From: Verrucomicrobiota bacterium
GTDB lineage: Bacteria; Verrucomicrobiota; Verrucomicrobiia; Limisphaerales; VHDF01
Assembly (NCBI GenBank): GCA_016871495.1
Contig: VHDF01000020.1
Span: 1-64,000 of the forward strand
Reading direction: 5' to 3'
Length of the DNA stretch: 64,000 nucleotides
Of this stretch, positions 1 to 64,000 are shown in pieces; position 1 is the stretch's first letter, and every line of letters begins with the position of its first letter. Position numbers and translations under genes: made by a program. Under the pieces are notes generated by a model. The model was not told the origin of the DNA. It made no database searches and was given only the letters and a program-made list of their open reading frames with translations.

Positions 1-510
1 AGGCTCGCGGACTGATTCTTGGAGTTTGCCGCCGCCGATGATGTCGCCAACGGGGGAGTCCTGCTGGCCTTGCCTGCGCTGCTGTCGGAGGGACTGTTGC
101 GACATACGCGTGAGCATTACACGCTGCAGGACGCCGCCATCCACCAGATGTGCATCCTCCTCAATGAAATAGAAACCGTCTTTCCGACCACCCAACTCCG
201 TCTCATCTACCGCCAGGTCGGCTCATCCTGATTCCACCCGAGGTCAGGATGTCTGAGCCTGGAGCAAGTTGGACCTTCGCGAACGCGGTCGCCATCAGGA
301 AATCGCGGCGCAAATCCGGTCCAACCAGGGAATGGTCTTAAAAATTCTAACGATGGATCGGGACAACGAGCAGGGGTTGTTGCGCAAAGGGCTGCTCCCG
401 CCCCGCGCCCAGTCTTCCGCTCGCGGTCAAGAGTCTGGATTCGTCGCTCATACCTACCGACGGCATGCGCCTCCTTCGCGGGGCGCCTGAGTTCCCAGCC
501 CCCTCTTCCG

Positions 511-1443
511 ATGCCGATCGAGAAAATCCTGGTCCTCGAAGACGATTCTATCTTCCGCAAGAACCTCGAGCTGCAGCTTCGCGAGAGGCGTTATGACGTC
601 GTGAGCGCGGAAACCCTTGCCGAGGCGGAGGAGAAGCTCGCGCGCGACTCCTTCGACCTCATGATGGTGGATATCCGGCTGCCGGACGGGGACGGTTCGT
701 CCCTGTTGGCCACGATGCAGGGACGTCCATCCCAGCCCCTGCTGGTGATGATGTCGAATTTCGGCAACATTCAGTCCGCGGTGGAATGCATGCGCAACGG
801 GGCCATCGATTATCTGGCGAAGCCCTACACGCCTGCCCAGCTTGATTTCACGCTGAAGAAAGCCGAGCAATACAACCAGCTGGTCAAGGTCAACCGGTTT
901 TTCAATCACGATGAGGGGCAAGACGGGGGCGGCGAATTGCTGGGACGCAGTGCGGCCATGGAGCAGCTCCGGCAATTGATCCGCAAAGTGGCTCCCACCC
1001 AGGCGACCGTGTTGATTCAAGGGGAAAGCGGCACGGGCAAGGAGCTCGTGGCGCGCGCCCTCTACCGGCAGAGCCCGCGCGCCGGAGCGGCTTTTATCAA
1101 AATGAATTGCGCGGCGGTTCCCGAGAATTTGATCGAGAGCGAGTTTTTGGGGCACGAGAAGGGTTCATTTACCGGCGCCTTGTCGAAGCGGGAAGGCCGG
1201 TTCGAGCTGGCTCACGGCGGCACGATCCTGCTCGATGAGGTCAGCGAGGTTTCGCCGTCGATCCAAGCCAAACTCCTGCGCGTGCTTCAGGAGCGTGAAT
1301 TGGAGCGTGTCGGAGGCAACCGCACGCTGGCCGCGAAAATGCTGGATATCAGCATCCGCACCCTGCGCAACAAGTTGAACGATTACGCCGGACGCAACGG
1401 CAGCCCTCAGGAAATCGAGGTGGAGGAATCCGCCGAGGCCTAA
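511..1443 (+). CDS. Sigma-54-dependent response regulator (NtrC family: REC domain + AAA+ domain + Fis-type HTH). The AAA+ domain is truncated in frame.
   Basis: N-terminal receiver motifs (LVLEDD..., MMVDIRLPDGDG). Walker A GESGTGKE and a GAFTGA-like 'GSFTGA' motif are present, and the protein ends in a Fis-type HTH (GNRTLAAKMLDISIRTLRNKL). It is only 310 aa, and the sequence jumps from 'ERVGG' straight into the HTH. Confidence 0.8.
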   Translation: MPIEKILVLEDDSIFRKNLELQLRERRYDVVSAETLAEAEEKLARDSFDLMMVDIRLPDGDGSSLLATMQGRPSQPLLVMMSNFGNIQSAVECMRNGAIDYLAKPYTPAQLDFTLKKAEQYNQLVKVNRFFNHDEGQDGGGELLGRSAAMEQLRQLIRKVAPTQATVLIQGESGTGKELVARALYRQSPRAGAAFIKMNCAAVPENLIESEFLGHEKGSFTGALSKREGRFELAHGGTILLDEVSEVSPSIQAKLLRVLQERELERVGGNRTLAAKMLDISIRTLRNKLNDYAGRNGSPQEIEVEESAEA

Positions 1444-1486
1444 TCCGGTTTGGGTCCGCGACCCTCCGCGGGAATCGCCCGGGGAC

Positions 1487-1852
1487 TCAGCCCGGTCCCC
1501 GATAGACGCAGCGAGAGGCGCAGGTCTCCGCCACCAGCACCTCCGAAAGCAAGGGCAACCCCGGCTTCAGCCTTTCCCAAATCCAGCGGGCCAAGTTCTC
1601 GCTCGTGGGGTTTTCCAGCCCCGGCACTTCGTTCAAGTAATGGTGGTCCAATTGCGCCATGAGCGGGCGAAAGGCTTCCTTGATATCGGCGTAATCCATG
1701 ACCCAGCCCAGGCGCGGATCGCATTCCCCTTCGACGGCCACCTCCACTCGGAAACTGTGCCCGTGCAACCGGTGGCACTTGTGGGTGGACGGCAGCAGCG
1801 GCAGGCGATGCGCCGCTTCGAATTGAAAGGTCTTTCGCAATTCCATTTTCAT
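1487..1852 (-). CDS. queD: 6-carboxy-5,6,7,8-tetrahydropterin synthase / 6-pyruvoyl-tetrahydropterin synthase family (QueD-like)
   Basis: A 122-aa protein starting MKMELRKTFQFEAAHRLP and containing ...CHRLHGHSF...EVAVEGE, which are the zinc-binding and catalytic motifs of the PTPS/QueD family. The start was trimmed to the internal ATG at 1852. Confidence 0.8.
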   Translation of the reverse strand: MKMELRKTFQFEAAHRLPLLPSTHKCHRLHGHSFRVEVAVEGECDPRLGWVMDYADIKEAFRPLMAQLDHHYLNEVPGLENPTSENLARWIWERLKPGLPLLSEVLVAETCASRCVYRGPG

Positions 1853-1859
1853 CGACAGT

Positions 1860-3221
1860 TCAATGTTCCCAATCGGTCCACTGGACGAGTTCCGCCAGGC
1901 CAAGACGTCCGTCGTGGCGCCACGCTGCCGGAGGTTGCTGCATGCGGCCCAGAGGACAGACACGGCTAACGCCCCATCGCGCGAGGCGGTACACGATTTC
2001 CGGCGCGTCCCCGTCATGGACGGCGAGGCCCACGGTCGAAACTTGGCCCCGCACGACGTCCGCCGCCTGGAGCATGTCGTCCACCGACCTCACCCCCTTG
2101 ACATAAATGAAGCGGTGCAAGCAGGACTTCTGAAACTGAGGGTCTTGTTCGAAGATGACGGTCCAGGCGGTGGAATTCTCGCTTTTCCAGAGTTGCGTGC
2201 CGGTGCCTGCCGAGGCCCGGATTTCGTAAAGCCCTCGCAGCCGCGTGATGGTGGCCGACACTTCGGGCGCGAGCACTGCGCGTGGCTCCTCCGATTCGAC
2301 CCGATCCAATTCCTGCGCGAGCTTCTCCGCGAAGGACTCCGGACTGGCGGCGCCGCCTTCCTCGACGTAGATCACCTGCGGGGAAAGACAGCCCAATTGA
2401 TCCCACGTGGCCACGTCTGCCGCCGCTTTGCCCGCCAGGCGGCCGAGATTGTGGGGGACCAGCAGGTCTTTGCTGATGAACGCGAAACTGAGCCGGTTGC
2501 CGAAGCCGAGGAACCGCACTCCCGCCGGCACACGCGAACGGATGCTTATCAGCGTTTCGTCCTGGCCCGCCGCGGTCACGCAGCCGGATTCGGCGATCAA
2601 GGCATCGGTGAGCTCCTGTTGTTCCGAAGACCATTCGGCGAATTCGAGGCAGGATCCAACGCGTGAATCCAGAGCATGCAGGGCATGCGCGAAAACGCGC
2701 GGAATCAGCGAGGTTCCAGGAGAACAACGGAAAAATTGGGAGGACTTGGCCAGCAGTCCGAGTACCATCGACTGCAGCGCGGAAACCGGCAGCAGCCGCG
2801 GAGTGATGTGCCCGATCATCTCGGGCCCCGTCGCGACCGACGATTTATTCGCGCGCTGTTCCACGGGTGTGGAGCAGATTTCGTCCAGGCGGCGCTCGTG
2901 TCCCAAGTCCTGGCGCAGGAGATCCAGGATCGAGTCTCGCGTGAGCGATTCGAAAAAGCGGTCCAATCCCGAGGCCAGCGAAGCCGGAGAAAGACCGGTA
3001 TGGGCGGGACCCTGGGTGAGCATCCGCTGCCGAAACGGATTGGTGGGATGCCGGCATTCCTCCCCGAGCGAGGCGATGAGGGAAACGAGAGAGGAAGTAC
3101 TCATCGTTTCGAGGTACCGGGCGCGGTTTCTTTTCACCGCAATGGACGCCTCGCGCACGATGCGAGGATCCAGGACCGCCTCGGGCGGCATGTCAGCGAG
3201 ATACAGGGCGGGGAATTCCAT
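1860..3221 (-). CDS. LuxC-like acyl-CoA reductase (aldehyde-forming) family protein
   Basis: 453 aa with a probable catalytic Cys in 'WDQLGCLSPQVIYVE'. The size matches the aldehyde-dehydrogenase-like LuxC fold, and it sits immediately downstream of a LuxE-like adenylating enzyme. Confidence 0.5.
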   Translation of the reverse strand: MEFPALYLADMPPEAVLDPRIVREASIAVKRNRARYLETMSTSSLVSLIASLGEECRHPTNPFRQRMLTQGPAHTGLSPASLASGLDRFFESLTRDSILDLLRQDLGHERRLDEICSTPVEQRANKSSVATGPEMIGHITPRLLPVSALQSMVLGLLAKSSQFFRCSPGTSLIPRVFAHALHALDSRVGSCLEFAEWSSEQQELTDALIAESGCVTAAGQDETLISIRSRVPAGVRFLGFGNRLSFAFISKDLLVPHNLGRLAGKAAADVATWDQLGCLSPQVIYVEEGGAASPESFAEKLAQELDRVESEEPRAVLAPEVSATITRLRGLYEIRASAGTGTQLWKSENSTAWTVIFEQDPQFQKSCLHRFIYVKGVRSVDDMLQAADVVRGQVSTVGLAVHDGDAPEIVYRLARWGVSRVCPLGRMQQPPAAWRHDGRLGLAELVQWTDWEH

Positions 3222-3242
3222 ATCGCATCCACTCGAATAGCA

Positions 3243-4349
3243 TCAGGGCGCGCTCAGACTGCATCCCCGGGGTTCGGCGTTCGCGGAGCGTCCCCGCAGT
3301 TCGAAGGACTGGCCGTGGGCGATGACGAGATCTTCCGTTTGAAGCGCGCACACGGAGCCCACGTTGGCGAGATCCAAGACGCGAAGCAGTCCCGTTTCGC
3401 CGTCTGGAACCGGACGCTCGGTCTCTGGAGAAACGACTTGGATGCGGGCCCAGGGAGGGAATTGAAAACGGCGGTTTGCGGACGGGGCGAGGCCTCCGGC
3501 GGCGTCGTAGGCTTGGGAGCTGAGTTCGCACATGCCATATTCGCATAGGATTTGCTCGCGCGGCAGGCCCAGGAACTTCGAGAGCCGGTCATGCAAGAGT
3601 TCCTTCGGCCATGCGTGGGAGCGTCCCTTGTAGCCTCCGGTCTCCATCAACCCCGATCCCGGCGGGAGTGAAAAGGTCAGGCCTGCCCGGGCGAAATATT
3701 CCAGGGCATGGACGAACATGAACGCTGTTCCCAGGAGCAGCGCAGGAACTCCGTCGTGGCAGGAGCGGTGCAGGGCGTCGCTCAGTCGCTTCAAATCGAG
3801 ATGCCAGAGGCCTGCCGGATCGGCCATGGCCACATATTCCGCGCGGATCCAGGGGTGCCGCTGCTTTACCGTCTCGAACATGTGAACGAGCGAGGAGTGT
3901 GGCGACTGCCGTGGGGAGGGGCTGAGACAAAGCAGGTGAGCGCTCTGAAGGGAGGGGGCGAGCACCGCGTGCTGGAATCCGCGCCACAGTGAAACTTCAT
4001 AGACGTCCAGCGAGGCCGCATGGTGATGGTGCCGGCTTGGCGTCGCTCCGGTGGTTCCGCTGGAATGAAAGGTCGCGATCGTTTCTTCGTCGGGAAACGC
4101 GCGGAGGTTCTGTTCCTTGAAAGCGGCGAGGGGAATCGCGGGTATTTCGGTCCAGTGTCCTGGTGTTGCCTCCTTCTTTTGCCGGGATTGAATCCAGCGG
4201 CGATAGGGAGTGACTTGTTCCCATTGCCGGGCAAACAGGCCCAAAGCCAGTCGATCAAACTCTTCTTCCCGGGGGGCATCCTTCGGGAAATGGCGGATCC
4301 ATTCGAGAATCGATGGATTGAGGGACGGGCAGGCGGGGTGGGAAGGCAT
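3243..4349 (-). CDS. LuxE/PaaK-like adenylate-forming enzyme (acyl-protein synthetase family)
   Basis: Carries the 'SSGTTG' AMP-binding signature. About 369 aa from the internal ATG at 4349. Paired with the LuxC-like gene. Confidence 0.5.
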   Translation of the reverse strand: MPSHPACPSLNPSILEWIRHFPKDAPREEEFDRLALGLFARQWEQVTPYRRWIQSRQKKEATPGHWTEIPAIPLAAFKEQNLRAFPDEETIATFHSSGTTGATPSRHHHHAASLDVYEVSLWRGFQHAVLAPSLQSAHLLCLSPSPRQSPHSSLVHMFETVKQRHPWIRAEYVAMADPAGLWHLDLKRLSDALHRSCHDGVPALLLGTAFMFVHALEYFARAGLTFSLPPGSGLMETGGYKGRSHAWPKELLHDRLSKFLGLPREQILCEYGMCELSSQAYDAAGGLAPSANRRFQFPPWARIQVVSPETERPVPDGETGLLRVLDLANVGSVCALQTEDLVIAHGQSFELRGRSANAEPRGCSLSAP

Positions 4350-4507
4350 GCGGTTTTGGCGAGGGCGGAAGGCTGGTTGGCCGCGACAGCCTGGGATGTG
4401 GGGTGGAAAAGGAGAGGAGCGTCGGGGTGGGCGGTCTCGCCACCATGGAGTGCTGATTTCGGCAGGCGGTTGAGGGGAGGGGAGTGCCGTGTCGAGTTGT
4501 TTCGCCC

Positions 4508-5410
4508 TCACCATCGAATCGTTTTGGGGAAATACTCGGCGATCAAATCGTCGTAGAAGGGGCGCAGTTTCTCCACATCCGGAGCTTCATGGCTCTTGGT
4601 GTAAAGATCGTAGGGGTTGAACGCCTGGACCCATTTGAGGTTGGCGCGATCCTGGTCGTTGAGCAGGTGTTGATAGGCGCCTTCCCGATGCCACGGGTAA
4701 AAAGAATGGTAACGCAGCATGTAGAGCGCTTCCTGCGGCAGGTAATCCTTGGTCACGTGATAAATGTATTCGTCGTGGCCCCAGGAAATGTGGACGTTAT
4801 CCAGTCCGCAACCATTTTTATACACGCCCAGGCTGGTTTGGAACCGGGACTCCTTGGAGTCTGGATTGTCGTGGAAGAAAGGATGGAAAACGATGGTGTC
4901 GGAGTAGGCGCAGCCGACAGGGAACGTATCGCCCACCACCGCCCATTGGGGTTCGCCATAGAGGCAGAGGATCTTGCCGAGATCATGAACCAGGCCTGCC
5001 AGGATAAACCAGCGTGGGTGACCGTCCTGCCGGATTTGCTCCGCGGTTTGGAGCAGGTGTTGCAACTGGGACAGATCCGTATCGGGATCGCTGTCATCGA
5101 CCAGGGTGTTGAGGAACTCCATGGCCTCCCAGATCCCCATCTGCTTGCGACGGAGGGAGAGGAAATCTTTCTTCTTGGAGAGGACGAAATCGTAGGTTTG
5201 CCGATGATGGTTTTGCCGGTAGAATTCGCGGACGGAGGGGCGGGCGTTGGCTTCGTAGTTTCGGAACTGTTCCTTCTTCTTGGCTGGGTCGGTCGCTTTA
5301 AAGGGAGTGGTCGCCACCGCGGTCGTCGCGGGTTCGGGGTACCGCTCTTTGACAAATTCTTCCCATTCTTCGAGGCTTTGCAGCGGTTGGTCGGACGAAG
5401 GCTGTTGCAT
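4508..5410 (-). CDS. myo-inositol oxygenase (MIOX, HD-domain di-iron oxygenase)
   Basis: Strong similarity to eukaryotic MIOX across the protein: [79 protein letters not shown]. The start was placed at the internal ATG at 5410 (MQQPSS...). Confidence 0.85.
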
Positions 5411-5604
5411 AGGATTTCGATAAAACGCTCCCGAATCATGGCGGCGAGGCGCGACTTCCGGCAAGCCACAAAACGTGGCCTTCCAGCCTGGCGGTGCATC
5501 CCGAAGTTGTCTGGAGTGTGGCGCAGGCTGCCCAGCCTGCCGTCTCGCCGACGGCCCGGCGGGTGAAGAACCAGGCCCTTCCATGCTCTCCAGGCGCCTG
5601 GAGA

Positions 5605-5733
5605 GCCTATTTCATGCACGGGACGCCCGGTGAGGACACCGGGCCTACAAACACGGAGGCAGTCGAGATTGTAGGCCGCGTGCCCTCACGCGGCGCACTG
5701 TCGCGGATTCAAGCTCAGTATGAAATATGCGGG
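5605..5733. repeat. Family-2 palindromic intergenic repeat, copy 1 (~130 bp, REP/MITE-like)
   Basis: Near-identical to 37599..37729 (about 85-90% identity). Termini are inverted (tatttcat...atgaaata) and there are internal hairpins (cccggtg/caccggg; ggcctacaa/ttgtaggcc). Confidence 0.6.
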
Positions 5734-5875
5734 CTAGTCCCTTCGTCGCCCCGCAGGCTGGGCAGCCTGCGAAACAGCAGACAGGGCTGCCTGCGTGACC
5801 AGGACAACCCGGTCACCGACAACCTCTTGATGCACCGCCGGCGTGGCCATGCCAAGCCCGGCGGAGGGATCCGGT

Positions 5876-7306
5876 TCAGGCGAGCAGGCCTGGCACGACT
5901 TCTCCGGCGATTCCGGTCAATCGCATGTCCAGGCCTTGAAAACGGTGGGAGAGCTTGCGGTGGTCGAATCCCAGCAGGTGAAGCAGCGTGGCATGCAAGT
6001 CGTGCACGTGGACCGCGTCGCGAACCGCATTGAACCCGAGTTCGTCGGATTCGCCATGGACGTGTCCGCGCTTCAGGCCTCCCCCGGCCATCCAGATACT
6101 GAAAGCGCGGTTGTGATGGTCGCGTCCGTCGTTGCCGCCTTGCACCATGGGGGTGCGGCCAAACTCCCCGCCCCAGAGGACGATTGTGCTGTCGAGAAGT
6201 CCCTTTTGTTTCAGATCCTTGATCAAGGCCGCGCTGGCGCGGTCGGTGTCCACGCAGTTCTGTTTGATGGCCTTGGTGAGATTGCCGTGCTGGTCCCACG
6301 CTTCATGGAAGAGTTGCACGAAGCGGACGCCCCGTTCGGCCAGGCGCCGGGCGAGGAGGCAATTCCGCGCAAAACCGGGTTGTTTGGGATCTTGGATGCC
6401 GTAGAGATCGAGCACGTGCCGGGGTTCTTTGGAGAGATCGAGCAATTCCGGCGCGCTCGTTTGAAGTTGATAGGCCATCTCGTAGTTCTGGATGCGCGCG
6501 GCGGTTTCGGGATCGCCGTTTACGTTCAGTGAGGCCTGATTGAGCTCGCGGAGGGTGTCGAGCGAGGCGCGCTGGGTTTCCAGGTCGAAGCCCCGGGGAT
6601 TGGACAAATAGAGAAGGGGATCGCCGGTCGGACGCAAGGGAATGCCCGAGTAAAGCGTGGGCAGGAATCCGCACCCGTAATTGCTGGCACCGCCGCTGGT
6701 TCCTTTGGCGGATGTCAACACGACATACCCGGGCAGATTCTCACCCTCGGATCCGAGGCCGTAGAGCGTCCAGGAACCGAAACTGGGCCGGCCGAAAATC
6801 TGCGAGCCGGTGTTCATCATGATCTGGGCCGGCGCGTGATTGACGGCCTCGGTCTGCATCGTTCGCACGAGGCAGAGTTCATCGGCGACTTCGGAGGTGA
6901 ACGGGAGGATTTCGCTCAGTTCCATCCCGCACTGGCCGCGCGGCGCGAATTTGTATTTCGGACCGAGCAAGGCCGAGTTCGGTTTAATGAAGGCGGCCCG
7001 GTAATCCTTCAGAAGATCCGCGGGCGGGAGTTGTCCGTCGCGTTTGGTCAGTTCGGGTTTGGGGTCGAACAATTCCAAATGGCTGGGGGCACCCGCCTGG
7101 AACAGATAAATGACGCGCTTGGCTTTGCCTTGGAAATGGGGCGCTCGCGGGGCGAGGGGATTGCCGGGCGATTTCGACGGACGCTTTTCGCGAGCCAGGA
7201 GTGATTGAGTGGCCAGGGCGGCCATGCCGACGCCGCAATCCCGGAAGAACCATCGGCGCGTGATGAGCCTGGCCGTTTCCCGCCGGATTTCTTGGGCTAA
7301 GTTCAT
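5876..7306 (-). CDS. DUF1501 family protein (sulfatase-like fold) with a TAT-type signal
   Basis: N-terminal 'TRRWFFRDCGVGMAALA' signal, and C-terminal DUF1501 motifs (VLWGGEFGRTP, DHH...). It is the typical partner of the adjacent PSCyt/PSD gene. Confidence 0.85.
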   Translation of the reverse strand: MNLAQEIRRETARLITRRWFFRDCGVGMAALATQSLLAREKRPSKSPGNPLAPRAPHFQGKAKRVIYLFQAGAPSHLELFDPKPELTKRDGQLPPADLLKDYRAAFIKPNSALLGPKYKFAPRGQCGMELSEILPFTSEVADELCLVRTMQTEAVNHAPAQIMMNTGSQIFGRPSFGSWTLYGLGSEGENLPGYVVLTSAKGTSGGASNYGCGFLPTLYSGIPLRPTGDPLLYLSNPRGFDLETQRASLDTLRELNQASLNVNGDPETAARIQNYEMAYQLQTSAPELLDLSKEPRHVLDLYGIQDPKQPGFARNCLLARRLAERGVRFVQLFHEAWDQHGNLTKAIKQNCVDTDRASAALIKDLKQKGLLDSTIVLWGGEFGRTPMVQGGNDGRDHHNRAFSIWMAGGGLKRGHVHGESDELGFNAVRDAVHVHDLHATLLHLLGFDHRKLSHRFQGLDMRLTGIAGEVVPGLLA

Positions 7307-7308
7307 AA

Positions 7309-10300
7309 TCAATGCTTGGTCAGAGTTTCGTCGAGATTGAGGAGCACGCGCGAAGCGACCGCCCATGCCGCCGCGTCCCGGGGGGTGGTCTTTTCGGGAA
7401 GCGAGGCTCGCCGGGAAGGGTCGCCGGTGGCGAGTTCGTTGGCATTCAGCCAGCCTTCGGAGATCTTCTTCCGGCGGGAATCCAGGAGTTCCAGCAACGC
7501 TTGTTTTTCGGAAGGACGCGGGGCGCGTCCGACGCAAAGTTGGTACGCGTAGTCGGCTCGCCGGGCATCCGTGGCACCGCCTTCACGGAGGATGCGCAGC
7601 GCGAGGGCTTGCGAAGCTTCGACAAACACCGGTTCGTTCAGAGAAGCAAGCGCGGCCAGCGGCGTGTTGGAGCGGGGCCGGCGGGCGCAGGATGTGTCGG
7701 CGTTCGGAGCGTCAAATGTGGAAAGCGCGGGATCCGGCATCGACCGCTTGCGAAACACATAGAGCGACCGGCGGTAACGCTCCGGTCCCTGCGCTGGAAT
7801 CCAGTAGTCCATTCCGAAAAAATTGAAATCCAGCACGTTTTGAGGCACCGGGGGAAAAATGCTTGGTCCTCCGATGCATGGGGAAAGCAATCCTGAAGCG
7901 GCGAGGGCGATGTCGCGGATCACTTCGGCCTCGGCACGGAAGCGTGGCCCGCGCGCGAGCCACTGGTTGCCGGGATCCTTTTCCTGTTGTTCGGGAGTGA
8001 CGCGGGAGGATTGGCGGTAAGTGGCCGAGGTCACGATTCCCCGGATCAGCTGTTTATGGCTCCAGCCTTTTTCCATGAAATCGACCGCCAGCCAGTCGAG
8101 CAATTCCGGGTGAGAGGGCTCGGCTCCGCGCAATCCGAAATCTTCCGAGGTCTCGACCAAGCCGCGTCCGAAGAGGGCCTGCCACACCCGGTTCACGGCC
8201 ACGCGGGCGGCGAGGGGTGAGCGTTGGTCCACGAGCCATTGCGCGAAAGCCAGTCGGCGGGGAAGGTTGCCGGGTTCGATCGGATGCAAAACCGCGGGCA
8301 CCTGAGGACGGACGGTTTCTTTCGGGCGGTTCCATTGCCCGCGATCGAGGCGTCTTGTTTCGCGTGGGTCTTCGGGGCCGCGCTCGGCGAGGTGGAGGAT
8401 CGAGGTGACAGGGTCCGGATAGGGCTTCCAGGCGGCTTCGGCCTCTTCGTTGAATGATTTCAGTGCGGGGACGGAGTGGCGCCAGGCCGCGAACAGGGTG
8501 CGACGTTGTTTGTCGGTGCGCCTGGCTTCGGGGACGCGCAGGGCGAGGATCGCCGCGTAATCGACAGGCGGAGCCGAAGGATGGGGATGAGTGGTGGTGG
8601 AGAGACGGAACCTTCCGACCATGGTGTTTTTGTCCCCGTTGTTGTCCCCGCCATGATTCATGCGCAGCGAAAACTTGAGTTTGGTGCCGCGTGGAAGCGT
8701 TTGCGGCGTTTCAAATTGAACGACGGCGACGGACTCGGTGTGGCGCCGGCCTCGTCCGCGATCCGCGCGCCAGCCCGTCAGGTCGTTGGTGTCGATCAGA
8801 TAAGCGACCGGACCTCGCCGGCGCTTGCCATCCTTGTCGAGCGACTTGTTGCTCCATTCCGGCTCCATCGAGCCATCGGGCTCCGAGAAATCCGCGGTGG
8901 CTTGGGCGAGTCGAAGCGCGGTCCATTGGTTGCTGCCGGGCCTTTTCGCCTCGACGATGAGTTCGGAGAGTGCCCAGGTGCCAAGAAAGCTTCGGCCCGG
9001 GCCGTCGTAGGGCAAATCGCCGTGCGTGAAGATCTCCAATCGCAACCCTGTGATGTTCTCCATCGCCGGTTGGGCGATCATGTACACGTCGCCAGAAACG
9101 GTGCGGTGTCCCAAGGTCAGTATGGAGCCATCCGGGAGGGTGGTGGGATGGTTCAATTCAGACGTGGAATGGAGATCCTCCGCCTCGATCACTTTCCAAT
9201 CGTACCGGTCGGAGGTATCCAAGACCTGCTTGCCCCAAGCGTCGAGTTCAGCAGCCCAGTGCGGACGCGACTCGCGGACACGTCGGTCGACATCGTCCAG
9301 CGTGGCCTGGAGTTTGGCGATGCGTTCCTGTTGCTCGGAGTTATAAACGCGGGACTGAGCGTCATAGCTGTTGTTGATGAACGAGAAGAGTCCGTAATAC
9401 TCCTCGTGCGAGATGGGGTCGAATTTGTGGCTATGGCATTGGGCGCATTGCAAAGTCAGGCCAAGAACGCTTTTCCCGAGCGTGTCCATGCGGTCGAAAT
9501 TGCCCTCCATCCGGAACTCTTCGGGAACGATGGCGCCTTCCTCGTTGATCATGCCGTTCCGAAAGAAGCCGGTGGCGATGAGTTGATCCTGCGTGCGTCC
9601 GGGCAGGAGGTCGCCGGCGATCTGCTCGACGATGAACTGGGGATAGGGCAGGTCACGGTTGTAGGCTTGGATGACCCAGTCCCGCCACGCCCACTGCTCG
9701 CGCATCAGGTCTTTTTCGTATCCGTTGGAATCCGCGTAACGCGCCGCGTCCAGCCATTGCCTCGCCCATTTCTCTCCAAAGTGCTCACTCGCCAGCAGGC
9801 GGTCCGCCAGGGATTCGACGGCGGTCCCGAGGTTCTTCCGGGCTTCGGAGACAAAGCGGGCGGTTTCCGCGGGCGAAGGAGGCAAGCCGATGAGGTCGAG
9901 GTAAAGGCGACGGGCCATTTGTTCAGGGGAGGCGGCGGGAGAAGGCCGGAGACCTGCTTTCGCCAGGCGCGCCTGAACGAAATGATCGATGGCGGCGGAG
10001 CTGTTTTGTTTTAGACGGGAGGGCAGGGGGCTCTTGATGGGGGATTCGAAAGCCCAATGTTTGGAGTAGGGGGCGCCTGCGGCGATCCATCGACGCAGCA
10101 GTTCGGTGTGCTGGCTTTTGACCGGATGCTTTTCGCCGGTGGGAGGCATGACGTCGTCCGTGTCGGTGGTGAGAATGCGTTGAAGGAGGGCGCTCTTCTC
10201 GGGATGGCCCGGGACGATGGCGGGTCCATCCGATTTGCCGCCGTGGAGGGCATCGTCGCGAAGATCGAGGCGCAGTCCGCCCTTGCGGGCTTTTTCGTCG

Positions 10301-10434
10301 GGTCCGTGGCACGCGAAGCAATGGTCGGCGAGGATGGGTCGAATTTCGCGCGAGTAATCAGGCGCGAGAGTCGACGCGAACGCGGAGGACCGGTCCATCA
10401 GCAGGACGGCCAGGATCATACAGAAGGCGCGCAT
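7309..10434 (-). CDS. PSCyt1 + DUF1549 + DUF1553 (PSD1) planctomycete-type cytochrome c domain protein
   Basis: Signal peptide MRAFCMILAVLL, then CFACHGPDEKARKGGLRLD (the PSCyt1 haem-binding motif), followed by DUF1549 and DUF1553 regions. The ORF track extends the N-terminus to 11037, but that stretch is non-coding and contains the MITE. The true ATG is at 10434. Confidence 0.85.
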   Translation of the reverse strand: MRAFCMILAVLLMDRSSAFASTLAPDYSREIRPILADHCFACHGPDEKARKGGLRLDLRDDALHGGKSDGPAIVPGHPEKSALLQRILTTDTDDVMPPTGEKHPVKSQHTELLRRWIAAGAPYSKHWAFESPIKSPLPSRLKQNSSAAIDHFVQARLAKAGLRPSPAASPEQMARRLYLDLIGLPPSPAETARFVSEARKNLGTAVESLADRLLASEHFGEKWARQWLDAARYADSNGYEKDLMREQWAWRDWVIQAYNRDLPYPQFIVEQIAGDLLPGRTQDQLIATGFFRNGMINEEGAIVPEEFRMEGNFDRMDTLGKSVLGLTLQCAQCHSHKFDPISHEEYYGLFSFINNSYDAQSRVYNSEQQERIAKLQATLDDVDRRVRESRPHWAAELDAWGKQVLDTSDRYDWKVIEAEDLHSTSELNHPTTLPDGSILTLGHRTVSGDVYMIAQPAMENITGLRLEIFTHGDLPYDGPGRSFLGTWALSELIVEAKRPGSNQWTALRLAQATADFSEPDGSMEPEWSNKSLDKDGKRRRGPVAYLIDTNDLTGWRADRGRGRRHTESVAVVQFETPQTLPRGTKLKFSLRMNHGGDNNGDKNTMVGRFRLSTTTHPHPSAPPVDYAAILALRVPEARRTDKQRRTLFAAWRHSVPALKSFNEEAEAAWKPYPDPVTSILHLAERGPEDPRETRRLDRGQWNRPKETVRPQVPAVLHPIEPGNLPRRLAFAQWLVDQRSPLAARVAVNRVWQALFGRGLVETSEDFGLRGAEPSHPELLDWLAVDFMEKGWSHKQLIRGIVTSATYRQSSRVTPEQQEKDPGNQWLARGPRFRAEAEVIRDIALAASGLLSPCIGGPSIFPPVPQNVLDFNFFGMDYWIPAQGPERYRRSLYVFRKRSMPDPALSTFDAPNADTSCARRPRSNTPLAALASLNEPVFVEASQALALRILREGGATDARRADYAYQLCVGRAPRPSEKQALLELLDSRRKKISEGWLNANELATGDPSRRASLPEKTTPRDAAAWAVASRVLLNLDETLTKH

Positions 10435-10905
10435 AGATGGTGCCCGAAATTTAGGGTGCTGAGGTCCTGTCTGTCGAGGCTCGATGGGAGGCTCCGGCAG
10501 TTTGGATGTGGCCGCTTGGGGAGATCGTCGAGCGAAAGTGAGCAACTTGAACGGGAGGGCGAGGTCATGTAGGTTGCGGCATGCGACCGACATCACGAGA
10601 CGTTTCATTTCAGACACGGAGTGGCGATTTTCTTTTCCACCGATTTGAATTCCGGGTCCCTGGTAACGCGATCGGCCTCCTTTTCCTTCGCCAGGGCGGC
10701 TGCGAAAGCGTCGGTCAGAATGATTTTGAAGCGGGCTCTCACATCGGCGGCGGTGTTGGCCAGCGCGCGGTTCGTTGTGGAAGCAGGGGACGAGCGCGAA
10801 GCTGTCGAGCATTTTAGCGGTCCTTTCGATCCGCCTGTTCCCGCTCTGCTTCTTGTGCTCCGACCACGCTTTGGTCAATGGGTTCTCGCACGGCCTGCGT
10901 TCGAG

Positions 10906-11039
10906 CGGTGCATCCCGATGTTGCCGGTGATGCAGGTAGGGCGCGTCCGTCCCGGCGCGCCGCCGGAGCATGATGTTTTGCATCCAGTGGGCGGCGGGCT
11001 GGGACAGGCCCGCCCTACCAACAACATCGGGATACACGG
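10906..11039 (-). mobile_element. 134-bp MITE, copy A (inverted relative to copies B and C)
   Basis: Terminal inverted repeats cggtgcatcccgatgttg ... caacatcgggatacacgg. Flanked by a perfect 9-bp direct repeat gcgttcgag (10897-10905 and 11040-11048). About 95% identical to the copies at 13808 and 49978. Confidence 0.75.
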
Positions 11040-11089
11040 GCGTTCGAGAACCCCAAAGTATCCATCTTGATATCAGCGCTCATCGCTTC

Positions 11090-11378
11090 GAGTCTCACTT
11101 CTCGTCCAAAGCCAGTAAATACTTGATATATAATAGATTAAAGTGTTTGTCAGACTCTCCCGATCCGGACTGACTGCATCCTCTTTTGGGCGACCACTCC
11201 AGGGCTTTACCTCCGGCGCGCCTGCCCTCGCGGGCTCTGTCGTTGATTCCCGGGGCGGATGCTCGCGGAATGCGGCCCTGGCTCAATGGCAGCTTTCCCG
11301 GTGTGGGACGTTCCGGTACCGCGGGGAGGTTTGCCCGGCGTGCGTTGAGGTTGATCGTAATAATGGACTTAATTTGTA
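11090..11378 (+). promoter_or_regulatory. AT-rich putative promoter region upstream of the nfeD-flotillin operon
   Basis: A locally AT-rich stretch in a 62% GC context (aaatacttgatatataatagattaaag; gatcgtaataatggacttaatttgtaatg) immediately 5' of the 11379 start. Confidence 0.25.
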
Positions 11379-12007
11379 ATGTCCAAGCTCGGCTGGGACG
11401 CTATCATCCCACTCAATTCGATGAGCACGCTCGCTTTGATTGAATCGGTGGGAGGTTGGTGGAACGCACTTACACTCGCCAAGCAGCTCTTTTTTGGCAT
11501 CGGGTTGCTCGCCTCTCTGGTTGCGCTGGTGATTGCCGTGTTGTCCATGATTGGCATGGAGCACCACGATGGCCTTGATGTCGCCCGGGGAGTGGACCAT
11601 GGCGGAGGAGGCGTGTTCTCCATCAAACCGCTGACCGGCTTTTTTCTCGGCTTCGGCTGGGCGGGTGGATTGGCCCTGGACGGTGGTCTGACCCTCGCGG
11701 CGGCCATCGGGGTCGCGGTTCTTTCGGGTCCCTGATTTTAGCGATGGTCGTGGCCATGTTTCGCGCCATCTATAGTCTCAAAAGCGATGGCACCTCGCGG
11801 ATTGATGACGCGGTGGGCGTGGTGGGCACCGTGTATGTCACGATTCCGCCTGCCCGTGCGTCCGGGGGCCAGGTGATGGTTCCATTCAGCGGGCGTTTGC
11901 AAACGCTCGCTGCGATCTCCGCAGCCGGCAAGCCCATCCCGAGCGGTGAGAAAGTCAAGGTTCTCAGCGTGGTGGACACGCATACCGTACAAGTGGAGGC
12001 ACTCTAA
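11379..12007 (+). CDS. NfeD-like (YuaF-type) membrane protein. Its N-terminal TM part and C-terminal OB-fold part are in different frames, so there is an apparent frameshift near 11722.
   Basis: ORF 11379-11735 (frame 0) encodes 2-3 TM helices. ORF 11744-12007 (frame 2) encodes an NfeD-type beta-barrel (VGVVGTVYVTIPP...GEKVKVLSVVDTHTVQVEAL). Adding one T to the run in 'gttctttcggg' gives a continuous ...VAVLFGSLILAMVVAMF... reading. The NfeD-flotillin gene order is conserved across bacteria. Confidence 0.5.
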
Positions 12008-12041
12008 ACCGACTCTGTTTCGTTCCCACCCCATCCTGATC

Positions 12042-13540
12042 ATGATCCAAGTCATCGCCATTTCCATCGTCGTCGTTTTCCTGGTGCTCATCGCGATCAT
12101 CCTGATTTCGCGTTACCGGATGTGCCCTCCTGATCGAATCCTGGTCGTGTTTGGCAAGCTGGCGGACGGGGTTTCCTCAAAATGCTATCATGGCGGATCG
12201 ACTTTTGTGATGCCATTTTCCAGAGCTACAGCTACCTCGACCTGACGCCCATCAACATCGAGATTGAGCTTCGGGGGGCGCTTTCCAGCCAGAACATTCG
12301 CATCGATGCGCCGGCCTCCTTTACCATCGGCATCTCGACCGAACCCGAGGTGATGCAGAATGCCGCCACGCGTCTCTGGGGCCGCACCATGGATGAGATT
12401 CAGCAACTGGCTTCCGAGATCATCATGGGACAAATGCGCGTCGTGTTTGCCTCCATGAGCATTGAGGAGATCAACAGCGATCGTGAAAAGCTGATTTCGC
12501 TCATTACCAAAGGCGTTGAGGTTGAGCTCCATAAAGTGGGTTTGCGGATGATCAACGGCAACATCCGCGACATCAAAGATCACTCCGGTTACATCGACGC
12601 GCTGGGGAAGGAGGCTGCGGCGAAAGCGATCAACGATGCTCAAATCAAGGTGGCGCAGGAAAATCAGCGGGGGGCGATTGGGCGCGCTGAGGCTGAGCGT
12701 GAACAGGCCATTCGCGTGGCCAACGCCCAAGCCGAGGCGAGAAAGGGAGAAAACACCGCGCAGGTGGTCATTGCCAAATCCAATGCGGACCTGGCGACTG
12801 AGCAAGCCGAAGCCAAGCGCCGCACGGAGGCTGCGCAGATGGTGGCCGAAGCTCGCGCGCTCCAGGAATCCTACAAAGCCCAGCAGGAAGCCGAACTGGC
12901 CCGGGCCGCGCGCGAGCAGGCGCAGCAACAGGCCGATCAGATCGTAAAGGCCGAAATCGAAAAGGAGCGACTTCGCATTGATTCCGAGGCCAAGGCCGCA
13001 CAAGCCAGAATTCTCCAGGAAGGCCAGGCGGCAGCCTACATTGTGCAGAAGGATGCGGAGGCCCAGGGCATCAGGCGTGTGGCCGAAGGTGAAGCGCAAG
13101 GAATCAAGGCCAAGCTCGGCGCGGAGGCGAGCGGAATTCAGGCCAAGCTGTCCGCCGAGGCGGAAGGCACACGGGCTTTGCTTGATGCCAAAGCGCAGGG
13201 GTTCGAGAAACTTCTGAAAGTTGCCGAAGACGCTTCCGGCGCCACGCAGCTCCTCATCGCCGAGAATATTGTGCGCATCGCGGAGATCCAAGCGGGGGCG
13301 ATCAAGGGGCTGGCCTTCGAGAAAATCGTGGTGATGAACGGCGGGGTTTCCGGCTCCGGGCCCGGCCAGTTCGTGCAGGATTTGTACAAGGGAGTCTTGC
13401 CCGTGAACGAGATTGCGAAAAGCGTCGGACTCAACCTGCCCTCGTTCCTCGGGCAGTCGTCCGAAGGAGAGGCCCCGGCGCAAACTCCGAAGCGAGAAGC
13501 GCCCAAACCGGGGAGCGAGCGCAACCCTCCCAGCGCCTGA
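12042..13540 (+). CDS. Flotillin (SPFH/band-7 domain, FloT/YuaG-like), with an apparent -1 frameshift near 12213
   Basis: N-terminal TM segment plus SPFH start (MIQVIAISIVVVFLVLIAIILISRYRMCPPDRILVVFGK...GGSTFVMPF) in frame 0, ending at 12245. The SPFH core and the coiled-coil EA-rich tail (QSYSYLDLTPINIEIELRG...) are in frame 2 from 12182. A 5-T run instead of 'ccattttcc' would give the uninterrupted ...FVMPFFQSYSYLDLTP.... Confidence 0.75.
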
Positions 13541-13807
13541 GTCATCAAGAGGCCGGTGGATTGACAGCAGTGCATCCATAGGTTGTCGGTGAAGCGCGTG
13601 GCAGCGCTTGGGGCGCGGCGTTCACGCCGCTTCAAGGCGTGGCTTCTAAAGGGCATAGCCGGTTCAACGGGCAAGCGTGCTGCCCGGGCGATGGCATCCA
13701 CCCACGGTGGGCCATGGAGTGGGAGGAGATCGCCGCGGCAGGTTGGCGCGAGCGGAAGCGCCGTGAACGGGGCGTCCCGACATCGAGCGGATGCGCCGGA
13801 CTTACAG

Positions 13808-13941
13808 CCGTGTATCCCGATGTTGTTGGTAGGGCGGGCCTGTCCCAGCCCGCCGCCCACGGGATGCAAAACATCATGCTCCGGCGGCGCGCCGGGACGG
13901 ACGCGCCCTACCTGCATCACCGACAACCTCTGGATGCGCCG
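13808..13941 (+). mobile_element. 134-bp MITE, copy B
   Basis: Left TIR ccgtgtatcccgatgttg. The right end is diverged (caacctctggatgcgccg). Flanking 9-bp direct repeat gacttacag / gactttcag (13799-13807 and 13942-13950). Confidence 0.7.
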
Positions 13942-14056
13942 GACTTTCAGCTCCACCCCGGTTTGGTGTTGTCATTCGGCGGCAGCCGCTCTAAGATGAG
14001 AGTAGAAACCCCGATTCACGCGAATGGTTCCAACCGCCCCGCTTTGACCTTGAATT

Positions 14057-15370
14057 ATGCGTATCTCCCCAGTCTCACGCCGTCTTTTCCTTGGCAGGGC
14101 CGCTTTGGCCGTCTCGGCCCCTTTGATTCTCCCTTCGCGTGTGTGGTCCGCGGCCGTTTCGCCCAATGACCGCATTCAACTCGGCTTCATCGGAATGGGC
14201 ACCCAGAATCGCGGGTTGATGTCCGGCTTCCTGCGGACACCGCAGACGCAGACGGTGGCGGTTTGCGATGTTGATCGCACGCGGCGGCTGGCGGCGCAGA
14301 CGGTGGCCAAGGATCATTTTGCCAAACAGGGGGGAGGAGGTGGCTGTGAGGCGTATGAGGATTTTCGGGAGTTGCTGGCCCGCCGGGATGTGGATGCCGT
14401 GGTGATCGCAACCCCCGATCATTGGCACGCGCTGATCAGCATCGCAGCGGCGAGGGCGGGCAAGGATATTTACTGTGAAAAGCCCCTCTGCCAGTCGATT
14501 CACGAGGCTCGCGCCATGGTGAAGGCTGTCCGCAAGCACAAGCGCATTTTCCAGACAGGCTCCATGCAGCGGTCGAGCAAGGAATTTCGCGTGGCCTGCG
14601 AGCTCGTTCGGAACGGCGTGATCGGGAGAATCTCCACGGTTGAAGCCTCGGTGGGCGGTCCGGGCATGCCGTGCGATTTGCCGGGCGAAACTCCGGAGCC
14701 GGGTTTGAATTGGGACCTGTGGCTGGGTCCTGCCCCTTCGCGGCCTTATCATTCCGAGCTGAGTCCCCGCGGCGTGCACAAACACTTCCCAAACTGGCGG
14801 CGTTATCGTGAGTACGGCGGGGGCGGGGTGACGGATTGGGGCGCGCATCATTTCGACATTGCCCAGTGGGGCTTGGGGATGGACCAGAGCGGTCCGGTGG
14901 AAATCACCCCAGCGTCCGATCCCAAGGCATCCTTTGGCGTGCGCGCCCGTTATGCCAGCGGAGTGGAGTTGGTGCATTCGAACGGCAACGGCGTGGTTTT
15001 CCATGGGAGCGAAGGCAAGATCTCGGTGGACCGCGGCAGGTTTTCCTTGTGGCTGGGCTCTCAACTGAAGTCGGAGTCGGCCTCCGAATGCGAAGGCATT
15101 GCCCGGGAACTGTTGAAGTCGAATGCGGAACGGCTTTATGCGAGCACGGATCACAAGGCGGATTGGTTGAACAGCATCCGCACCCGGAAGCCGCCTATTT
15201 GCGATGTGGAGGTGGGTGCTCGGACGGTGACGGTCTGTCATTTGATCAACCTCGCTTATTACCACGGCCAGCGCATGGTATGGGATCCCAAGCGGGAGCG
15301 GTTTGCCGGGGGCGCCGGAAACGCCGCCTGGCTGGATGTGCCCTACCGGGGGAACTGGAAACTGGGTTAG
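14057..15370 (+). CDS. Gfo/Idh/MocA family oxidoreductase with a TAT signal
   Basis: MRISPVSRRLFLGRAALAVS is a twin-arginine signal. Rossmann-fold start (GFIGMGTQNRG), DAVVIATPDHWHA and KDIYCEKP motifs. Confidence 0.85.
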   Translation: MRISPVSRRLFLGRAALAVSAPLILPSRVWSAAVSPNDRIQLGFIGMGTQNRGLMSGFLRTPQTQTVAVCDVDRTRRLAAQTVAKDHFAKQGGGGGCEAYEDFRELLARRDVDAVVIATPDHWHALISIAAARAGKDIYCEKPLCQSIHEARAMVKAVRKHKRIFQTGSMQRSSKEFRVACELVRNGVIGRISTVEASVGGPGMPCDLPGETPEPGLNWDLWLGPAPSRPYHSELSPRGVHKHFPNWRRYREYGGGGVTDWGAHHFDIAQWGLGMDQSGPVEITPASDPKASFGVRARYASGVELVHSNGNGVVFHGSEGKISVDRGRFSLWLGSQLKSESASECEGIARELLKSNAERLYASTDHKADWLNSIRTRKPPICDVEVGARTVTVCHLINLAYYHGQRMVWDPKRERFAGGAGNAAWLDVPYRGNWKLG

Positions 15371-16761
15371 GCCAGGATTTCCTTCAACACGCGCCCGGAG
15401 ACGTCGGTCAGGCGGAAGTCGCGGCCGCCAAAGCGGTAGGTCAGCCGCTCATGGTCCAGACCCATCAAGTGCAGAATCGTCGCATGGTAGTCGTGGACGT
15501 GACAGGGACGGTCGACGATGTTGGCGCCGAATTCGTCCGTGGCGCCATAGGTCATGCCTCCCCGCACCCCCGCGCCCGCGAGCAGTGACGTGAATGCCTT
15601 GGCGTAGTGGTTGCGGCCTTTGCCATTGCCTCCATCGCTCCAGGGCGTGCGCCCGAACTCGGTGCAGATGGCCACGAGGGTTCGTTCCAACAAACCGCGC
15701 GCCTTCAAATCGAGCAGAAGGGCGGTGATGGCTTGATCGACCCGCTTCGCTTTCGGGCGGTGCGTTTCCATGTCCCCGTGGGAATCCCAGTTGTCGTGCG
15801 AACCCGTGTCGATGATTTCCACGACGCGCACCCCGCGCTCGATGAGGCGCCGGGTCATGAGGCATTGCCAGGCAAACGAACGGTTGTCCCCGGGCGAGAC
15901 TCCATAGAGTTCGAGATCGCGAGGGGATTCGCGGCTGAGATCGAAGACCTCCGGAGCTTCCTTCATCATGCCCCGGGCGATATCGAAACTCAGGCTGCGG
16001 GCAGCCAGACGGGCATCCTCAGCCCGGGTTTGGGCGTGGGTTCGATTGAGTTCATCGAGCATCTGTTGCTCGAGTTCGCGCAGTGCGACGGGCTTGGGAG
16101 GCGGATCGAGATCGGGAATGGGCTTCGCGCCCGGCGCCAGCCGGACGCCCTGGTGCGCCGCGGGAAGGAAGGCGGCGTCCCAGACCTGAGCCCCGGCGTA
16201 GGGCAGGTGTTCCGCAAAGACGAGATAGGCGGGCAAATTGCGATTGAAAGTGCCCAATCCCATGCTCAACCACGCTCCCAGACTCGGCATGGGCACTGTA
16301 GCCGAGCCGGTGTGCATCGCCAGCGTGGCTTGGAAGTGCTCGACGATATCCGTGTGCAACGACCGGATCACACACAGGTCATCCGCGACGCTTCGAAGCC
16401 GGGAGAAGAGCTCGCTGATGGGCAGGCCGGACTGGCCGCTGGATTTGAACTCGAATTTGCTGCCCAGGAGGGGAAGCGGACGCGCTTCGTCGGGGCGCAG
16501 TCCAAATGCCGGAATCGGCTTCCCATGCATCGCGTTCAATCGAGGTTTGGGATCGAACGTGTCGAGGTGGGAGAACCCTCCGGTCAAGAACAAGACAATC
16601 ATCTGATCGGCTTGAGCGGGGAAATGGGACGGAGAAGGCGCCATCGGATGTCCCCGATGCAGCGCCGCCGCTTGGGCAAAGCGGACGGGTGACATGGCGC
16701 CCAGCAGTCCAGCCTGGGCACAAGCTCCTAAGAACCGTCGTCGGGAGAGGTCAATCCACAT
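15367..16761 (-). CDS. DUF1501 family protein with a TAT signal
   Basis: MWIDLSRRRFLGACAQAG signal. HFQATLAMHTG... and CTEFGRTP...DHH DUF1501 motifs. The start was trimmed to the ATG at 16761. Confidence 0.85.
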   Translation of the reverse strand: MWIDLSRRRFLGACAQAGLLGAMSPVRFAQAAALHRGHPMAPSPSHFPAQADQMIVLFLTGGFSHLDTFDPKPRLNAMHGKPIPAFGLRPDEARPLPLLGSKFEFKSSGQSGLPISELFSRLRSVADDLCVIRSLHTDIVEHFQATLAMHTGSATVPMPSLGAWLSMGLGTFNRNLPAYLVFAEHLPYAGAQVWDAAFLPAAHQGVRLAPGAKPIPDLDPPPKPVALRELEQQMLDELNRTHAQTRAEDARLAARSLSFDIARGMMKEAPEVFDLSRESPRDLELYGVSPGDNRSFAWQCLMTRRLIERGVRVVEIIDTGSHDNWDSHGDMETHRPKAKRVDQAITALLLDLKARGLLERTLVAICTEFGRTPWSDGGNGKGRNHYAKAFTSLLAGAGVRGGMTYGATDEFGANIVDRPCHVHDYHATILHLMGLDHERLTYRFGGRDFRLTDVSGRVLKEILA

Positions 16762-18808
16762 ATAAGAACTCGTTTGCGTTGAGCATCGCCTTGGCGAGAC
16801 TGGTCCAAACCTCGAGCTCGGCGGTCGCTCCGTGGGGTTCAGCGCCGGTGGCAGGTGCGGCGCGGCGTCCTTCGCGCAACCAGTGTTCCAGCCTTTGCCG
16901 TTCGGCGGAGTCGGGGGGTCTGGACCACGCCAGGGACTGGAGTCGCGCCAACCTTTCGGCATCGGAGTCGCGTTCGCGGCGGACCCGAAGCGCGAGGGCG
17001 CGAGCGCAGTGTTCGAGGAAATCGTGATTGAGCGCGAAGAGCGCTTGTTGGGGAACCGTGGAGACTTGCCGCGATTCAGTGGAGCTGTTTGGGTCGGGCC
17101 CATCGAACAACCCAAGGAAAGGATGTTTTTGCAGGCGCTGGGTCATGAGATAGACGGAACGGTGGGAATGATCGTAGCGTTCCTTGAAGGGCGTGTGCTG
17201 AGTCCAGGTCCACTTCTCAGGGGTGGGGAAGGGGTGCGCACCGGGCATCGATCGGGACCACAATCCTGAGACATGCAAGAGCGCGTCGCGCAAGGGCTCC
17301 GCTTCCAGGCGCCGCCTTGGGAATCTCCACAACCATCGGTTGCCGGGATCGATGGCCAGGGAACCCGGGTGAGCTTCGCTGGAGCGTTGATAGGCAGCCG
17401 AGAGGAGGATCCAGCGATGGAGGGACTTGATGGACCATCCGCTCTCCATGAATCGCTCGGCCAACCGATCGAGGAGCTCTGGATGGCTTGGGGGTGAGGA
17501 GCTGGCTCCGAGGTTGTTGGGCGTGTTGACGAGGCCCTGGCCGAAATGATAATGCCAAATGCGGTTCACCAGGACACGGGCCGTGAGGGGATGCTGTGGG
17601 TGGGTCAGCCACCGGGCGAGTTCGAGGCGTCCACTGGAACCGGCCGGGACGCTCCATGGGGATTCAAGGGCGAAGGCTTGGGGCACGCAACGCGGAACGG
17701 TTCCATCCGACTGGGCAGGATCGCCTCGCTTCTGCAGGGCGGCGTCCTTGGGGGTGCCTTCTCGAACTGCGTAAGCGGACTTGAGATCGGGAGGGATTCC
17801 TGGTTTTTCCAGATTGCGAAGGGATTTCTTGAGCTCCGCCAGATTCTTTTTCGTGGTTTCGTCCAAAAGTTTGGCCGGCAGGTTGGTGGATTCGAGTGCG
17901 CGGACCTGTTGCCTGAGAGATTCGAGTTGAGTGAGCCAGCGGTCGGTTTTGGATTTCGTGGCCGCGTCGGATTCCAGAGAGACGAATTTCTGGCGGTTGA
18001 ACTGCTTCGACTGAACCTCTTCGGATCCCGCCCAGGGGAATTCGGTGCTGTCGAAGATGCCGTAGAGCCCGTAGTAATCCCGCATGCTGAGCGGATCGGA
18101 TTTATGGTCGTGGCATCGCGCGCATTTCAGATTCAATCCGAGGAAAGTTTGACCGATCGTTTCCAGCGTGTTTTCCAAGGTGAGGTGCCACAGTTCGTAA
18201 GGCCCGGTGCCATAGCGACGGGAAAGCGCCAAGAAGCCGGTGGCGACAATGGCGGATTCACGCTCGGTCCCGGTTGCGGCGGTTCGGGCGAGGACATCCC
18301 CCGCCAGTTGTTCTTCGACAAAACGAGGGTAAGGCTTGTCCTGGTTGAAGGACTCGATGATGTAGTCGCGGTAGCGGTAGATTTCGGGAATGGGATAGTC
18401 CGCATTGTCGCCGGCGGTGTCGGCGTATCGAACGACATCCATCCAATGGCGGCCCCAGCGTTCGCCGTAGTGCGGCGAGGCGAGCAAGCGATCCACCACG
18501 CGTTCGAAGGCGTGGGGAGATGGGTCGCTTGCAAACCGGGCCACTTCTTCCGGCGTGGGGGGAAGTCCGAGCAGATCGAAAGTCACCCGGCGGAGCAGGG
18601 TGCTGCGAGAGGCGGGCGGGGAGGCAGCAAGGCCATTTTCTTGAATCTTGGCATTCAGGAACGCGTCGATGAATTGCTGTTCGGGAAGGCTGTTTGAGCG
18701 GGGTGGAGGGGTGGGGCTTCGCAAGGGACGATAGGACCATGGAAGTGCGGACGGTGGGGGCTTCCCTGGAGCTTCTGCCTGAACCGGGAGGTAAACCAGG
18801 AACACCAT
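16751..18808 (-). CDS. DUF1549/DUF1553 (PSD1-type) protein with no recognisable cytochrome domain
   Basis: DUF1549 (LLRRVTFDLLGLPPTPEEVARF...HYGERWGRHWMDVVRYADT) and DUF1553 (LKCARCHDHKSDP...ARVLVNRIWHYHFGQGLV). Signal-like MVFLVYLPVQAEA. The start is uncertain and the ORF could extend to 19027. Confidence 0.75.
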   Translation of the reverse strand: MVFLVYLPVQAEAPGKPPPSALPWSYRPLRSPTPPPRSNSLPEQQFIDAFLNAKIQENGLAASPPASRSTLLRRVTFDLLGLPPTPEEVARFASDPSPHAFERVVDRLLASPHYGERWGRHWMDVVRYADTAGDNADYPIPEIYRYRDYIIESFNQDKPYPRFVEEQLAGDVLARTAATGTERESAIVATGFLALSRRYGTGPYELWHLTLENTLETIGQTFLGLNLKCARCHDHKSDPLSMRDYYGLYGIFDSTEFPWAGSEEVQSKQFNRQKFVSLESDAATKSKTDRWLTQLESLRQQVRALESTNLPAKLLDETTKKNLAELKKSLRNLEKPGIPPDLKSAYAVREGTPKDAALQKRGDPAQSDGTVPRCVPQAFALESPWSVPAGSSGRLELARWLTHPQHPLTARVLVNRIWHYHFGQGLVNTPNNLGASSSPPSHPELLDRLAERFMESGWSIKSLHRWILLSAAYQRSSEAHPGSLAIDPGNRWLWRFPRRRLEAEPLRDALLHVSGLWSRSMPGAHPFPTPEKWTWTQHTPFKERYDHSHRSVYLMTQRLQKHPFLGLFDGPDPNSSTESRQVSTVPQQALFALNHDFLEHCARALALRVRRERDSDAERLARLQSLAWSRPPDSAERQRLEHWLREGRRAAPATGAEPHGATAELEVWTSLAKAMLNANEFLYVD

Positions 18809-19013
18809 CGCGATCAGAAACGCTCGCGAGAGTCCCCGAAACGAACCGGTTCCTTGAAGGAACGGGAAAGGCCGTCGCGGGAAAGGGATGGCGAGGTTCA
18901 CTATGAAAATGTAGGAGGGAGCTCGAACGAGCGCAATTCCAAGCTTTGCCTTTTCCTGCCGCGAGGGATTAGATTGCAGCCTCCTGGCATCCGCGTCCGT
19001 AGGGTGCCGCGCG

Positions 19014-19940
19014 ATGGAAACGCTCATCGAAGACTTTCTTCTTCACTGCGGTCACGAACGCGGGCAGTCGCCGCGCACGGTGAAGACGTACGCCGCTATT
19101 TTAGGGCGCTTTGCCCTGTGGGCTCAGCCTCGAGGCGTGACCGAATGGAAACAAGTTGAGTTGTCCCTCCTGCGCGATTTCATCGGCTTCGAACGGGAGC
19201 GGCCCGCGAAGTCCGAGGGGCGGGGGCGCCGACGCCGCGGACCTTTGAGCACGGAATCCGTTTATCTTTCGATCTCCGCTTTGCGCGCCTTTTACAAGTA
19301 TGCCGAGCGCGAGGGGTTTGTGAGCGGAAATCCCGCACAGCATTTGAGCCTGCCCCGCCGATGGAAAAGGCTGCCGAAGGGGCTTAGTCACGAGGAAATC
19401 AAGCGCCTGCTGGCCCCGCCGGTGGAGCCGGATGCGCATCGGCTGTGCGATCACGCGCTGTTGGAACTCGCTTACGCGTCCGGCCTGAGACTTTCCGAAC
19501 TCTGTGGCATCCGCATGGAACAACTGCATCTTGACGCCGGATTCGTTTCGGTGATCGGGAAGGGGAACAAGGAACGCGTGGTCCCGGCGGGGCGTGCGGC
19601 CATCGGCGCGATCCATCGATACTTGAACGAGGGCAGGCCGAAGTTAGTGCATCCCCGCACTCCGGCGCAGGTGTTTTTGTCCCATCGTGGAGGCAAGATG
19701 TCGCCGGTGACGATGTGGCGGCGGGTCAGGAATGCCGTGCGTCGCGCGGGAATCGAGCGGACGGTGACGCCGCACATGTTGCGTCATAGTTTCGCGACCC
19801 ATCTTTTGGAGCATGGCGCCGATCTGAGGGTCATCCAGGAGCTTCTGGGTCACGCGAGCATCGCCACCACGGAAGTTTACACTCACGTCACGGACCAACG
19901 GCTCAAGGACGTGCATCGGAAATATCATCCTCGCCCCTGA
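19014..19940 (+). CDS. Tyrosine site-specific recombinase, XerC/XerD family
   Basis: SAM-like N-terminal domain, and a catalytic domain carrying RHSFATHLLE..LRVIQELLGHASIATTEVYTHV with the R-H-R-Y active-site residues. Confidence 0.85.
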   Translation: METLIEDFLLHCGHERGQSPRTVKTYAAILGRFALWAQPRGVTEWKQVELSLLRDFIGFERERPAKSEGRGRRRRGPLSTESVYLSISALRAFYKYAEREGFVSGNPAQHLSLPRRWKRLPKGLSHEEIKRLLAPPVEPDAHRLCDHALLELAYASGLRLSELCGIRMEQLHLDAGFVSVIGKGNKERVVPAGRAAIGAIHRYLNEGRPKLVHPRTPAQVFLSHRGGKMSPVTMWRRVRNAVRRAGIERTVTPHMLRHSFATHLLEHGADLRVIQELLGHASIATTEVYTHVTDQRLKDVHRKYHPRP

Positions 19941-19959
19941 CGGGCGAGGATCTTTCGGT

Positions 19960-20847
19960 CTATCTACCTGAAACCCGGCTGGTGGCCCGCTCCTGGAGCC
20001 AGACGACGTCTTTGTTGTTGGGAGTGGAGACGCCGAGCGCGAGCATTTGTCCGCGGCGAAGCTTCGGGATCGTGCGGGCATCGAGCCACTTGTGGATTTC
20101 GGCATGTCCGTCCGCGAAGGAGAATCCCGCGGCGCCATTGTGGTAGCTGGCCGGGAAATCGACGATTTGGGTTTGGGCGGCGTTGGGGAAGCCGCTCATT
20201 TGGGTCACCCAGAAACCGTCGTTGATGCTGTCTTCGCGCTCGTCCAGGAGCACCCATGTTTTGGAAGGACCCGGTTCGTTCATGTCGGAGAGTTTCCGGA
20301 AGACTTTCCAGACTCCTGCGGGCCAGCCATCCTGGCTGGGTCCCGGAAGCCAGGGCAGTTCGCCATTGCCGCCGACGAAGTTATTCATGGCCAGGCTACG
20401 GACGCGCGGGACAGTCTGGCCTTGGAAGGGTCCCGACGAGGGCTTGACGCGGGCAAGGTCGGCTGGGCAGCGCCAGATACCGGCGGCGTTGCCGCAGTAA
20501 GGCCAGAGGGGGCTTTTGTGGAGATCGCGGGTGACGTCCCAATTGGAGGGATTGGAGCCGCTGAGATCGAGAGAGCTGGTCCCGACCCAGCCATGGCGGT
20601 TGCCATAGCCGTGGACGACCTGGTCGGATTGGTCTTCGGCATACATGCGCCAAGCGAGCATCAGCTGCCTGTTGTTATTCATGCACATGATGCCCTGGGC
20701 TTTGGTTTTGGATTTCGAGAGAGCGGGAAGGAGCATGCCTGCCAGGATGGCGATGATGGCAATCACGACGAGAAGTTCAATAAGGGTGAAGCCGGAGCAT
20801 CGCTTGGAGGCGGTGGCATGCCGACGGTGAGGAGAATGTGGTCTCAT
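19960..20847 (-). CDS. Prepilin-type N-terminal cleavage/methylation domain protein with a DUF1559 (H-X9-DG) domain
   Basis: [25 protein letters not shown] motif and a C-terminal '[12 protein letters not shown]' H-X9-DG-like motif. The start could be 20847 or 20874. Confidence 0.8.
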
Positions 20848-21107
20848 AAGCAGAAGGCCATGTTTGAGCTCCATTGGAGCCGCAGTCGTTTCAGGGTCAG
20901 GCTGGCTGAGAATCGCGAGGGTCACAAGCCCTTTGTCATGAAAAGGGGAGGGGGAATGCGGGTCGTTAACATTTTGCCCGGGAGCGCGCCGGGGTCGTCC
21001 TTCGACCCGCCGCGGCACATTGAAAAATCTGGAGGGTTCCGACCTGTCCGCGCGCTGCGGCTGGTCTCCAACACAGCCGCGCTCCCTCAAGGGGAATTGC
21101 TGGAGGA

Positions 21108-22169
21108 ATGCGTCGCGTGCTTGACATGTTGTTCATTCCCACCAACATCGGAGCGATGGCTTCCCTGTTTACGATTCAGGCCGATTTTCGCTACGAAATC
21201 GTGCGCAAGATTTTCGAAGGGGGCATGGGCATCGTTTACGAAGCCGAGCAGCATGGAACGCGGGACTTCGTGAAACGCGTGGCGATCAAAGTGGTGCGGC
21301 AAAGCTATGCGTCCCAGATGATGTTCATCGAGAATTTCATCGGTGAAGCCAAGTTGGTGGCGGATCTTATTCACACCAACATTGTCCAGACCTATCACCT
21401 GGGCGAATCCCGGGGGATCTACTTCATCGCCATGGAACTCATTCGCGGGGTGAATCTGGAACAATTCACCCAGCGGTTGACGGAGAAGCAGGAGCGATTA
21501 CCCGTCGAACTGGCGGTGTTCATCGTGAGCCGGGTGGCAAGGGGACTGGCCTACGCGCATATCAAGACGGACAAGAACGGCAACCCGTTGGGGATTGTGC
21601 ATCGCGATGTGAGTTTCAAAAACATCATGATTGCCTTCGAAGGGGACGTGAAACTGACGGATTTCGGCATTGCCAAGGCCCGGGGATTTTTGCAGGACCA
21701 GGAAGGCGAAGTGGTTGCAGGGAAGGCCGATTACATGAGCCCCGAGCAGGCCGATTTTCAAATTACCGACCGGCGGTCGGATTTGTTCTCCGCCGGTGTG
21801 GTGCTCGCGCATCTCCTGCTGGGGTACAATATTTTCAAGGCGCCTTCCCCGGAGGAGTCGCGGCAGCGCATTCTGCGGCAGCCGATCCCGGACTTCCGGG
21901 CCTTGGATTCGCGAATCGACGACCGGTTGAACGAAATCCTCCAAAAGGCGCTGGTTCGGAATTTGGACCAGCGCTATGCGGTGGCGGATGAAATGCTCTA
22001 TGAGCTTGAGCATTACATTTATCACAAGGGTTATGGGCCGACCAACGAAACACTCGGGCGCTTCATTCGCCGGCTTTATGGCCATGCCGATCCTCCGGCA
22101 TTGGCTCCGGCTCCACGCGGAACCGAGGCGATGGAGCATACGGTGCGAGTGACCCAAAAGCTCTCCTGA
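21108..22169 (+). CDS. Hanks-type (eukaryotic-like) protein kinase with an atypical catalytic loop
   Basis: Gly loop EGGMGIV, VAIK lysine, HRDVSFKN catalytic loop, DFG and SPE motifs. The start may lie at an internal Met. Confidence 0.7.
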
Positions 22170-22186
22170 GCGAACTCCCGATTCTC

Positions 22187-23107
22187 ATGCCGCGTCCTTC
22201 CCGCAAGGAATCCTCCAGCAGCGTACGCCTGGGCCTTTTGCAACACGCCTGTACGGCGGATCCCGGGGAGAACCTGCGCCGAACCTTTCAACTGGCGGCG
22301 GATGCCGTCAAAGCGGGTGCGAAGATTCTTTGCACGCAGGAGCTGTTCCGTTCTCTCTATTTTTGCCAGAGTGAAGATCACCGGAATTTCGCCCTGGCGG
22401 AATCGATTCCGGGTCCGACAACGGAGCGATTTCAAAAATTCGCCCGCAGGCATCGTGTGGTGGTGATTGCCTCGCTCTTTGAAAAGCGTGCCTCGGGGCT
22501 CTACCATAATACGGCCGTGGTGATTGACGCCGACGGGTCGTTGCTTGGCCTGTATCGGAAGATGCATATTCCGGATGATCCTTTGTTCTACGAAAAGTTT
22601 TATTTTACGCCAGGCGATCTTGGCTTTCGCGCCTGGAAAACGGCGATGGGACGCCTTGGAGTTCTGGTGTGCTGGGACCAGTGGTATCCGGAGGCGGCAC
22701 GGCTGACCGCCTTGTCCGGCGCGGAGATTCTTTTTTATCCCACCGCCATCGGCTGGCATCCCTCGGAAAAGCGGGAGTATGGCGTGAATCAGCATGGAGC
22801 CTGGGAAACGATTCAACGAGGTCACGCGGTAGCCAACGGATGCTACGTGGCGGCCGTCAATCGCTTCGGGTTGGAAACTCCGGTGGGGGGTGACGGCCTG
22901 GAGTTTTGGGGGCAAAGCTTTGTCGCGGGGACATCCGGTCAGATTCTGGCGAAGGCTGCGGTGGGTCAGACGGAGGCCTTGGTGGTGCCGGTGGACCTGT
23001 CCAAAGTCGATGTGACACGGACGCACTGGCCTTTCCTGAGAGACCGCCGGGTTGACGCCTACGGCGGTTTGACCCAGCGGTATCTTGATGCGGCGGCTCA
23101 TCTCTAA
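22187..23107 (+). CDS. aguB: N-carbamoylputrescine amidase (carbon-nitrogen hydrolase family)
   Basis: YRKMHIPDDPLFYEKFYFTPGDLGF, VLVCWDQWYPEAARL and GAEILFYPTAIGW. The E-K-C triad context matches AguB. Confidence 0.8.
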   Translation: MPRPSRKESSSSVRLGLLQHACTADPGENLRRTFQLAADAVKAGAKILCTQELFRSLYFCQSEDHRNFALAESIPGPTTERFQKFARRHRVVVIASLFEKRASGLYHNTAVVIDADGSLLGLYRKMHIPDDPLFYEKFYFTPGDLGFRAWKTAMGRLGVLVCWDQWYPEAARLTALSGAEILFYPTAIGWHPSEKREYGVNQHGAWETIQRGHAVANGCYVAAVNRFGLETPVGGDGLEFWGQSFVAGTSGQILAKAAVGQTEALVVPVDLSKVDVTRTHWPFLRDRRVDAYGGLTQRYLDAAAHL

Positions 23108-23113
23108 AGAAGC

Positions 23114-23974
23114 ATGGACCAGGACAAACCATTGGTGTGGGTGACGGGCGCGCGGGGACTGATTGGGAATTATTTGGTGCAGACCGCGGGCGAAAAGGCT
23201 CCGGGCTGGAGGGTCCGGGGATTGGCTCGCGCCGATGCCGATCTGACTGACTTCGGCGCCGTCGAGAGGCTTTTTCGGCAAGAAGCGCCCCGGTTCATCC
23301 TTCATTGCGCGGCGCTGAGCCGGGGTGTGGAATGCCAGGAGAATCCAGCCCGGGCGCGCTTGCAAAACGTCGAAGTCACGCGGCATCTCAGCCGGCTCGC
23401 GAGCGATATTCCCTTCATCTTCATGTCCACCGACCTTGTGTTTGATGGCAGGCAGGGAGGTTACTCGGAGCATGCGCGGACGAATCCCCTGAGTGTCTAT
23501 GGCGAGACCAAAGCGGAAGCCGAGGCGGTGGTGCTGTCCAACGCGAAGCACTGTGTCGTGCGCACCTCGATCAATGGCGGCACTTCGCCCGCGGCCAATC
23601 GCGGATTCAATGAGGACATGCGCCGCGCCTGGATGGCTGGCCGGTCGCTGACCCTTTTCACCGATGAGTTTCGCAATCCCATTCCGGCGGTGGTCACGGC
23701 CCGGGCGCTTTGGGAGTTGGTGGAACGGTTCGTGCCGGGGATTTACCATCTGGCCGGAACCGAGAAGGTTTCCCGATGGCGGCTCGGAGAATTGATCGCG
23801 GCGCGCTGGCCTCAACTTCAGCCGAAAATCCAGCCGGGCCTTTTGGCCGAATACCAGGGTCCGCCGCGGCCGGCGGACACCTCGATGCATTGTTCCAAGC
23901 TTCAACGGCTCCTCTCTTTTCCTTTGCCGGGTATTTCGGAGTGGCTGGCGCAGCATCCGAACGAAGTCTTTTAG
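23114..23974 (+). CDS. NAD(P)-dependent epimerase/dehydratase family protein (RmlD/dTDP-4-dehydrorhamnose reductase-like)
   Basis: N-terminal VTGARGLIG Rossmann motif, and the Y..K catalytic pair (YGETKAEAE). Confidence 0.6.
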   Translation: MDQDKPLVWVTGARGLIGNYLVQTAGEKAPGWRVRGLARADADLTDFGAVERLFRQEAPRFILHCAALSRGVECQENPARARLQNVEVTRHLSRLASDIPFIFMSTDLVFDGRQGGYSEHARTNPLSVYGETKAEAEAVVLSNAKHCVVRTSINGGTSPAANRGFNEDMRRAWMAGRSLTLFTDEFRNPIPAVVTARALWELVERFVPGIYHLAGTEKVSRWRLGELIAARWPQLQPKIQPGLLAEYQGPPRPADTSMHCSKLQRLLSFPLPGISEWLAQHPNEVF

Positions 23975-23990
23975 CTTCCGTTCAGGCAGG

Positions 23991-24875
23991 ATGTATCGCG
24001 GACGACTGGCGCCTTCTCCGACCGGATGGATGCATCTTGGGCACGCGCGAACGTTCTGGATCGCCCAGGAACGAGCGGTTCAAGCTGGAGGCCGGTTGAT
24101 CCTGCGGGATGAGGATCTGGACCCCGTCCGCAGCCGTCCTGAGTTTTCCGCGGGGATGATCGAGGATCTGCGCTGGTTTGGGTTGCGCTGGGACGAAGGA
24201 CCCGATGTGGGTGGAGCTTGCGGATCTTATCATCAAAGTGAGCGGGCAGCCTTTTACCGGGCCGCGTTGGAGGTCCTCGGCGAGGGCGGTCATCTTTACC
24301 CCTGTCTTTGCTCGCGTCAGGACGTTTTGCGGGCGCTGAGCGCTCCTCACGCGGGTGACCAGGAACCGATTTATCCCGGGACGTGCCGGAATCGGACCCT
24401 GGAATCATCCGGCCTGGGGCGAGGAACACCGATGGCCTGGCGATTTCGCGTGCCCGAAGGACTTGCCCTGGAGTTCGAGGATGGAATTCAAGGACGACAA
24501 CGCTGGGTGTGCGGGAAGGACTTCGGAGATTTCGTCGTGTGGCGTCCCGATGACGTGCCAAGCTATCAGTTGGCGGTCGTGGTGGACGACGCGGAGATGG
24601 CCGTGACCGAGGTGGTGCGGGGGTGTGATTTGCTCGAGTCCACCGCCCGTCAGATTCTGCTTTATCGAGCCCTGGGGCACGCGGTGCCTCGCTTCGCGCA
24701 TGTTCCGCTCATGACGGATGAGAAGGGATTGCGGCTGGCCAAACGACACGCGGCCTTGAGTCTGCGGACGTTGCGTGCGAGGGGTTGGACGCCGGAAAGG
24801 ATCCGGCAGCACTGGGATCGACCCGGCGGGATTGCGGCGATGATGAAGGGGGATGCGGGAAGGGATATTTCGTAG
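23991..24875 (+). CDS. gluQ: Glutamyl-Q tRNA(Asp) synthetase (truncated GluRS paralogue)
   Basis: SPTGWMHLGHA (HIGH motif), YPCLCSRQD, a Zn-binding Cys cluster, and VVDD. At about 294 aa it is typical of GluQ-RS/YadB. Confidence 0.8.
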   Translation: MYRGRLAPSPTGWMHLGHARTFWIAQERAVQAGGRLILRDEDLDPVRSRPEFSAGMIEDLRWFGLRWDEGPDVGGACGSYHQSERAAFYRAALEVLGEGGHLYPCLCSRQDVLRALSAPHAGDQEPIYPGTCRNRTLESSGLGRGTPMAWRFRVPEGLALEFEDGIQGRQRWVCGKDFGDFVVWRPDDVPSYQLAVVVDDAEMAVTEVVRGCDLLESTARQILLYRALGHAVPRFAHVPLMTDEKGLRLAKRHAALSLRTLRARGWTPERIRQHWDRPGGIAAMMKGDAGRDIS

Positions 24876-24886
24876 CGGGAGGGGAG

Positions 24887-25756
24887 TTACCAGCCGCCTT
24901 TGGGATTGGCCAGGCTGTACCAGGCATCATTTGGCCCATCATAATTCGGGGCATTGGGCCAGATCCCGGTGCCGGCCAGGCTTTTCGAGAACCACTTCTT
25001 CATGTTCATGGTGTAGGCCCGTCCGGAAAGATCGCCGAACGTGGCGATGCCGTTCACGTCCTGCAGTTGATCACGGGCCTTGCGGGCATTGGCATGGCGT
25101 TGGGAAATGCCTTCATGGGGTGAGCTGCCCACATCGTTGAAAAGGAAGTCCGACATTTCCGCGGGTCCCTCCCAGACGAGCATCCCGGTGGGCCTCATCG
25201 AGCCAAGCGTGAAGAGGGAGAACGCGGTTTCCTTGGTCGCAGTTTTGTAGTCAATGGAAGCGCCGTTCCAGAGGTAACTGGTGATCTTGATATTCCGGCG
25301 CCGGTAGTCGGCGGCGCCCTTGCCCGTGCCACGTTCGGCGAAATCGCGCGGGCACGTCAGCACACGCTCGTTGCCGATGTAATTCCCAAGCTGGCTTTTC
25401 CTGAAATTCGCGACTTGGTTGGTCCAAATCGCCTCGTCGTTGCGACCGCTTCCGCTGACGATTCCCTTGGCCGTGCACCAGGAGTCTCGCACATCGCAAT
25501 CCCCCCAGCTTGCGTAGGGAATATAGTCGCTGTTGTCGCCCGCGAACACGTGAGAGGCGATCACGATTTGCCGGATATTGTTGAGGTCATTGGCGAGCAG
25601 GGCGCGGTCCTTCGCTTTCCCGAGCGCGGGCAGGAGCATGCCGGCCAGGATGGCGATAATGGCAATGACCACGAGAAGTTCGATGAGCGTAAAACCCTTT
25701 CGTTGAACCCTCCGATGTTCAGCTCCTCCACGTAATTGGAATGTGTTCGTAGGCAT
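24887..25756 (-). CDS. Prepilin-type N-terminal cleavage/methylation domain protein with a DUF1559 domain (second paralogue)
   Basis: [29 protein letters not shown]. The start is at 25756 (MPTNTF...) or 25780. Confidence 0.8.
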
Positions 25757-25871
25757 GATCGGGTGATTGCGGTCGAACATAGACGCTAGGACAAACGAGG
25801 CAAGCCGGGAATGGGAAAGCCCACTTGTTTCTTGGTTCCTCAGCTCTGGTGAATCATGGTTGGGTCACGGT

Positions 25872-26810
25872 ATGAATGCAAGACAGCTTCCTGGGTCCGG
25901 GCTGATGAGGAATGGGTTGCGGAAATCCGCCTGCCTTGGGTGGGCCATCCGGGTTGGAAGGTTGCCGTCGAGCTGCGAATCCCTCGACGGTTCCCGGGCA
26001 CTTGCCTGCCTGATGGGCACGGTTTTACTCGCCTGCAGTGTTGCCTTCGGTGCGGAGAAGCACAACGGGACCGTCATCCCATTGCCACGAGCCCACGCGC
26101 ACAACGATTATGAACATCCGCGACCTTTGCGGGATGCGTTGGATCAGGGGTTTTGCAGTGTGGAGGCGGACATTTTCCTGGTGGATGGCCAATTGATGGT
26201 GGCGCATGAGCGGGCGGAAATTCGGGAAGGGCGGACGTTACAGAGTTTGTATTTGGAGCCTTTGCGGCAGCGAGTCCAGGCCGGGCGGGGATGGGTTTAT
26301 TCCGAGAAACGGTCGCTCTCGCTCCTCATCGACATCAAGACGGAGGCGGAGTCCACCTACGCCGCCTTGCGCGAAGTCTTGAAGCGCTATGACGACCTTC
26401 TCACTCGATTCGAGGGAACGGCCGTAAACACGCGGGCCGTGACGGCCATCATTTCCGGCAACCGCCCGATCCAAACCATGAGCCGGGAACCGGTCCGTTA
26501 TGCCGCGGTGGATGGGCGGGTGGCCGATCTGGAGGGGGCCTGGCCGCCAAGCTTGATGCCATGGATCAGCCAGAGTTGGCCCAGTTTGTTCAAGTGGCGC
26601 GGGGAGGGCGCAATGGAGGAGGCCGAGGCGCGCAAACTTCGGGAACTTGTGGACCGGGTTCACGCCCAGGGTCGATTGCTCCGTTTCTGGGGGCTTCCAG
26701 ACCAGCCCTCGGTGTGGAAGGTCTTATGGGAGGCCGGGGTGGACTGGATCAACACGGACAAGTTGAGCGAGTTGAGCGTTTTTATGGCCGCGAGGATGAA
26801 GGGGCTGTGA
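25872..26810 (+). CDS. PLC-like phosphodiesterase (TIM-barrel, PI-PLC X-box-like) family protein, probably secreted
   Basis: HAHNDYEH...VEADIFLVDGQLMVAHE resembles the catalytic His-containing X-box of PI-PLC-like phosphodiesterases. There is a hydrophobic N-terminal stretch, and the start is uncertain. Confidence 0.45.
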   Translation: MNARQLPGSGLMRNGLRKSACLGWAIRVGRLPSSCESLDGSRALACLMGTVLLACSVAFGAEKHNGTVIPLPRAHAHNDYEHPRPLRDALDQGFCSVEADIFLVDGQLMVAHERAEIREGRTLQSLYLEPLRQRVQAGRGWVYSEKRSLSLLIDIKTEAESTYAALREVLKRYDDLLTRFEGTAVNTRAVTAIISGNRPIQTMSREPVRYAAVDGRVADLEGAWPPSLMPWISQSWPSLFKWRGEGAMEEAEARKLRELVDRVHAQGRLLRFWGLPDQPSVWKVLWEAGVDWINTDKLSELSVFMAARMKGL

Positions 26811-27135
26811 ACGGCGCGGTCCGGGAGGCGGAGCGCGGCGTTTACGCCGCATCAGGGTGTGACTGCAAGCGGCCATGGCGCGTTCGAGGCGGTTGGATTG
26901 GCGCGCGAACGAACGATTGCAACTTTGGCAGGCGGCGCGGTTCGTCCTCTGCGCATTCTGCGACCTTTGCGCGAGGCAGAAGAAATTCCTCACGCAAAGG
27001 ACGCGAAGGAGGCAGAGGGCACAGAAGAGCCCGGCTAGTCCGCGTCGGTCCCGCTCGATTCGAGGATAGTCATCATCGAGTTGTCGCAGCGCGGGTTGGG
27101 CGGGGCAAGAGTTCTTCGGGAAGGCATGCGGGTTG

Positions 27136-28890
27136 TCAGGGCAACCCATCCAAGATCCGGGCTTTGGCCTCGGCGAGCTGGTCTCCCTCGTAAAACCTGA
27201 GCCGTCCACGCACGGAGACTCGCTGTCCGGGGAGGGCCTCAGGAAGGACCGGGTCGGAATGAATGCAGGGGCAGGGAGGATTGCCCCAAGCGCGTCCGCA
27301 ACGTTCGAAGGCCAGCAATGCATAGCGGTTGGCTTGGGCGGATTTCACGACGGCCAGGGGGGCGGCGAACTCTTTGCGCTCCGCCGTTTGCTCCTCGAAT
27401 CCCGGAGCGCCCTTGAGCATGAGGCAGATTTGGGTCCGCAGCGCCGTCAACCTCGCGGGCGTGCCATTTTCCAACCAGAGGGTGAAATCGGCTCCGTCCC
27501 GAGTGGGGATCGCTTGAGCCCCGAACGTAATGCCATTAGGCAGTTTCCACTCCGATCGCAGCTCGCCTCCCTCGAGCACCTGCCAATCCACGTTGGGGAT
27601 CACCCGGTGCTGATGGTCCCAAATCGTGGGGATGTGGGTATGAGCCAGGTAGGTCAATCCGAGGTTGCTGAAAATGGCTTCGGGCAAGTCCAGCACCATG
27701 TAGCCGCTGTTCTCCCAGGGAGGAAACAAGGAGAGTTTCGTGCCGCGTTGGGGATCGATCGCGCCATCGAGGAAGCCCGTGCGTGGGTGGCGTCCGCCGG
27801 GATAAGGAAGGACTTGAACCAGGCCGGTTGTGACGCGGGAGCCGGTTCCGGCTGGGATTTCCAAACGGGCGGCGCTGGCTTTCGTTTTCTCAACGGACCA
27901 GCCCAACACCTGTGCGGCCTCCTCCCAGCGATAGCGATGGTGAACGATCATGTTGCGAAGCCAGAAGGGCGCTTGAGCCCGGGAAGATTCGATTTCGAAA
28001 GGCAACGGCAAGGAATCGGCTGACCCTTCCGGATAACGGAGGCTGAGGGTGGGATCTTTGGGCAAGCGGTCCCGGTCGATGTATCGATCAAGGTCGCGCA
28101 AGGCGATGACGCGGAAGCCGTGCTGTTTCAGAAACTGGAGGTAATCCCGGAACTGGTCCGGCGCGGTGCTGAGGTCTGGGCGCTGAGCCTCGGGCACGCC
28201 ATGGAATTGCAGCACCACGGCTTTCCCAGGGATGGCGAGGTCCAACACCCTCTTGAGGTATTCGAGGTTCCAAAATGGGGCGGCTTCGGCGGTCGCGGGA
28301 ATGAGCAGCGGATGATGCTGCAGGGGATTGAATGCGGGCCCGATCCCAGGGGAGTTGGGGCGCGATTCGGGCATTTTTCCGCGCCGCCCCAGTCGATAAC
28401 CGAGTTCGTTCAATCGCTCGACGGCTTCCGGTCCAAAAGCATTGGCGCTATAGGCGAAGCTGGTGGGTCTTGGAACTTTGGCCTGTGTGAGGAGGAGTTG
28501 GCGATCCACCAGAGAGGTTTGTCCGGCCAGTCTCGAGGCGCCGCGCGGAGTGGAGAAATCCTCGTGGGACCAACTCTGGTTGCCGATTTCGAATCCCATC
28601 TGGTGTAATTCCGCCACTTCTTCCCATGTCATGGTGTGGTTGGTGGCGTCCATCCAGCGCCGCGTGACGAAGAAGGTGGCTCCGAATCCGAGTTCCTTGA
28701 GCAGGGGTGCGACGAAAGTTCGGTGCGATTTCGAGGCGCCGTCGAACGTCAAAACGACGGTCTTGGCGGGGATCAACTCCGCCGCGTTACCGAGGCAGAC
28801 CCCCAAGATCAACAGCGCGCATTCGATCCATCGCCTGGGCCGCGTTGCCTGGAGGGAAGGAGGCCGAGGGTGTGATGGCCTGGAGCTCAC
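27136..28890 (-). CDS. Polysaccharide deacetylase (NodB homology) domain protein with an additional uncharacterised C-terminal domain
   Basis: TVVLTFDGASKSHRTFVAPLLKELGFGATFFV is the NodB motif-1 region. A possible GTG start at 28890 avoids a 105-bp overlap with the upstream gene; the start could alternatively be 29034. Confidence 0.55.
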   Translation of the reverse strand: MSSRPSHPRPPSLQATRPRRWIECALLILGVCLGNAAELIPAKTVVLTFDGASKSHRTFVAPLLKELGFGATFFVTRRWMDATNHTMTWEEVAELHQMGFEIGNQSWSHEDFSTPRGASRLAGQTSLVDRQLLLTQAKVPRPTSFAYSANAFGPEAVERLNELGYRLGRRGKMPESRPNSPGIGPAFNPLQHHPLLIPATAEAAPFWNLEYLKRVLDLAIPGKAVVLQFHGVPEAQRPDLSTAPDQFRDYLQFLKQHGFRVIALRDLDRYIDRDRLPKDPTLSLRYPEGSADSLPLPFEIESSRAQAPFWLRNMIVHHRYRWEEAAQVLGWSVEKTKASAARLEIPAGTGSRVTTGLVQVLPYPGGRHPRTGFLDGAIDPQRGTKLSLFPPWENSGYMVLDLPEAIFSNLGLTYLAHTHIPTIWDHQHRVIPNVDWQVLEGGELRSEWKLPNGITFGAQAIPTRDGADFTLWLENGTPARLTALRTQICLMLKGAPGFEEQTAERKEFAAPLAVVKSAQANRYALLAFERCGRAWGNPPCPCIHSDPVLPEALPGQRVSVRGRLRFYEGDQLAEAKARILDGLP

Positions 28891-28928
28891 AGGCGAGGGG
28901 AGGAGAGCGTGGGGCTCGGTGCGGAAGG

Positions 28929-30290
28929 TTAAACCTTCGCCAGGGCTGGGTGGACCCAGGGCGCCCGGTAAGGACGGCGGAGGAGTTTGTTGGCCTCGCG
29001 GTCGCCGACGACTTCGCCTTTCACCGGATCCCATTTCAACGAACGGCCCAATTGAGCGGAAAGGTTGGCGAGCACGCAGGCGACACTGGAGATACAGCCT
29101 TGCTCGATATCGGCGACGGGCTTTCCACGGGTGCCGATATTTTCCAGAAGATCCTTCATATGGACTCGGATGGCGGAGGCGACGTGTCGTTCGAGATCCA
29201 CTTCAGTGCGATCCTCGGGGTATTTTTCGTATTCGAAGAGCGGTTCGCCTTTGAGGGTGGCTTCTTTTTTTCCGTGGGGGATGAACTCGTAGCCGCCCAC
29301 GCTCGCTTTCAGCACGCCCTTGTCGCCGTAGATGAAAGCAGCCCAGGGATATTTGGGATCGGGTGCTTCACCCCAGGAGCGGTGCGTCCAGGCCACGTGC
29401 ATGTGACCGAAATCGAAGAGGGCCGATTGGGTGTCCGAGATATTCGCCCGGGCTGCTTTGTCTTGAAGAATGCCGCCGGTGGAGCTCACGGTCGTTGGCC
29501 AGCCCAGGTCGAGCATCCAACGCACCATGTCAAGCATGTGGACGCACATGTCTCCCACGATGCCGTTGCTGTATTCCATGAAGGCTCGCCACCCGCGAGG
29601 ATGGACGATTTTGTTGTAGGGGCGCATGGGGGCGGGACCGGTCCACATTTCGTAGTCCAGGTGGGCGGGAGGCTGGGTGTCGGGGGCGGAGGAGAGCGTG
29701 TCCCGATTTCGCATGTGGTAATAGCAACAGACCTCGGCGTGGGCGACGCGTCCGAGCAGTCCTTCCTTGATGACGCGATTGCGGGCTTCGATGAGGTGGG
29801 GCGTGCTGCGGCGCTGGGTGCCGATTTGGACGACGCGTCGGTGTTTGTGCGCGGCTTTTAGCATCGTTAGGCACTCGGCCACGTCCACGCCGATGGGTTT
29901 TTGGCAGTAGATATCCGCGCCGGCTTTGCACGCTTCGATCATGGGCAGGGCGTGCCAGTGATCGGGAGTGGCGATGATGACGATATCGAGATCTTTTTCG
30001 CGCAGCATCTCGCGATAATCTTTGTAGGTGCGCGGGCGTTTTTTGGAGAGTTGGCGGCTGGCGACTTGAGTGGCGGCGTCCTCCAACATTTTGGAATCGA
30101 CGTCGCAAAGGGAGACGACGTCGACCGGGGCGATTTGGATGAGGCGGAAGAGATCGCATTTGCCGTACCAGCCGGTGCCGATGAGTCCGACCCGTTTGCG
30201 CTCGCCGACGGCGGCGGCGAAGCTGGAGTTGGTGGCGAGGGCGGCGGCGGCGGCAGCGCCCGAGGTATGGATAAAGTGTCGGCGATTCAT
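28929..30290 (-). CDS. Gfo/Idh/MocA family oxidoreductase with a TAT signal
   Basis: MNRRHFIHTSGAAAAAALA twin-arginine signal, GLIGTGWYG Rossmann motif, DIVIIATPDHWHA. Confidence 0.85.
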   Translation of the reverse strand: MNRRHFIHTSGAAAAAALATNSSFAAAVGERKRVGLIGTGWYGKCDLFRLIQIAPVDVVSLCDVDSKMLEDAATQVASRQLSKKRPRTYKDYREMLREKDLDIVIIATPDHWHALPMIEACKAGADIYCQKPIGVDVAECLTMLKAAHKHRRVVQIGTQRRSTPHLIEARNRVIKEGLLGRVAHAEVCCYYHMRNRDTLSSAPDTQPPAHLDYEMWTGPAPMRPYNKIVHPRGWRAFMEYSNGIVGDMCVHMLDMVRWMLDLGWPTTVSSTGGILQDKAARANISDTQSALFDFGHMHVAWTHRSWGEAPDPKYPWAAFIYGDKGVLKASVGGYEFIPHGKKEATLKGEPLFEYEKYPEDRTEVDLERHVASAIRVHMKDLLENIGTRGKPVADIEQGCISSVACVLANLSAQLGRSLKWDPVKGEVVGDREANKLLRRPYRAPWVHPALAKV

Positions 30291-30662
30291 GAGGGCGTTG
30301 TAAGCCGGGCACGATGAGAAAACAAGTCAACGGATTGCGGGTATTGGAGTGTCCGAAGAACTCAGATCGAATCGTTGAGACTCAACTCCGTGCCCGGCGC
30401 CGAGGTGGCGTGAATTCAGGAAAGGGATCGCTTGAAGGGGCTGATGCGACGTGTTCGGTGCAAGCGCAAATGGTCGGGAGATTCTTCTCTCGATCGAGCG
30501 GTCAAGCGCGAGGTCTTCTCCGTTGTCCGTTCCAAGCCGACTGTCGCCGTGCCGGTTGCTGTGGCGTGAACGGTGCGCTCCGGCCACTGGCGGGTTCACC
30601 GAGGCTTGTTTTGAAGCGGGTTCTGTCCTTGCCAGAATGTTGAATTCCATGAGACTCCCTGC

Positions 30663-32144
30663 ATGATTTCGAGTCCGATCTTCGCCGCCTGGCTGCTCCG
30701 TGTGCGCTCGTTCAGGCTTCCCTTTAGGGTGAGCATGGCTTTCGCGGTGTTGGTTCTGGCCGGCGTGGTGTGTCTGCTGCCGGCTCAAGCCGAGCCGACT
30801 TTCCAGCAGTGGACCGACGCGTGCGGAAAATTGCCGGCGAATCGGGTGTTGGGAGGAAGGCTCCCTCCCAAAGCGCTGCTTCCGTTGAAAGAGTTCCAGG
30901 CGTTGTCCAGTGCCCTCGACCAATTCTTGGCGATCTCGACGAACGGGCCTTTGGCCGGGAAGACCAATTGGGTGGGGCGGGTTCCGAAGCAGGAGACTTT
31001 CTTCAACACCGGCCGCGGATGGTTTATGAATCCCGAAGTTCCTTTCGAGCCGTTCGCCCAGAAGCTGGTGCTTCCCGCGGGGAGCCAGGTTTTTCTGCAA
31101 GGGGATCTGCATGGGGACATTCACTCGCTGGTCGCCGTTCTCAAGCGATTGAACGAGAGGCAATGGCTGGAGGGGTTCAAACTGAGGCGGCCGGAGTGTC
31201 GGATGGTGTTTCTCGGGGATTACACGGATCGCGGACTTTATGGGGTGGAGGTTTTGTACACGCTGATGCGGCTGAAACTGGCGAATCCGGACCAGGTGTA
31301 TTTTGTGCGGGGAAATCACGAGGATTTGAATCTCGTTGCCCGCTACGGATTTCTTGCCGAGGGCCGGGGGAAATACGGGCGCGAATTCGATGCGGCGCGC
31401 ATTCTGCGGGCCTACGATTTTTTGCCCGTCGTCATTTACCTTGGGTTGGGGCAAGACTTTGTCCAGCTTTGCCATGGTGGCATGGAGCCGGGATATGCGC
31501 CGGCGGCCTTGCTGGCTTCGCCGGGGGACATTGCTTTCGAATTGTTGGGAGAGTTGCGGCAGGCCGATTTTCTGAAGAAACATCCGAACTGGTTGTCGGG
31601 TGACGCGCCTTCGGGGGAGGAGGCGGCGCGATTTCTCAAAAATTTTGTTCCGACGGCGCCGACGACTCCGGCGGTGCTGGGATTCATGTGGAATGATTTC
31701 ACGGTCTTCAGCGATGAACCCTCGTTCGCGCACAATCCCGATCGCGCGTTTGTTTACGGGCATCCGTCCACGCGCTACTGGCTGGCTCAAGCGGGTGGAT
31801 CCAAAGCCCGCGTTCGGGCCATTATCCGGGGGCACCAACATTCCGGAATTTCGAATCCCTTGATGAGGCGGTTGGTCGCCAGCCAGGGATTGTTCCGCCA
31901 TTGGCAGGAGGCTCATTCCCCTTCCGCGCAGGCGGCGCCTCCGGCGGCACTGGCGGGAAAATTGGAGGGAGGACAGGAGCGCCGGATTCCCGAAGGAAGC
32001 GTTTGGACGTTCAACGTGGCCCCGGACAGTGTATATGGCCTGGGGTGCGACTACGGATTCGCGACCTTCGGAATTTTAGAGCTCGGGGCGGAATTTGGCG
32101 CTTGGAAAATTGCGGTGGAAACGGTTCAGGTCTCAGGACGTTGA
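30663..32144 (+). CDS. Calcineurin-like metallophosphoesterase (PPP-family phosphatase-like), secreted
   Basis: GDLHGD...VFLGDYTDRG...VRGNHE (the GDxHG / GDxxDRG / GNHE motifs). Signal-like N-terminus. Confidence 0.7.
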   Translation: MISSPIFAAWLLRVRSFRLPFRVSMAFAVLVLAGVVCLLPAQAEPTFQQWTDACGKLPANRVLGGRLPPKALLPLKEFQALSSALDQFLAISTNGPLAGKTNWVGRVPKQETFFNTGRGWFMNPEVPFEPFAQKLVLPAGSQVFLQGDLHGDIHSLVAVLKRLNERQWLEGFKLRRPECRMVFLGDYTDRGLYGVEVLYTLMRLKLANPDQVYFVRGNHEDLNLVARYGFLAEGRGKYGREFDAARILRAYDFLPVVIYLGLGQDFVQLCHGGMEPGYAPAALLASPGDIAFELLGELRQADFLKKHPNWLSGDAPSGEEAARFLKNFVPTAPTTPAVLGFMWNDFTVFSDEPSFAHNPDRAFVYGHPSTRYWLAQAGGSKARVRAIIRGHQHSGISNPLMRRLVASQGLFRHWQEAHSPSAQAAPPAALAGKLEGGQERRIPEGSVWTFNVAPDSVYGLGCDYGFATFGILELGAEFGAWKIAVETVQVSGR

Positions 32145-32325
32145 GACTGGCGTTCCCTGGGGGGGGGCAGTCGGCGGATAGGTCCTTTCGTCGGGTCGCT
32201 TGGGTCAAAGGATGGAGCCATCGACCGGACTCGCAGGGTCGAAGGATGGTCCGTCTTCCGAAAAATGGGGACTTGATCTTTCGAGGGATCGAGCAAAATG
32301 ATTCCTTCCAACGAAGACACTTTTT

Positions 32326-32559
32326 ATGGCTGACATCGCAAACAAGTATCCAACCAACATTACCGGAAAGTTTTACGTCGATAACCAGTGCATCGACTGC
32401 GACCTTTGTCGAGAGACGGCTCCGTCCAATTTCACCCGAAACGACGATGGCGGTCACAGCTTTGTCTTTAAGCAGCCCACGACACCGGAAGAAGAAGAGC
32501 AGTGCAAAGAGGCCATGGCAGGATGTCCTGTCGAGGCCATTGGCGACAATGGAGAATAG
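32326..32559 (+). CDS. Small ferredoxin (Fe-S cluster)
   Basis: YVDNQCIDCDLCRETAP...EAMAGCPVEAIG carries the Cys ligands typical of single-cluster ferredoxins. Confidence 0.7.
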   Translation: MADIANKYPTNITGKFYVDNQCIDCDLCRETAPSNFTRNDDGGHSFVFKQPTTPEEEEQCKEAMAGCPVEAIGDNGE

Positions 32560-32565
32560 CCGCTC

Positions 32566-32754
32566 ATGCATCCTCCTTTTCATGAAGGCCGCTCCACGCT
32601 GGAAGCGGTCCATTTTGGGCTGGCCTTTTACGGCATTGTGGCCTTGCTGATTGGAATGCTGACGACCTCCACCGCGGTTGCGGTGATTGGATTTGGCATG
32701 ATTTTCGTCGGGTTGGTTTTCTTCTTCCTCAACAATCTTTTCCAGGAGGACTAA
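32566..32754 (+). CDS. Small hypothetical membrane protein (two TM segments)
   Basis: Hydrophobic 62-aa ORF immediately downstream of the ferredoxin gene. Confidence 0.3.
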
Positions 32755-34699
32755 CCCTGGCCAGGATGGCGTCCACGTCATAGACGCAGCCGCCCCAGGT
32801 GCCCCCCCCGGCCTGTTGCAAGGCGGCCCAGAGTTTCGTTTCCGGAGGCAGCGCCGGATGCGGGCTTAGTTTTTTGTCTGGGGAACGCGCCGCCAAAGCT
32901 TGGGCGGCGGTTTCGGGATCGAGTCGCTGCTCGGCGCTGCCGATAAAGTCGACGGTGCCTTTGAGTTGTTGGGGATCGATTTCGATTCGCAACCAATCAC
33001 CCGGCCTCACTTTGCCGAGAGGCCCTCCGGCGAGCGCTTCGGGGCCGACGTGTCCGATGCAGGCCCCGGTGGACACACCGGAGAATCGGGCGTCGGTCAC
33101 CAGAGCAACGTGTTTCCCGAAGGGCAGGTGTTTGAGGGCGGAAGTGAGTTGGTAGGTTTCCTCCATGCCGGTTCCCATCGGTCCGCAACCTGCGAGCACC
33201 AAGATGTCTCCGGCCTGGATTTGTCCCGACTTGATGGCGGACATGGCGTCGCGCTCGCTGTAGTAGACTTTTGCCGGTCCTTCTTTGCGGTACACCCCGT
33301 CGGAATCGAGGACGGAGGGATCGATGGAGGTGCTTTTGATCACGGAGCCTTCGGGCGCCAGATTTCCTTTTGGGAAGGTCACCGTGCTGGCGAGGCCACG
33401 AGCTTTGGCTTGGGTTGGGGCGAAGATCACATCGTCGGGATTCACTCCATCGAGTTCCTTCAAGAGTTCGCGAAAGCGCAGCCGTCTTGCGGAATTCTTC
33501 CAGGCGTCGAGGTTTTCGTCCAAGGTCGCGCCGGTGACGGTGAGCACTTGAGTGTCGAGTACTCCCAGGTCACGCAAGTGCAGCATGACTTCGGGAACAC
33601 CGCCGGCCAGGAAAACGCGGATGGTGGGATGGGGGACGGGGCCGTTGGGAAGCACGCTGACCAGCCGTGGAACCTTGCGGTTGATTTCGATCCAATCCTC
33701 GACGGTGGGGCGTTTCAATCCGGCGGCATGGGCGATGGCGGGGATATGCAGGAGCAGATTGGTGGAACCGCCGAACGCGGCATGCACGACCATGGCGTTG
33801 CGAATCGAAGCCGGGCTCAAGACTTCTCGAGTGGTTCGCTTTGACTGGAAAAGTTGGACCAGGGCACGAGCGGATTGAGAGGCCATCTCGTTCCACACCG
33901 GCTGTCCGGAGGGCGCGAGAGCGGAGTGGGGAAGGGCGAGTCCGAGGGCTTCGCCGACGACTTGAGAGGTCGCGGCCGTGCCGAGGAATTGGCAGCCTCC
34001 TCCGGGGGTGGCGCAGGCGCGGCAGCCCAGATCCGAGGCCTCCTCAAGCGAAAGCAAGCCGTGCGTGAATCGGGCGCCGATGGTTTGGACGGCTCCGGCG
34101 TCATCACCGCTGCGGGGGGGAAGCGTGACGCCGCCGGGCACGAGCACGGTGGGCAAGTCGTGGGTTGCCGCCAGGGCCATCATCATGGCGGGGAGTCCTT
34201 TGTCGCAGGTGGCAACTCCGAGCACGCCTGATCGAGTGGGAAGGGAGCGGATCAAGCGACGGAACACGATCGCGGCGTCGTTGCGGTAGGGCAAGCTGTC
34301 GAACATGCCCACGGTGCCCTGGGTGCGTCCGTCGCAGGGATCGGAACAGGCGGCGGCAAAGGGTATGGCGCCTGTATTGCGGAACGCTTCGGCGGCGGCC
34401 CGCACGAGCAATCCGATTTCCCAATGACCGGTGTGGAATCCCAAGGCGATGGGCGTGCCATCCTCGGCTCGCAAACCGCCTTGCGTGCTGAGGATGAGAA
34501 ACTCAGGCCGCCCGAGATGGCTTGGATTCCAGCCCATCCCGGCATTTTGGGTCCACCCGAACAGATCCCCGCTTGGACGTTCCCGCAGCATGGCTTCGGT
34601 GAGGGGCAGCCGGCCTTGGGGGCCCTCGGCGCGGGAGGTGATTTGGAAGATGGAGTGATTTTCTTCGGCGAGATAGCACCGGGGAGAAAGCGTCGGCAT
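32729..34699 (-). CDS. Sugar-acid dehydratase of the IlvD/EDD superfamily, YjhG/YagF (D-xylonate dehydratase) type
   Basis: 656 aa. Near full-length motif agreement with the YjhG/YagF family: [117 protein letters not shown]. Confidence 0.85.
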
Positions 34700-34769
34700 A
34701 TGGAGTCCGGAGTTGAATCGGCTCGCGGTGCCGAGTCAACGTTTTCGGTTGCCGATGAGGCGAGCGGGA

Positions 34770-35915
34770 CTACGGCTGCTTCTTAGGGATCGTGGAATCA
34801 GCCTTGAGGGCCCAGGTGAAGAAATCGAGCATCTGCTCATGGGACTCCCGGGTTGGCGAGTGGCCGGGCCGTGTTGTGAGCGCCACCCGATTCGTGTGAC
34901 CCAGGAGGTGGTTGATCGATCGCAGATGGTTCAGGGCCTGCCATCGTTCCACGGGATCCTCGGAGCCGCCCGAGACCCAGAATGGACGAGGGGCGATGAG
35001 GGCGTGAATCTCCTGCAAATCCATGCCGCGGGCGACCATGTTTTTGTAAGCTCCGGTTCGAGGGTTGTCTGGACTCGGCACGCCCCGGGCGGGCCTTGGT
35101 TCTTGAGGATCCAAACCAAGGTACCATGGTTCCCAGTAATTCACATTGGGACGCGATTCATCGAAGACGATGCCGGGGTCACTGACCGCGACGCAGGCAA
35201 AACGGTCCCACAAGGCGGCGGCGAACATGGCCCATTTCCCTCCGTAGGAATGGCCGACGACTCCAATGCGTTGGGGATCGATTTCCGGGCGAGCGGCCAT
35301 CGCTTGCCAGGCATTGGCGGCGACGAGAGCTTGGAACGACAGGGGTTGGCAGGTGGCCCCATCCAGGGAGGGTTTCCATGCGTTTCCACCGGGCGTGCCG
35401 ATGGAGAGGGAGGCGATGCCGCGCCGGGCGAGTTGGAGTCCGTAATCCCGCAGCGGTTCTTTCCCCAGTCCCACGCTCGTTTCAGGTTCGTAATAAACCA
35501 CCAGCGCAGCGGGGAAGGGTCCCGGCCCCGGCGGCAAGCAATACCAACCCTCGCCCTGGAGTCCTTGCGAAAAGGGAACGCGGACGCGGCTCTGGAGGAT
35601 CCCGAGACGGTTCGAAGGGGAGATTACCTCGAGCCGGGGATTATCGAGCAACGGAGGCCAGGGCCCCATCAGGCTCGTCCATGCCGCGTGGATTTGTTCG
35701 CGTCGTTTTTTCCAAAGCGCGGGGGAATCGGCCTTGGTGCCATCCGGGAAGAGCAAGGGTGAACGGTAGCTGCCGAAGGAGGATTCGAGCGGGGACGGGG
35801 GCTGAAAGAAGGAGGAAATGAGACTCCATTCCGTGGAATCAGAAGGGGACTGTGCCTGGCAGAGAGCGGCGGCGAAGGCGAGCCACGTAAACGTGATAGG
35901 GAGCCCCTGTTTCAA
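34770..35915 (-). CDS. Secreted alpha/beta-hydrolase (esterase / dienelactone hydrolase-like)
   Basis: GHSYGG (GxSxG nucleophile elbow) and signal peptide KQGLPITFTWLAFAAALCQA. A probable TTG start at 35915 overlaps the TGA stop of the upstream gene (TTGA). Confidence 0.6.
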   Translation of the reverse strand: MKQGLPITFTWLAFAAALCQAQSPSDSTEWSLISSFFQPPSPLESSFGSYRSPLLFPDGTKADSPALWKKRREQIHAAWTSLMGPWPPLLDNPRLEVISPSNRLGILQSRVRVPFSQGLQGEGWYCLPPGPGPFPAALVVYYEPETSVGLGKEPLRDYGLQLARRGIASLSIGTPGGNAWKPSLDGATCQPLSFQALVAANAWQAMAARPEIDPQRIGVVGHSYGGKWAMFAAALWDRFACVAVSDPGIVFDESRPNVNYWEPWYLGLDPQEPRPARGVPSPDNPRTGAYKNMVARGMDLQEIHALIAPRPFWVSGGSEDPVERWQALNHLRSINHLLGHTNRVALTTRPGHSPTRESHEQMLDFFTWALKADSTIPKKQP

Positions 35916-36760
35916 GTTTTGACTTTGAACAAGGCTTGGACGGATTCGTAACCGTCGACCGTCTTGATCATGTACTGAGGCAGGCTCTCGGCGGTGAGGC
36001 CCAGGATTTCCATGGCTTCGGCGCGTCCCCGGAGCGCGAAGGCCTGGTGCCCGTATCCATGGCCGAGGAAATAGGCGATCATGTTGCCGATATAGACGTA
36101 GGAGGCGCGTTGAGCGTGGGGTTTGGCTTCGGCGGGGTGGTGGTGATGCCAGATGGCGGCGACGAGGTTGGGCGGGAAGTTCCAGCGCGCGAGCAGTCGT
36201 CCGCCGATTTCGGCGTGTTGCACTCCGAGAAGCTTCTTTTCGGCTTCGAGCATGGATTGCTGGGAGTCCTCGGTTTGTTGGACCAATTTGGCATAGACAT
36301 GCTCCAGGGCTTCGGAGAGCACGATTTTGCCGATGTCGTGCATGAGGGCGGCGGTGAACACCAAGCTTTCGTCTTCGCCCTGGTCGTGGGCGATCAGACG
36401 GGCAGCGACGGCGGCGGTGACGGAGTGTTTCCACAGTTCGCCCGGCTCGATCCCGTATCCTTTTTGGGGTGGAGCCAGGGCGCGAGCGCCGCTGACGGCG
36501 GCGACCATTTGGTAAATCTGGCGGAAGCCGAGACGGGTGACGGCTTCTTGAATGTCCGTAGCCGGGGTGGCCTGGGCAAAAAAGGCGCTGTTGCAGAGCT
36601 GGAGGACGTTGGCGGTCAGAGCCTGGTCGTAGGCAATGAGCTCGACGATGCGGCTGCTATCGACGTCGGGGTCGCCGAGGAGAAGGAGAAGTTGGGGCAG
36701 GATCTTGGGGGCGGGCGGGAGCGTTTTGACTTTGTTTATGTATTCGTCAAGCTCTTGCAT
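35912..36760 (-). CDS. HDOD (HD-related output domain) signalling protein
   Basis: HDOD motifs across the protein, including LMHDIGK and conserved His residues. Confidence 0.7.
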   Translation of the reverse strand: MQELDEYINKVKTLPPAPKILPQLLLLLGDPDVDSSRIVELIAYDQALTANVLQLCNSAFFAQATPATDIQEAVTRLGFRQIYQMVAAVSGARALAPPQKGYGIEPGELWKHSVTAAVAARLIAHDQGEDESLVFTAALMHDIGKIVLSEALEHVYAKLVQQTEDSQQSMLEAEKKLLGVQHAEIGGRLLARWNFPPNLVAAIWHHHHPAEAKPHAQRASYVYIGNMIAYFLGHGYGHQAFALRGRAEAMEILGLTAESLPQYMIKTVDGYESVQALFKVKT

Positions 36761-37449
36761 AAGATCATATCGTTCATTTGGCCCGATATTTTGAGGCGAA
36801 CTCCTCCGGATTCGGTGTGGAGGAACATGGACCGGCTGACGAGTCCTCCGATTTGCTCGGCGTGGAGACGCAGGTCGTGGTGCTTGAGAATCGACATCAA
36901 GTTCTCATAATTGCGCCGTCCGATATTGAAGAAGCCCCCGGAATCGAGCACTTGGGCTCCACCCGCCGCGCAGATCACCAAGTGTTGCCGATTCGCGCCC
37001 AATGCTTCAACGGCCCGCAACAAAGCGGGAATGCCCGTGTCGATGAACATCGCGGGTTGTGAGGCGGCTTTGCGGGGTTCGATGGAGGAATCTGGAAGCA
37101 TCATGTGCACCAAACCGCCCACCCGGGATTGGGGATCGTAAGCGGACACGCCGATGCAGGAGCCGAGGGAATACGTGCTCAAGACCGGACCGGGTTTGTT
37201 TGTGGCTGCGAGATCCGCGATGCCGACAATGACCTTGGGTTGACTCGCGTGCGGTGCAATGGCTGTGGGCGGAATCTCGGAAGGAGGCTGGATGGAGGGG
37301 AAACGGCTCAGGCGTGGCAGGATGTCCGAGCCCTGAAGGTTGGATTCGAGGATTCTCCCGACTGGAACCGGCCGGGATGGGGAAACAGCGGGCCAAGGCA
37401 AGGCGCGAAGGACCGGTTTCGGGACGGGAGGGGCAGGGGAAAGCGCCAC
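36736..37449 (-). CDS. cheD: CheD-like chemoreceptor glutamine deamidase
   Basis: GIADLAA...LGSCIGVSAYDP (catalytic Cys) ...GGLVHMMLP... matches the CheD fold. There is a Pro-rich N-terminal extension and the start is uncertain. Confidence 0.65.
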   Translation of the reverse strand: MALSPAPPVPKPVLRALPWPAVSPSRPVPVGRILESNLQGSDILPRLSRFPSIQPPSEIPPTAIAPHASQPKVIVGIADLAATNKPGPVLSTYSLGSCIGVSAYDPQSRVGGLVHMMLPDSSIEPRKAASQPAMFIDTGIPALLRAVEALGANRQHLVICAAGGAQVLDSGGFFNIGRRNYENLMSILKHHDLRLHAEQIGGLVSRSMFLHTESGGVRLKISGQMNDMILCKSLTNT

Positions 37450-37598
37450 CGGACGGGACGGATGGCGATCCGGGCCGCCGCTTCATGGGTTGGTTGGATC
37501 TGGAGCATTGAGCGCTGGAAGGGCGATTCTTTAGGACAAAGCTGCGCGGAGAACAAACGGGATTGTTCCAGGCTTCAAGATTTTTGCAAGGATGGTAG

Positions 37599-37729
37599 CC
37601 CGGATATTTCATGCACGGAACGCCCGGTGAGAACCCCGGGCCTGCAAACACAGAGGTCGTCGCGATGGTAGGCCGCGTGCCTCACGCGGCGCACTGTCGC
37701 GGATTCAAGCTCAGTATGAAATATCCGGG
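37599..37729. repeat. Family-2 palindromic intergenic repeat, copy 2
   Basis: Perfect 14-bp terminal inverted repeats cccggatatttcat / atgaaatatccggg. The internal core is almost identical to 5605..5733. Confidence 0.6.
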
Positions 37730-37804
37730 CCAAGAGGGATATTCGTGCTGGTGATGTTTGGAATCCGGTCTTGTTTCGGCCTCAGCCCGGGGTATGTTTC
37801 CATG

Positions 37805-38797
37805 ATGAAAGTGTTTTCCTTCCTGAAATCGGAATCGCGATCCCGAGGCCGCCGGGTTCGCGCAACGCGATGCCACCGGCCATGGCTGGCCTTGCTGCTT
37901 GGGTTCGGATGTCTGGGGACCAGGGCCGACGCGATGGCTGCGGATGCGGTGTATTCCGGACCGCAGATTGGGGAGAAGACAACCCCCTTCAAAGTGGTGG
38001 AAGTCCTGGGCGAGAACACGGGCCGCGAGCGGGATCCGGTGATGGAAAACAAAGGGGCACCCACCGCTTGGGTATTTGTGCATGGCATTGAGCGGTCCAT
38101 GGTGCCGTTGTTGAGGGTGATCGATCAGTACGGGGTGGAGAGGCGTTCGTTATTGAAAACGGAGATTGTGTTCCTGGCCGCAGATCGCGTGGATGGCGAG
38201 CGACGTGTCAAAGCCGCGGCGAGTTCCCTCAAGTTGCAGGGCAAAGTGGGTTTGTCCCTGGACGGAGGAGAGGGACCCGGAAATTATGGATTGAACAAGG
38301 AATGCCTGATGACGGTGCTGGCCGGGAAAGAAGACCGTGTTGCCGCCAATTTCGCGCTGGTCCAGCCCGGTATCGCGGACGCGCCGAAAATTCTGGCCGC
38401 GCTGGCCGCCGTCGCCGGAGACAAAGCTCCGCCGACCGTGGAACAATTGACGGAGAAGTCCATGGCTCGAAGCGGAGCGGGCCGCGCGCCGGGTGCCGTG
38501 ATGGCGGGAAGCCAGGAAAAGCCCAAGGAGAATTTCCCGGGAGCGGTTCCGACCGACGCCAAACTCCAGGGGATGCTACGCAATTACATTCGACCCACGC
38601 AAGAAGCGGCGGCCGTCGATGCCCTTCTGGTCGAGATCAAGGCTTACATCAAGGACAGCGAAGATCTGAAAAAGCAGGCGATCGACGGGTGGACTCGGGT
38701 CCTGCATTTCGGCGACCGTTACGGAAATGAGTATTCCCGAAAAGTTGGGCGGGAATTCTTGGAGCAACTGCAGCGAGCGCCTGAGCGGAAGCCATGA
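37805..38797 (+). CDS. Hypothetical secreted protein
   Basis: Signal peptide (RPWLALLLGFGCLGTRADA). No recognisable domain. Confidence 0.45.
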   Translation: MKVFSFLKSESRSRGRRVRATRCHRPWLALLLGFGCLGTRADAMAADAVYSGPQIGEKTTPFKVVEVLGENTGRERDPVMENKGAPTAWVFVHGIERSMVPLLRVIDQYGVERRSLLKTEIVFLAADRVDGERRVKAAASSLKLQGKVGLSLDGGEGPGNYGLNKECLMTVLAGKEDRVAANFALVQPGIADAPKILAALAAVAGDKAPPTVEQLTEKSMARSGAGRAPGAVMAGSQEKPKENFPGAVPTDAKLQGMLRNYIRPTQEAAAVDALLVEIKAYIKDSEDLKKQAIDGWTRVLHFGDRYGNEYSRKVGREFLEQLQRAPERKP

Positions 38798-40926
38798 GAG
38801 CGGTGAGCGGCCAGGGAGTGCTTTTGGGGTTGCTGGCTTGCACCGCCACATTCGGATGGGCGGACGCGGGGGGGCAGGTGAGATCATTTCGAGCGGATAT
38901 TCTTCCGATCCTGACGAAGGCGGGTTGCAATGCCGGAGCCTGCCACGGTGCGGCGACGGGGCAGGGTGGATTCAAATTGAGCCTTTTGGGGTACGATCCC
39001 GAGGAGGACTATGCCCGCATCACCCGAGAATGGGCCGGACGACGAATCGACGTGCGGCGACCGGAGTCCAGCCTCGTGCTGGCCAAGCCTTCAGGCCAGA
39101 TCGAGCACGAGGGAGGACGCAAATTGCCGAGGCAGTCCGACGGGTATGCTGTCCTTCGGGATTGGATCGCGTTGGGCGCGCCGCTCGGGAATCCGGAGTT
39201 CTTCGTACGTTCCATCGAGGTTGAACCTCGCGAAATCGAGTTCTCGAACACTCGTTCCAATCAGGCGATGAAGGTCACGGCGGTGATGTCCGACCTTTCG
39301 CGCAGAGATGTGACGACTCTGGCGCTGTTCAACTCGAATGACGACGGGCTTGCGGAAGTTTCAAGACACGGTGTGGTGACCGCTCGCGGACGTGGGCTGA
39401 CGAGCATCATGGTGCGGTATGGGGGTGAGGTCGCCGCCGCGCGTGTTTCCTATCCTTTTTCCGAAAGGAGGGGTGGCGCCCGCGATTTTCCCGTATGGAA
39501 CGAGATTGACGAGCATATCGGTGCGGAGTTGCATCGTATGGGGTTGGCGGCGTCACCGCTCAGCCGCCCGGGGGAATTCTTGCGTCGCGTCTATTTGGAT
39601 GTCACCGGCCGCTTGCCAGAACCCCATGAGACCCGGGAGTTTCTGTCCCAGCCCGATTCTCCGGAGCGGCGCCGGCAGGTGGTGGATCGATTGCTGCGGG
39701 CGGAGGCTTTCACGGATTTCTGGACCCTGAAGTTTGCCGACCTGCTTTTATTGGGGGGAAAACCCGAGCACGCCCAAGCTTATCATCGATGGCTGCGCCA
39801 ACAGATTGCCACCCGCGCGCCGTTGGACGCCATCGTGCGGGAGTTGATGACGGCGGAAGGACGGTTGGCCGATCGCGGGCCGGCTAACTTTGCCACGCTT
39901 GCGGTGGATGCGCGGGATTGGTCCGAACATGCCGCACGCATGTTTCTTGGCCTTCAGATCGGCTGCGCGCGTTGTCATGCGCACCCCTCCGATCGCTGGA
40001 CGCAGATGGATTACCACCAATTCGCCGCATTTTTCGCGCGGGTCAACCGTGAGGGTGAAACCGTGGCGGTGGCGTCCCGGGGCGAGGTGGATCATCCCAA
40101 GACCGGCAAGCCGGTGATCCCAAGTCCACTGGGAGTTCGCCCTGACGCCACGAATCTCGTGGAGGACCGGCGGCAAGCGCTGGCGGGATGGATCACGCAC
40201 GCGGATAATCCGTGGTTTGCCCGCTCGTGGGCCAATCGGGTCTGGAAACATTTATTGGGGAGAGGCCTGGTGGAGCCGGTGGACGACCTGCGCCCTACGA
40301 ACCCCCCGACTCACCCAGCCTTGCTTGACGCCTTGGCTCGGGAACTGACGAAGAGCGGATTTGATCTCCGCCATTTGATCCGCTTCATCGCGAGTTCCCG
40401 AACGTATCAGCTCAGCGCCCGTCCGGCGGGGAACAATGCCGCCGACGGCCGGCTTTATTCCCATGCCTTGATGAAGGAACTTTCCGCTCCGGTTTTCGCC
40501 GATGTGGTGGCTCAAGTCACGGGCGTGCCGGACACCTTTGAAGGTTACCCGGAAGGCACCCGCGCGGTTCAGTTGATCTCCCCGTCGGTTCCGTCGGCGG
40601 CGCTGGACGTGCTTGGACGCTGTGCCCGCAAGCGAAGTTGCGAAACGGGAGCTTCAGGATCGGCGGGGCTGGCGCAGGCCCTGCATTTGATCAACGGTTC
40701 CACCATCAATGGCAAGCTAAGGTCCGGCCTTGTGGAGTCGGCCTTGTCCATGGATCCCGGCGTCTGGGTGTATTCCCTTTACGAACGCGCGTTGGCACGT
40801 GCCCCGGAGGAGCAGGAGGCTGGGGCTTGGGTTCGGCTGCTCCGGGACGCTTCAGACCGGCGGAGCGCGGCTGAGGATTTGGTTTGGGCATTGCTCAATT
40901 CCCGGGAATTTGGAATCAATCAATGA
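38794..40926 (+). CDS. PSCyt2 + DUF1549 + DUF1553 (PSD1-type) protein
   Basis: N-terminal KAGCNAGACHG (PSCyt2), an Ig-like segment, DUF1549 (VYLDVTGRLPEPHETREF) and DUF1553 (CARCHAHPSDRWTQMDYHQFAAFF). Confidence 0.85.
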   Translation: MRAVSGQGVLLGLLACTATFGWADAGGQVRSFRADILPILTKAGCNAGACHGAATGQGGFKLSLLGYDPEEDYARITREWAGRRIDVRRPESSLVLAKPSGQIEHEGGRKLPRQSDGYAVLRDWIALGAPLGNPEFFVRSIEVEPREIEFSNTRSNQAMKVTAVMSDLSRRDVTTLALFNSNDDGLAEVSRHGVVTARGRGLTSIMVRYGGEVAAARVSYPFSERRGGARDFPVWNEIDEHIGAELHRMGLAASPLSRPGEFLRRVYLDVTGRLPEPHETREFLSQPDSPERRRQVVDRLLRAEAFTDFWTLKFADLLLLGGKPEHAQAYHRWLRQQIATRAPLDAIVRELMTAEGRLADRGPANFATLAVDARDWSEHAARMFLGLQIGCARCHAHPSDRWTQMDYHQFAAFFARVNREGETVAVASRGEVDHPKTGKPVIPSPLGVRPDATNLVEDRRQALAGWITHADNPWFARSWANRVWKHLLGRGLVEPVDDLRPTNPPTHPALLDALARELTKSGFDLRHLIRFIASSRTYQLSARPAGNNAADGRLYSHALMKELSAPVFADVVAQVTGVPDTFEGYPEGTRAVQLISPSVPSAALDVLGRCARKRSCETGASGSAGLAQALHLINGSTINGKLRSGLVESALSMDPGVWVYSLYERALARAPEEQEAGAWVRLLRDASDRRSAAEDLVWALLNSREFGINQ

Positions 40927-40933
40927 TCGCACC

Positions 40934-42274
40934 ATGAAATCAACCTGGGCAACTTCCGGCTCCCGTTCGTGGCGTTGTGATGGCGTGGCGCGGCGAGATT
41001 TTTTGAAGCTGGGCTCGCTGGGGGCTTTGGGGCTTGGCTTGTCAGACTTTCTCCGGCTCCAAGCCCTTTCGAACCCGGGGTCTGTCCCGAAAGCGAAATC
41101 GTGCATCTTGATCTGGCTCGATGGCGGGCCGAGTCACGTGGACATGTTCGATTTGAAGCCGGATGCGCCGTCTGAAGTCCGCAGCCAGTTCAGGGCGATT
41201 CCGACCACCATCCCCGGCTTGAGCATTTGCGAGCATTTGCCACGGACGGCCAAGGTCATGAAGCACGCGGCGCTTCTGCGCTCCCTGACGCACGAACTGG
41301 GGAATCACGACACCGGCACGCGTTTTTTGCTCACCGGGCATCGTCCGACTCCGGCGCTGGAGTATCCGAGTCTGGGGAGCCTGGTGGCCCATCAGTCGGG
41401 CTTCGCCGGAGCGGTGCCGCCGTACGTAGCGATTCCCGGCGACGCGGTGGGGGGGGATTCCAATGCGGCGCGCGCGGGTTATCTTCCGGGGGCTTTTTCG
41501 GCCTTTAGCGTGGGAAGAGATCCCTCGCGAGTGGATGGTTTAGGGCTGCCTGAGGGTGTGGATTTTTCGAGGAGCGAGCGGAGGCGCGACCTGTTGCGGC
41601 GCATGGATGAGTTCTCGCGCCGGGTCGAGGAAGGCGCGCCGGCGCGGAATCGCGATGCCTTTTACGAGCAAGCCTATCGGTTGTTGGGATCTCCTGAGGC
41701 CAAGAACGCCTTTCTGTTGAATCAAGAGCCCGCGGCCATAAGGGAGCGCTATGGCGGGGGCCATTTGGGTGCCGGATGTTTGCTGGCCCGGCGGATCGTG
41801 GAGGCCGGGGCGCGATTTGTGACGGTGGTCGACACCGGATGGGACACGCATCAACAGATTTTCAAGGAGTTGCCGGACTCCCGGTTTCCTGGAAGCGGCA
41901 AACTTCCCGCCTTGGATCGCGCTTTTGCCTCATTGATTGAGGATTTGCGGGATCGGGGACTGCTTGAAACCACGTTGGTTGTGTTGATGGGTGAATTTGG
42001 GCGCACTCCGAAGCTGAACTCGCTGGGGGGGCGCGATCACTGGCCGCGGGCGGGTTTCGTTTGCCTGGCGGGAGGCGGAGTGCAGGGGGGGCGTGTCATT
42101 GGCGCCACGGATTCCCACGGCGAAGTGCCTTCCGATCGGCCCGTGAGTCCTCCCGACCTGGCTTTCACTCTGCTCTCGCTGCTGGGAGTCGATCCCACCA
42201 AGGAATTGACGACGCCGGCCGGCCGTCCCATGAAGATCCTGAGCGAGGGAGCGGTGATTCGGGAGCTCTTGTAA
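40934..42274 (+). CDS. DUF1501 family protein with a TAT signal
   Basis: ARRDFLKLGSLGALGLG signal, and LMGEFGRTP...DHWP DUF1501 motifs. Confidence 0.85.
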   Translation: MKSTWATSGSRSWRCDGVARRDFLKLGSLGALGLGLSDFLRLQALSNPGSVPKAKSCILIWLDGGPSHVDMFDLKPDAPSEVRSQFRAIPTTIPGLSICEHLPRTAKVMKHAALLRSLTHELGNHDTGTRFLLTGHRPTPALEYPSLGSLVAHQSGFAGAVPPYVAIPGDAVGGDSNAARAGYLPGAFSAFSVGRDPSRVDGLGLPEGVDFSRSERRRDLLRRMDEFSRRVEEGAPARNRDAFYEQAYRLLGSPEAKNAFLLNQEPAAIRERYGGGHLGAGCLLARRIVEAGARFVTVVDTGWDTHQQIFKELPDSRFPGSGKLPALDRAFASLIEDLRDRGLLETTLVVLMGEFGRTPKLNSLGGRDHWPRAGFVCLAGGGVQGGRVIGATDSHGEVPSDRPVSPPDLAFTLLSLLGVDPTKELTTPAGRPMKILSEGAVIRELL

Positions 42275-42297
42275 CGGAAGTTGAGCAGGCCACTCGA

Positions 42298-43335
42298 ATG
42301 GCGGAGGGCGACATCAGTTTGAAGACGACGGCTGGGTCGAGGGGGTGCGCAGCCTTCCTTTGGCTGGGGACGGCATGGTTCCTTCTGAGCAGCATGTGCG
42401 ATTCCGAGGGTTCCGCGGCGAGTCCGACCCAGTCCCGCGTTGCGGTGACCGCGCTCGTTTTTTCGCCGGATGGATCGAGGCTTGTCAGCTCTGGCGCCCG
42501 AGAGTTGGAGATTTGGAGGACGGCGAGTCTGGAGAAGGTTGGGGCGGTTTCATGTGACCTGTCCAAATTCGGTTCCTTGAGGTTTGCACCGAATGGCCGC
42601 GTGCTGGTTGTCGCCGGCGGGGATCCGGGACGACAAGGAACGGTGCGTGTCCTTCGCTGGCCGGAACGGGAATGGATTTCGGAAACGGGCGAACACGGGG
42701 ACGTGGTGCATCGTGCGGAGTGTGATGGGACTGGAACCTCATGGGTCACGGCTTCCGCCGACGGACGCCTCGGGCTTTGGAAGATGAGTGCGGAAGGCAA
42801 ACTGAGTTCGAGTTCCCTGTGGACTGCGCACAAGGGGCCGGTTTTTTCGGCGGTTTTTTTGGGGGAAGGTCGCTGGATCTTATCGGCCGGTGCGGATCGC
42901 TCGCTCAAGGTGTGGCGGAGCGAAGATGGCATGCTGGTGCGATCGCTGAATTATCACACGGAACCGATTCAATCCTTGGAGTTGATGGATCCGGGGGACT
43001 CGGGGCGTGCGGGTGGCGCCCTCTGCGTCACGGCCGGCCAGGATCGGACGCTCCGGGTGTGGCAGCCTGAAATCGGACGGATGGTGCGGATTGTCCGGGG
43101 CCACGAGGGCTCCATCCTTGCGGTGGCTTCGCCCAAGGGCTCCGAGTCCCTTTTTACGGGAGGATCCGAAGGCGTGCTCCGCCGGATTGAGGCTGGCAGC
43201 GATCGCATCATGGGAACGTGGAAGATTCACGACGACTGGATTTTTGCCCTTACGGCCAGTCCCGACGGCAAATGGCTGGCTTCGGGCGACGCTTCGGGGC
43301 GGATTCGGCTCCATGAAATCGAGAAGCTTCCGTGA
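42298..43335 (+). CDS. WD40 repeat protein
   Basis: Repeated WD-like blades (e.g. ...SADGRLGLWK, ...GADRSLKVWR, ...GQDRTLRVWQ). Its TGA overlaps the next gene's ATG (ATGA). Confidence 0.7.
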   Translation: MAEGDISLKTTAGSRGCAAFLWLGTAWFLLSSMCDSEGSAASPTQSRVAVTALVFSPDGSRLVSSGARELEIWRTASLEKVGAVSCDLSKFGSLRFAPNGRVLVVAGGDPGRQGTVRVLRWPEREWISETGEHGDVVHRAECDGTGTSWVTASADGRLGLWKMSAEGKLSSSSLWTAHKGPVFSAVFLGEGRWILSAGADRSLKVWRSEDGMLVRSLNYHTEPIQSLELMDPGDSGRAGGALCVTAGQDRTLRVWQPEIGRMVRIVRGHEGSILAVASPKGSESLFTGGSEGVLRRIEAGSDRIMGTWKIHDDWIFALTASPDGKWLASGDASGRIRLHEIEKLP

Positions 43336-44769
43336 ATGAGACGGATGAGATTCAACGTTTTTCGAGACTTGTGGTGCCGGCTTGCCTGGGTGTTGATTTC
43401 ATGCCAGGGCGGTTTGGGGATGGGAGCGGCGCCGTTTCGTGCGAAATCGGAACCGCTCAACGTGTTGCTCTTGTACGCGGACGACTGGCGTCACGACACG
43501 CTGGGATGTGCCGGTCATCCCGTGGTGAAAACCCCGCACTTGGACCGGTTGGCGAGGGAAGGGGTGCGATTTTCGAGGAACGCGGTCACCACTTCGATTT
43601 GCGGGGTTAGCCGCGCCACGTTGTTTACCGGCCAATGGATGTCACGGCATGGGAACCGCGGCTTCAACGCCTGGCAGACTCCCTGGGAGGAGACATTCCC
43701 CGCCCGATTGCGCGCCGCCGGATATTGGGTGGGTCACGTGGGCAAATGGCATAATGGACGCTTTCCCGCCGAGCGCTTTGATTTCGGAAGGTCCTACGCG
43801 GGCAGGCATTGGATTCAAGAAGCGGACGGATCCCGGATTCATGTCACGAGCAAGAACGAGCGGGATGCTCTCGAGTTCTTGAGGAAGCGGCCGTCGGATC
43901 GTCCTTTTCAGCTGACGGTGGCATTTTTTGCGGCGCACGCGGAGGATGGCCATCCTCAGCAGTTCCTGCCGCAGCCGGAGAGCATGGCGCTCTATCGGGA
44001 GGCGAGGGTGCCGGTGCCCCGGACGATGACGGAGTCCCACTTTTCCCGGCTGCCATCCTTCTTGGGGAACGAGACGAATGAGGGCCGCCGCCGCTGGCGA
44101 TGGCGTTTCGACACCGAGGATCGATACCAGGAATACATGAAGAATTATTATCGACTGGTGACGGAAGTGGACGAGGCCTGTGGGCGCCTGCTGCGAGAGC
44201 TTGAACAACAAGAATTGCTGAACCGCACTTTGGTCGTTTTCACCACTGACAACGGCTATTTGCATGGCGAGCACGGGCTGGCGGACAAATGGTATCCGTT
44301 TGAGGAAAGCATTCGGGTGCCCTTGATTGTGCGCGATCCTCGCCTGGCTCCCGGGCGTCGCGGGCAGGTGAGGGAGGAGTTGACCTTGAATGTTGATCTG
44401 GCGCCCACCTTGCTGGCGGCGGCGGGATTGCCCGCGGCTCCGGGCATGCAGGGCAGGGATTTTGCCCCACTCTATTTGAAACGCCTCGGGCGTCCTGCCT
44501 GGCGGAAGGCCTTTTTTTACGAGCACCCCACGATTCAGAATCGGGATTTCATTCCTGCTTCCCAGGCCTGGGTATCGCGTGAATGGAAATACTGGTTTTG
44601 GCCCGAGTTTCAGCGCGACCAGCTGTTCGACCTGAGGTCCGATCCGGGTGAGGAACGGGACCTGGCGGGGGAGACGTCGCAGGCGAGGCGGCTTTCGCTC
44701 ATTCGAAAGCGATTTGGCCAGTTGAGAGAACAGGCTGGAGCCGCGAGTCAGGCGGATCCCCAGCGCTGA
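43336..44769 (+). CDS. Sulfatase family protein with a variant active-site motif, CGVSR instead of C-x-P-x-R
   Basis: [11 protein letters not shown], and [14 protein letters not shown] matches the sulfatase signature I except that Val replaces Pro. The fold persists throughout (GKWH..., TTDNG...). Confidence 0.75.
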
Positions 44770-44790
44770 GACCCCGTACGAGATCGGGGC

Positions 44791-46263
44791 TTACGTTCCA
44801 CAGAAAGTTTGGTGCGGTGGCGATCCTTCCGGTGGCGGAGTGGTGTATTCATCGGGGAGGGTGGAGTGGTAGTCGAAAGGACTCGCCAGGGTGCGAAGGA
44901 GGGCTCGAACCGGTTCCCAATCGTCGTGTTTCACCGCGGCATCGAGGGCCTTCTCCACGACCCGATTTCTTGGAATGACGCGCGGATTGTGGCTGCGCAT
45001 CAGGGCGATGACTTCCGTCTTGGGCTGGGGTTGGCGCGCAAGCCGGTCTTTCCATCGAGCATGCCACTTGCTGGAACCAAGGTCGCCAAAGGAGAGGCTT
45101 TCCGCAGGCGCGTCTGCAGTTAATGCCGCGAATGTGTTCGTGAAGTCCGCCCTCGCTTTTTCCATCCCGTCGAGCAGGTCTTGGGCGAGAAGAGCGTCGT
45201 CACTCTCCTGCGTAAACAGCCCCAGCTTCGCGCGCATGCCTCGCTGCCAGCATTCTGTGAAAAGGGGGGCGAAACGGTTCAGGATGGACTGGGCGCGGGA
45301 GAGCGCATTCTCCGAGTCCTCGTCAAGGAGGGGCAAAAGAGTTTCCGCCAATCGGGCCAGATTCCATTGCGCGATCGCGGGCTGATTGCCAAAAGCGTAG
45401 CGTCCGCCGTGATCGATCGAGCTGAATACGGCCCGTGGATCATAGCGGTCGAGAAACGCGCACGGGCCGTAATCGATCGTTTCTCCGGAGAGTGCCATGT
45501 TGTCCGTATTCATGACCCCATGGACAAATCCGGCGTTCATCCATTTCGCGAGGAGCGTGGCTTGCCGTTCCATCACCTCTTCGAACAACGACTCCGCCTT
45601 GTTTTCGGAGTCCAGGCGACTGGGGAAGTGCCGTTGAAGAGTGTAGTGGACAAGAATCCGGAGGGTGTCGAAGTCATGGTGGGCGACGACCCACTCGAAC
45701 GTGCCCACGCGGATATGGCTGGAAGCAACGCGGGTGAGCACCGCGCCGGGCAGGGGGCCTTCCTGGCGATAGACGGTTTCGCCCGTCGCGGACACAGCGA
45801 GGCTGCGCGTGGTGGGAATGCCCAGGGCGTGCATGGCCTCGCTGATCAGGAATTCCCGGATCATCGGACCGAGTGCGGCGCGGCCGTCACCGGACCTTGA
45901 AAAGGGTGTGCGACCGGAACCTTTAAGCTGGATGTCGAAGCGATCTCCTTCCGGCGAGATCTGTTCGCCTAGAAGCAGGGCGCGTCCGTCACCCAGTCCG
46001 GTGAAGTTTCCGAATTGGTGTCCTGCATAGGCCTGGGCGAGGGGCAGGGAACCTGGTGGCGCCTCGTTGCCGGCAAAAAGGGCGTCGGTCCCCCGGAGGG
46101 TATCGGGGTCAAGACCCAGGGATTCGGCCAGGCGGGTGTTGAACAGGACGAGCTTGGGCTCCGTTACGGGGGAAAGCCGCCATCGCTGGTGCAAGAGGGG
46201 CGGCAGCGTGGCGTAGGAATTCTCGATCCTCCAGCCGGCATCGGAGGGAGGACGAATGGTCAT
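44791..46263 (-). CDS. selO: Protein adenylyltransferase SelO (YdiU/UPF0061)
   Basis: AGHQFGNFTGLGDGRA, LKGSGRTPFSRSGDGRAALGPMIREFLISEAMHALGIPTT, and HGVMNTDNM. Confidence 0.85.
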   Translation of the reverse strand: MTIRPPSDAGWRIENSYATLPPLLHQRWRLSPVTEPKLVLFNTRLAESLGLDPDTLRGTDALFAGNEAPPGSLPLAQAYAGHQFGNFTGLGDGRALLLGEQISPEGDRFDIQLKGSGRTPFSRSGDGRAALGPMIREFLISEAMHALGIPTTRSLAVSATGETVYRQEGPLPGAVLTRVASSHIRVGTFEWVVAHHDFDTLRILVHYTLQRHFPSRLDSENKAESLFEEVMERQATLLAKWMNAGFVHGVMNTDNMALSGETIDYGPCAFLDRYDPRAVFSSIDHGGRYAFGNQPAIAQWNLARLAETLLPLLDEDSENALSRAQSILNRFAPLFTECWQRGMRAKLGLFTQESDDALLAQDLLDGMEKARADFTNTFAALTADAPAESLSFGDLGSSKWHARWKDRLARQPQPKTEVIALMRSHNPRVIPRNRVVEKALDAAVKHDDWEPVRALLRTLASPFDYHSTLPDEYTTPPPEGSPPHQTFCGT

Positions 46264-46356
46264 GGAACTTCGCACGGCAAAAACTAGCGAGGAAATGCAG
46301 GGTCGGCAATGACAGGGCGGTGCATCCGCAAGTTGTCGGGGCACGCCGATTGGGAG

Positions 46357-49300
46357 CTACTCCTCGGAAGTGACAATCAAAACCCCGCGCATCAGTCGCC
46401 AATGGCCGGGAAAGGTGCAGAGGAAAGGGTAGGAGCCGGGATTTCGGGGTGCTTCGAAGCGCAATTCGGCGCGGCCTTTCGGGTTGACCAAGGGCGTGGC
46501 CGCGAGAATCTGAGGTGAATCTGGCACATAGGCCTTGGCCATGCCCTGAGGATCAGCCGCCATGCGATCGGCCAAGGCTCCGACCTCTTCCCCGGCTCCC
46601 GCCTGCACGAGCACCCAATTGTGGACCATGAGATCGGGATTCTCGAAGACCAAGCGAACTTTCGCGCCCGCCTTGACCCGAAGTTCCTTGGGAGAGAATT
46701 GGAGTCCGGCCGCGGCGCGAACCGTCAAGGCACCGCCTCCCGCCAATTGGGTCTCGGTCCAGGACGAGGCCATGGCCGCGAGATCGGCGGTTTGTCCGGG
46801 CAGAGTGACGGTGGCCAAGCGTTGTCCGACAGGATCGAACAGATACGCCGGCGGCGGACGCCCCTGTAATTTCCGATATTCGATCTCCAGCAAGTTCAAT
46901 CCCGGTTTTAGCTCGAACTGGGCTTGTTGCTCGCTGCTCCATTGGGAATCGTGAGAAAGCACGGTTTCGCCGTTGACACGCACGTCGAGAAAACTGTGCT
47001 TGGTGGACAGGATGGCCGGCTGCGCGGACTCGGAGCGAACCAAGGTTCGAAACACGCCTGGACCTAGCCGTTCGCCCGACGAATCGCTGGTGTCGATGGT
47101 GACGGGTGGACGTCGCGCTTCTTCGCCCAGGAACTGCCAGTAGCGAACACGAGTGTCTGGGGAGGTTTCGAGGACCGGCACGCTGCGGCCTTTCGCGGGT
47201 TTGGTGCCCTGTTTGAGATCTTCGAGCATTCTCAACACATCCGTCTGGGTTGGGCGGAGGGCATGGAGAGCATGCTCAACCTCCGGATGACCTGGACGCA
47301 AATGGGCGACGGCATCGACGACCTCCATTTGGACACGAGGATGCGTGTCGCCTGCCATCGTGTGGAGCCGTTCGACGAGTTGAGGAATGCGGTCGAATTG
47401 ATAACGCGCAAGCCGCACTGCCGCGGCGCGATGGTGGGGCGATGCCGAGCGTTGAAGCCGGTCCAGCAGGGCGGGACGGGTTTCGTGGAAGCTTTCGAGA
47501 ACGAACAAGGCTTCCAGCACCGATTGATCCTCGTCGAGATGGCGGGCTGCCCATGCCTCCACATCGGCGATCACGGCCCGGCCTTGGCGGCGAAGCTCAA
47601 GCCGGGCGTGTTTGCGCACCAGATCCTGCGGATGGCCCAGCAATTCCAGCAGATCGGAGACCGACCCCCCGAGAATGCGGGGCCAATTCGTGACGACCGG
47701 ACGGCCTTGGTGCGTGATTCTCCAGATGCGGCCTTTGACATGGTTCCAGCGCGAGTCTCGCATGGGATGTTGAGCGTGTCCGATGATGGCGCTGCTGAAA
47801 TCGGAGACATAAAGCGCGCCGTCGAAACCGAACTCCACGTCCACAGGACGAAACGCCGCGTTCGTTGAACTGACGAGGTCGAGCCGCCCGCGGGCCCGGG
47901 CCATGCCCTGATTCAAGTCGAACTGGGTCATGGAAACCAGATAGGGTCCGACGCAGGCGGCGGAGGCGATGCCTTGCTGATACTCGGGGGGAAAGTTTGG
48001 ACTCGAAATGCTGGCGGCGGCGCTGCCTTTGCCGTAGCCCAGAATCTTGGCGTGCGCGAAGGGATGATAGATTCCGAGCGGCGTCCACGTGAGCGCCAAT
48101 CCGTCGAGGACCAGTCCATCTCCATACATCTGAAAGATATTGCCCGTTCGGTCGAAGGTGATTTTCCATGGATTGGGCGTAATGCTCTGCCATTCGGATT
48201 CGATGCGGTTCGAGCGCGGGTTGAGGCGGTAGGTGGTGGCGTCCACACCTCGGACGACGCCCCAGGGCGTTTCGAATTGGGATCGATGGAAGACGCCATC
48301 CGAGAACCACACGTTGCCTACCGGGTCGGTGGCGATCATGCCCCCATGGTGAGAATCGGTGAGATCGAGTCCGCGAAGCCGTTCGTGGCGGCGGTCGGCG
48401 CGGCCGTCACCGTCGGTGTCTTCGAGCAGCCAGTGTCGCGATTGTTCAGAAACGAGGACCCCTTCGGAGGTAAACGCGATGCCGTCAAGCGCGTCGAATC
48501 CTTCAGCGAAGACCGTCGATCGGTCGGCTTTTCCGTCCCGATTGGTGTCTTCAAGCACGAGCAGTTTGTCCAATTGCGGCTGGCCTGGAATGGTGTGAGG
48601 AAAGCTGGGCATGGTGACGACCCAAAGCCGTCCACGGGCGTCGAAGGCGATTTGAACCGGTGCGCGCAGGTCGGGAAACTCCTCGTCGGAGGCGAAAAGA
48701 TTGACCCGGTAATCGGGAGCCACTGTGAACTCGGCTTGGGCTTCGGACGCGGACTTGACGACTCCGACGCTGTGAGTGGATCCACCGGAGGGAGGAACGG
48801 GGGGCGGGGCCAGCAGAATTGGGGGTGCGTTGGAGAAACGGGTGGAGGGATTCACGGAAAGTTCATGAACGAGGGCCTCCGCCAGGTCGATGCGGCGGAA
48901 GTAGAGAGGCATCTCGGCGTCGCGTTCTTCCGGTCGTTTGCGCTGGCCGTAGTAGAGAATACCGTTCTTGGGACGGACCGTTTCAGCGACGAAATGGGCG
49001 AGCCGGGCGGCGGCGGGGCGGACTTCATCCAGTCTCTCGGGAGCGATGCGACGAAGCAGCACCGTGTCGAGGCAGGACTCGGCGATGACCCGGGCCATCC
49101 TGCGATTCCCCGCGTCGTTCAAGTGCAATCCGTTCAGGGTCAGTTTGGAGGGACTCGATGAATAGGCGGTTTGGCTGGCACGGAAAAGGTCGATGAACAA
49201 GGCGCGGCGTTGCTCCGCGGTTTGGGCGAGGACCTGACTGTAGCGGGCGAGATCTGCGTTGCGAGTGGAAGCGTCGGGTCCGGTCCAGCCGGGTTCGAGG

Positions 49301-49809
49301 GCGGTGGGGGCAAGCAGAACCCAGCTCGCGTTGGGGTGGAGGCGTTGCAACTGGTCGAGCATTTGATGGAGATGCGTACGGAACGTTTCCAGGCCGGAGA
49401 CTCCGGCAAAGGATTCGTTTCCCCCGAAGGCGAGGAAGACCACCTGCGCGGGCCAGCGGGCGAGCATGGCTCGAAGATGATCCGCGTAGCCTTCCGCCCG
49501 GAGGCGGTGGCCGACTTCATCTCCCGTCCAGGCGAGAGAACGAAAGCGGAGCTTCAGGGCCGGGTTTGCGAGGTGGAAGAGCGACTGCAGCTCGCCGTTT
49601 TCGAGCAAACATTCGACCAGTGCGCCTCCGTAGAAAACGAGAGTGTCCTGGGGTTGGAGGGCGATCCGGGGACTCGCGGTCGCTGGCCCCAAGGGGGCGG
49701 GTTGCCGGCTGGATTCCTTTTGGGCATCGTTGTCCGCCGCTTGGCCGCAAAGGAAGATGGACGTCAACATCGCGCCGAGGAGGGGCAGGAAATGGAAGCG
49801 ATGGTGCAT
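46357..49809 (-). CDS. Large secreted multidomain protein: SGNH/GDSL-hydrolase-like N-terminus, beta-propeller (glucose/sorbosone-dehydrogenase-like), HEAT-like repeats, and a C-terminal azurin-like cupredoxin domain
   Basis: Signal peptide MHHRFHFLPLLGAMLTSIFLCGQA. The C-terminus (HNWVLV...YPFLCTFPGHWRLMRGVLIV) reproduces the azurin type-1 copper ligand set (His, Cys-x2-PGH-x3-Met). The start was trimmed from 49962 to the ATG at 49809. Confidence 0.7.
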   Translation of the reverse strand: MHHRFHFLPLLGAMLTSIFLCGQAADNDAQKESSRQPAPLGPATASPRIALQPQDTLVFYGGALVECLLENGELQSLFHLANPALKLRFRSLAWTGDEVGHRLRAEGYADHLRAMLARWPAQVVFLAFGGNESFAGVSGLETFRTHLHQMLDQLQRLHPNASWVLLAPTALEPGWTGPDASTRNADLARYSQVLAQTAEQRRALFIDLFRASQTAYSSSPSKLTLNGLHLNDAGNRRMARVIAESCLDTVLLRRIAPERLDEVRPAAARLAHFVAETVRPKNGILYYGQRKRPEERDAEMPLYFRRIDLAEALVHELSVNPSTRFSNAPPILLAPPPVPPSGGSTHSVGVVKSASEAQAEFTVAPDYRVNLFASDEEFPDLRAPVQIAFDARGRLWVVTMPSFPHTIPGQPQLDKLLVLEDTNRDGKADRSTVFAEGFDALDGIAFTSEGVLVSEQSRHWLLEDTDGDGRADRRHERLRGLDLTDSHHGGMIATDPVGNVWFSDGVFHRSQFETPWGVVRGVDATTYRLNPRSNRIESEWQSITPNPWKITFDRTGNIFQMYGDGLVLDGLALTWTPLGIYHPFAHAKILGYGKGSAAASISSPNFPPEYQQGIASAACVGPYLVSMTQFDLNQGMARARGRLDLVSSTNAAFRPVDVEFGFDGALYVSDFSSAIIGHAQHPMRDSRWNHVKGRIWRITHQGRPVVTNWPRILGGSVSDLLELLGHPQDLVRKHARLELRRQGRAVIADVEAWAARHLDEDQSVLEALFVLESFHETRPALLDRLQRSASPHHRAAAVRLARYQFDRIPQLVERLHTMAGDTHPRVQMEVVDAVAHLRPGHPEVEHALHALRPTQTDVLRMLEDLKQGTKPAKGRSVPVLETSPDTRVRYWQFLGEEARRPPVTIDTSDSSGERLGPGVFRTLVRSESAQPAILSTKHSFLDVRVNGETVLSHDSQWSSEQQAQFELKPGLNLLEIEYRKLQGRPPPAYLFDPVGQRLATVTLPGQTADLAAMASSWTETQLAGGGALTVRAAAGLQFSPKELRVKAGAKVRLVFENPDLMVHNWVLVQAGAGEEVGALADRMAADPQGMAKAYVPDSPQILAATPLVNPKGRAELRFEAPRNPGSYPFLCTFPGHWRLMRGVLIVTSEE

Positions 49810-49977
49810 GCGGAAGACCGTATCCGCGTCCGTGGCGGGGGGGCAAGCCGGCGGATGGTGAGCGTGGGAGATCGTTGGGATGGATGGCCTGGTGAGGGAT
49901 GCCGCGGGTTTGGCCGGAGGCCGGGGCGCGGCACGACTTTCGGCCGGGGACTGGAGAGGCAACCCCGAACTGCGGAT

Positions 49978-50111
49978 CCGTGCATCCCGATGTTGTTGGT
50001 AGGGCGGGCCTGTCCCAGCCCGCCGCCCACGGGATGCAAAACATCATGCTCCGGCGGCGCGCCGGGACGGACGCGCCCTACCTGCATCACCGGCAACATC
50101 GGGATGCACCG
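49978..50111 (+). mobile_element. 134-bp MITE, copy C
   Basis: TIRs ccgtgcatcccgatgttg ... caacatcgggatgcaccg (17 of 18 bp complementary). Perfect 9-bp direct repeat actgcggat on both flanks (49969-49977 and 50112-50120). Confidence 0.8.
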
Positions 50112-50174
50112 ACTGCGGATCAGGGACAAACGCGGGGGTTGTCGAGGCGGGCTTTGTTCTGTAGAATGCAAAGC

Positions 50175-50804
50175 ATGAAACGCATCCTGCTTTCCCTTGT
50201 GGCCGCGCTTGCCGCGGTTTCCTTCATTGACGCCGCCTCGAACGAGGAAGGATTTGTCTCCATCTTCGACGGCAAGACATTCAACGGCTGGAAGATGGCG
50301 AATGAGAATCAAAAGACGTGGCGGATTGAGGACGGCGCCATGGTGACGCGGGGTGAGCGTTGTCACGTGTTTTACGTGGGGGACGAAAAGCCGTTCAAGA
50401 ATTTCGAGCTCAAGATCGATGTCATGACCGAGCCCGGATCGAATGGGGGGATTTACTTTCACACTCGTTACCAGGAAACCGGCTGGCCGAAACAGGGTTT
50501 TGAGTGCCAGGTCAACGTGAGCCAGGGCGACTGGAAAAAGACCGGCAGTCTTTACGATGTGGTGAATCTGGCGAGCACTCCGGCCAAGGATCGTCAGTGG
50601 TGGACGCAGCACATCACGGTGAAAGGAAACAAGGTCACGGTTCGCATCGACGGCCAGATTGTTCTTGAATACACGGAGCCCAAGGGGGCCGTGGCCGGAA
50701 CGGATTTTACGCGGAAATTGAACGAGGGCACGTTTGCCTTGCAGGCGCACGACCCGAAGAGCGTGGTGCATTTCAAGAATATTCGCGTCAAGCGGCTCGA
50801 TTGA
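50175..50804 (+). CDS. DUF1080 (3-keto-disaccharide hydrolase-like, LamG/jelly-roll) domain protein, secreted
   Basis: Signal peptide MKRILLSLVAALAAVSF, and FDGKTFNGWK...WRIEDGAMV...FELKIDVM...NGGIYFHTR, the DUF1080 pattern. Confidence 0.75.
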   Translation: MKRILLSLVAALAAVSFIDAASNEEGFVSIFDGKTFNGWKMANENQKTWRIEDGAMVTRGERCHVFYVGDEKPFKNFELKIDVMTEPGSNGGIYFHTRYQETGWPKQGFECQVNVSQGDWKKTGSLYDVVNLASTPAKDRQWWTQHITVKGNKVTVRIDGQIVLEYTEPKGAVAGTDFTRKLNEGTFALQAHDPKSVVHFKNIRVKRLD

Positions 50805-51018
50805 CGAGTCGTTCCAAGCTGGCATGAAGCCCGAGCCACGCCGTGTGGCCCGGGCTTTTTTGCGTCAGGCATCGAAGAGGAGAGCCGGGTTGGAGGCGGT
50901 CCATTTGCACCGCAAGCTGTCTGTGGTAATACGACAACCCGGTCACCGACAGCCTGTAGATGCACCGGGTTGGAGGCCGACCTCCATCAATGGCTTTCTT
51001 TTCCCCGAGAGCTGAGGT

Positions 51019-53118
51019 ATGGCTGGCGATATGGGAAATCGAGAAAACAGTCTGAAACGCTGGGCGTCGGTTCTGATGAGTGTGGTTTTGGCTTTGTCGG
51101 CATTGGTTTCCATCGAAACTTTTGGAGCCACGATCGACGTCACCAAGACGCAGATCAAGCTGGCGACACCGGAACAGGTGCGGGACGCCTTTCGCCGCGG
51201 GCTTTTCATTCCGGTGACGGAAGGAGGTTCGACCCTGCTGGCGGCTCAAACGAATGCGCCCATCAAAGGCACGCTGGCTGTTGCGCTCGCGACTCTTGGG
51301 GCTTTCGACAAGGCGGAGCCCCTCCTGAAATCCGCGGAGGCGGCCAAGGAACCTCAGGCTAGACTGCATCGCATCTTGTTCGAGGCGTTGATCGCTGAGA
51401 AGGCGGGGAAAGTGGATGCGCTGACCAACGCCTGCATGCGGGCGATTCGCGAGGATTTTCGACACCCGGTGGCGTATTATTTGCTGGCGAAATCGGCTCT
51501 GGATCGGAAGGAGTTCGCCCGAGCGGAAAAGCACGCCAACGAAGCCCTGGCTTTCGAGCCCCAGATGGCGCCCTCCATGTTTCTGCTTGGCATCGCGCGG
51601 CATGGATTGAACAAGCGGGAAGAAGCGGCCCAGGACCTTGCGAAAGCGATGCAGATGGATCCGCTGGACGCTCGCCCGCGCCTGGCCTTGGGCACCCTTT
51701 ACGCTGAGGCGGGAGCCCATGCGCAAGCGGTCGGATTGTTTCGGGAAGTGGCTACGATGAACCCCACGATGTTCATTGCCAGAGAGCGCCTCGGCCTTTC
51801 GCTCTTGGAACTGGGGCGGACCGACGAGGCGGTGGCGACCGCGCAGGAGGTGTTGCAGTCGCAACCGCAATCGATTCAAGCCCGCTACACGCTGGCGCTC
51901 GCCCAACTAAGGGCCGGAAAGATCGAGGAGGCCGAGCGGGAATTGAAACTGTTCACCGAAGCTGCTCCGAACGCATCGGAAGGCTATTATTTGACGGGAT
52001 TGGCCAAGGCCTTGCGAAATCGTCCCCAAGAGGCGCACGCGAGCCTGGCCAAGGCACTTCCTCTGGCGGCCCAGCGCAGCGGGGTGCTCAGCGCCATGGC
52101 CACCTTTCACCATCTGGCGGGAGATCTCGACGAGGCGGCAAAAGGTTTTCAGGAGGCTTTGCCGGGAGCCCAACCGGGGATGACGGACCGCATTCATTTT
52201 CAGCTCGGATTGCTGGCGTTGGATCGCAAGGACTGGAAAAAGGCGCACGAATGGTTTCAAAAAAGCACGAAGTTCGTTTCAAATTTTCGAAGCGACTTGC
52301 TCGATTACCCGAGTCTCTTTCAGGCGGCTCCGGCGAAGAGCCTGGGTTCCTCCAGCCTGGGCTGCCTGCTGCTGGCGGACCGTTTTTTGGTGGCATCCCG
52401 GGATTCCTTCAAGAAGTCGTTGCAGTCTCACCCCCGGGACGCGGTGGCTCTGTTGCTGGGCGCGAGCGCGTCGGCGCGAATGGGCGACAGTCCGCAAGCC
52501 CTGGAATGGCTTGCGAAGCTCGCCGCGTTGCAGCCCAATTACTGGCCCGCGCACTATGCCTTGGGGGACCTTTATCTGAACCGGCGGGATTGGGAGAAAT
52601 CGGAGGCTTCCTTGAAACGCACGATCGAACTCGACCCCCTGAACGAGGCGTCCTATCTCCGATTGCTCGGCATTTATCGCGAGAAGAAACAGCATGATCA
52701 AGCCGACGCGACGGCCCGCCAAATGATGGCGAAAATGCCGTCCAATCCCCTGGGGTTCAATGAAATGGCGGCTTTGCTGGCAGACCGGAAAGAAAAGCTC
52801 GACGAAGCTTTGACGCTCGCCAAGAAGGCCCTTTCGATGGAAATGAAGAATGGCTATTTCCTCGATACCCTGGGCTGGGTGCATTACCAGCGAGGCGAGT
52901 TTACGCAGGCGGAAAAGACGTTGCGGGAAGCTGTGGCCGCTCTGCCGCGGCATCCTGAAGTGCGACTGCACCTTGGCTTGGTTCTTTTCAAGAATCAAAA
53001 GCTGGAGGAATCCGGAACTCACTTGCAGCAAGTGCTGAGCTTGGCGCCCGGTTCAAGCTTGGCCAAAGAGGCCCAAGATTTGTTACCCAAGACGGTAAAA
53101 CTTGGAGGCACGCCGTAG
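51019..53118 (+). CDS. TPR-repeat protein (secreted or membrane-anchored)
   Basis: Multiple TPR-like helical repeats (AxxxLxxAL.., YYLxGLA.., ...). N-terminal hydrophobic segment. SD-like 'gaggt' sequence 6 nt upstream. Confidence 0.75.
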   Translation: MAGDMGNRENSLKRWASVLMSVVLALSALVSIETFGATIDVTKTQIKLATPEQVRDAFRRGLFIPVTEGGSTLLAAQTNAPIKGTLAVALATLGAFDKAEPLLKSAEAAKEPQARLHRILFEALIAEKAGKVDALTNACMRAIREDFRHPVAYYLLAKSALDRKEFARAEKHANEALAFEPQMAPSMFLLGIARHGLNKREEAAQDLAKAMQMDPLDARPRLALGTLYAEAGAHAQAVGLFREVATMNPTMFIARERLGLSLLELGRTDEAVATAQEVLQSQPQSIQARYTLALAQLRAGKIEEAERELKLFTEAAPNASEGYYLTGLAKALRNRPQEAHASLAKALPLAAQRSGVLSAMATFHHLAGDLDEAAKGFQEALPGAQPGMTDRIHFQLGLLALDRKDWKKAHEWFQKSTKFVSNFRSDLLDYPSLFQAAPAKSLGSSSLGCLLLADRFLVASRDSFKKSLQSHPRDAVALLLGASASARMGDSPQALEWLAKLAALQPNYWPAHYALGDLYLNRRDWEKSEASLKRTIELDPLNEASYLRLLGIYREKKQHDQADATARQMMAKMPSNPLGFNEMAALLADRKEKLDEALTLAKKALSMEMKNGYFLDTLGWVHYQRGEFTQAEKTLREAVAALPRHPEVRLHLGLVLFKNQKLEESGTHLQQVLSLAPGSSLAKEAQDLLPKTVKLGGTP

Positions 53119-53247
53119 GCCGTTGCCTGATGGTTGCTCCTCATCCGAGTTTCGCAAGACCCCGTGTCATTTGGGACGACCGCGTGCGGACGCTGAGAGA
53201 CTGACCAGGTGGGAGTCTTCGCGGGCATTCTCATCGTGCCTTGTTTT

Positions 53248-53550
53248 ATGGGGACCGTGCCCTGGCTGCGAGCTACGAAGGATGGCGTGATCTTGCATGT
53301 GAAAGCCGTGCCTCGTGCCCACCGGACCGAGGTGGCCGGTGTGGCCGGGTCCGAGTTGCGCATCCGGGTGGCCGCGCCGCCGGTGGATCAAGCCGCCAAT
53401 CGATCGTTGCGCGATGGGTTGGCCGAATGGCTGGGCATCCCGAAAGCCGCCGTGACGCTGATCCGGGGGAACACTTCCGCGCACAAGCAATTCCTCGTGG
53501 TTGGGATCTCAATGCAAACCGCTGCGGAAAAGCTGCGAACCCGCCGGTAA
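53248..53550 (+). CDS. DUF167 (YggU family) protein
   Basis: GVILHVKAVPRAHRTEVAGV...LRIRVAAPPVDQAANRSL...LIRGNTSAHK matches YggU/DUF167. Confidence 0.6.
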   Translation: MGTVPWLRATKDGVILHVKAVPRAHRTEVAGVAGSELRIRVAAPPVDQAANRSLRDGLAEWLGIPKAAVTLIRGNTSAHKQFLVVGISMQTAAEKLRTRR

Positions 53551-53582
53551 GCGGCAACCAGGGTTGTTTCTTCCATCACCCC

Positions 53583-53600
53583 TCGCGAACGTTCGCGAGC
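53583..53600. promoter_or_regulatory. 18-bp perfect palindrome ctcgcgaacgttcgcgag between the DUF167 gene and the ECF sigma gene (possible operator or weak terminator)
   Basis: Perfect dyad symmetry. Lies 33 bp after the stop at 53550 and 128 bp before the sigma start at 53728. Confidence 0.3.
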
Positions 53601-53727
53601 CGAAACCCGTGCCGTCGGATGACGAGGCACCGTCGATGGGAGTATATTCTCAAGAATTTCGTCTAAGAAATCGAAGGCGGGCGTGTCATGAAGGTATGGC
53701 ACGGTTGATCTTCAAGACACGAACACG

Positions 53728-54339
53728 TTGAAAGACATCGAAATGGTTCTTGGATCCATGCCCGAGCCTGACCCACCCGAGTCCTGTTCGCACCTAGCAC
53801 GGGAAGAAGGGCCGGACCGTGATCCCATCGAGGCCGTGTTTGCGGTGATGGAATCGCCGCTCTTGTCCTACGCGTGGCGTTGGACCCACGACCGGACTCA
53901 GGCGGAAGACTTGGTGCAGGAAGCGTTCATGAGATTGCATCGACAATTCAGCGCGGTGAAAGAACCCCGGCGATGGCTGTTTCGAACGGTGCATCATCTG
54001 GCTCTGAATCTGGCCCGGGACTCCGCCAAGATAGTGCCTTTTGAGGCGCCGAATCGTTCGGAGGAATCGGGCTGGGGCGGACAGGATGCGGTGGCCGATC
54101 CCGGCCCGCTTCCGGATGAAGCTCTTGCTCAATGGGAAAAGAAACGCCGGATAAGGTTGCTGGTCGATTCCCTCGAAGCGCGCAGCCGCGAATTGGTGAA
54201 ACTGAAGTTCGAGGACGGACTCTCCTATCAGGCGATGGCGGAGCGAACGGGGCTGACCTCGGGCCACGTCGGTTACCTGTTGCACCACGCCCTCAAAAGT
54301 CTTGGAGAAAAAGTGCGTCAGGAAGGCATCACGCCATGA
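53728..54339 (+). CDS. ECF-type RNA polymerase sigma-70 factor
   Basis: Region 2 (LVQEAFMRLHRQF..., RWLFRTVHHLALN) and region 4 HTH (LVKLKFEDGLSYQAMAERTGLTSGHVGYLLHHALKSL). Confidence 0.8.
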   Translation: MKDIEMVLGSMPEPDPPESCSHLAREEGPDRDPIEAVFAVMESPLLSYAWRWTHDRTQAEDLVQEAFMRLHRQFSAVKEPRRWLFRTVHHLALNLARDSAKIVPFEAPNRSEESGWGGQDAVADPGPLPDEALAQWEKKRRIRLLVDSLEARSRELVKLKFEDGLSYQAMAERTGLTSGHVGYLLHHALKSLGEKVRQEGITP

Positions 54340-57110
54340 ATGAAAACCCCACATTCCGAGATTCCAAGGAAGCGAAGATAACCGCCCATATTTTGGGGGA
54401 ACTGGGACCGGAGGAGGCGTCCGAACTCACCGCGGAAATGGCCAAGCATCCCGAGCTTGGAGCGGCTCGCGCCTCCCTCGAGGCGACGGTCGCTGTGTTG
54501 CGGGGTCTGAAAGCGAATACCACGATGGGAAGCCGCGACTCCGGCGAGGCCCTTGAGCTTCCCAATGAGAAACGCCAGCGATTACTCGCGGCCTTTCGGG
54601 TCAGCCGTCCGGCAGCGTTCGCGGATCGTTGGAAGCGCTGGAGGATCGCACCCACTCAGGAGTGGTTGAAGGTGGCGGCCATGATCACGGCTCTCTTGGC
54701 GCTCTCCGCTTCGCTCTTCCAGAGCTATCGCTGGGCTTCCCAGTCGCCCCTGGGATCACCCGAGCTTGTCGCAGGCAATCCCGGTGTAGTGTTATGGGAT
54801 GTGGCCCCTGAGTCCGAGGCCAAAACCTCGCCGTCGTTAGAAAACTTAGTCAGGGAGAATATCCCCGCGACGACTCGATCGATTCGAGGTCGGGGTGCAA
54901 GCCTGCCAAGCGGACAAGCTGGAGGTTCAGTCCCATCCTGGAACTTTCTCCCGCAAGCCTCCACGGAGGATTTCTACAAGTCACCCGCATCCGCTGCACC
55001 GATGCTCGCCAGTCCCGGAGCGACGAAGGGGCTGGACGTTGCGGATGGGGAGAATGCGCCGGTGCTCGGTCCGGTGGTGAGTTTGAGTCGAAACTTGCGG
55101 GCGGCGACTTCGGCGCCCGCGAAAGTGTCTTCCGACGCTCCGGTATCCGCGCCGCTCACACTGGTGCCGCCCGCGCCCGCGCAGGCCGCGCCCAGGCCGG
55201 TCCTTCAGGCTTTGGAAAGGAAAGTTCCTCAACCGGCCATGGATCCTCGGATGATGGCAAGGTACGGACTCGTGCCGCGCCCACCTTCAGGAGAAGCGGA
55301 CAAGGACCGGACCCTGGGCCGAAACCCGGGTGCGGTTTCGAGAGTGGCGGAATTGAACGAATCACTCCAAGAGCGTGAAATGGTGGATCAACTTTCCGAC
55401 CTGAAGGCCGATGGAAGCAGAAACACGGACAAGGCGGAGGTTTTCGCGTTCACGGGGGATGAGTTGGCGGCAGACAGGAGTGATGCGGCGGGTGCGAAGA
55501 CAGAGCAAGAATCCCGAGGGAATGACGCGAGAGTTCCTTCGGTCAGTGATGGATTCGCTTTGGCTCAAGCCGGGTCTGCTTCCAGGGAGAATCCTGATGA
55601 ACTGCGCCGGCAAGAGGTGAGGGGTGCCGCGCGGTTGACGGAGTTGGGACTCGCAGCCAAGGAGAAGGCGCTGTCGGAAGAGGGGTTAGGGAAGAAGCTC
55701 GCTCTTGAGGGTCAAACTGGGTTGAACCGGGATTTGAAAGAGGGCGGCTCGCCTCGTTCGATTGTTGCGGTTCAACCCGAGAAGTCCCCCGCGACCGATC
55801 CTTTTTCGACCTTCTCGCTCCATGTTTCCGATGTTTCATTCAAACTGGCTCAGGCCTCCCTGCGAGATGGAGCGTTGCCTGATCCCGCCTCCATCAGGAG
55901 CGAAGAGTTCATCAACGCGATGGATTACCGAGACCCCGAACCTCGATCAGGCCAGCCTCTCGGTTTCGTCTGGGAGCAGGCTCGATATCCCTTCGCGCAC
56001 CATCGCGACGCTCTGCGATTCAGCGTCAAGACGGCCGCCGCGGGTCGCACTGCTGCTCAGCCTTTGAACCTGGTGCTGCTGCTGGATAATTCGGGTTCGA
56101 TGGAGCGTGCGGATCGGGTGCGGATTCGAAGGGAATGCCTCCGCGTGCTGGTGGAACAACTGCGTCCCATCGACCGCATCAGCGTGCTGGCTTTTGCGCG
56201 CACCACGCGACTGGTGGCAGACGCCTTGCCGGGTGATCAAGCGGGCGGCCTCCCAGCGAGTTTTGCCGAACTTGTGCCCGAAGGGGGGACCAACTTGGAG
56301 GAGGCGCTGAAACAAGGTTACCGGCAGGCCCGGGCCCGGTTCAACCCGCAGGGCGGCAATCGCGTCGTCTTGTTGACCGATGGAGCGGCCAACCTGGGTG
56401 AAGCCAATCCGGAGGCGCTGCGCCAGATGGTCGAACATCATCGCCGCGGGGGCGTGGCGCTGGATTGCTTCGGCATCGGCTGGGACGGGCTGGACGACGC
56501 TTTCCTGGAGGCCCTTTCCCGCAATGGAGATGGACGGTACGGTTTTGTGAATAGTCCGGAAGCCGCGGCGACGGAATTCGCGGCCCAATTGGCGGGAGCT
56601 CTGAGGGTCGCTGCCTCTGACGTCAAAGTGCAAGTGGAGTTCAATCCACGCCGCGTTCGGACTTACCGGCAGGTGGGCTATGCCCGTCATCAGCTCACGA
56701 AGGATCAGTTTCGGGACAATACCGTGGACGCGGCGGAGCTTGCGGCCGCGGAGTCGGGAAACGCGATTTATCTCGTTGAGACCGATCCGCAGGGAGAAGG
56801 ACTTCTGGCGACGGTGCGGGCTCGATTCAAGGTGCCTGGCACCTCCGATTATCGCGAGCAATCATGGCCCGTTCCCTACCGGGGTCCGGCACCCGCGTTG
56901 GACAAGGCCTCTCCCTCCCTTCGACTGGCCCTGGCCGCGTCGGCCTTTTCGGAGTGGCTCGCGCAAAGTCCGTTCGCGGCCGAGGTCAACCTGGAATTTT
57001 TGACGCGGACGGTGGACGCATTGAAACCGAGCTTTCCCTACGACCAGCGCCCGCAAGAATTGCAACAGATGATTCAACAAGCCCTGTCGATCCAGGGATC
57101 CAAACCATGA
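54336..57110 (+). CDS. Anti-sigma factor (N-terminal cytoplasmic domain + single TM) fused to a periplasmic vWA domain with a DUF3520-like C-terminus (YfbK-like)
   Basis: The start ATG overlaps the sigma gene's stop (ATGA). N-terminus AHILGELGPEEASELTAEMAKHPELGAA is an anti-sigma domain. TM segment VAAMITALLALSASLF. vWA MIDAS motif LVLLLDNSGSM...LLTDGAAN. Confidence 0.7.
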   Translation: MNENPTFRDSKEAKITAHILGELGPEEASELTAEMAKHPELGAARASLEATVAVLRGLKANTTMGSRDSGEALELPNEKRQRLLAAFRVSRPAAFADRWKRWRIAPTQEWLKVAAMITALLALSASLFQSYRWASQSPLGSPELVAGNPGVVLWDVAPESEAKTSPSLENLVRENIPATTRSIRGRGASLPSGQAGGSVPSWNFLPQASTEDFYKSPASAAPMLASPGATKGLDVADGENAPVLGPVVSLSRNLRAATSAPAKVSSDAPVSAPLTLVPPAPAQAAPRPVLQALERKVPQPAMDPRMMARYGLVPRPPSGEADKDRTLGRNPGAVSRVAELNESLQEREMVDQLSDLKADGSRNTDKAEVFAFTGDELAADRSDAAGAKTEQESRGNDARVPSVSDGFALAQAGSASRENPDELRRQEVRGAARLTELGLAAKEKALSEEGLGKKLALEGQTGLNRDLKEGGSPRSIVAVQPEKSPATDPFSTFSLHVSDVSFKLAQASLRDGALPDPASIRSEEFINAMDYRDPEPRSGQPLGFVWEQARYPFAHHRDALRFSVKTAAAGRTAAQPLNLVLLLDNSGSMERADRVRIRRECLRVLVEQLRPIDRISVLAFARTTRLVADALPGDQAGGLPASFAELVPEGGTNLEEALKQGYRQARARFNPQGGNRVVLLTDGAANLGEANPEALRQMVEHHRRGGVALDCFGIGWDGLDDAFLEALSRNGDGRYGFVNSPEAAATEFAAQLAGALRVAASDVKVQVEFNPRRVRTYRQVGYARHQLTKDQFRDNTVDAAELAAAESGNAIYLVETDPQGEGLLATVRARFKVPGTSDYREQSWPVPYRGPAPALDKASPSLRLALAASAFSEWLAQSPFAAEVNLEFLTRTVDALKPSFPYDQRPQELQQMIQQALSIQGSKP

Positions 57111-60100
57111 AGCCTATGATTGACACGCCTTCCTCGAGTGCGGCGGCGGATCGGGGGATCCGAGCTCCCATGCCTGCGGTCCTGAGCTGCCCGCCCTGGA
57201 CTTCGTATGTCCGGGGGTTGTTTGTCCTCTTGCTCGCGGGAGGGATGGGAGTGGCCCGGGGCGGTCCGGCGGAGGCGCAGAGTGTGAACATTCAAGGCGG
57301 CATTGCGGACGGCAAGGCGCGGCTGCTGATCGAAGCCCTCTTGAAAGAGCACGGGGAGGATCGATTAAAGGTTTTCCATACGACCTCCATCAACCATCAC
57401 CTGCGGGTTCAATCCGATCAGATTGAGCACGCCCTGGATTTGAAGTTCGAGGTTTTGCAGGGGGAGGCCAGGGAAGTTCAACTCGCCCTGAAAGGCGAAG
57501 GCGAAGTGGTGTCGGTCTCGGGCGAAGCGATTCAAGACTGGAGTGTGCGTCGCGAACCGGGCGGGTCGGCTTGGCTGGTGCTGCGGACTCGCAAGCGGGA
57601 CAAACCATGGGATCAGTTTCAGGCCTCTGTGGTTGCACTGACGAAACTTTCCGGGCTGCCCGCGACGGTTTCCCCGCTGGTCGTGCATGGCGCGGTCGCG
57701 GCTCTGGGCAGCGGGATGATTCGCGTCACGGACACACCCGAAATGTCGGCTGAGGTGGTCGAGTCGGCGGGACTTGTTTCCCTGCCTGGGGGGGCGGCGC
57801 AGGGGAATCGAGGTACTGCGGGCCAGGCCGGAACCGACGGGAGTGCTGCTTATCGGATCCAGGGAGAGCCCTATCGGTTCACGTTGAAATGCAGCTTGTC
57901 GGATCCGGAATCGAGAACGGTGGTTTTGCGAGGATTCGAGCTGAGGGGTGATCTGGGGGATGGTCGGGCGGGGTTCGAGCTCGTGGGAACGGCGAGAGTG
58001 GGAAACCCTCGAGGCGGGACCATGAGATTGCTGTCGGGCGGCGCTGCGTTGAGCGAGTCCCAGGATACAGGAGACGCGCGGCTGGAGTTTTCGGAGGGCG
58101 CCTATCGCCTGAAGTTCGATCGTCCGGGCGATTATTCGTTGCGGGTGCGTTTCAACGCGCAAGTGGCGCGGTCGAACGATTGGCAAACCGTGCGGTTTCA
58201 GGTCGCTCAGGGGGCGCTCCAGCCGGTGGTATTGAAAGGGCTTTCGCCCGAGGCCGAGGTTGAGTTTGCCGGCTCGGCCCGGGCGGTTCGTTCCGGGACG
58301 GAAGCGCGAGCCCATCTGCCTTCGGATGGGACGGTTCAATTTGCTTGGAAGAAGGCGCGCCCGGAACTTGAGTCCAAACTGTTTTACTCCGCCGAAATGC
58401 AAATGAACGTGGTGGTCGCGCAAGGTCTTGTGAAACAGGCGGCCCTGCTTCAGGGGCGGGTGATGCAAGGGGAGCTTGGGCAACTGGTTCTTCGACTCTC
58501 CGGTGCGGGAGATTTGACGCGGGTTCAAGGGGCGCAAATTCTGTCCTGGCAGGTGGCTCCAGCCGGGGGGGGGTCAGCCGACCGGCTTCTGACGCTGCGG
58601 TTCAATCAGGCGGTGAAGGAGCATTTCGTGGTGCAAATTCATTCACAGACGGATCTCGGGGCGTTGCCGGCGCAAGCTTCGCTGCTGCAATTGGCGCCGG
58701 AGGCGGCCACGCGATTCGCGGGACACATCCGGGTGGTCAACGAGGGGGTGGTCCGGTTGGAGGTGCTTTCGAGCCGGGGCCTGTCGCAGGTATCGCCCGA
58801 GCAGTTTCCCGAGAACGATCAAACCCGGAGCGTTTTTCCGGCGCCGGGTCCGCAGCGATTCGTGTTTCGCTTTTCGACGGCGGACTTTGGATTGACCCTG
58901 CGGGCCGACACCATTCTGCCGGAGCTGGGAGTTTCGCAGGTGCTTGTTTATCACGCGGGGGAGAACGAAACGTGGATTGAAGCGGAGTTCGACGTGGAGG
59001 TCAGGGAGGCGCCCATTCGCGAATTGCTCCTGCGCGTCCCCCAAGGTTATGCTCTGGCTAAAGTAAGCGCTCAAGGGATGAGCGATTATGTGCTTGGGAG
59101 TTCCGAGGATCAACCGGAGTTGCGGCTGGTTTACGGACAGCCCGTGCTGGGGCGCCAGTTGGTGCAATTGCGTCTGGAGCGGAATGCAGCGCTGGGAGCG
59201 AGCGCCTGGACGCTGCCGCGTTTGGAAGTGCCTCGTGCGAAGTCGGTGCGGGGGGCGGTGATCGTGTCTTCGGACATGGGGTTTCGGGTGAACGCGGGCA
59301 GAATCAGCGGGCTGGTCGAGTTGGCGACCGCCTTCGCCCCGAAGAAGGTCGTGGGCATTCAGGCTGCCTTCCGCCTGGTGGAACCCTCCTGGGCGGCGGA
59401 AGTCATGATCGAGCGGCTTCCGCAGACGATCCAGGCGGAAGCGTTTCATTTATTCTCGATCGGAGAGGGGCTCGCATACGGGGGGAGCACGATCCAATAC
59501 TCGATCGCAGGAGCTCCGAAGGGAGTCTTTCTGGTCGAGCTTTCGGAGGAGTATGCCAACGTCGAATTCACGGGGAAGGACGTGCGGGGCTGGCAGAAAA
59601 CACCCGAGGGTTATCGTGTGCAACTGCACAATCCGGTCGCGGGTTCGTTCACCATGCTGGCCACCTATGAACGCGCTTTCAAGCCGCAGGGCGCGACCCT
59701 CGCCTTCACGGGAGCACGTCCATTGGAAGTGCAGTCCGAGCAAGGCCACACGGTCGTTGTGAGCGCCTACCAATTTGCCGTCAAGCCCGTCAATGTCAGT
59801 CCTGGATTGATCGCGCTTGAGCCGGCGGAGGTGCCTTCCGAGTTTCGGCTCTTGTTCGACTCGCCCGTCCTGGCTGCGTATCGTTATGCCGCGCGCCCTT
59901 TTCAGCTCCAGCTTGAATTGAGCCCGCTGGCCCAAGGCGAAAGTTTAAGCCTGGTGGCCGACCGCGCCTCCTTCTCCACCCGGATTTCCAAGGACGGTGA
60001 AATCCTGACGACCGCGCGCTATTTTCTGAAGAATCGAGGCCACACGCATCTGCGCCTCGAGCTTCCCTCCGGAAGCGAATTGTGGTCCGCCACCATCGAC

Positions 60101-63100
60101 GGAGTGACCGCCGCGCCCATCAAGGATGGCGCCAGCAGCCTCCTGCCGCTGCCCAAACAACCGGATCCGAACACGGTGCAATCCCTCGAGCTCAAGCTGG
60201 CGAGCCGTGCCAGCACCGAGCGCTATCTTCGCGCCGCCCTGCCGGTGTTGTCGTGTCCGGTTCTGCTGGGCGATTGGAGCATTGCCGCGGATTCCGGGCG
60301 CCAACTGGTTTATCGGACGGGCTCGCTGGTGCCCTCGGGAGGGATTCCGGACCCTTCATCGTTTGCCACATTGGGCCGAGCCTGGCGCGATGCGCGCTCG
60401 TCCTTGGGGCTTTTGGCGTTGATCGCGTCGGGTCTGGTGCTTTTGGGATTGGCCGCGACTCGTTGGGCCAGTGGTTCCGAGGCGGCGAGGAACAAGGCAG
60501 TCTCCTGGCTGGCGAGATGGGTGGGGCTGCTGTCGCTCGTGCTCGCGCTGGCGGCCTTGATCCCGATAATGGAGACTGTCGGCCGTCATCGCATCGGAGA
60601 TGTGAGTGTGCTGCGTTTTGTGGCGCCTGTTCAGCAAGCAGGCAGTTCTCTGGCGGTTGAATTGGGCAATCTGCCTTCCGGGGTCTCCTGGGGGGGCAGA
60701 TTCTCCAGTCTGATTCCCGCGGCATTTGCCATCGGGTTGTGGTTGCTGAGTGTGAGGGAAGCCTGGACGTGGTTGCGACCGGTGTTGGGACCGATAGGCT
60801 GGACGCTGTTGGCGTGGTCCACTTTGAAAATGCCTGGCGCCGGAGAATGGTTTTTCGGCTTGTTGGCGGTCTTCCTCCTTTTCCGGGTTTGTGGTCCTGG
60901 GGTGCTTCGATTGTGGCGGGCGAAAGGATTGGGAGGAACGACCGGAGGAGGTTCGACCTCGGCCCCGGTGGTGGCGGCGCTGCTGGTGGGGATCATCGGG
61001 ATGGGCCAGCAGGCTCAGGCCCAGGCTTCGAGCCAGCAGCGTAGTGTCAACGAACCGGTTTTGACGGGGGAGACGGTCTCCAAGACGGCCTCCCGGAAAT
61101 CGGTGGCTGATTGGATCGAACAGGAGGTTCGCATTGAGGACCGGCATGTTCAGGCTCAAGTGATTTTGAAATGGCGGGCGTTGAAGGGGCAGTCGATTCC
61201 AGTGTTGGCGGGAACTGCGGTGTTGACCTCTTTGGAAGCCCCCACCAACGCAGTGCAGTGGGTGCTCGACGAGGCGGCGCCGGGCTCGGTTCACCGTCTC
61301 TGGGCATTGAAGGATGGGGCGGTTGAAGTCCGATTCTCCTATCAGACCGAGTCCCAGCTGCACGGCGGCATCCCGGGCTTTGTTTCGCCCGTTTTCCATG
61401 GACTGGTCAATCGATGGAGTCTCACCGTGCGAGGGGCGGAAGTGGAAGTTCACTCCCCGCAGTCGGTGGCGCATGAATCGCTGACCCGGGAAGGTCACAC
61501 CCACGCCAAGCTTGTGACGCTGCCTCTGGATCGAGCTTTGGTGACCTGGCGTCCGCGCAGCCGTGACACGCGCAGCGAGAAGGCGTCATTCTTTGTGGAG
61601 TCGGCCCACCTTTACGCCCCGGCGGCGGGGGTGGTCGATGGATTGCATTGGGTCCAGATCCGCCCGGTTCAGGGGGAGTTAGGCGAGTTGGCGCTGGAAG
61701 TGCCGGAGGCGATGGCCATTGCGGATGTGACGGACGGTGCCCTGAAGCCGGTCCCGGCCGAAGTCGGCACCCGGGCCAGGCCTGCGTCCCCGGCGCCCCT
61801 TCTCGCTTCCTGGAGTTTTGCGCCTGACTCGCGGGTGTTAAAAATTCAGATGGCTGCTCCGCAATCGCGGCCGTTCCAGCTCGTGATCCGTTCCCAATCT
61901 GCGGCGAGCCCGCTTCCCTTCACGAGAAAGCTTGGGATGATCTACGTGAAAGGAGCCGAGGGACACGTCGGCTTGGCTGGATTAGCCACGGGTGAAGAAG
62001 TGCAGCTCGATCGGGTCGATCCGTCGGGCATGAGCGCGATCAGCTTGGAGGACTTTCCAGGCGCCCCGATGGGGATCCTGTCGCAAACCCATCCCGGGTT
62101 GACCTTGCGCAGGGCTTTTCGAGCGGGCACCCGCGAAGGCATGCTTGAGGTGCGCGCCAGCGCCGTGGAACCCGATGTGCGAGTCGAATCCCAGCAAACC
62201 ATTTCCGTGGGAGAGGATCGCCTCGTGCTGGCAGCCAACTTGGTGGTCAGTGTGGCGAGGTCGGGCGTGTTTCGCTTCAGCTTCACGCTGCCGAACGGGC
62301 TCGAGGTCGAGTCTCTCTCGGGTAACGGCATGAGTCATTGGACTGAGCTCGCGCGTCCGGAAGGCCGTGTGGTCACGATGCATTTGCCGGGCAAGACCCT
62401 GGGGGAAACACGTTTTGCCATCACGCTGGCCGGAGCCGGATTGAAAGGGGTTCCGCGATGGACGGTTCCGAGACTGGAATTGCGGGAAGCCTCGAAGCAG
62501 CGGGGCCAGTTGATCATCGTTCCCGAACAAGGTTTGCGGGTGCAGGTCGGAAACCGCGAAAACGTCACCCAGCTCGATCCTCAAAAGGCCGGGATCCATC
62601 AAAAAGGCGTTCTGGCCTTCCGAATTTTGCAGGAGCAGTGGGTGTTATCCTTGGACTTGGCGCAAGTGGAATCCTGGGTGCAAGCGACCAGTTTGCAGCA
62701 CGTCACCGTGGGGCCGGCCCAAGTGCGGACTGGGGTGAACTTGCAGTATCAAATTGAAAACACCGGGCTCAAGGCCTTGCGGGTGCGGATTCCGACCAAC
62801 GCGGAAAGCCTGCGTTTCAAGGGCGATCAGGTCGCCGATTTCGTCGCCTTGGGCGACGCGGACGAGAACGGATTGCGCACGTGGGAAGTCAAACTCCACC
62901 GACGTGTCCTGGGACGATATCTTCTCCAAGCCAGCTTTCAGACCGGTCTCTCGTCCGAGGCGCAGGATTTCACGATTCAGGGAGTGCAAGCGGTGGACGC
63001 CGGACTGCAGCGAGGATTCGTTTCGCTTGAAGCCACGGGCCGGACCCAAGTCCGCCCTGGAACGGTGCCGGACGGGCTTCAGGCCTCGGAGTGGCAAAGC

Positions 63101-64000
63101 GTGCCCAGAACGCTGCAGCAAGACGTCGTGACCGCGTCCGCCAGTCACACGTTCCGGTTGGTGGACGCGTCGTGGCAGTTGCCGTTGAAGATTGAACGCC
63201 ACGAGGCCGCCAAGCTGTTGCCGGCCCGCGTCCAGTCTGTCACGTTGAGATCCGTCATTTCCGACGAGGGCGTGATGCTCACGGAAGCGCGGTTGGAGTT
63301 GTTTCCCGGGGACAAGCGGCTGCTTCAAATCGCTCTGCCGGCCGAGGCGAAGTTCTGGTATGCCCTCGTCAATCAGAATGGCGTGTGGCCATGGAAAGAA
63401 GGGGACAAGACTTTGATCCCCCTCGAGGCCGCCAAGTCCGGAGCCGTCTCGGTCGTGGAGATTTATTACTCGAGCCGCATCGGTTCCCCGCACACCCGGC
63501 GGCTGGACCTTGCCCTGCAAGGACCCAGGTTCGATCTGCCCCTGGAGAATATCGCTTGGCAAGTGCGATTGAATCCCAAGTGGCGTCTTGATTCATGGAA
63601 GGGCACGCTGGAGTTGAGGGAAGAGAGCTCTCTGCCGGTCGAGCCCTTCGATCTGGGCGGATACCTGAGCAGGGAGTCCAAGGCGCGAGCTGAGCGCAGC
63701 AAAGCGGCTGAGGAGTTTCTTAATTTCGGCAATCAATTGCTTGAAACGGGAGATCCCCAGCAAGCCCGCCGGGCGTTCCAAAATGCCTTCGGACTCAGCC
63801 GTCACGATCATGCGTTCAACGAGGATGCCCGGGTCCAGCTCCACAATCTCAAACTGCAACAAGCGATGGTGGGGTTGAACGTGCTCAACAACCGGCAGCC
63901 CGCCCGGGGGGAAACTCCCGCTGCGAAACAGGCGACGGCGGTCGCGGGCCGGGCCGGCGCCTACACCCAGGCCGAAGCCAAGGAACTCCTGGATGCGAAT
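57107..64000 (+). CDS. Giant membrane/secreted protein (at least 2,298 aa, 3' end beyond the window). Not present in the supplied ORF track.
   Basis: I translated frame 2 codon by codon from the ATG at 57107 to 64000 and found no stop. The ATG overlaps the anti-sigma gene's TGA (ATGA). There is an N-terminal TM/signal segment (GLFVLLLAGGMGVA), a central cluster of about 5 TM helices (around nt 60400-61030), and internally repeated beta-rich modules. Confidence 0.75.
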   Translation, partial: MKPMIDTPSSSAAADRGIRAPMPAVLSCPPWTSYVRGLFVLLLAGGMGVARGGPAEAQSVNIQGGIADGKARLLIEALLKEHGEDRLKVFHTTSINHHLRVQSDQIEHALDLKFEVLQGEAREVQLALKGEGEVVSVSGEAIQDWSVRREPGGSAWLVLRTRKRDKPWDQFQASVVALTKLSGLPATVSPLVVHGAVAALGSGMIRVTDTPEMSAEVVESAGLVSLPGGAAQGNRGTAGQAGTDGSAAYRIQGEPYRFTLKCSLSDPESRTVVLRGFELRGDLGDGRAGFELVGTARVGNPRGGTMRLLSGGAALSESQDTGDARLEFSEGAYRLKFDRPGDYSLRVRFNAQVARSNDWQTVRFQVAQGALQPVVLKGLSPEAEVEFAGSARAVRSGTEARAHLPSDGTVQFAWKKARPELESKLFYSAEMQMNVVVAQGLVKQAALLQGRVMQGELGQLVLRLSGAGDLTRVQGAQILSWQVAPAGGGSADRLLTLRFNQAVKEHFVVQIHSQTDLGALPAQASLLQLAPEAATRFAGHIRVVNEGVVRLEVLSSRGLSQVSPEQFPENDQTRSVFPAPGPQRFVFRFSTADFGLTLRADTILPELGVSQVLVYHAGENETWIEAEFDVEVREAPIRELLLRVPQGYALAKVSAQGMSDYVLGSSEDQPELRLVYGQPVLGRQLVQLRLERNAALGASAWTLPRLEVPRAKSVRGAVIVSSDMGFRVNAGRISGLVELATAFAPKKVVGIQAAFRLVEPSWAAEVMIERLPQTIQAEAFHLFSIGEGLAYGGSTIQYSIAGAPKGVFLVELSEEYANVEFTGKDVRGWQKTPEGYRVQLHNPVAGSFTMLATYERAFKPQGATLAFTGARPLEVQSEQGHTVVVSAYQFAVKPVNVSPGLIALEPAEVPSEFRLLFDSPVLAAYRYAARPFQLQLELSPLAQGESLSLVADRASFSTRISKDGEILTTARYFLKNRGHTHLRLELPSGSELWSATIDGVTAAPIKDGASSLLPLPKQPDPNTVQSLELKLASRASTERYLRAALPVLSCPVLLGDWSIAADSGRQLVYRTGSLVPSGGIPDPSSFATLGRAWRDARSSLGLLALIASGLVLLGLAATRWASGSEAARNKAVSWLARWVGLLSLVLALAALIPIMETVGRHRIGDVSVLRFVAPVQQAGSSLAVELGNLPSGVSWGGRFSSLIPAAFAIGLWLLSVREAWTWLRPVLGPIGWTLLAWSTLKMPGAGEWFFGLLAVFLLFRVCGPGVLRLWRAKGLGGTTGGGSTSAPVVAALLVGIIGMGQQAQAQASSQQRSVNEPVLTGETVSKTASRKSVADWIEQEVRIEDRHVQAQVILKWRALKGQSIPVLAGTAVLTSLEAPTNAVQWVLDEAAPGSVHRLWALKDGAVEVRFSYQTESQLHGGIPGFVSPVFHGLVNRWSLTVRGAEVEVHSPQSVAHESLTREGHTHAKLVTLPLDRALVTWRPRSRDTRSEKASFFVESAHLYAPAAGVVDGLHWVQIRPVQGELGELALEVPEAMAIADVTDGALKPVPAEVGTRARPASPAPLLASWSFAPDSRVLKIQMAAPQSRPFQLVIRSQSAASPLPFTRKLGMIYVKGAEGHVGLAGLATGEEVQLDRVDPSGMSAISLEDFPGAPMGILSQTHPGLTLRRAFRAGTREGMLEVRASAVEPDVRVESQQTISVGEDRLVLAANLVVSVARSGVFRFSFTLPNGLEVESLSGNGMSHWTELARPEGRVVTMHLPGKTLGETRFAITLAGAGLKGVPRWTVPRLELREASKQRGQLIIVPEQGLRVQVGNRENVTQLDPQKAGIHQKGVLAFRILQEQWVLSLDLAQVESWVQATSLQHVTVGPAQVRTGVNLQYQIENTGLKALRVRIPTNAESLRFKGDQVADFVALGDADENGLRTWEVKLHRRVLGRYLLQASFQTGLSSEAQDFTIQGVQAVDAGLQRGFVSLEATGRTQVRPGTVPDGLQASEWQSVPRTLQQDVVTASASHTFRLVDASWQLPLKIERHEAAKLLPARVQSVTLRSVISDEGVMLTEARLELFPGDKRLLQIALPAEAKFWYALVNQNGVWPWKEGDKTLIPLEAAKSGAVSVVEIYYSSRIGSPHTRRLDLALQGPRFDLPLENIAWQVRLNPKWRLDSWKGTLELREESSLPVEPFDLGGYLSRESKARAERSKAAEEFLNFGNQLLETGDPQQARRAFQNAFGLSRHDHAFNEDARVQLHNLKLQQAMVGLNVLNNRQPARGETPAAKQATAVAGRAGAYTQAEAKELLDAN

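Follow-up and report, generated by a model that had tools for sequence, protein, structure and literature searches.

A conserved three-gene module of Verrucomicrobiota combines an ECF sigma factor and a putative vWA-type anti-sigma factor with a giant cell-envelope protein

The last part of the window, i.e. of the whole 64,000-nucleotide stretch of DNA that was analysed, contains a genuine gene for a cell-envelope protein of 2,393 amino acids. This gene is the third member of a module whose order, ECF sigma factor, anti-sigma factor with a vWA domain, giant protein, is conserved across Verrucomicrobiota. Judged by searches of sequence libraries, the giant protein founds a large family outside Pfam and NCBIfam.

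The giant open reading frame is a gene

Translation from the ATG at position 57107 to position 64000 of the + strand yielded 2,298 codons without a single stop, in agreement with the first-pass annotation; each of the five remaining frames has 12–77 stops over this length. The frame is open already from position 56780, and ATGs at 57116 and 57170 are alternative in-frame starts. The GC contents of 0.67, 0.48 and 0.72 at the three codon positions match the expectation for coding DNA. The stop codon, which was to be sought beyond the window, is located 288 nt past its end, such that 95 codons and the stop lie outside. An identical full-length protein (P0001) of 2,393 amino acids is encoded on a Logan contig, and the window thus contains the first 2,298 of 2,393 codons (57107..64000, + strand). 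The list of open reading frames contains no + strand entry for this region because it omits frames running off the source; the first-pass annotation had suspected that the gene was missed for lack of an end within the window.

Long spurious frames do arise in GC-rich DNA, and antisense frames from the list that overlap the giant gene reach 390 amino acids. It is nevertheless practically out of the question that the frame is no gene and merely reflects chance, a pseudogene or an assembly artefact. At the given base composition, a run free of stops from 57107 to 64000 has a probability of about 10^-31.4; when this stretch was shuffled 200 times, open runs reached at most 422 codons. Hundreds of homologues have the same length and conserved residues, and the structure models of the giant protein are confident. 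Moreover, the identical sequence was obtained in an independent assembly. Together, these data refute this alternative.

The three-gene module and its conservation

The first gene of the module (53728..54339, + strand) encodes an ECF sigma-70 factor of group 4. The protein matches Pfam Sigma70_r2 and Sigma70_r4_2 and reaches 78.8 bits with the NCBIfam model TIGR02937 (sigma70-ECF; cut-off 42.9). Candidate starts are TTG 53728, ATG 53743 and ATG 53758, the last of which is used by the gene call on the identical contig. The resulting length of 193–203 residues, with only sigma-2 and sigma-4 regions, falls within the ~170–210 residues of ECF group 4. The adjacent anti-sigma gene and a -35/-10-like dyad upstream correspond to the arrangement from which self-regulation of an ECF sigma factor would be predicted.

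The second gene (54336..57110, + strand; 924 amino acids) was assigned as an anti-sigma factor gene by its +1 position, its Pfam matches, and its ATG, which overlaps the sigma stop. The protein starts with a helical region, predicted to be cytoplasmic, which is followed by a single membrane helix, a linker of low complexity, and vWF_A, VWA and YfbK_C (DUF3520) domains; Pfam matches were obtained for PF12450 (aa 481–558), VWA families (aa 578–741) and PF12034 (aa 755–915). The membrane helix (aa 110–128; 54663..54719, + strand) is the sole hydropathy peak above 1.5. It is preceded by the basic stretch RWKRWR, and the vWA/DUF3520 part is therefore predicted to be periplasmic. The vWA domain (56067..56558, + strand) contains an intact MIDAS metal site (DNSGS ... 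GGT ... TDG), whose residues DxSGS, GGT and TDG are kept in 61 of 62 anti-sigma homologues. With 52–67% identity, the vWA/DUF3520 part is more conserved than the giant protein (~48%). No evidence for a zinc-type (ZAS) anti-sigma domain was found: there is no Cys within the first 100 residues and no Pfam match to zf-HC2 or RskA. By position and topology, the N-terminus is likely a non-zinc helical anti-sigma domain.

The start codon of the giant gene (ATG, 57107–57109) overlaps the stop codon of the anti-sigma gene (TGA, 57108–57110), and the start codon of the latter (ATG, 54336–54338) overlaps the stop codon of the sigma gene (TGA, 54337–54339). Both junctions thus read ATGA, exactly as the first-pass annotation had stated, which had also proposed a tightly coupled module. 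The start/stop overlaps stand for the DNA analysed here, but the one between the anti-sigma and the giant gene is a peculiarity of this genome. At other loci, the distance between these two genes varies from a 4-nt overlap up to more than 1.5 kb, and translational coupling was therefore rejected as a conserved feature.

A conserved neighbourhood, which had been suggested as a target for searches, does exist. Among 58 loci with at least 5.5 kb of DNA upstream of the giant gene, the vWA/YfbK_C gene is present on the same strand in all 58 and the sigma gene in 57. The gene order is unchanged at 30–49% identity while the flanking genes vary. Sampling based on the promoter-like motif described below gave a similar picture, with the vWA gene in 12 of 13 sigma loci having enough downstream DNA, and the giant gene in 5 of 5 loci.

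A promoter-like motif upstream of the sigma factor gene

The sequence TTTCGTCTAAGAAA-N12-GTGTC (53657..53687, + strand), which combines a -35-like and a -10-like element with ECF-type spacing, occurs only once in the 64-kb window. The dyad was found in 39 of 56 regions upstream of sigma genes, as opposed to at most 4 in shuffles; at the other 17 loci the canonical motif is absent. In 1.72 Mb of loci plus the window, 41 of 42 regex matches are located 47–251 nt upstream of a sigma gene on the same strand. In a scan of metagenomes, 66 of 78 informative matches lie directly upstream of a sigma homologue, and the motif also precedes other exported proteins, among them CarboxypepD_reg and DUF1559 proteins. 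One locus (L074) has a second copy directly upstream of the giant gene. The motif was not found in the literature searched. Operon structure and motif together suggest that the giant gene is controlled by the sigma factor.

Architecture of the giant protein

Hydropathy averaged over the family alignment revealed an N-terminal signal peptide or membrane anchor at aa 37–55 (57215..57271, + strand); AEA-QS in this N-terminal segment is a possible cleavage site. It is followed by a first arm (aa 56–1095; 57272..60391, + strand), which is all-beta and made up of a string of beta-sandwich modules. A poorly conserved central cluster of 5–6 hydrophobic segments (aa ~1096–1305; 60392..61021, + strand; individual segments at aa ~1100–1301) separates it from a second, homologous arm (aa 1306–2170; 61022..63616, + strand). 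The TPR-like helical tail (aa 2183–2263; 63653..63895, + strand) contains the best-conserved stretch of the whole sequence. Within this tail lies the near-invariant motif AFNEDARVQL (aa 2236–2245; 63812..63841, + strand), whose residues E, D, A, R, V, Q and L do not vary in any of the three alignments A1, A4 and A5. A C-terminal helix, also seen in the hydropathy profile, falls outside the window. An AQAQA site after helix 6 is a further candidate for cleavage by signal peptidase. Column identity to the reference averages 0.27 in the central cluster, compared to 0.47–0.49 in the arms. On the basis of hydropathy, the protein is predicted to be anchored in the membrane by the N-terminal segment, the 5–6 central helices and the C-terminal helix. 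By the same criterion, the two arms of ~1,000 residues and the tail would be located in the periplasm; this topology depends on the helix count, as a central cluster of 5 helices instead of 6 would place the second arm in the cytoplasm.

Residues 438–1074 and 1506–2168 align with 23% identity (E 2e-34). Single-arm paralogues that sit in tandem in other phyla argue for the giant protein being a fusion of two units. The signal or transmembrane segment, the cluster of about five hydrophobic helices and the long beta-rich regions with internal repeats that the first-pass annotation had read from the sequence were all recovered. Its two examples of repeats fared differently: the second (aa 643 versus 1727) is in register, whereas in the first aa 977 aligns to 2068 and not to 1462.

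The structure models suggest that each arm is a series of beta-sandwich modules like those of Ost1/ribophorin I and of the N-terminal domain of M1 aminopeptidases. The fold matches are to generic modules at 5–17% identity and therefore say little on function. Since the pTM of the models is 0.36, they do not predict how the domains are arranged. A motif scan recognised no catalytic motif: the protein contains no HExxH and no CxEQ thioester, and only 4 Cys.

Distribution of the giant protein family

The homologue search identified 74 full-length-type homologues of the giant protein with 26–53% identity. At E ≤ 1e-3, 6,029 cluster representatives match, corresponding to ~6,000 clusters at 50% identity, and relatives are encoded in the genomes of at least 542 species. 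According to the taxonomy of the loci, all carriers of the module are Verrucomicrobiota; among them is the cultured Chthoniobacter flavus Ellin428 (locus L039), whose module lies at about 149–176 kb of NZ_ABVL01000007.1 and is one of those without the canonical motif. Distant relatives from Lentisphaerae, Planctomycetota and another lineage occur without the sigma/anti-sigma pair and adjoin other regulators, e.g. a sigma-54 activator or a hybrid histidine kinase. The giant family can therefore work without the pair, an observation equally compatible with a role as regulated target and with one as partner.

The first-pass annotation could not assign the giant protein to a known family from the sequence, and Pfam yielded no match at E values up to 5, neither for the full protein nor for any member of both half-alignments. 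Searches of NCBIfam and a profile search of PDB sequences were likewise negative, as was Pfam for the distant relatives P0075 and P0077–P0079. A search with the tail only (aa 2175–2393) recovered only fragments of family members, none with a novel architecture, and no description of the family was found in the literature searched. None of the three module proteins matched a PADLOC model, and an anti-phage defence system was rejected on these grounds.

Possible function of the module

The best explanation as a whole, which we hold tentatively, is a self-regulated envelope module with the giant protein as its main cargo, a non-enzymatic periplasmic scaffold and possibly a partner of the anti-sigma factor. 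The sigma factor would transcribe its own operon from the TTTCGTCTAAGAAA-N12-GTGTC motif, and the giant protein would therefore be the main cargo of the operon. It may act as a non-enzymatic platform for binding or as a scaffold. The least certain step, and a rather doubtful one, is that the anti-sigma vWA domain binds the giant protein as its ligand in the periplasm. If so, an acidic residue of AFNEDARVQL would be a candidate ligand of the MIDAS, and it would depend on the giant protein being assembled, ligand-bound or damaged whether the anti-sigma factor holds or releases the sigma factor, which would close a feedback loop on the operon. One may speculate further that a novel envelope-signalling device is made up of the giant protein together with the vWA anti-sigma factor: a two-armed, periplasm-filling beta-sandwich 'antenna', once two subunits and now fused, that the anti-sigma factor reads via contact at the MIDAS metal site. 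Such a device would be loosely comparable to integrin-like proteins coupled to a sigma factor. This proposal is improbable as it stands.

Alternatively, the giant protein could be an effector only, for example a scaffold that reinforces the envelope or binds matrix under envelope stress, while the vWA/DUF3520 part senses another ligand and no signal returns. The occurrence of the family beside other regulators in other phyla is consistent with a mere output, as are the second motif copy upstream of the giant gene at L074 and the motif copies before other exported proteins in metagenomes. Moreover, output genes adjoin the sigma gene in several ECF groups, e.g. the metal efflux operon of ECF291 (PMC7826278). 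On the other hand, the strict adjacency (58/58 and 5/5), combined with the overlapping codons seen here, is tighter than usual for a simple target, and direct contact is suggested by the pairing of a protein-binding domain of the MIDAS type with a giant protein made only of binding-type modules, both placed in the periplasm and always co-encoded. Neither point is decisive, and we regard a pure output as somewhat unlikely. The central helices might also be the working part of a transporter or channel, with the arms as accessory gates or substrate binders. Hydropathy does indicate a multi-helix membrane domain, which in the family consensus contains the conserved loop motif FxAPVQxAG. However, this cluster is the least conserved large region (0.27 versus 0.47–0.53 elsewhere), no transporter family was matched in Pfam or NCBIfam, and the called genes of the four loci L001–L004 include no conserved ATPase or partner permease, which makes such a role very improbable. 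There is similarly little to be said for a protease trap or surface adhesin, in which the beta-sandwich arrays would act like a bacterial alpha-2-macroglobulin or an integrin- or pilin-type adhesin. The low Cys content and the missing thioester motif speak against it, and neither model contains a helical thioester domain; TM-scores are ~0.1 at 7–11% identity. Furthermore, the central cluster and the C-terminal helix would keep the protein anchored in the inner membrane, and Pfam gave no sortase, autotransporter or type IX secretion signal.

Pairs of ECF sigma and anti-sigma factors are a major route of bacterial signalling. For one lineage with vWA and DUF3520 domains, a strictly conserved third component, a candidate promoter and a cultured carrier, C. 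flavus, are now supplied, which opens the system to experiment. The giant family makes up a sizeable unannotated share of the envelope proteome of Verrucomicrobiota, for which a structural outline now exists. If the antenna proposal were true, these bacteria would report the state of their envelope, or external polymers bound to it, to transcription.

Comparison with known systems

Bat (Bacteroides aerotolerance) clusters comprise MoxR, DUF58, the vWA proteins BatA/B, TPR proteins and BatD, and are not known to contain a sigma factor. The module resembles them in that a membrane vWA protein is co-encoded with TPR-containing and large beta-rich envelope proteins. Its vWA domain matches BatA weakly (23.7 bits versus an NCBIfam cut-off of 380). 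Because neither a MoxR ATPase nor DUF58 is found among the called genes of L001–L004, and no BatD/'oxygen tolerance' match in Pfam, a Bat/MoxR cluster was rejected.

In the FecA-FecR-FecI and RseA/RseB/sigma-E systems, a single-pass anti-sigma factor holds an ECF sigma factor and senses, through its periplasmic domain, the state of a second envelope protein; the genes form a cluster, and the operon is under its own control. MuiA, a DUF4139 protein, is a periplasmic beta-rich inhibitor of AlgU activation. The likeness of the module to the Fec and RseA systems would lie in its possible working and not in family membership. It lacks a FecR domain, a TonB-dependent transducer and an RseB-like protein (Pfam; called genes of the module), and Fec-type cell-surface signalling was rejected for this reason. 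The sensor domain would be vWA/MIDAS plus DUF3520 instead, and the proposed partner is a giant protein of the inner membrane and not an outer-membrane barrel.

In fold, the giant protein resembles Ost1/ribophorin I (OST subunit 1) and the N-terminal domain found in M1 aminopeptidases (ERAP1, LTA4H, APN, F3, TAF2), a likeness that need not reflect common ancestry; it is bacterial, has two arms and repeats the module many times. It is not an M1 aminopeptidase: besides the missing HExxH there is no Peptidase_M1 match in Pfam, and only the fold of the N-terminal domain is common to both. Long extracytoplasmic strings of beta-sandwiches also occur in alpha-2-macroglobulin/complement and in the legs of integrin alpha (Foldseek E 1e-8 to 1e-5). 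The giant protein differs from these in its membrane topology, and alpha-2-macroglobulin was rejected given the lack of C.EQ, the total of 4 Cys and the absence of a helical domain within the arms of the models. In integrins, a vWA/MIDAS protein likewise pairs with a beta-sandwich-rich partner, which is an analogy only.

Among the closest known systems are the groups ECF226 and ECF289 of the ECF classification 2.0, in which the sigma gene is followed at +1 by a one-helix anti-sigma factor with DUF3520 fused to a von Willebrand domain (Casas-Pastor et al. 2021, PMC7826278; supplement of 10.1101/2019.12.11.873521). ECF226 includes Verrucomicrobia (same sources). ECF289 is 100% proteobacterial with the predicted promoter CCCAAGGA-Xn-CGTCTxA, and the ECF groups with this type of anti-sigma factor have no known input, output or promoter (supplement of 10.1101/2019.12.11.873521). 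Literature searches for DUF3520/YfbK led only to the ECF classification paper; in the Azospirillum RpoE6 paper, vWA proteins appear as regulon members only. The anti-sigma factor of the window has the same layout, with its single helix and its vWF_A, VWA and YfbK_C (PF12034) domains. Its carriers, all Verrucomicrobiota, and its motif do not fit ECF289. Judged by the architecture of the anti-sigma factor, the pair appears to be of the catalogued ECF226/ECF289 type. The three genes had been put forward as the most likely candidate for an undescribed system in the window; this does not hold for the regulator pair, and what is new compared to the catalogue is the giant +2 gene product as a third component and the promoter-like motif, both of which are conserved in the module.

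Reality and extent of the giant gene

Translation of the plus strand from the ATG at 57107 encountered no stop codon in 2,298 codons up to position 64000, as the first-pass annotation had stated; the remaining five frames of 57107–64000 contain 12–77 stops. By base composition, a stop-free stretch of this length has a probability of about 10^-31; in 200 shuffles of the region, the open runs reached 422 codons at most. The GC content at codon positions 1, 2 and 3 (0.67/0.48/0.72) is as in coding DNA. The open frame extends back to 56780, and ATG codons at 57116 and 57170, also in frame, offer alternative starts. Because the ORF list leaves out ORFs that run off the source, its entries here are all short and either antisense or off-frame; this is the reason that had been presumed for the omission. 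The recommended extension of the frame was provided by P0001, a homologue of 2,393 aa that is identical to the window product across all 2,298 residues. The sigma and anti-sigma genes of the window recur with 100% identity on the 14.2-kb contig of P0001. Only the final 95 codons and the stop codon are therefore missing from the window.

A conserved three-gene module

An ECF sigma factor, a vWA/DUF3520 anti-sigma factor and the giant envelope protein are encoded by a real, conserved three-gene unit behind a conserved motif. The two ATGA overlaps described earlier were both read in the sequence, at 54336–54339 (sigma/anti-sigma) and 57107–57110 (anti-sigma/giant). The sigma product (193–203 aa) comprises sigma-70 regions 2 and 4 and scores 78.8 bits against the ECF model TIGR02937 (cut-off 42.9). 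The anti-sigma product, which directly follows, has 924 aa. Its N-terminal segment is helical and free of cysteines, and its only hydrophobic helix (aa 110–128, just preceded by RWKRWR) is followed by a 340-aa linker rich in Ala/Leu/Ser/Pro/Gly and by the domains vWF_A (PF12450), VWA and YfbK_C (PF12034, formerly DUF3520). The vWA domain has the metal-site residues DxSGS, GGT and TDG, which 61 of 62 homologues share. The vWA/DUF3520 part is presumably periplasmic. Identity to homologues is 52–67% for the MIDAS-domain part versus about 48% for the giant protein.

For the giant protein, 74 homologues were found (about 2,000–2,600 aa, 26–53% identity), which are unnamed or 'hypothetical' throughout; a scan of one genome per species yielded at least 542 relatives. 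Among the matches listed, the giant-gene loci are essentially all from Verrucomicrobiota and include one of Chthoniobacter flavus Ellin428, which is in culture. With a profile built from the N-terminal half, 6,029 cluster representatives were matched at E<=1e-3, and 1,700 of them at E<=1e-30. The proposed search for a conserved neighbourhood was positive: of the 58 loci with at least 5.5 kb of upstream DNA, all carry a vWA/YfbK_C gene and 57 a sigma gene upstream of the giant gene on the same strand. This order is kept down to 30% identity although the flanking genes differ completely. Independent sampling via the promoter motif gave the same order, with a vWA gene in 12/13 sigma loci (at least 3.5 kb downstream) and a giant gene in 5/5 (at least 6.5 kb downstream). 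Between anti-sigma stop and giant start, the spacing in the loci ranges from an overlap of 4 nt to a gap of more than 1.5 kb. Translational coupling is thus a property of this genome, not of the family.

In L010, L044, L049, L057 and L076, the vWA/YfbK_C gene ends 0.9–1.8 kb before the aligned part of the giant gene begins; the gap could be due to a small additional gene or to a long extension of the N-terminus. The homologue P0002 has 2,613 aa. A shorter sub-family of about 2,050–2,250 aa (loci L022–L026, L034, L037, L048, L074, L076 and others) is devoid of roughly the first 90–220 residues of the first arm; matches begin at query residue 88, and the N-region has 850–940 aa versus about 1,047 otherwise. 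Nine loci (L014, L019, L035, L037, L041, L042, L052, L074, L075) carry a Verrucomicrobiota-type giant gene (46–50% identity) in bins titled Bifidobacteriaceae, Bifidobacterium, Candidatus Acidoferrum, Acidiferrales, Limnocylindrales or Methylomirabilota. Probably, either the contigs were mis-binned or the bins are mislabelled.

Two genes at 51019–53550 adjoin the module on its upstream side, one for a protein of 699 aa made up entirely of TPRs and one for a PF1765-like (PF02594) protein of 100 aa; they have this position here and on the identical contig, and not in other loci. Three PSCyt2/PSD1 (DUF1549/DUF1553) proteins are encoded at 5876–19027 and 38794–40926; one has a planctomycete cytochrome c domain and two adjoin DUF1501 proteins. 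Pairs of this PSCyt2/PSD1-DUF1501 kind are characteristic of the PVC superphylum and consistent with a Verrucomicrobiota origin. At 44791–49962 on the minus strand lies the gene for a 1,201-aa protein with DUF7133, a GDSL lipase domain, HEAT repeats and a cupredoxin domain, adjoined by a SelO protein adenylyltransferase gene.

A promoter-like motif

For 56 sigma genes, two-part motifs were counted in the preceding 300 nt. One dyad, TCTAA-N16-GTGT, stood out: it occurred in 39 of these regions, and any dyad in shuffled sequence in at most 4; its aligned form is TTTCGTCTAAGAAA-N12-GTGTC. A stricter pattern had 42 matches in 1.72 Mb (loci plus window), 41 of which lie 47–251 nt upstream of a sigma gene and on its strand. 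The remaining match (L074:9744) is directly upstream of a giant gene; this locus has two copies, the other preceding its sigma gene. The sole copy in the window is at 53657–53687, and the candidate sigma starts follow it at a distance of 40–70 nt. Metagenome contigs scanned for exact matches yielded at least 119 sites, of which 80 were examined and 78 were informative; 66 of the 78 are directly upstream of a homologue of the window sigma. The other 12 precede genes of exported proteins. Those in L101, L103, L109/L112/L156, L114/L149, L125 and L157 are two CarboxypepD_reg proteins, one DUF1559/N-methyl pseudopilin-like protein, a secreted protein that has no Pfam match and recurs three times, and small secreted proteins. 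They are candidates for extra regulon members. The spacing of the motif fits ECF promoters, and we infer that the window sigma uses it.

A perfect 18-bp palindrome, CTCGCGAACGTTCGCGAG, is located at 53582–53599, about 30 nt past the end of the upstream small gene and some 60 nt ahead of the -35-like element. It is not followed by a T-run and may represent an operator or the stem of a terminator.

Architecture of the giant protein

Family-averaged hydropathy located an N-terminal signal or anchor (aa 37–55), a central cluster of five clear helices and possibly one weaker (aa 1100–1301), and a C-terminal helix (about aa 2366–2388) followed by RWAARS. The N-terminal segment and the cluster of about five helices had been recognized in the first-pass annotation, as had internal repeats. 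Residues 438–1074 and 1506–2168 form a duplication (23% identity, E 2e-34); of the two repeat examples given earlier, the second is in register with it and the first is not. The helix preceding the second arm ends in AQAQA and resembles a signal peptide. Due to the duplication and this helix end, the protein looks like two tandem signal-ectodomain-anchor units. In Planctomycetota and another lineage, distant relatives take the form of single-arm genes in tandem (L086:3923-16576, 1,391+2,859 aa; L087:8001-16640, 1,568+1,294 aa), each of which matches both half-profiles (E 1e-41 to 1e-123). In place of an ECF pair, they have a sigma-54 activator or hybrid histidine kinase as neighbour. The verrucomicrobial protein looks like a fusion of two single-arm units. 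Both arms would be periplasmic if the central helices number six.

AlphaFold2 models based on the family alignment are in keeping with the beta-rich regions proposed before. Residues 50–1095 (pLDDT 81.7) are predicted to consist entirely of strands, and residues 1296–2393 (pLDDT 79.0) of strands to about aa 2172, then three long helices (aa 2183–2263), two more, a small hairpin and the terminal helix. Both models have a pTM of 0.36, so that the individual domains are reliable and the domain arrangement is not. The best-conserved stretch is located in the tail (aa 2229–2258, GLSRHDHAFNEDARVQLHNLKLQQAMVGLN). Searches of Pfam, NCBIfam, PADLOC and PDB sequences gave no match for the giant protein or 37 aligned half-sequences, in agreement with the earlier failure to assign a family.

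Possible function of the module

The earlier interpretation as a sigma/anti-sigma/giant-protein module is supported, with caveats. The sigma factor would transcribe its own operon, so the giant protein would be its main cargo. This protein may be a scaffold or binding platform of the periplasm, attached to the inner membrane and devoid of enzymatic activity. We tentatively suggest, as a possibility rather than an expectation, that the giant protein is the ligand of the vWA domain and that its state is fed back to the sigma factor. Points in its favour are that the co-occurrence of giant and anti-sigma genes is strict, that the MIDAS domain is intact and better conserved than the giant protein, and that both proteins would share one compartment. 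The chief rival reading makes the giant protein output only. It is supported by the extra motif ahead of the L074 giant gene and by family relatives in other phyla that adjoin other regulators and lack this pair.

Other readings are improbable. Neither HExxH nor CxEQ was found in the giant protein, which has four cysteines only. Lacking the CxEQ thioester, it is unlikely to be a protease trap. A transporter is unlikely, as the helix cluster is the least conserved large region (mean column identity 0.27) and no transporter family matched in Pfam or NCBIfam. So is an adhesin, with no sortase, autotransporter or type IX secretion signal in Pfam, and so is a chance ORF, given the improbability of the open frame and the hundreds of homologues.

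Comparison with known ECF groups

ECF classification 2.0 contains two groups with such anti-sigma factors, ECF289 and ECF226 (PMC7826278; 10.1101/2019.12.11.873521). ECF289 is 100% Proteobacteria, with the predicted promoter CCCAAGGA-Xn-CGTCTxA, and ECF226 stems from Acidobacteria, Planctomycetes and Verrucomicrobia (10.1101/2019.12.11.873521). The module resembles both in the type of its anti-sigma factor. The regulator pair is therefore already known as a kind, albeit uncharacterised. The giant +2 gene and the motif are absent from ECF classification 2.0 and from the other literature found. What was found here is an ECF module with an undescribed, phylum-wide giant third component, well defined and amenable to experiment.
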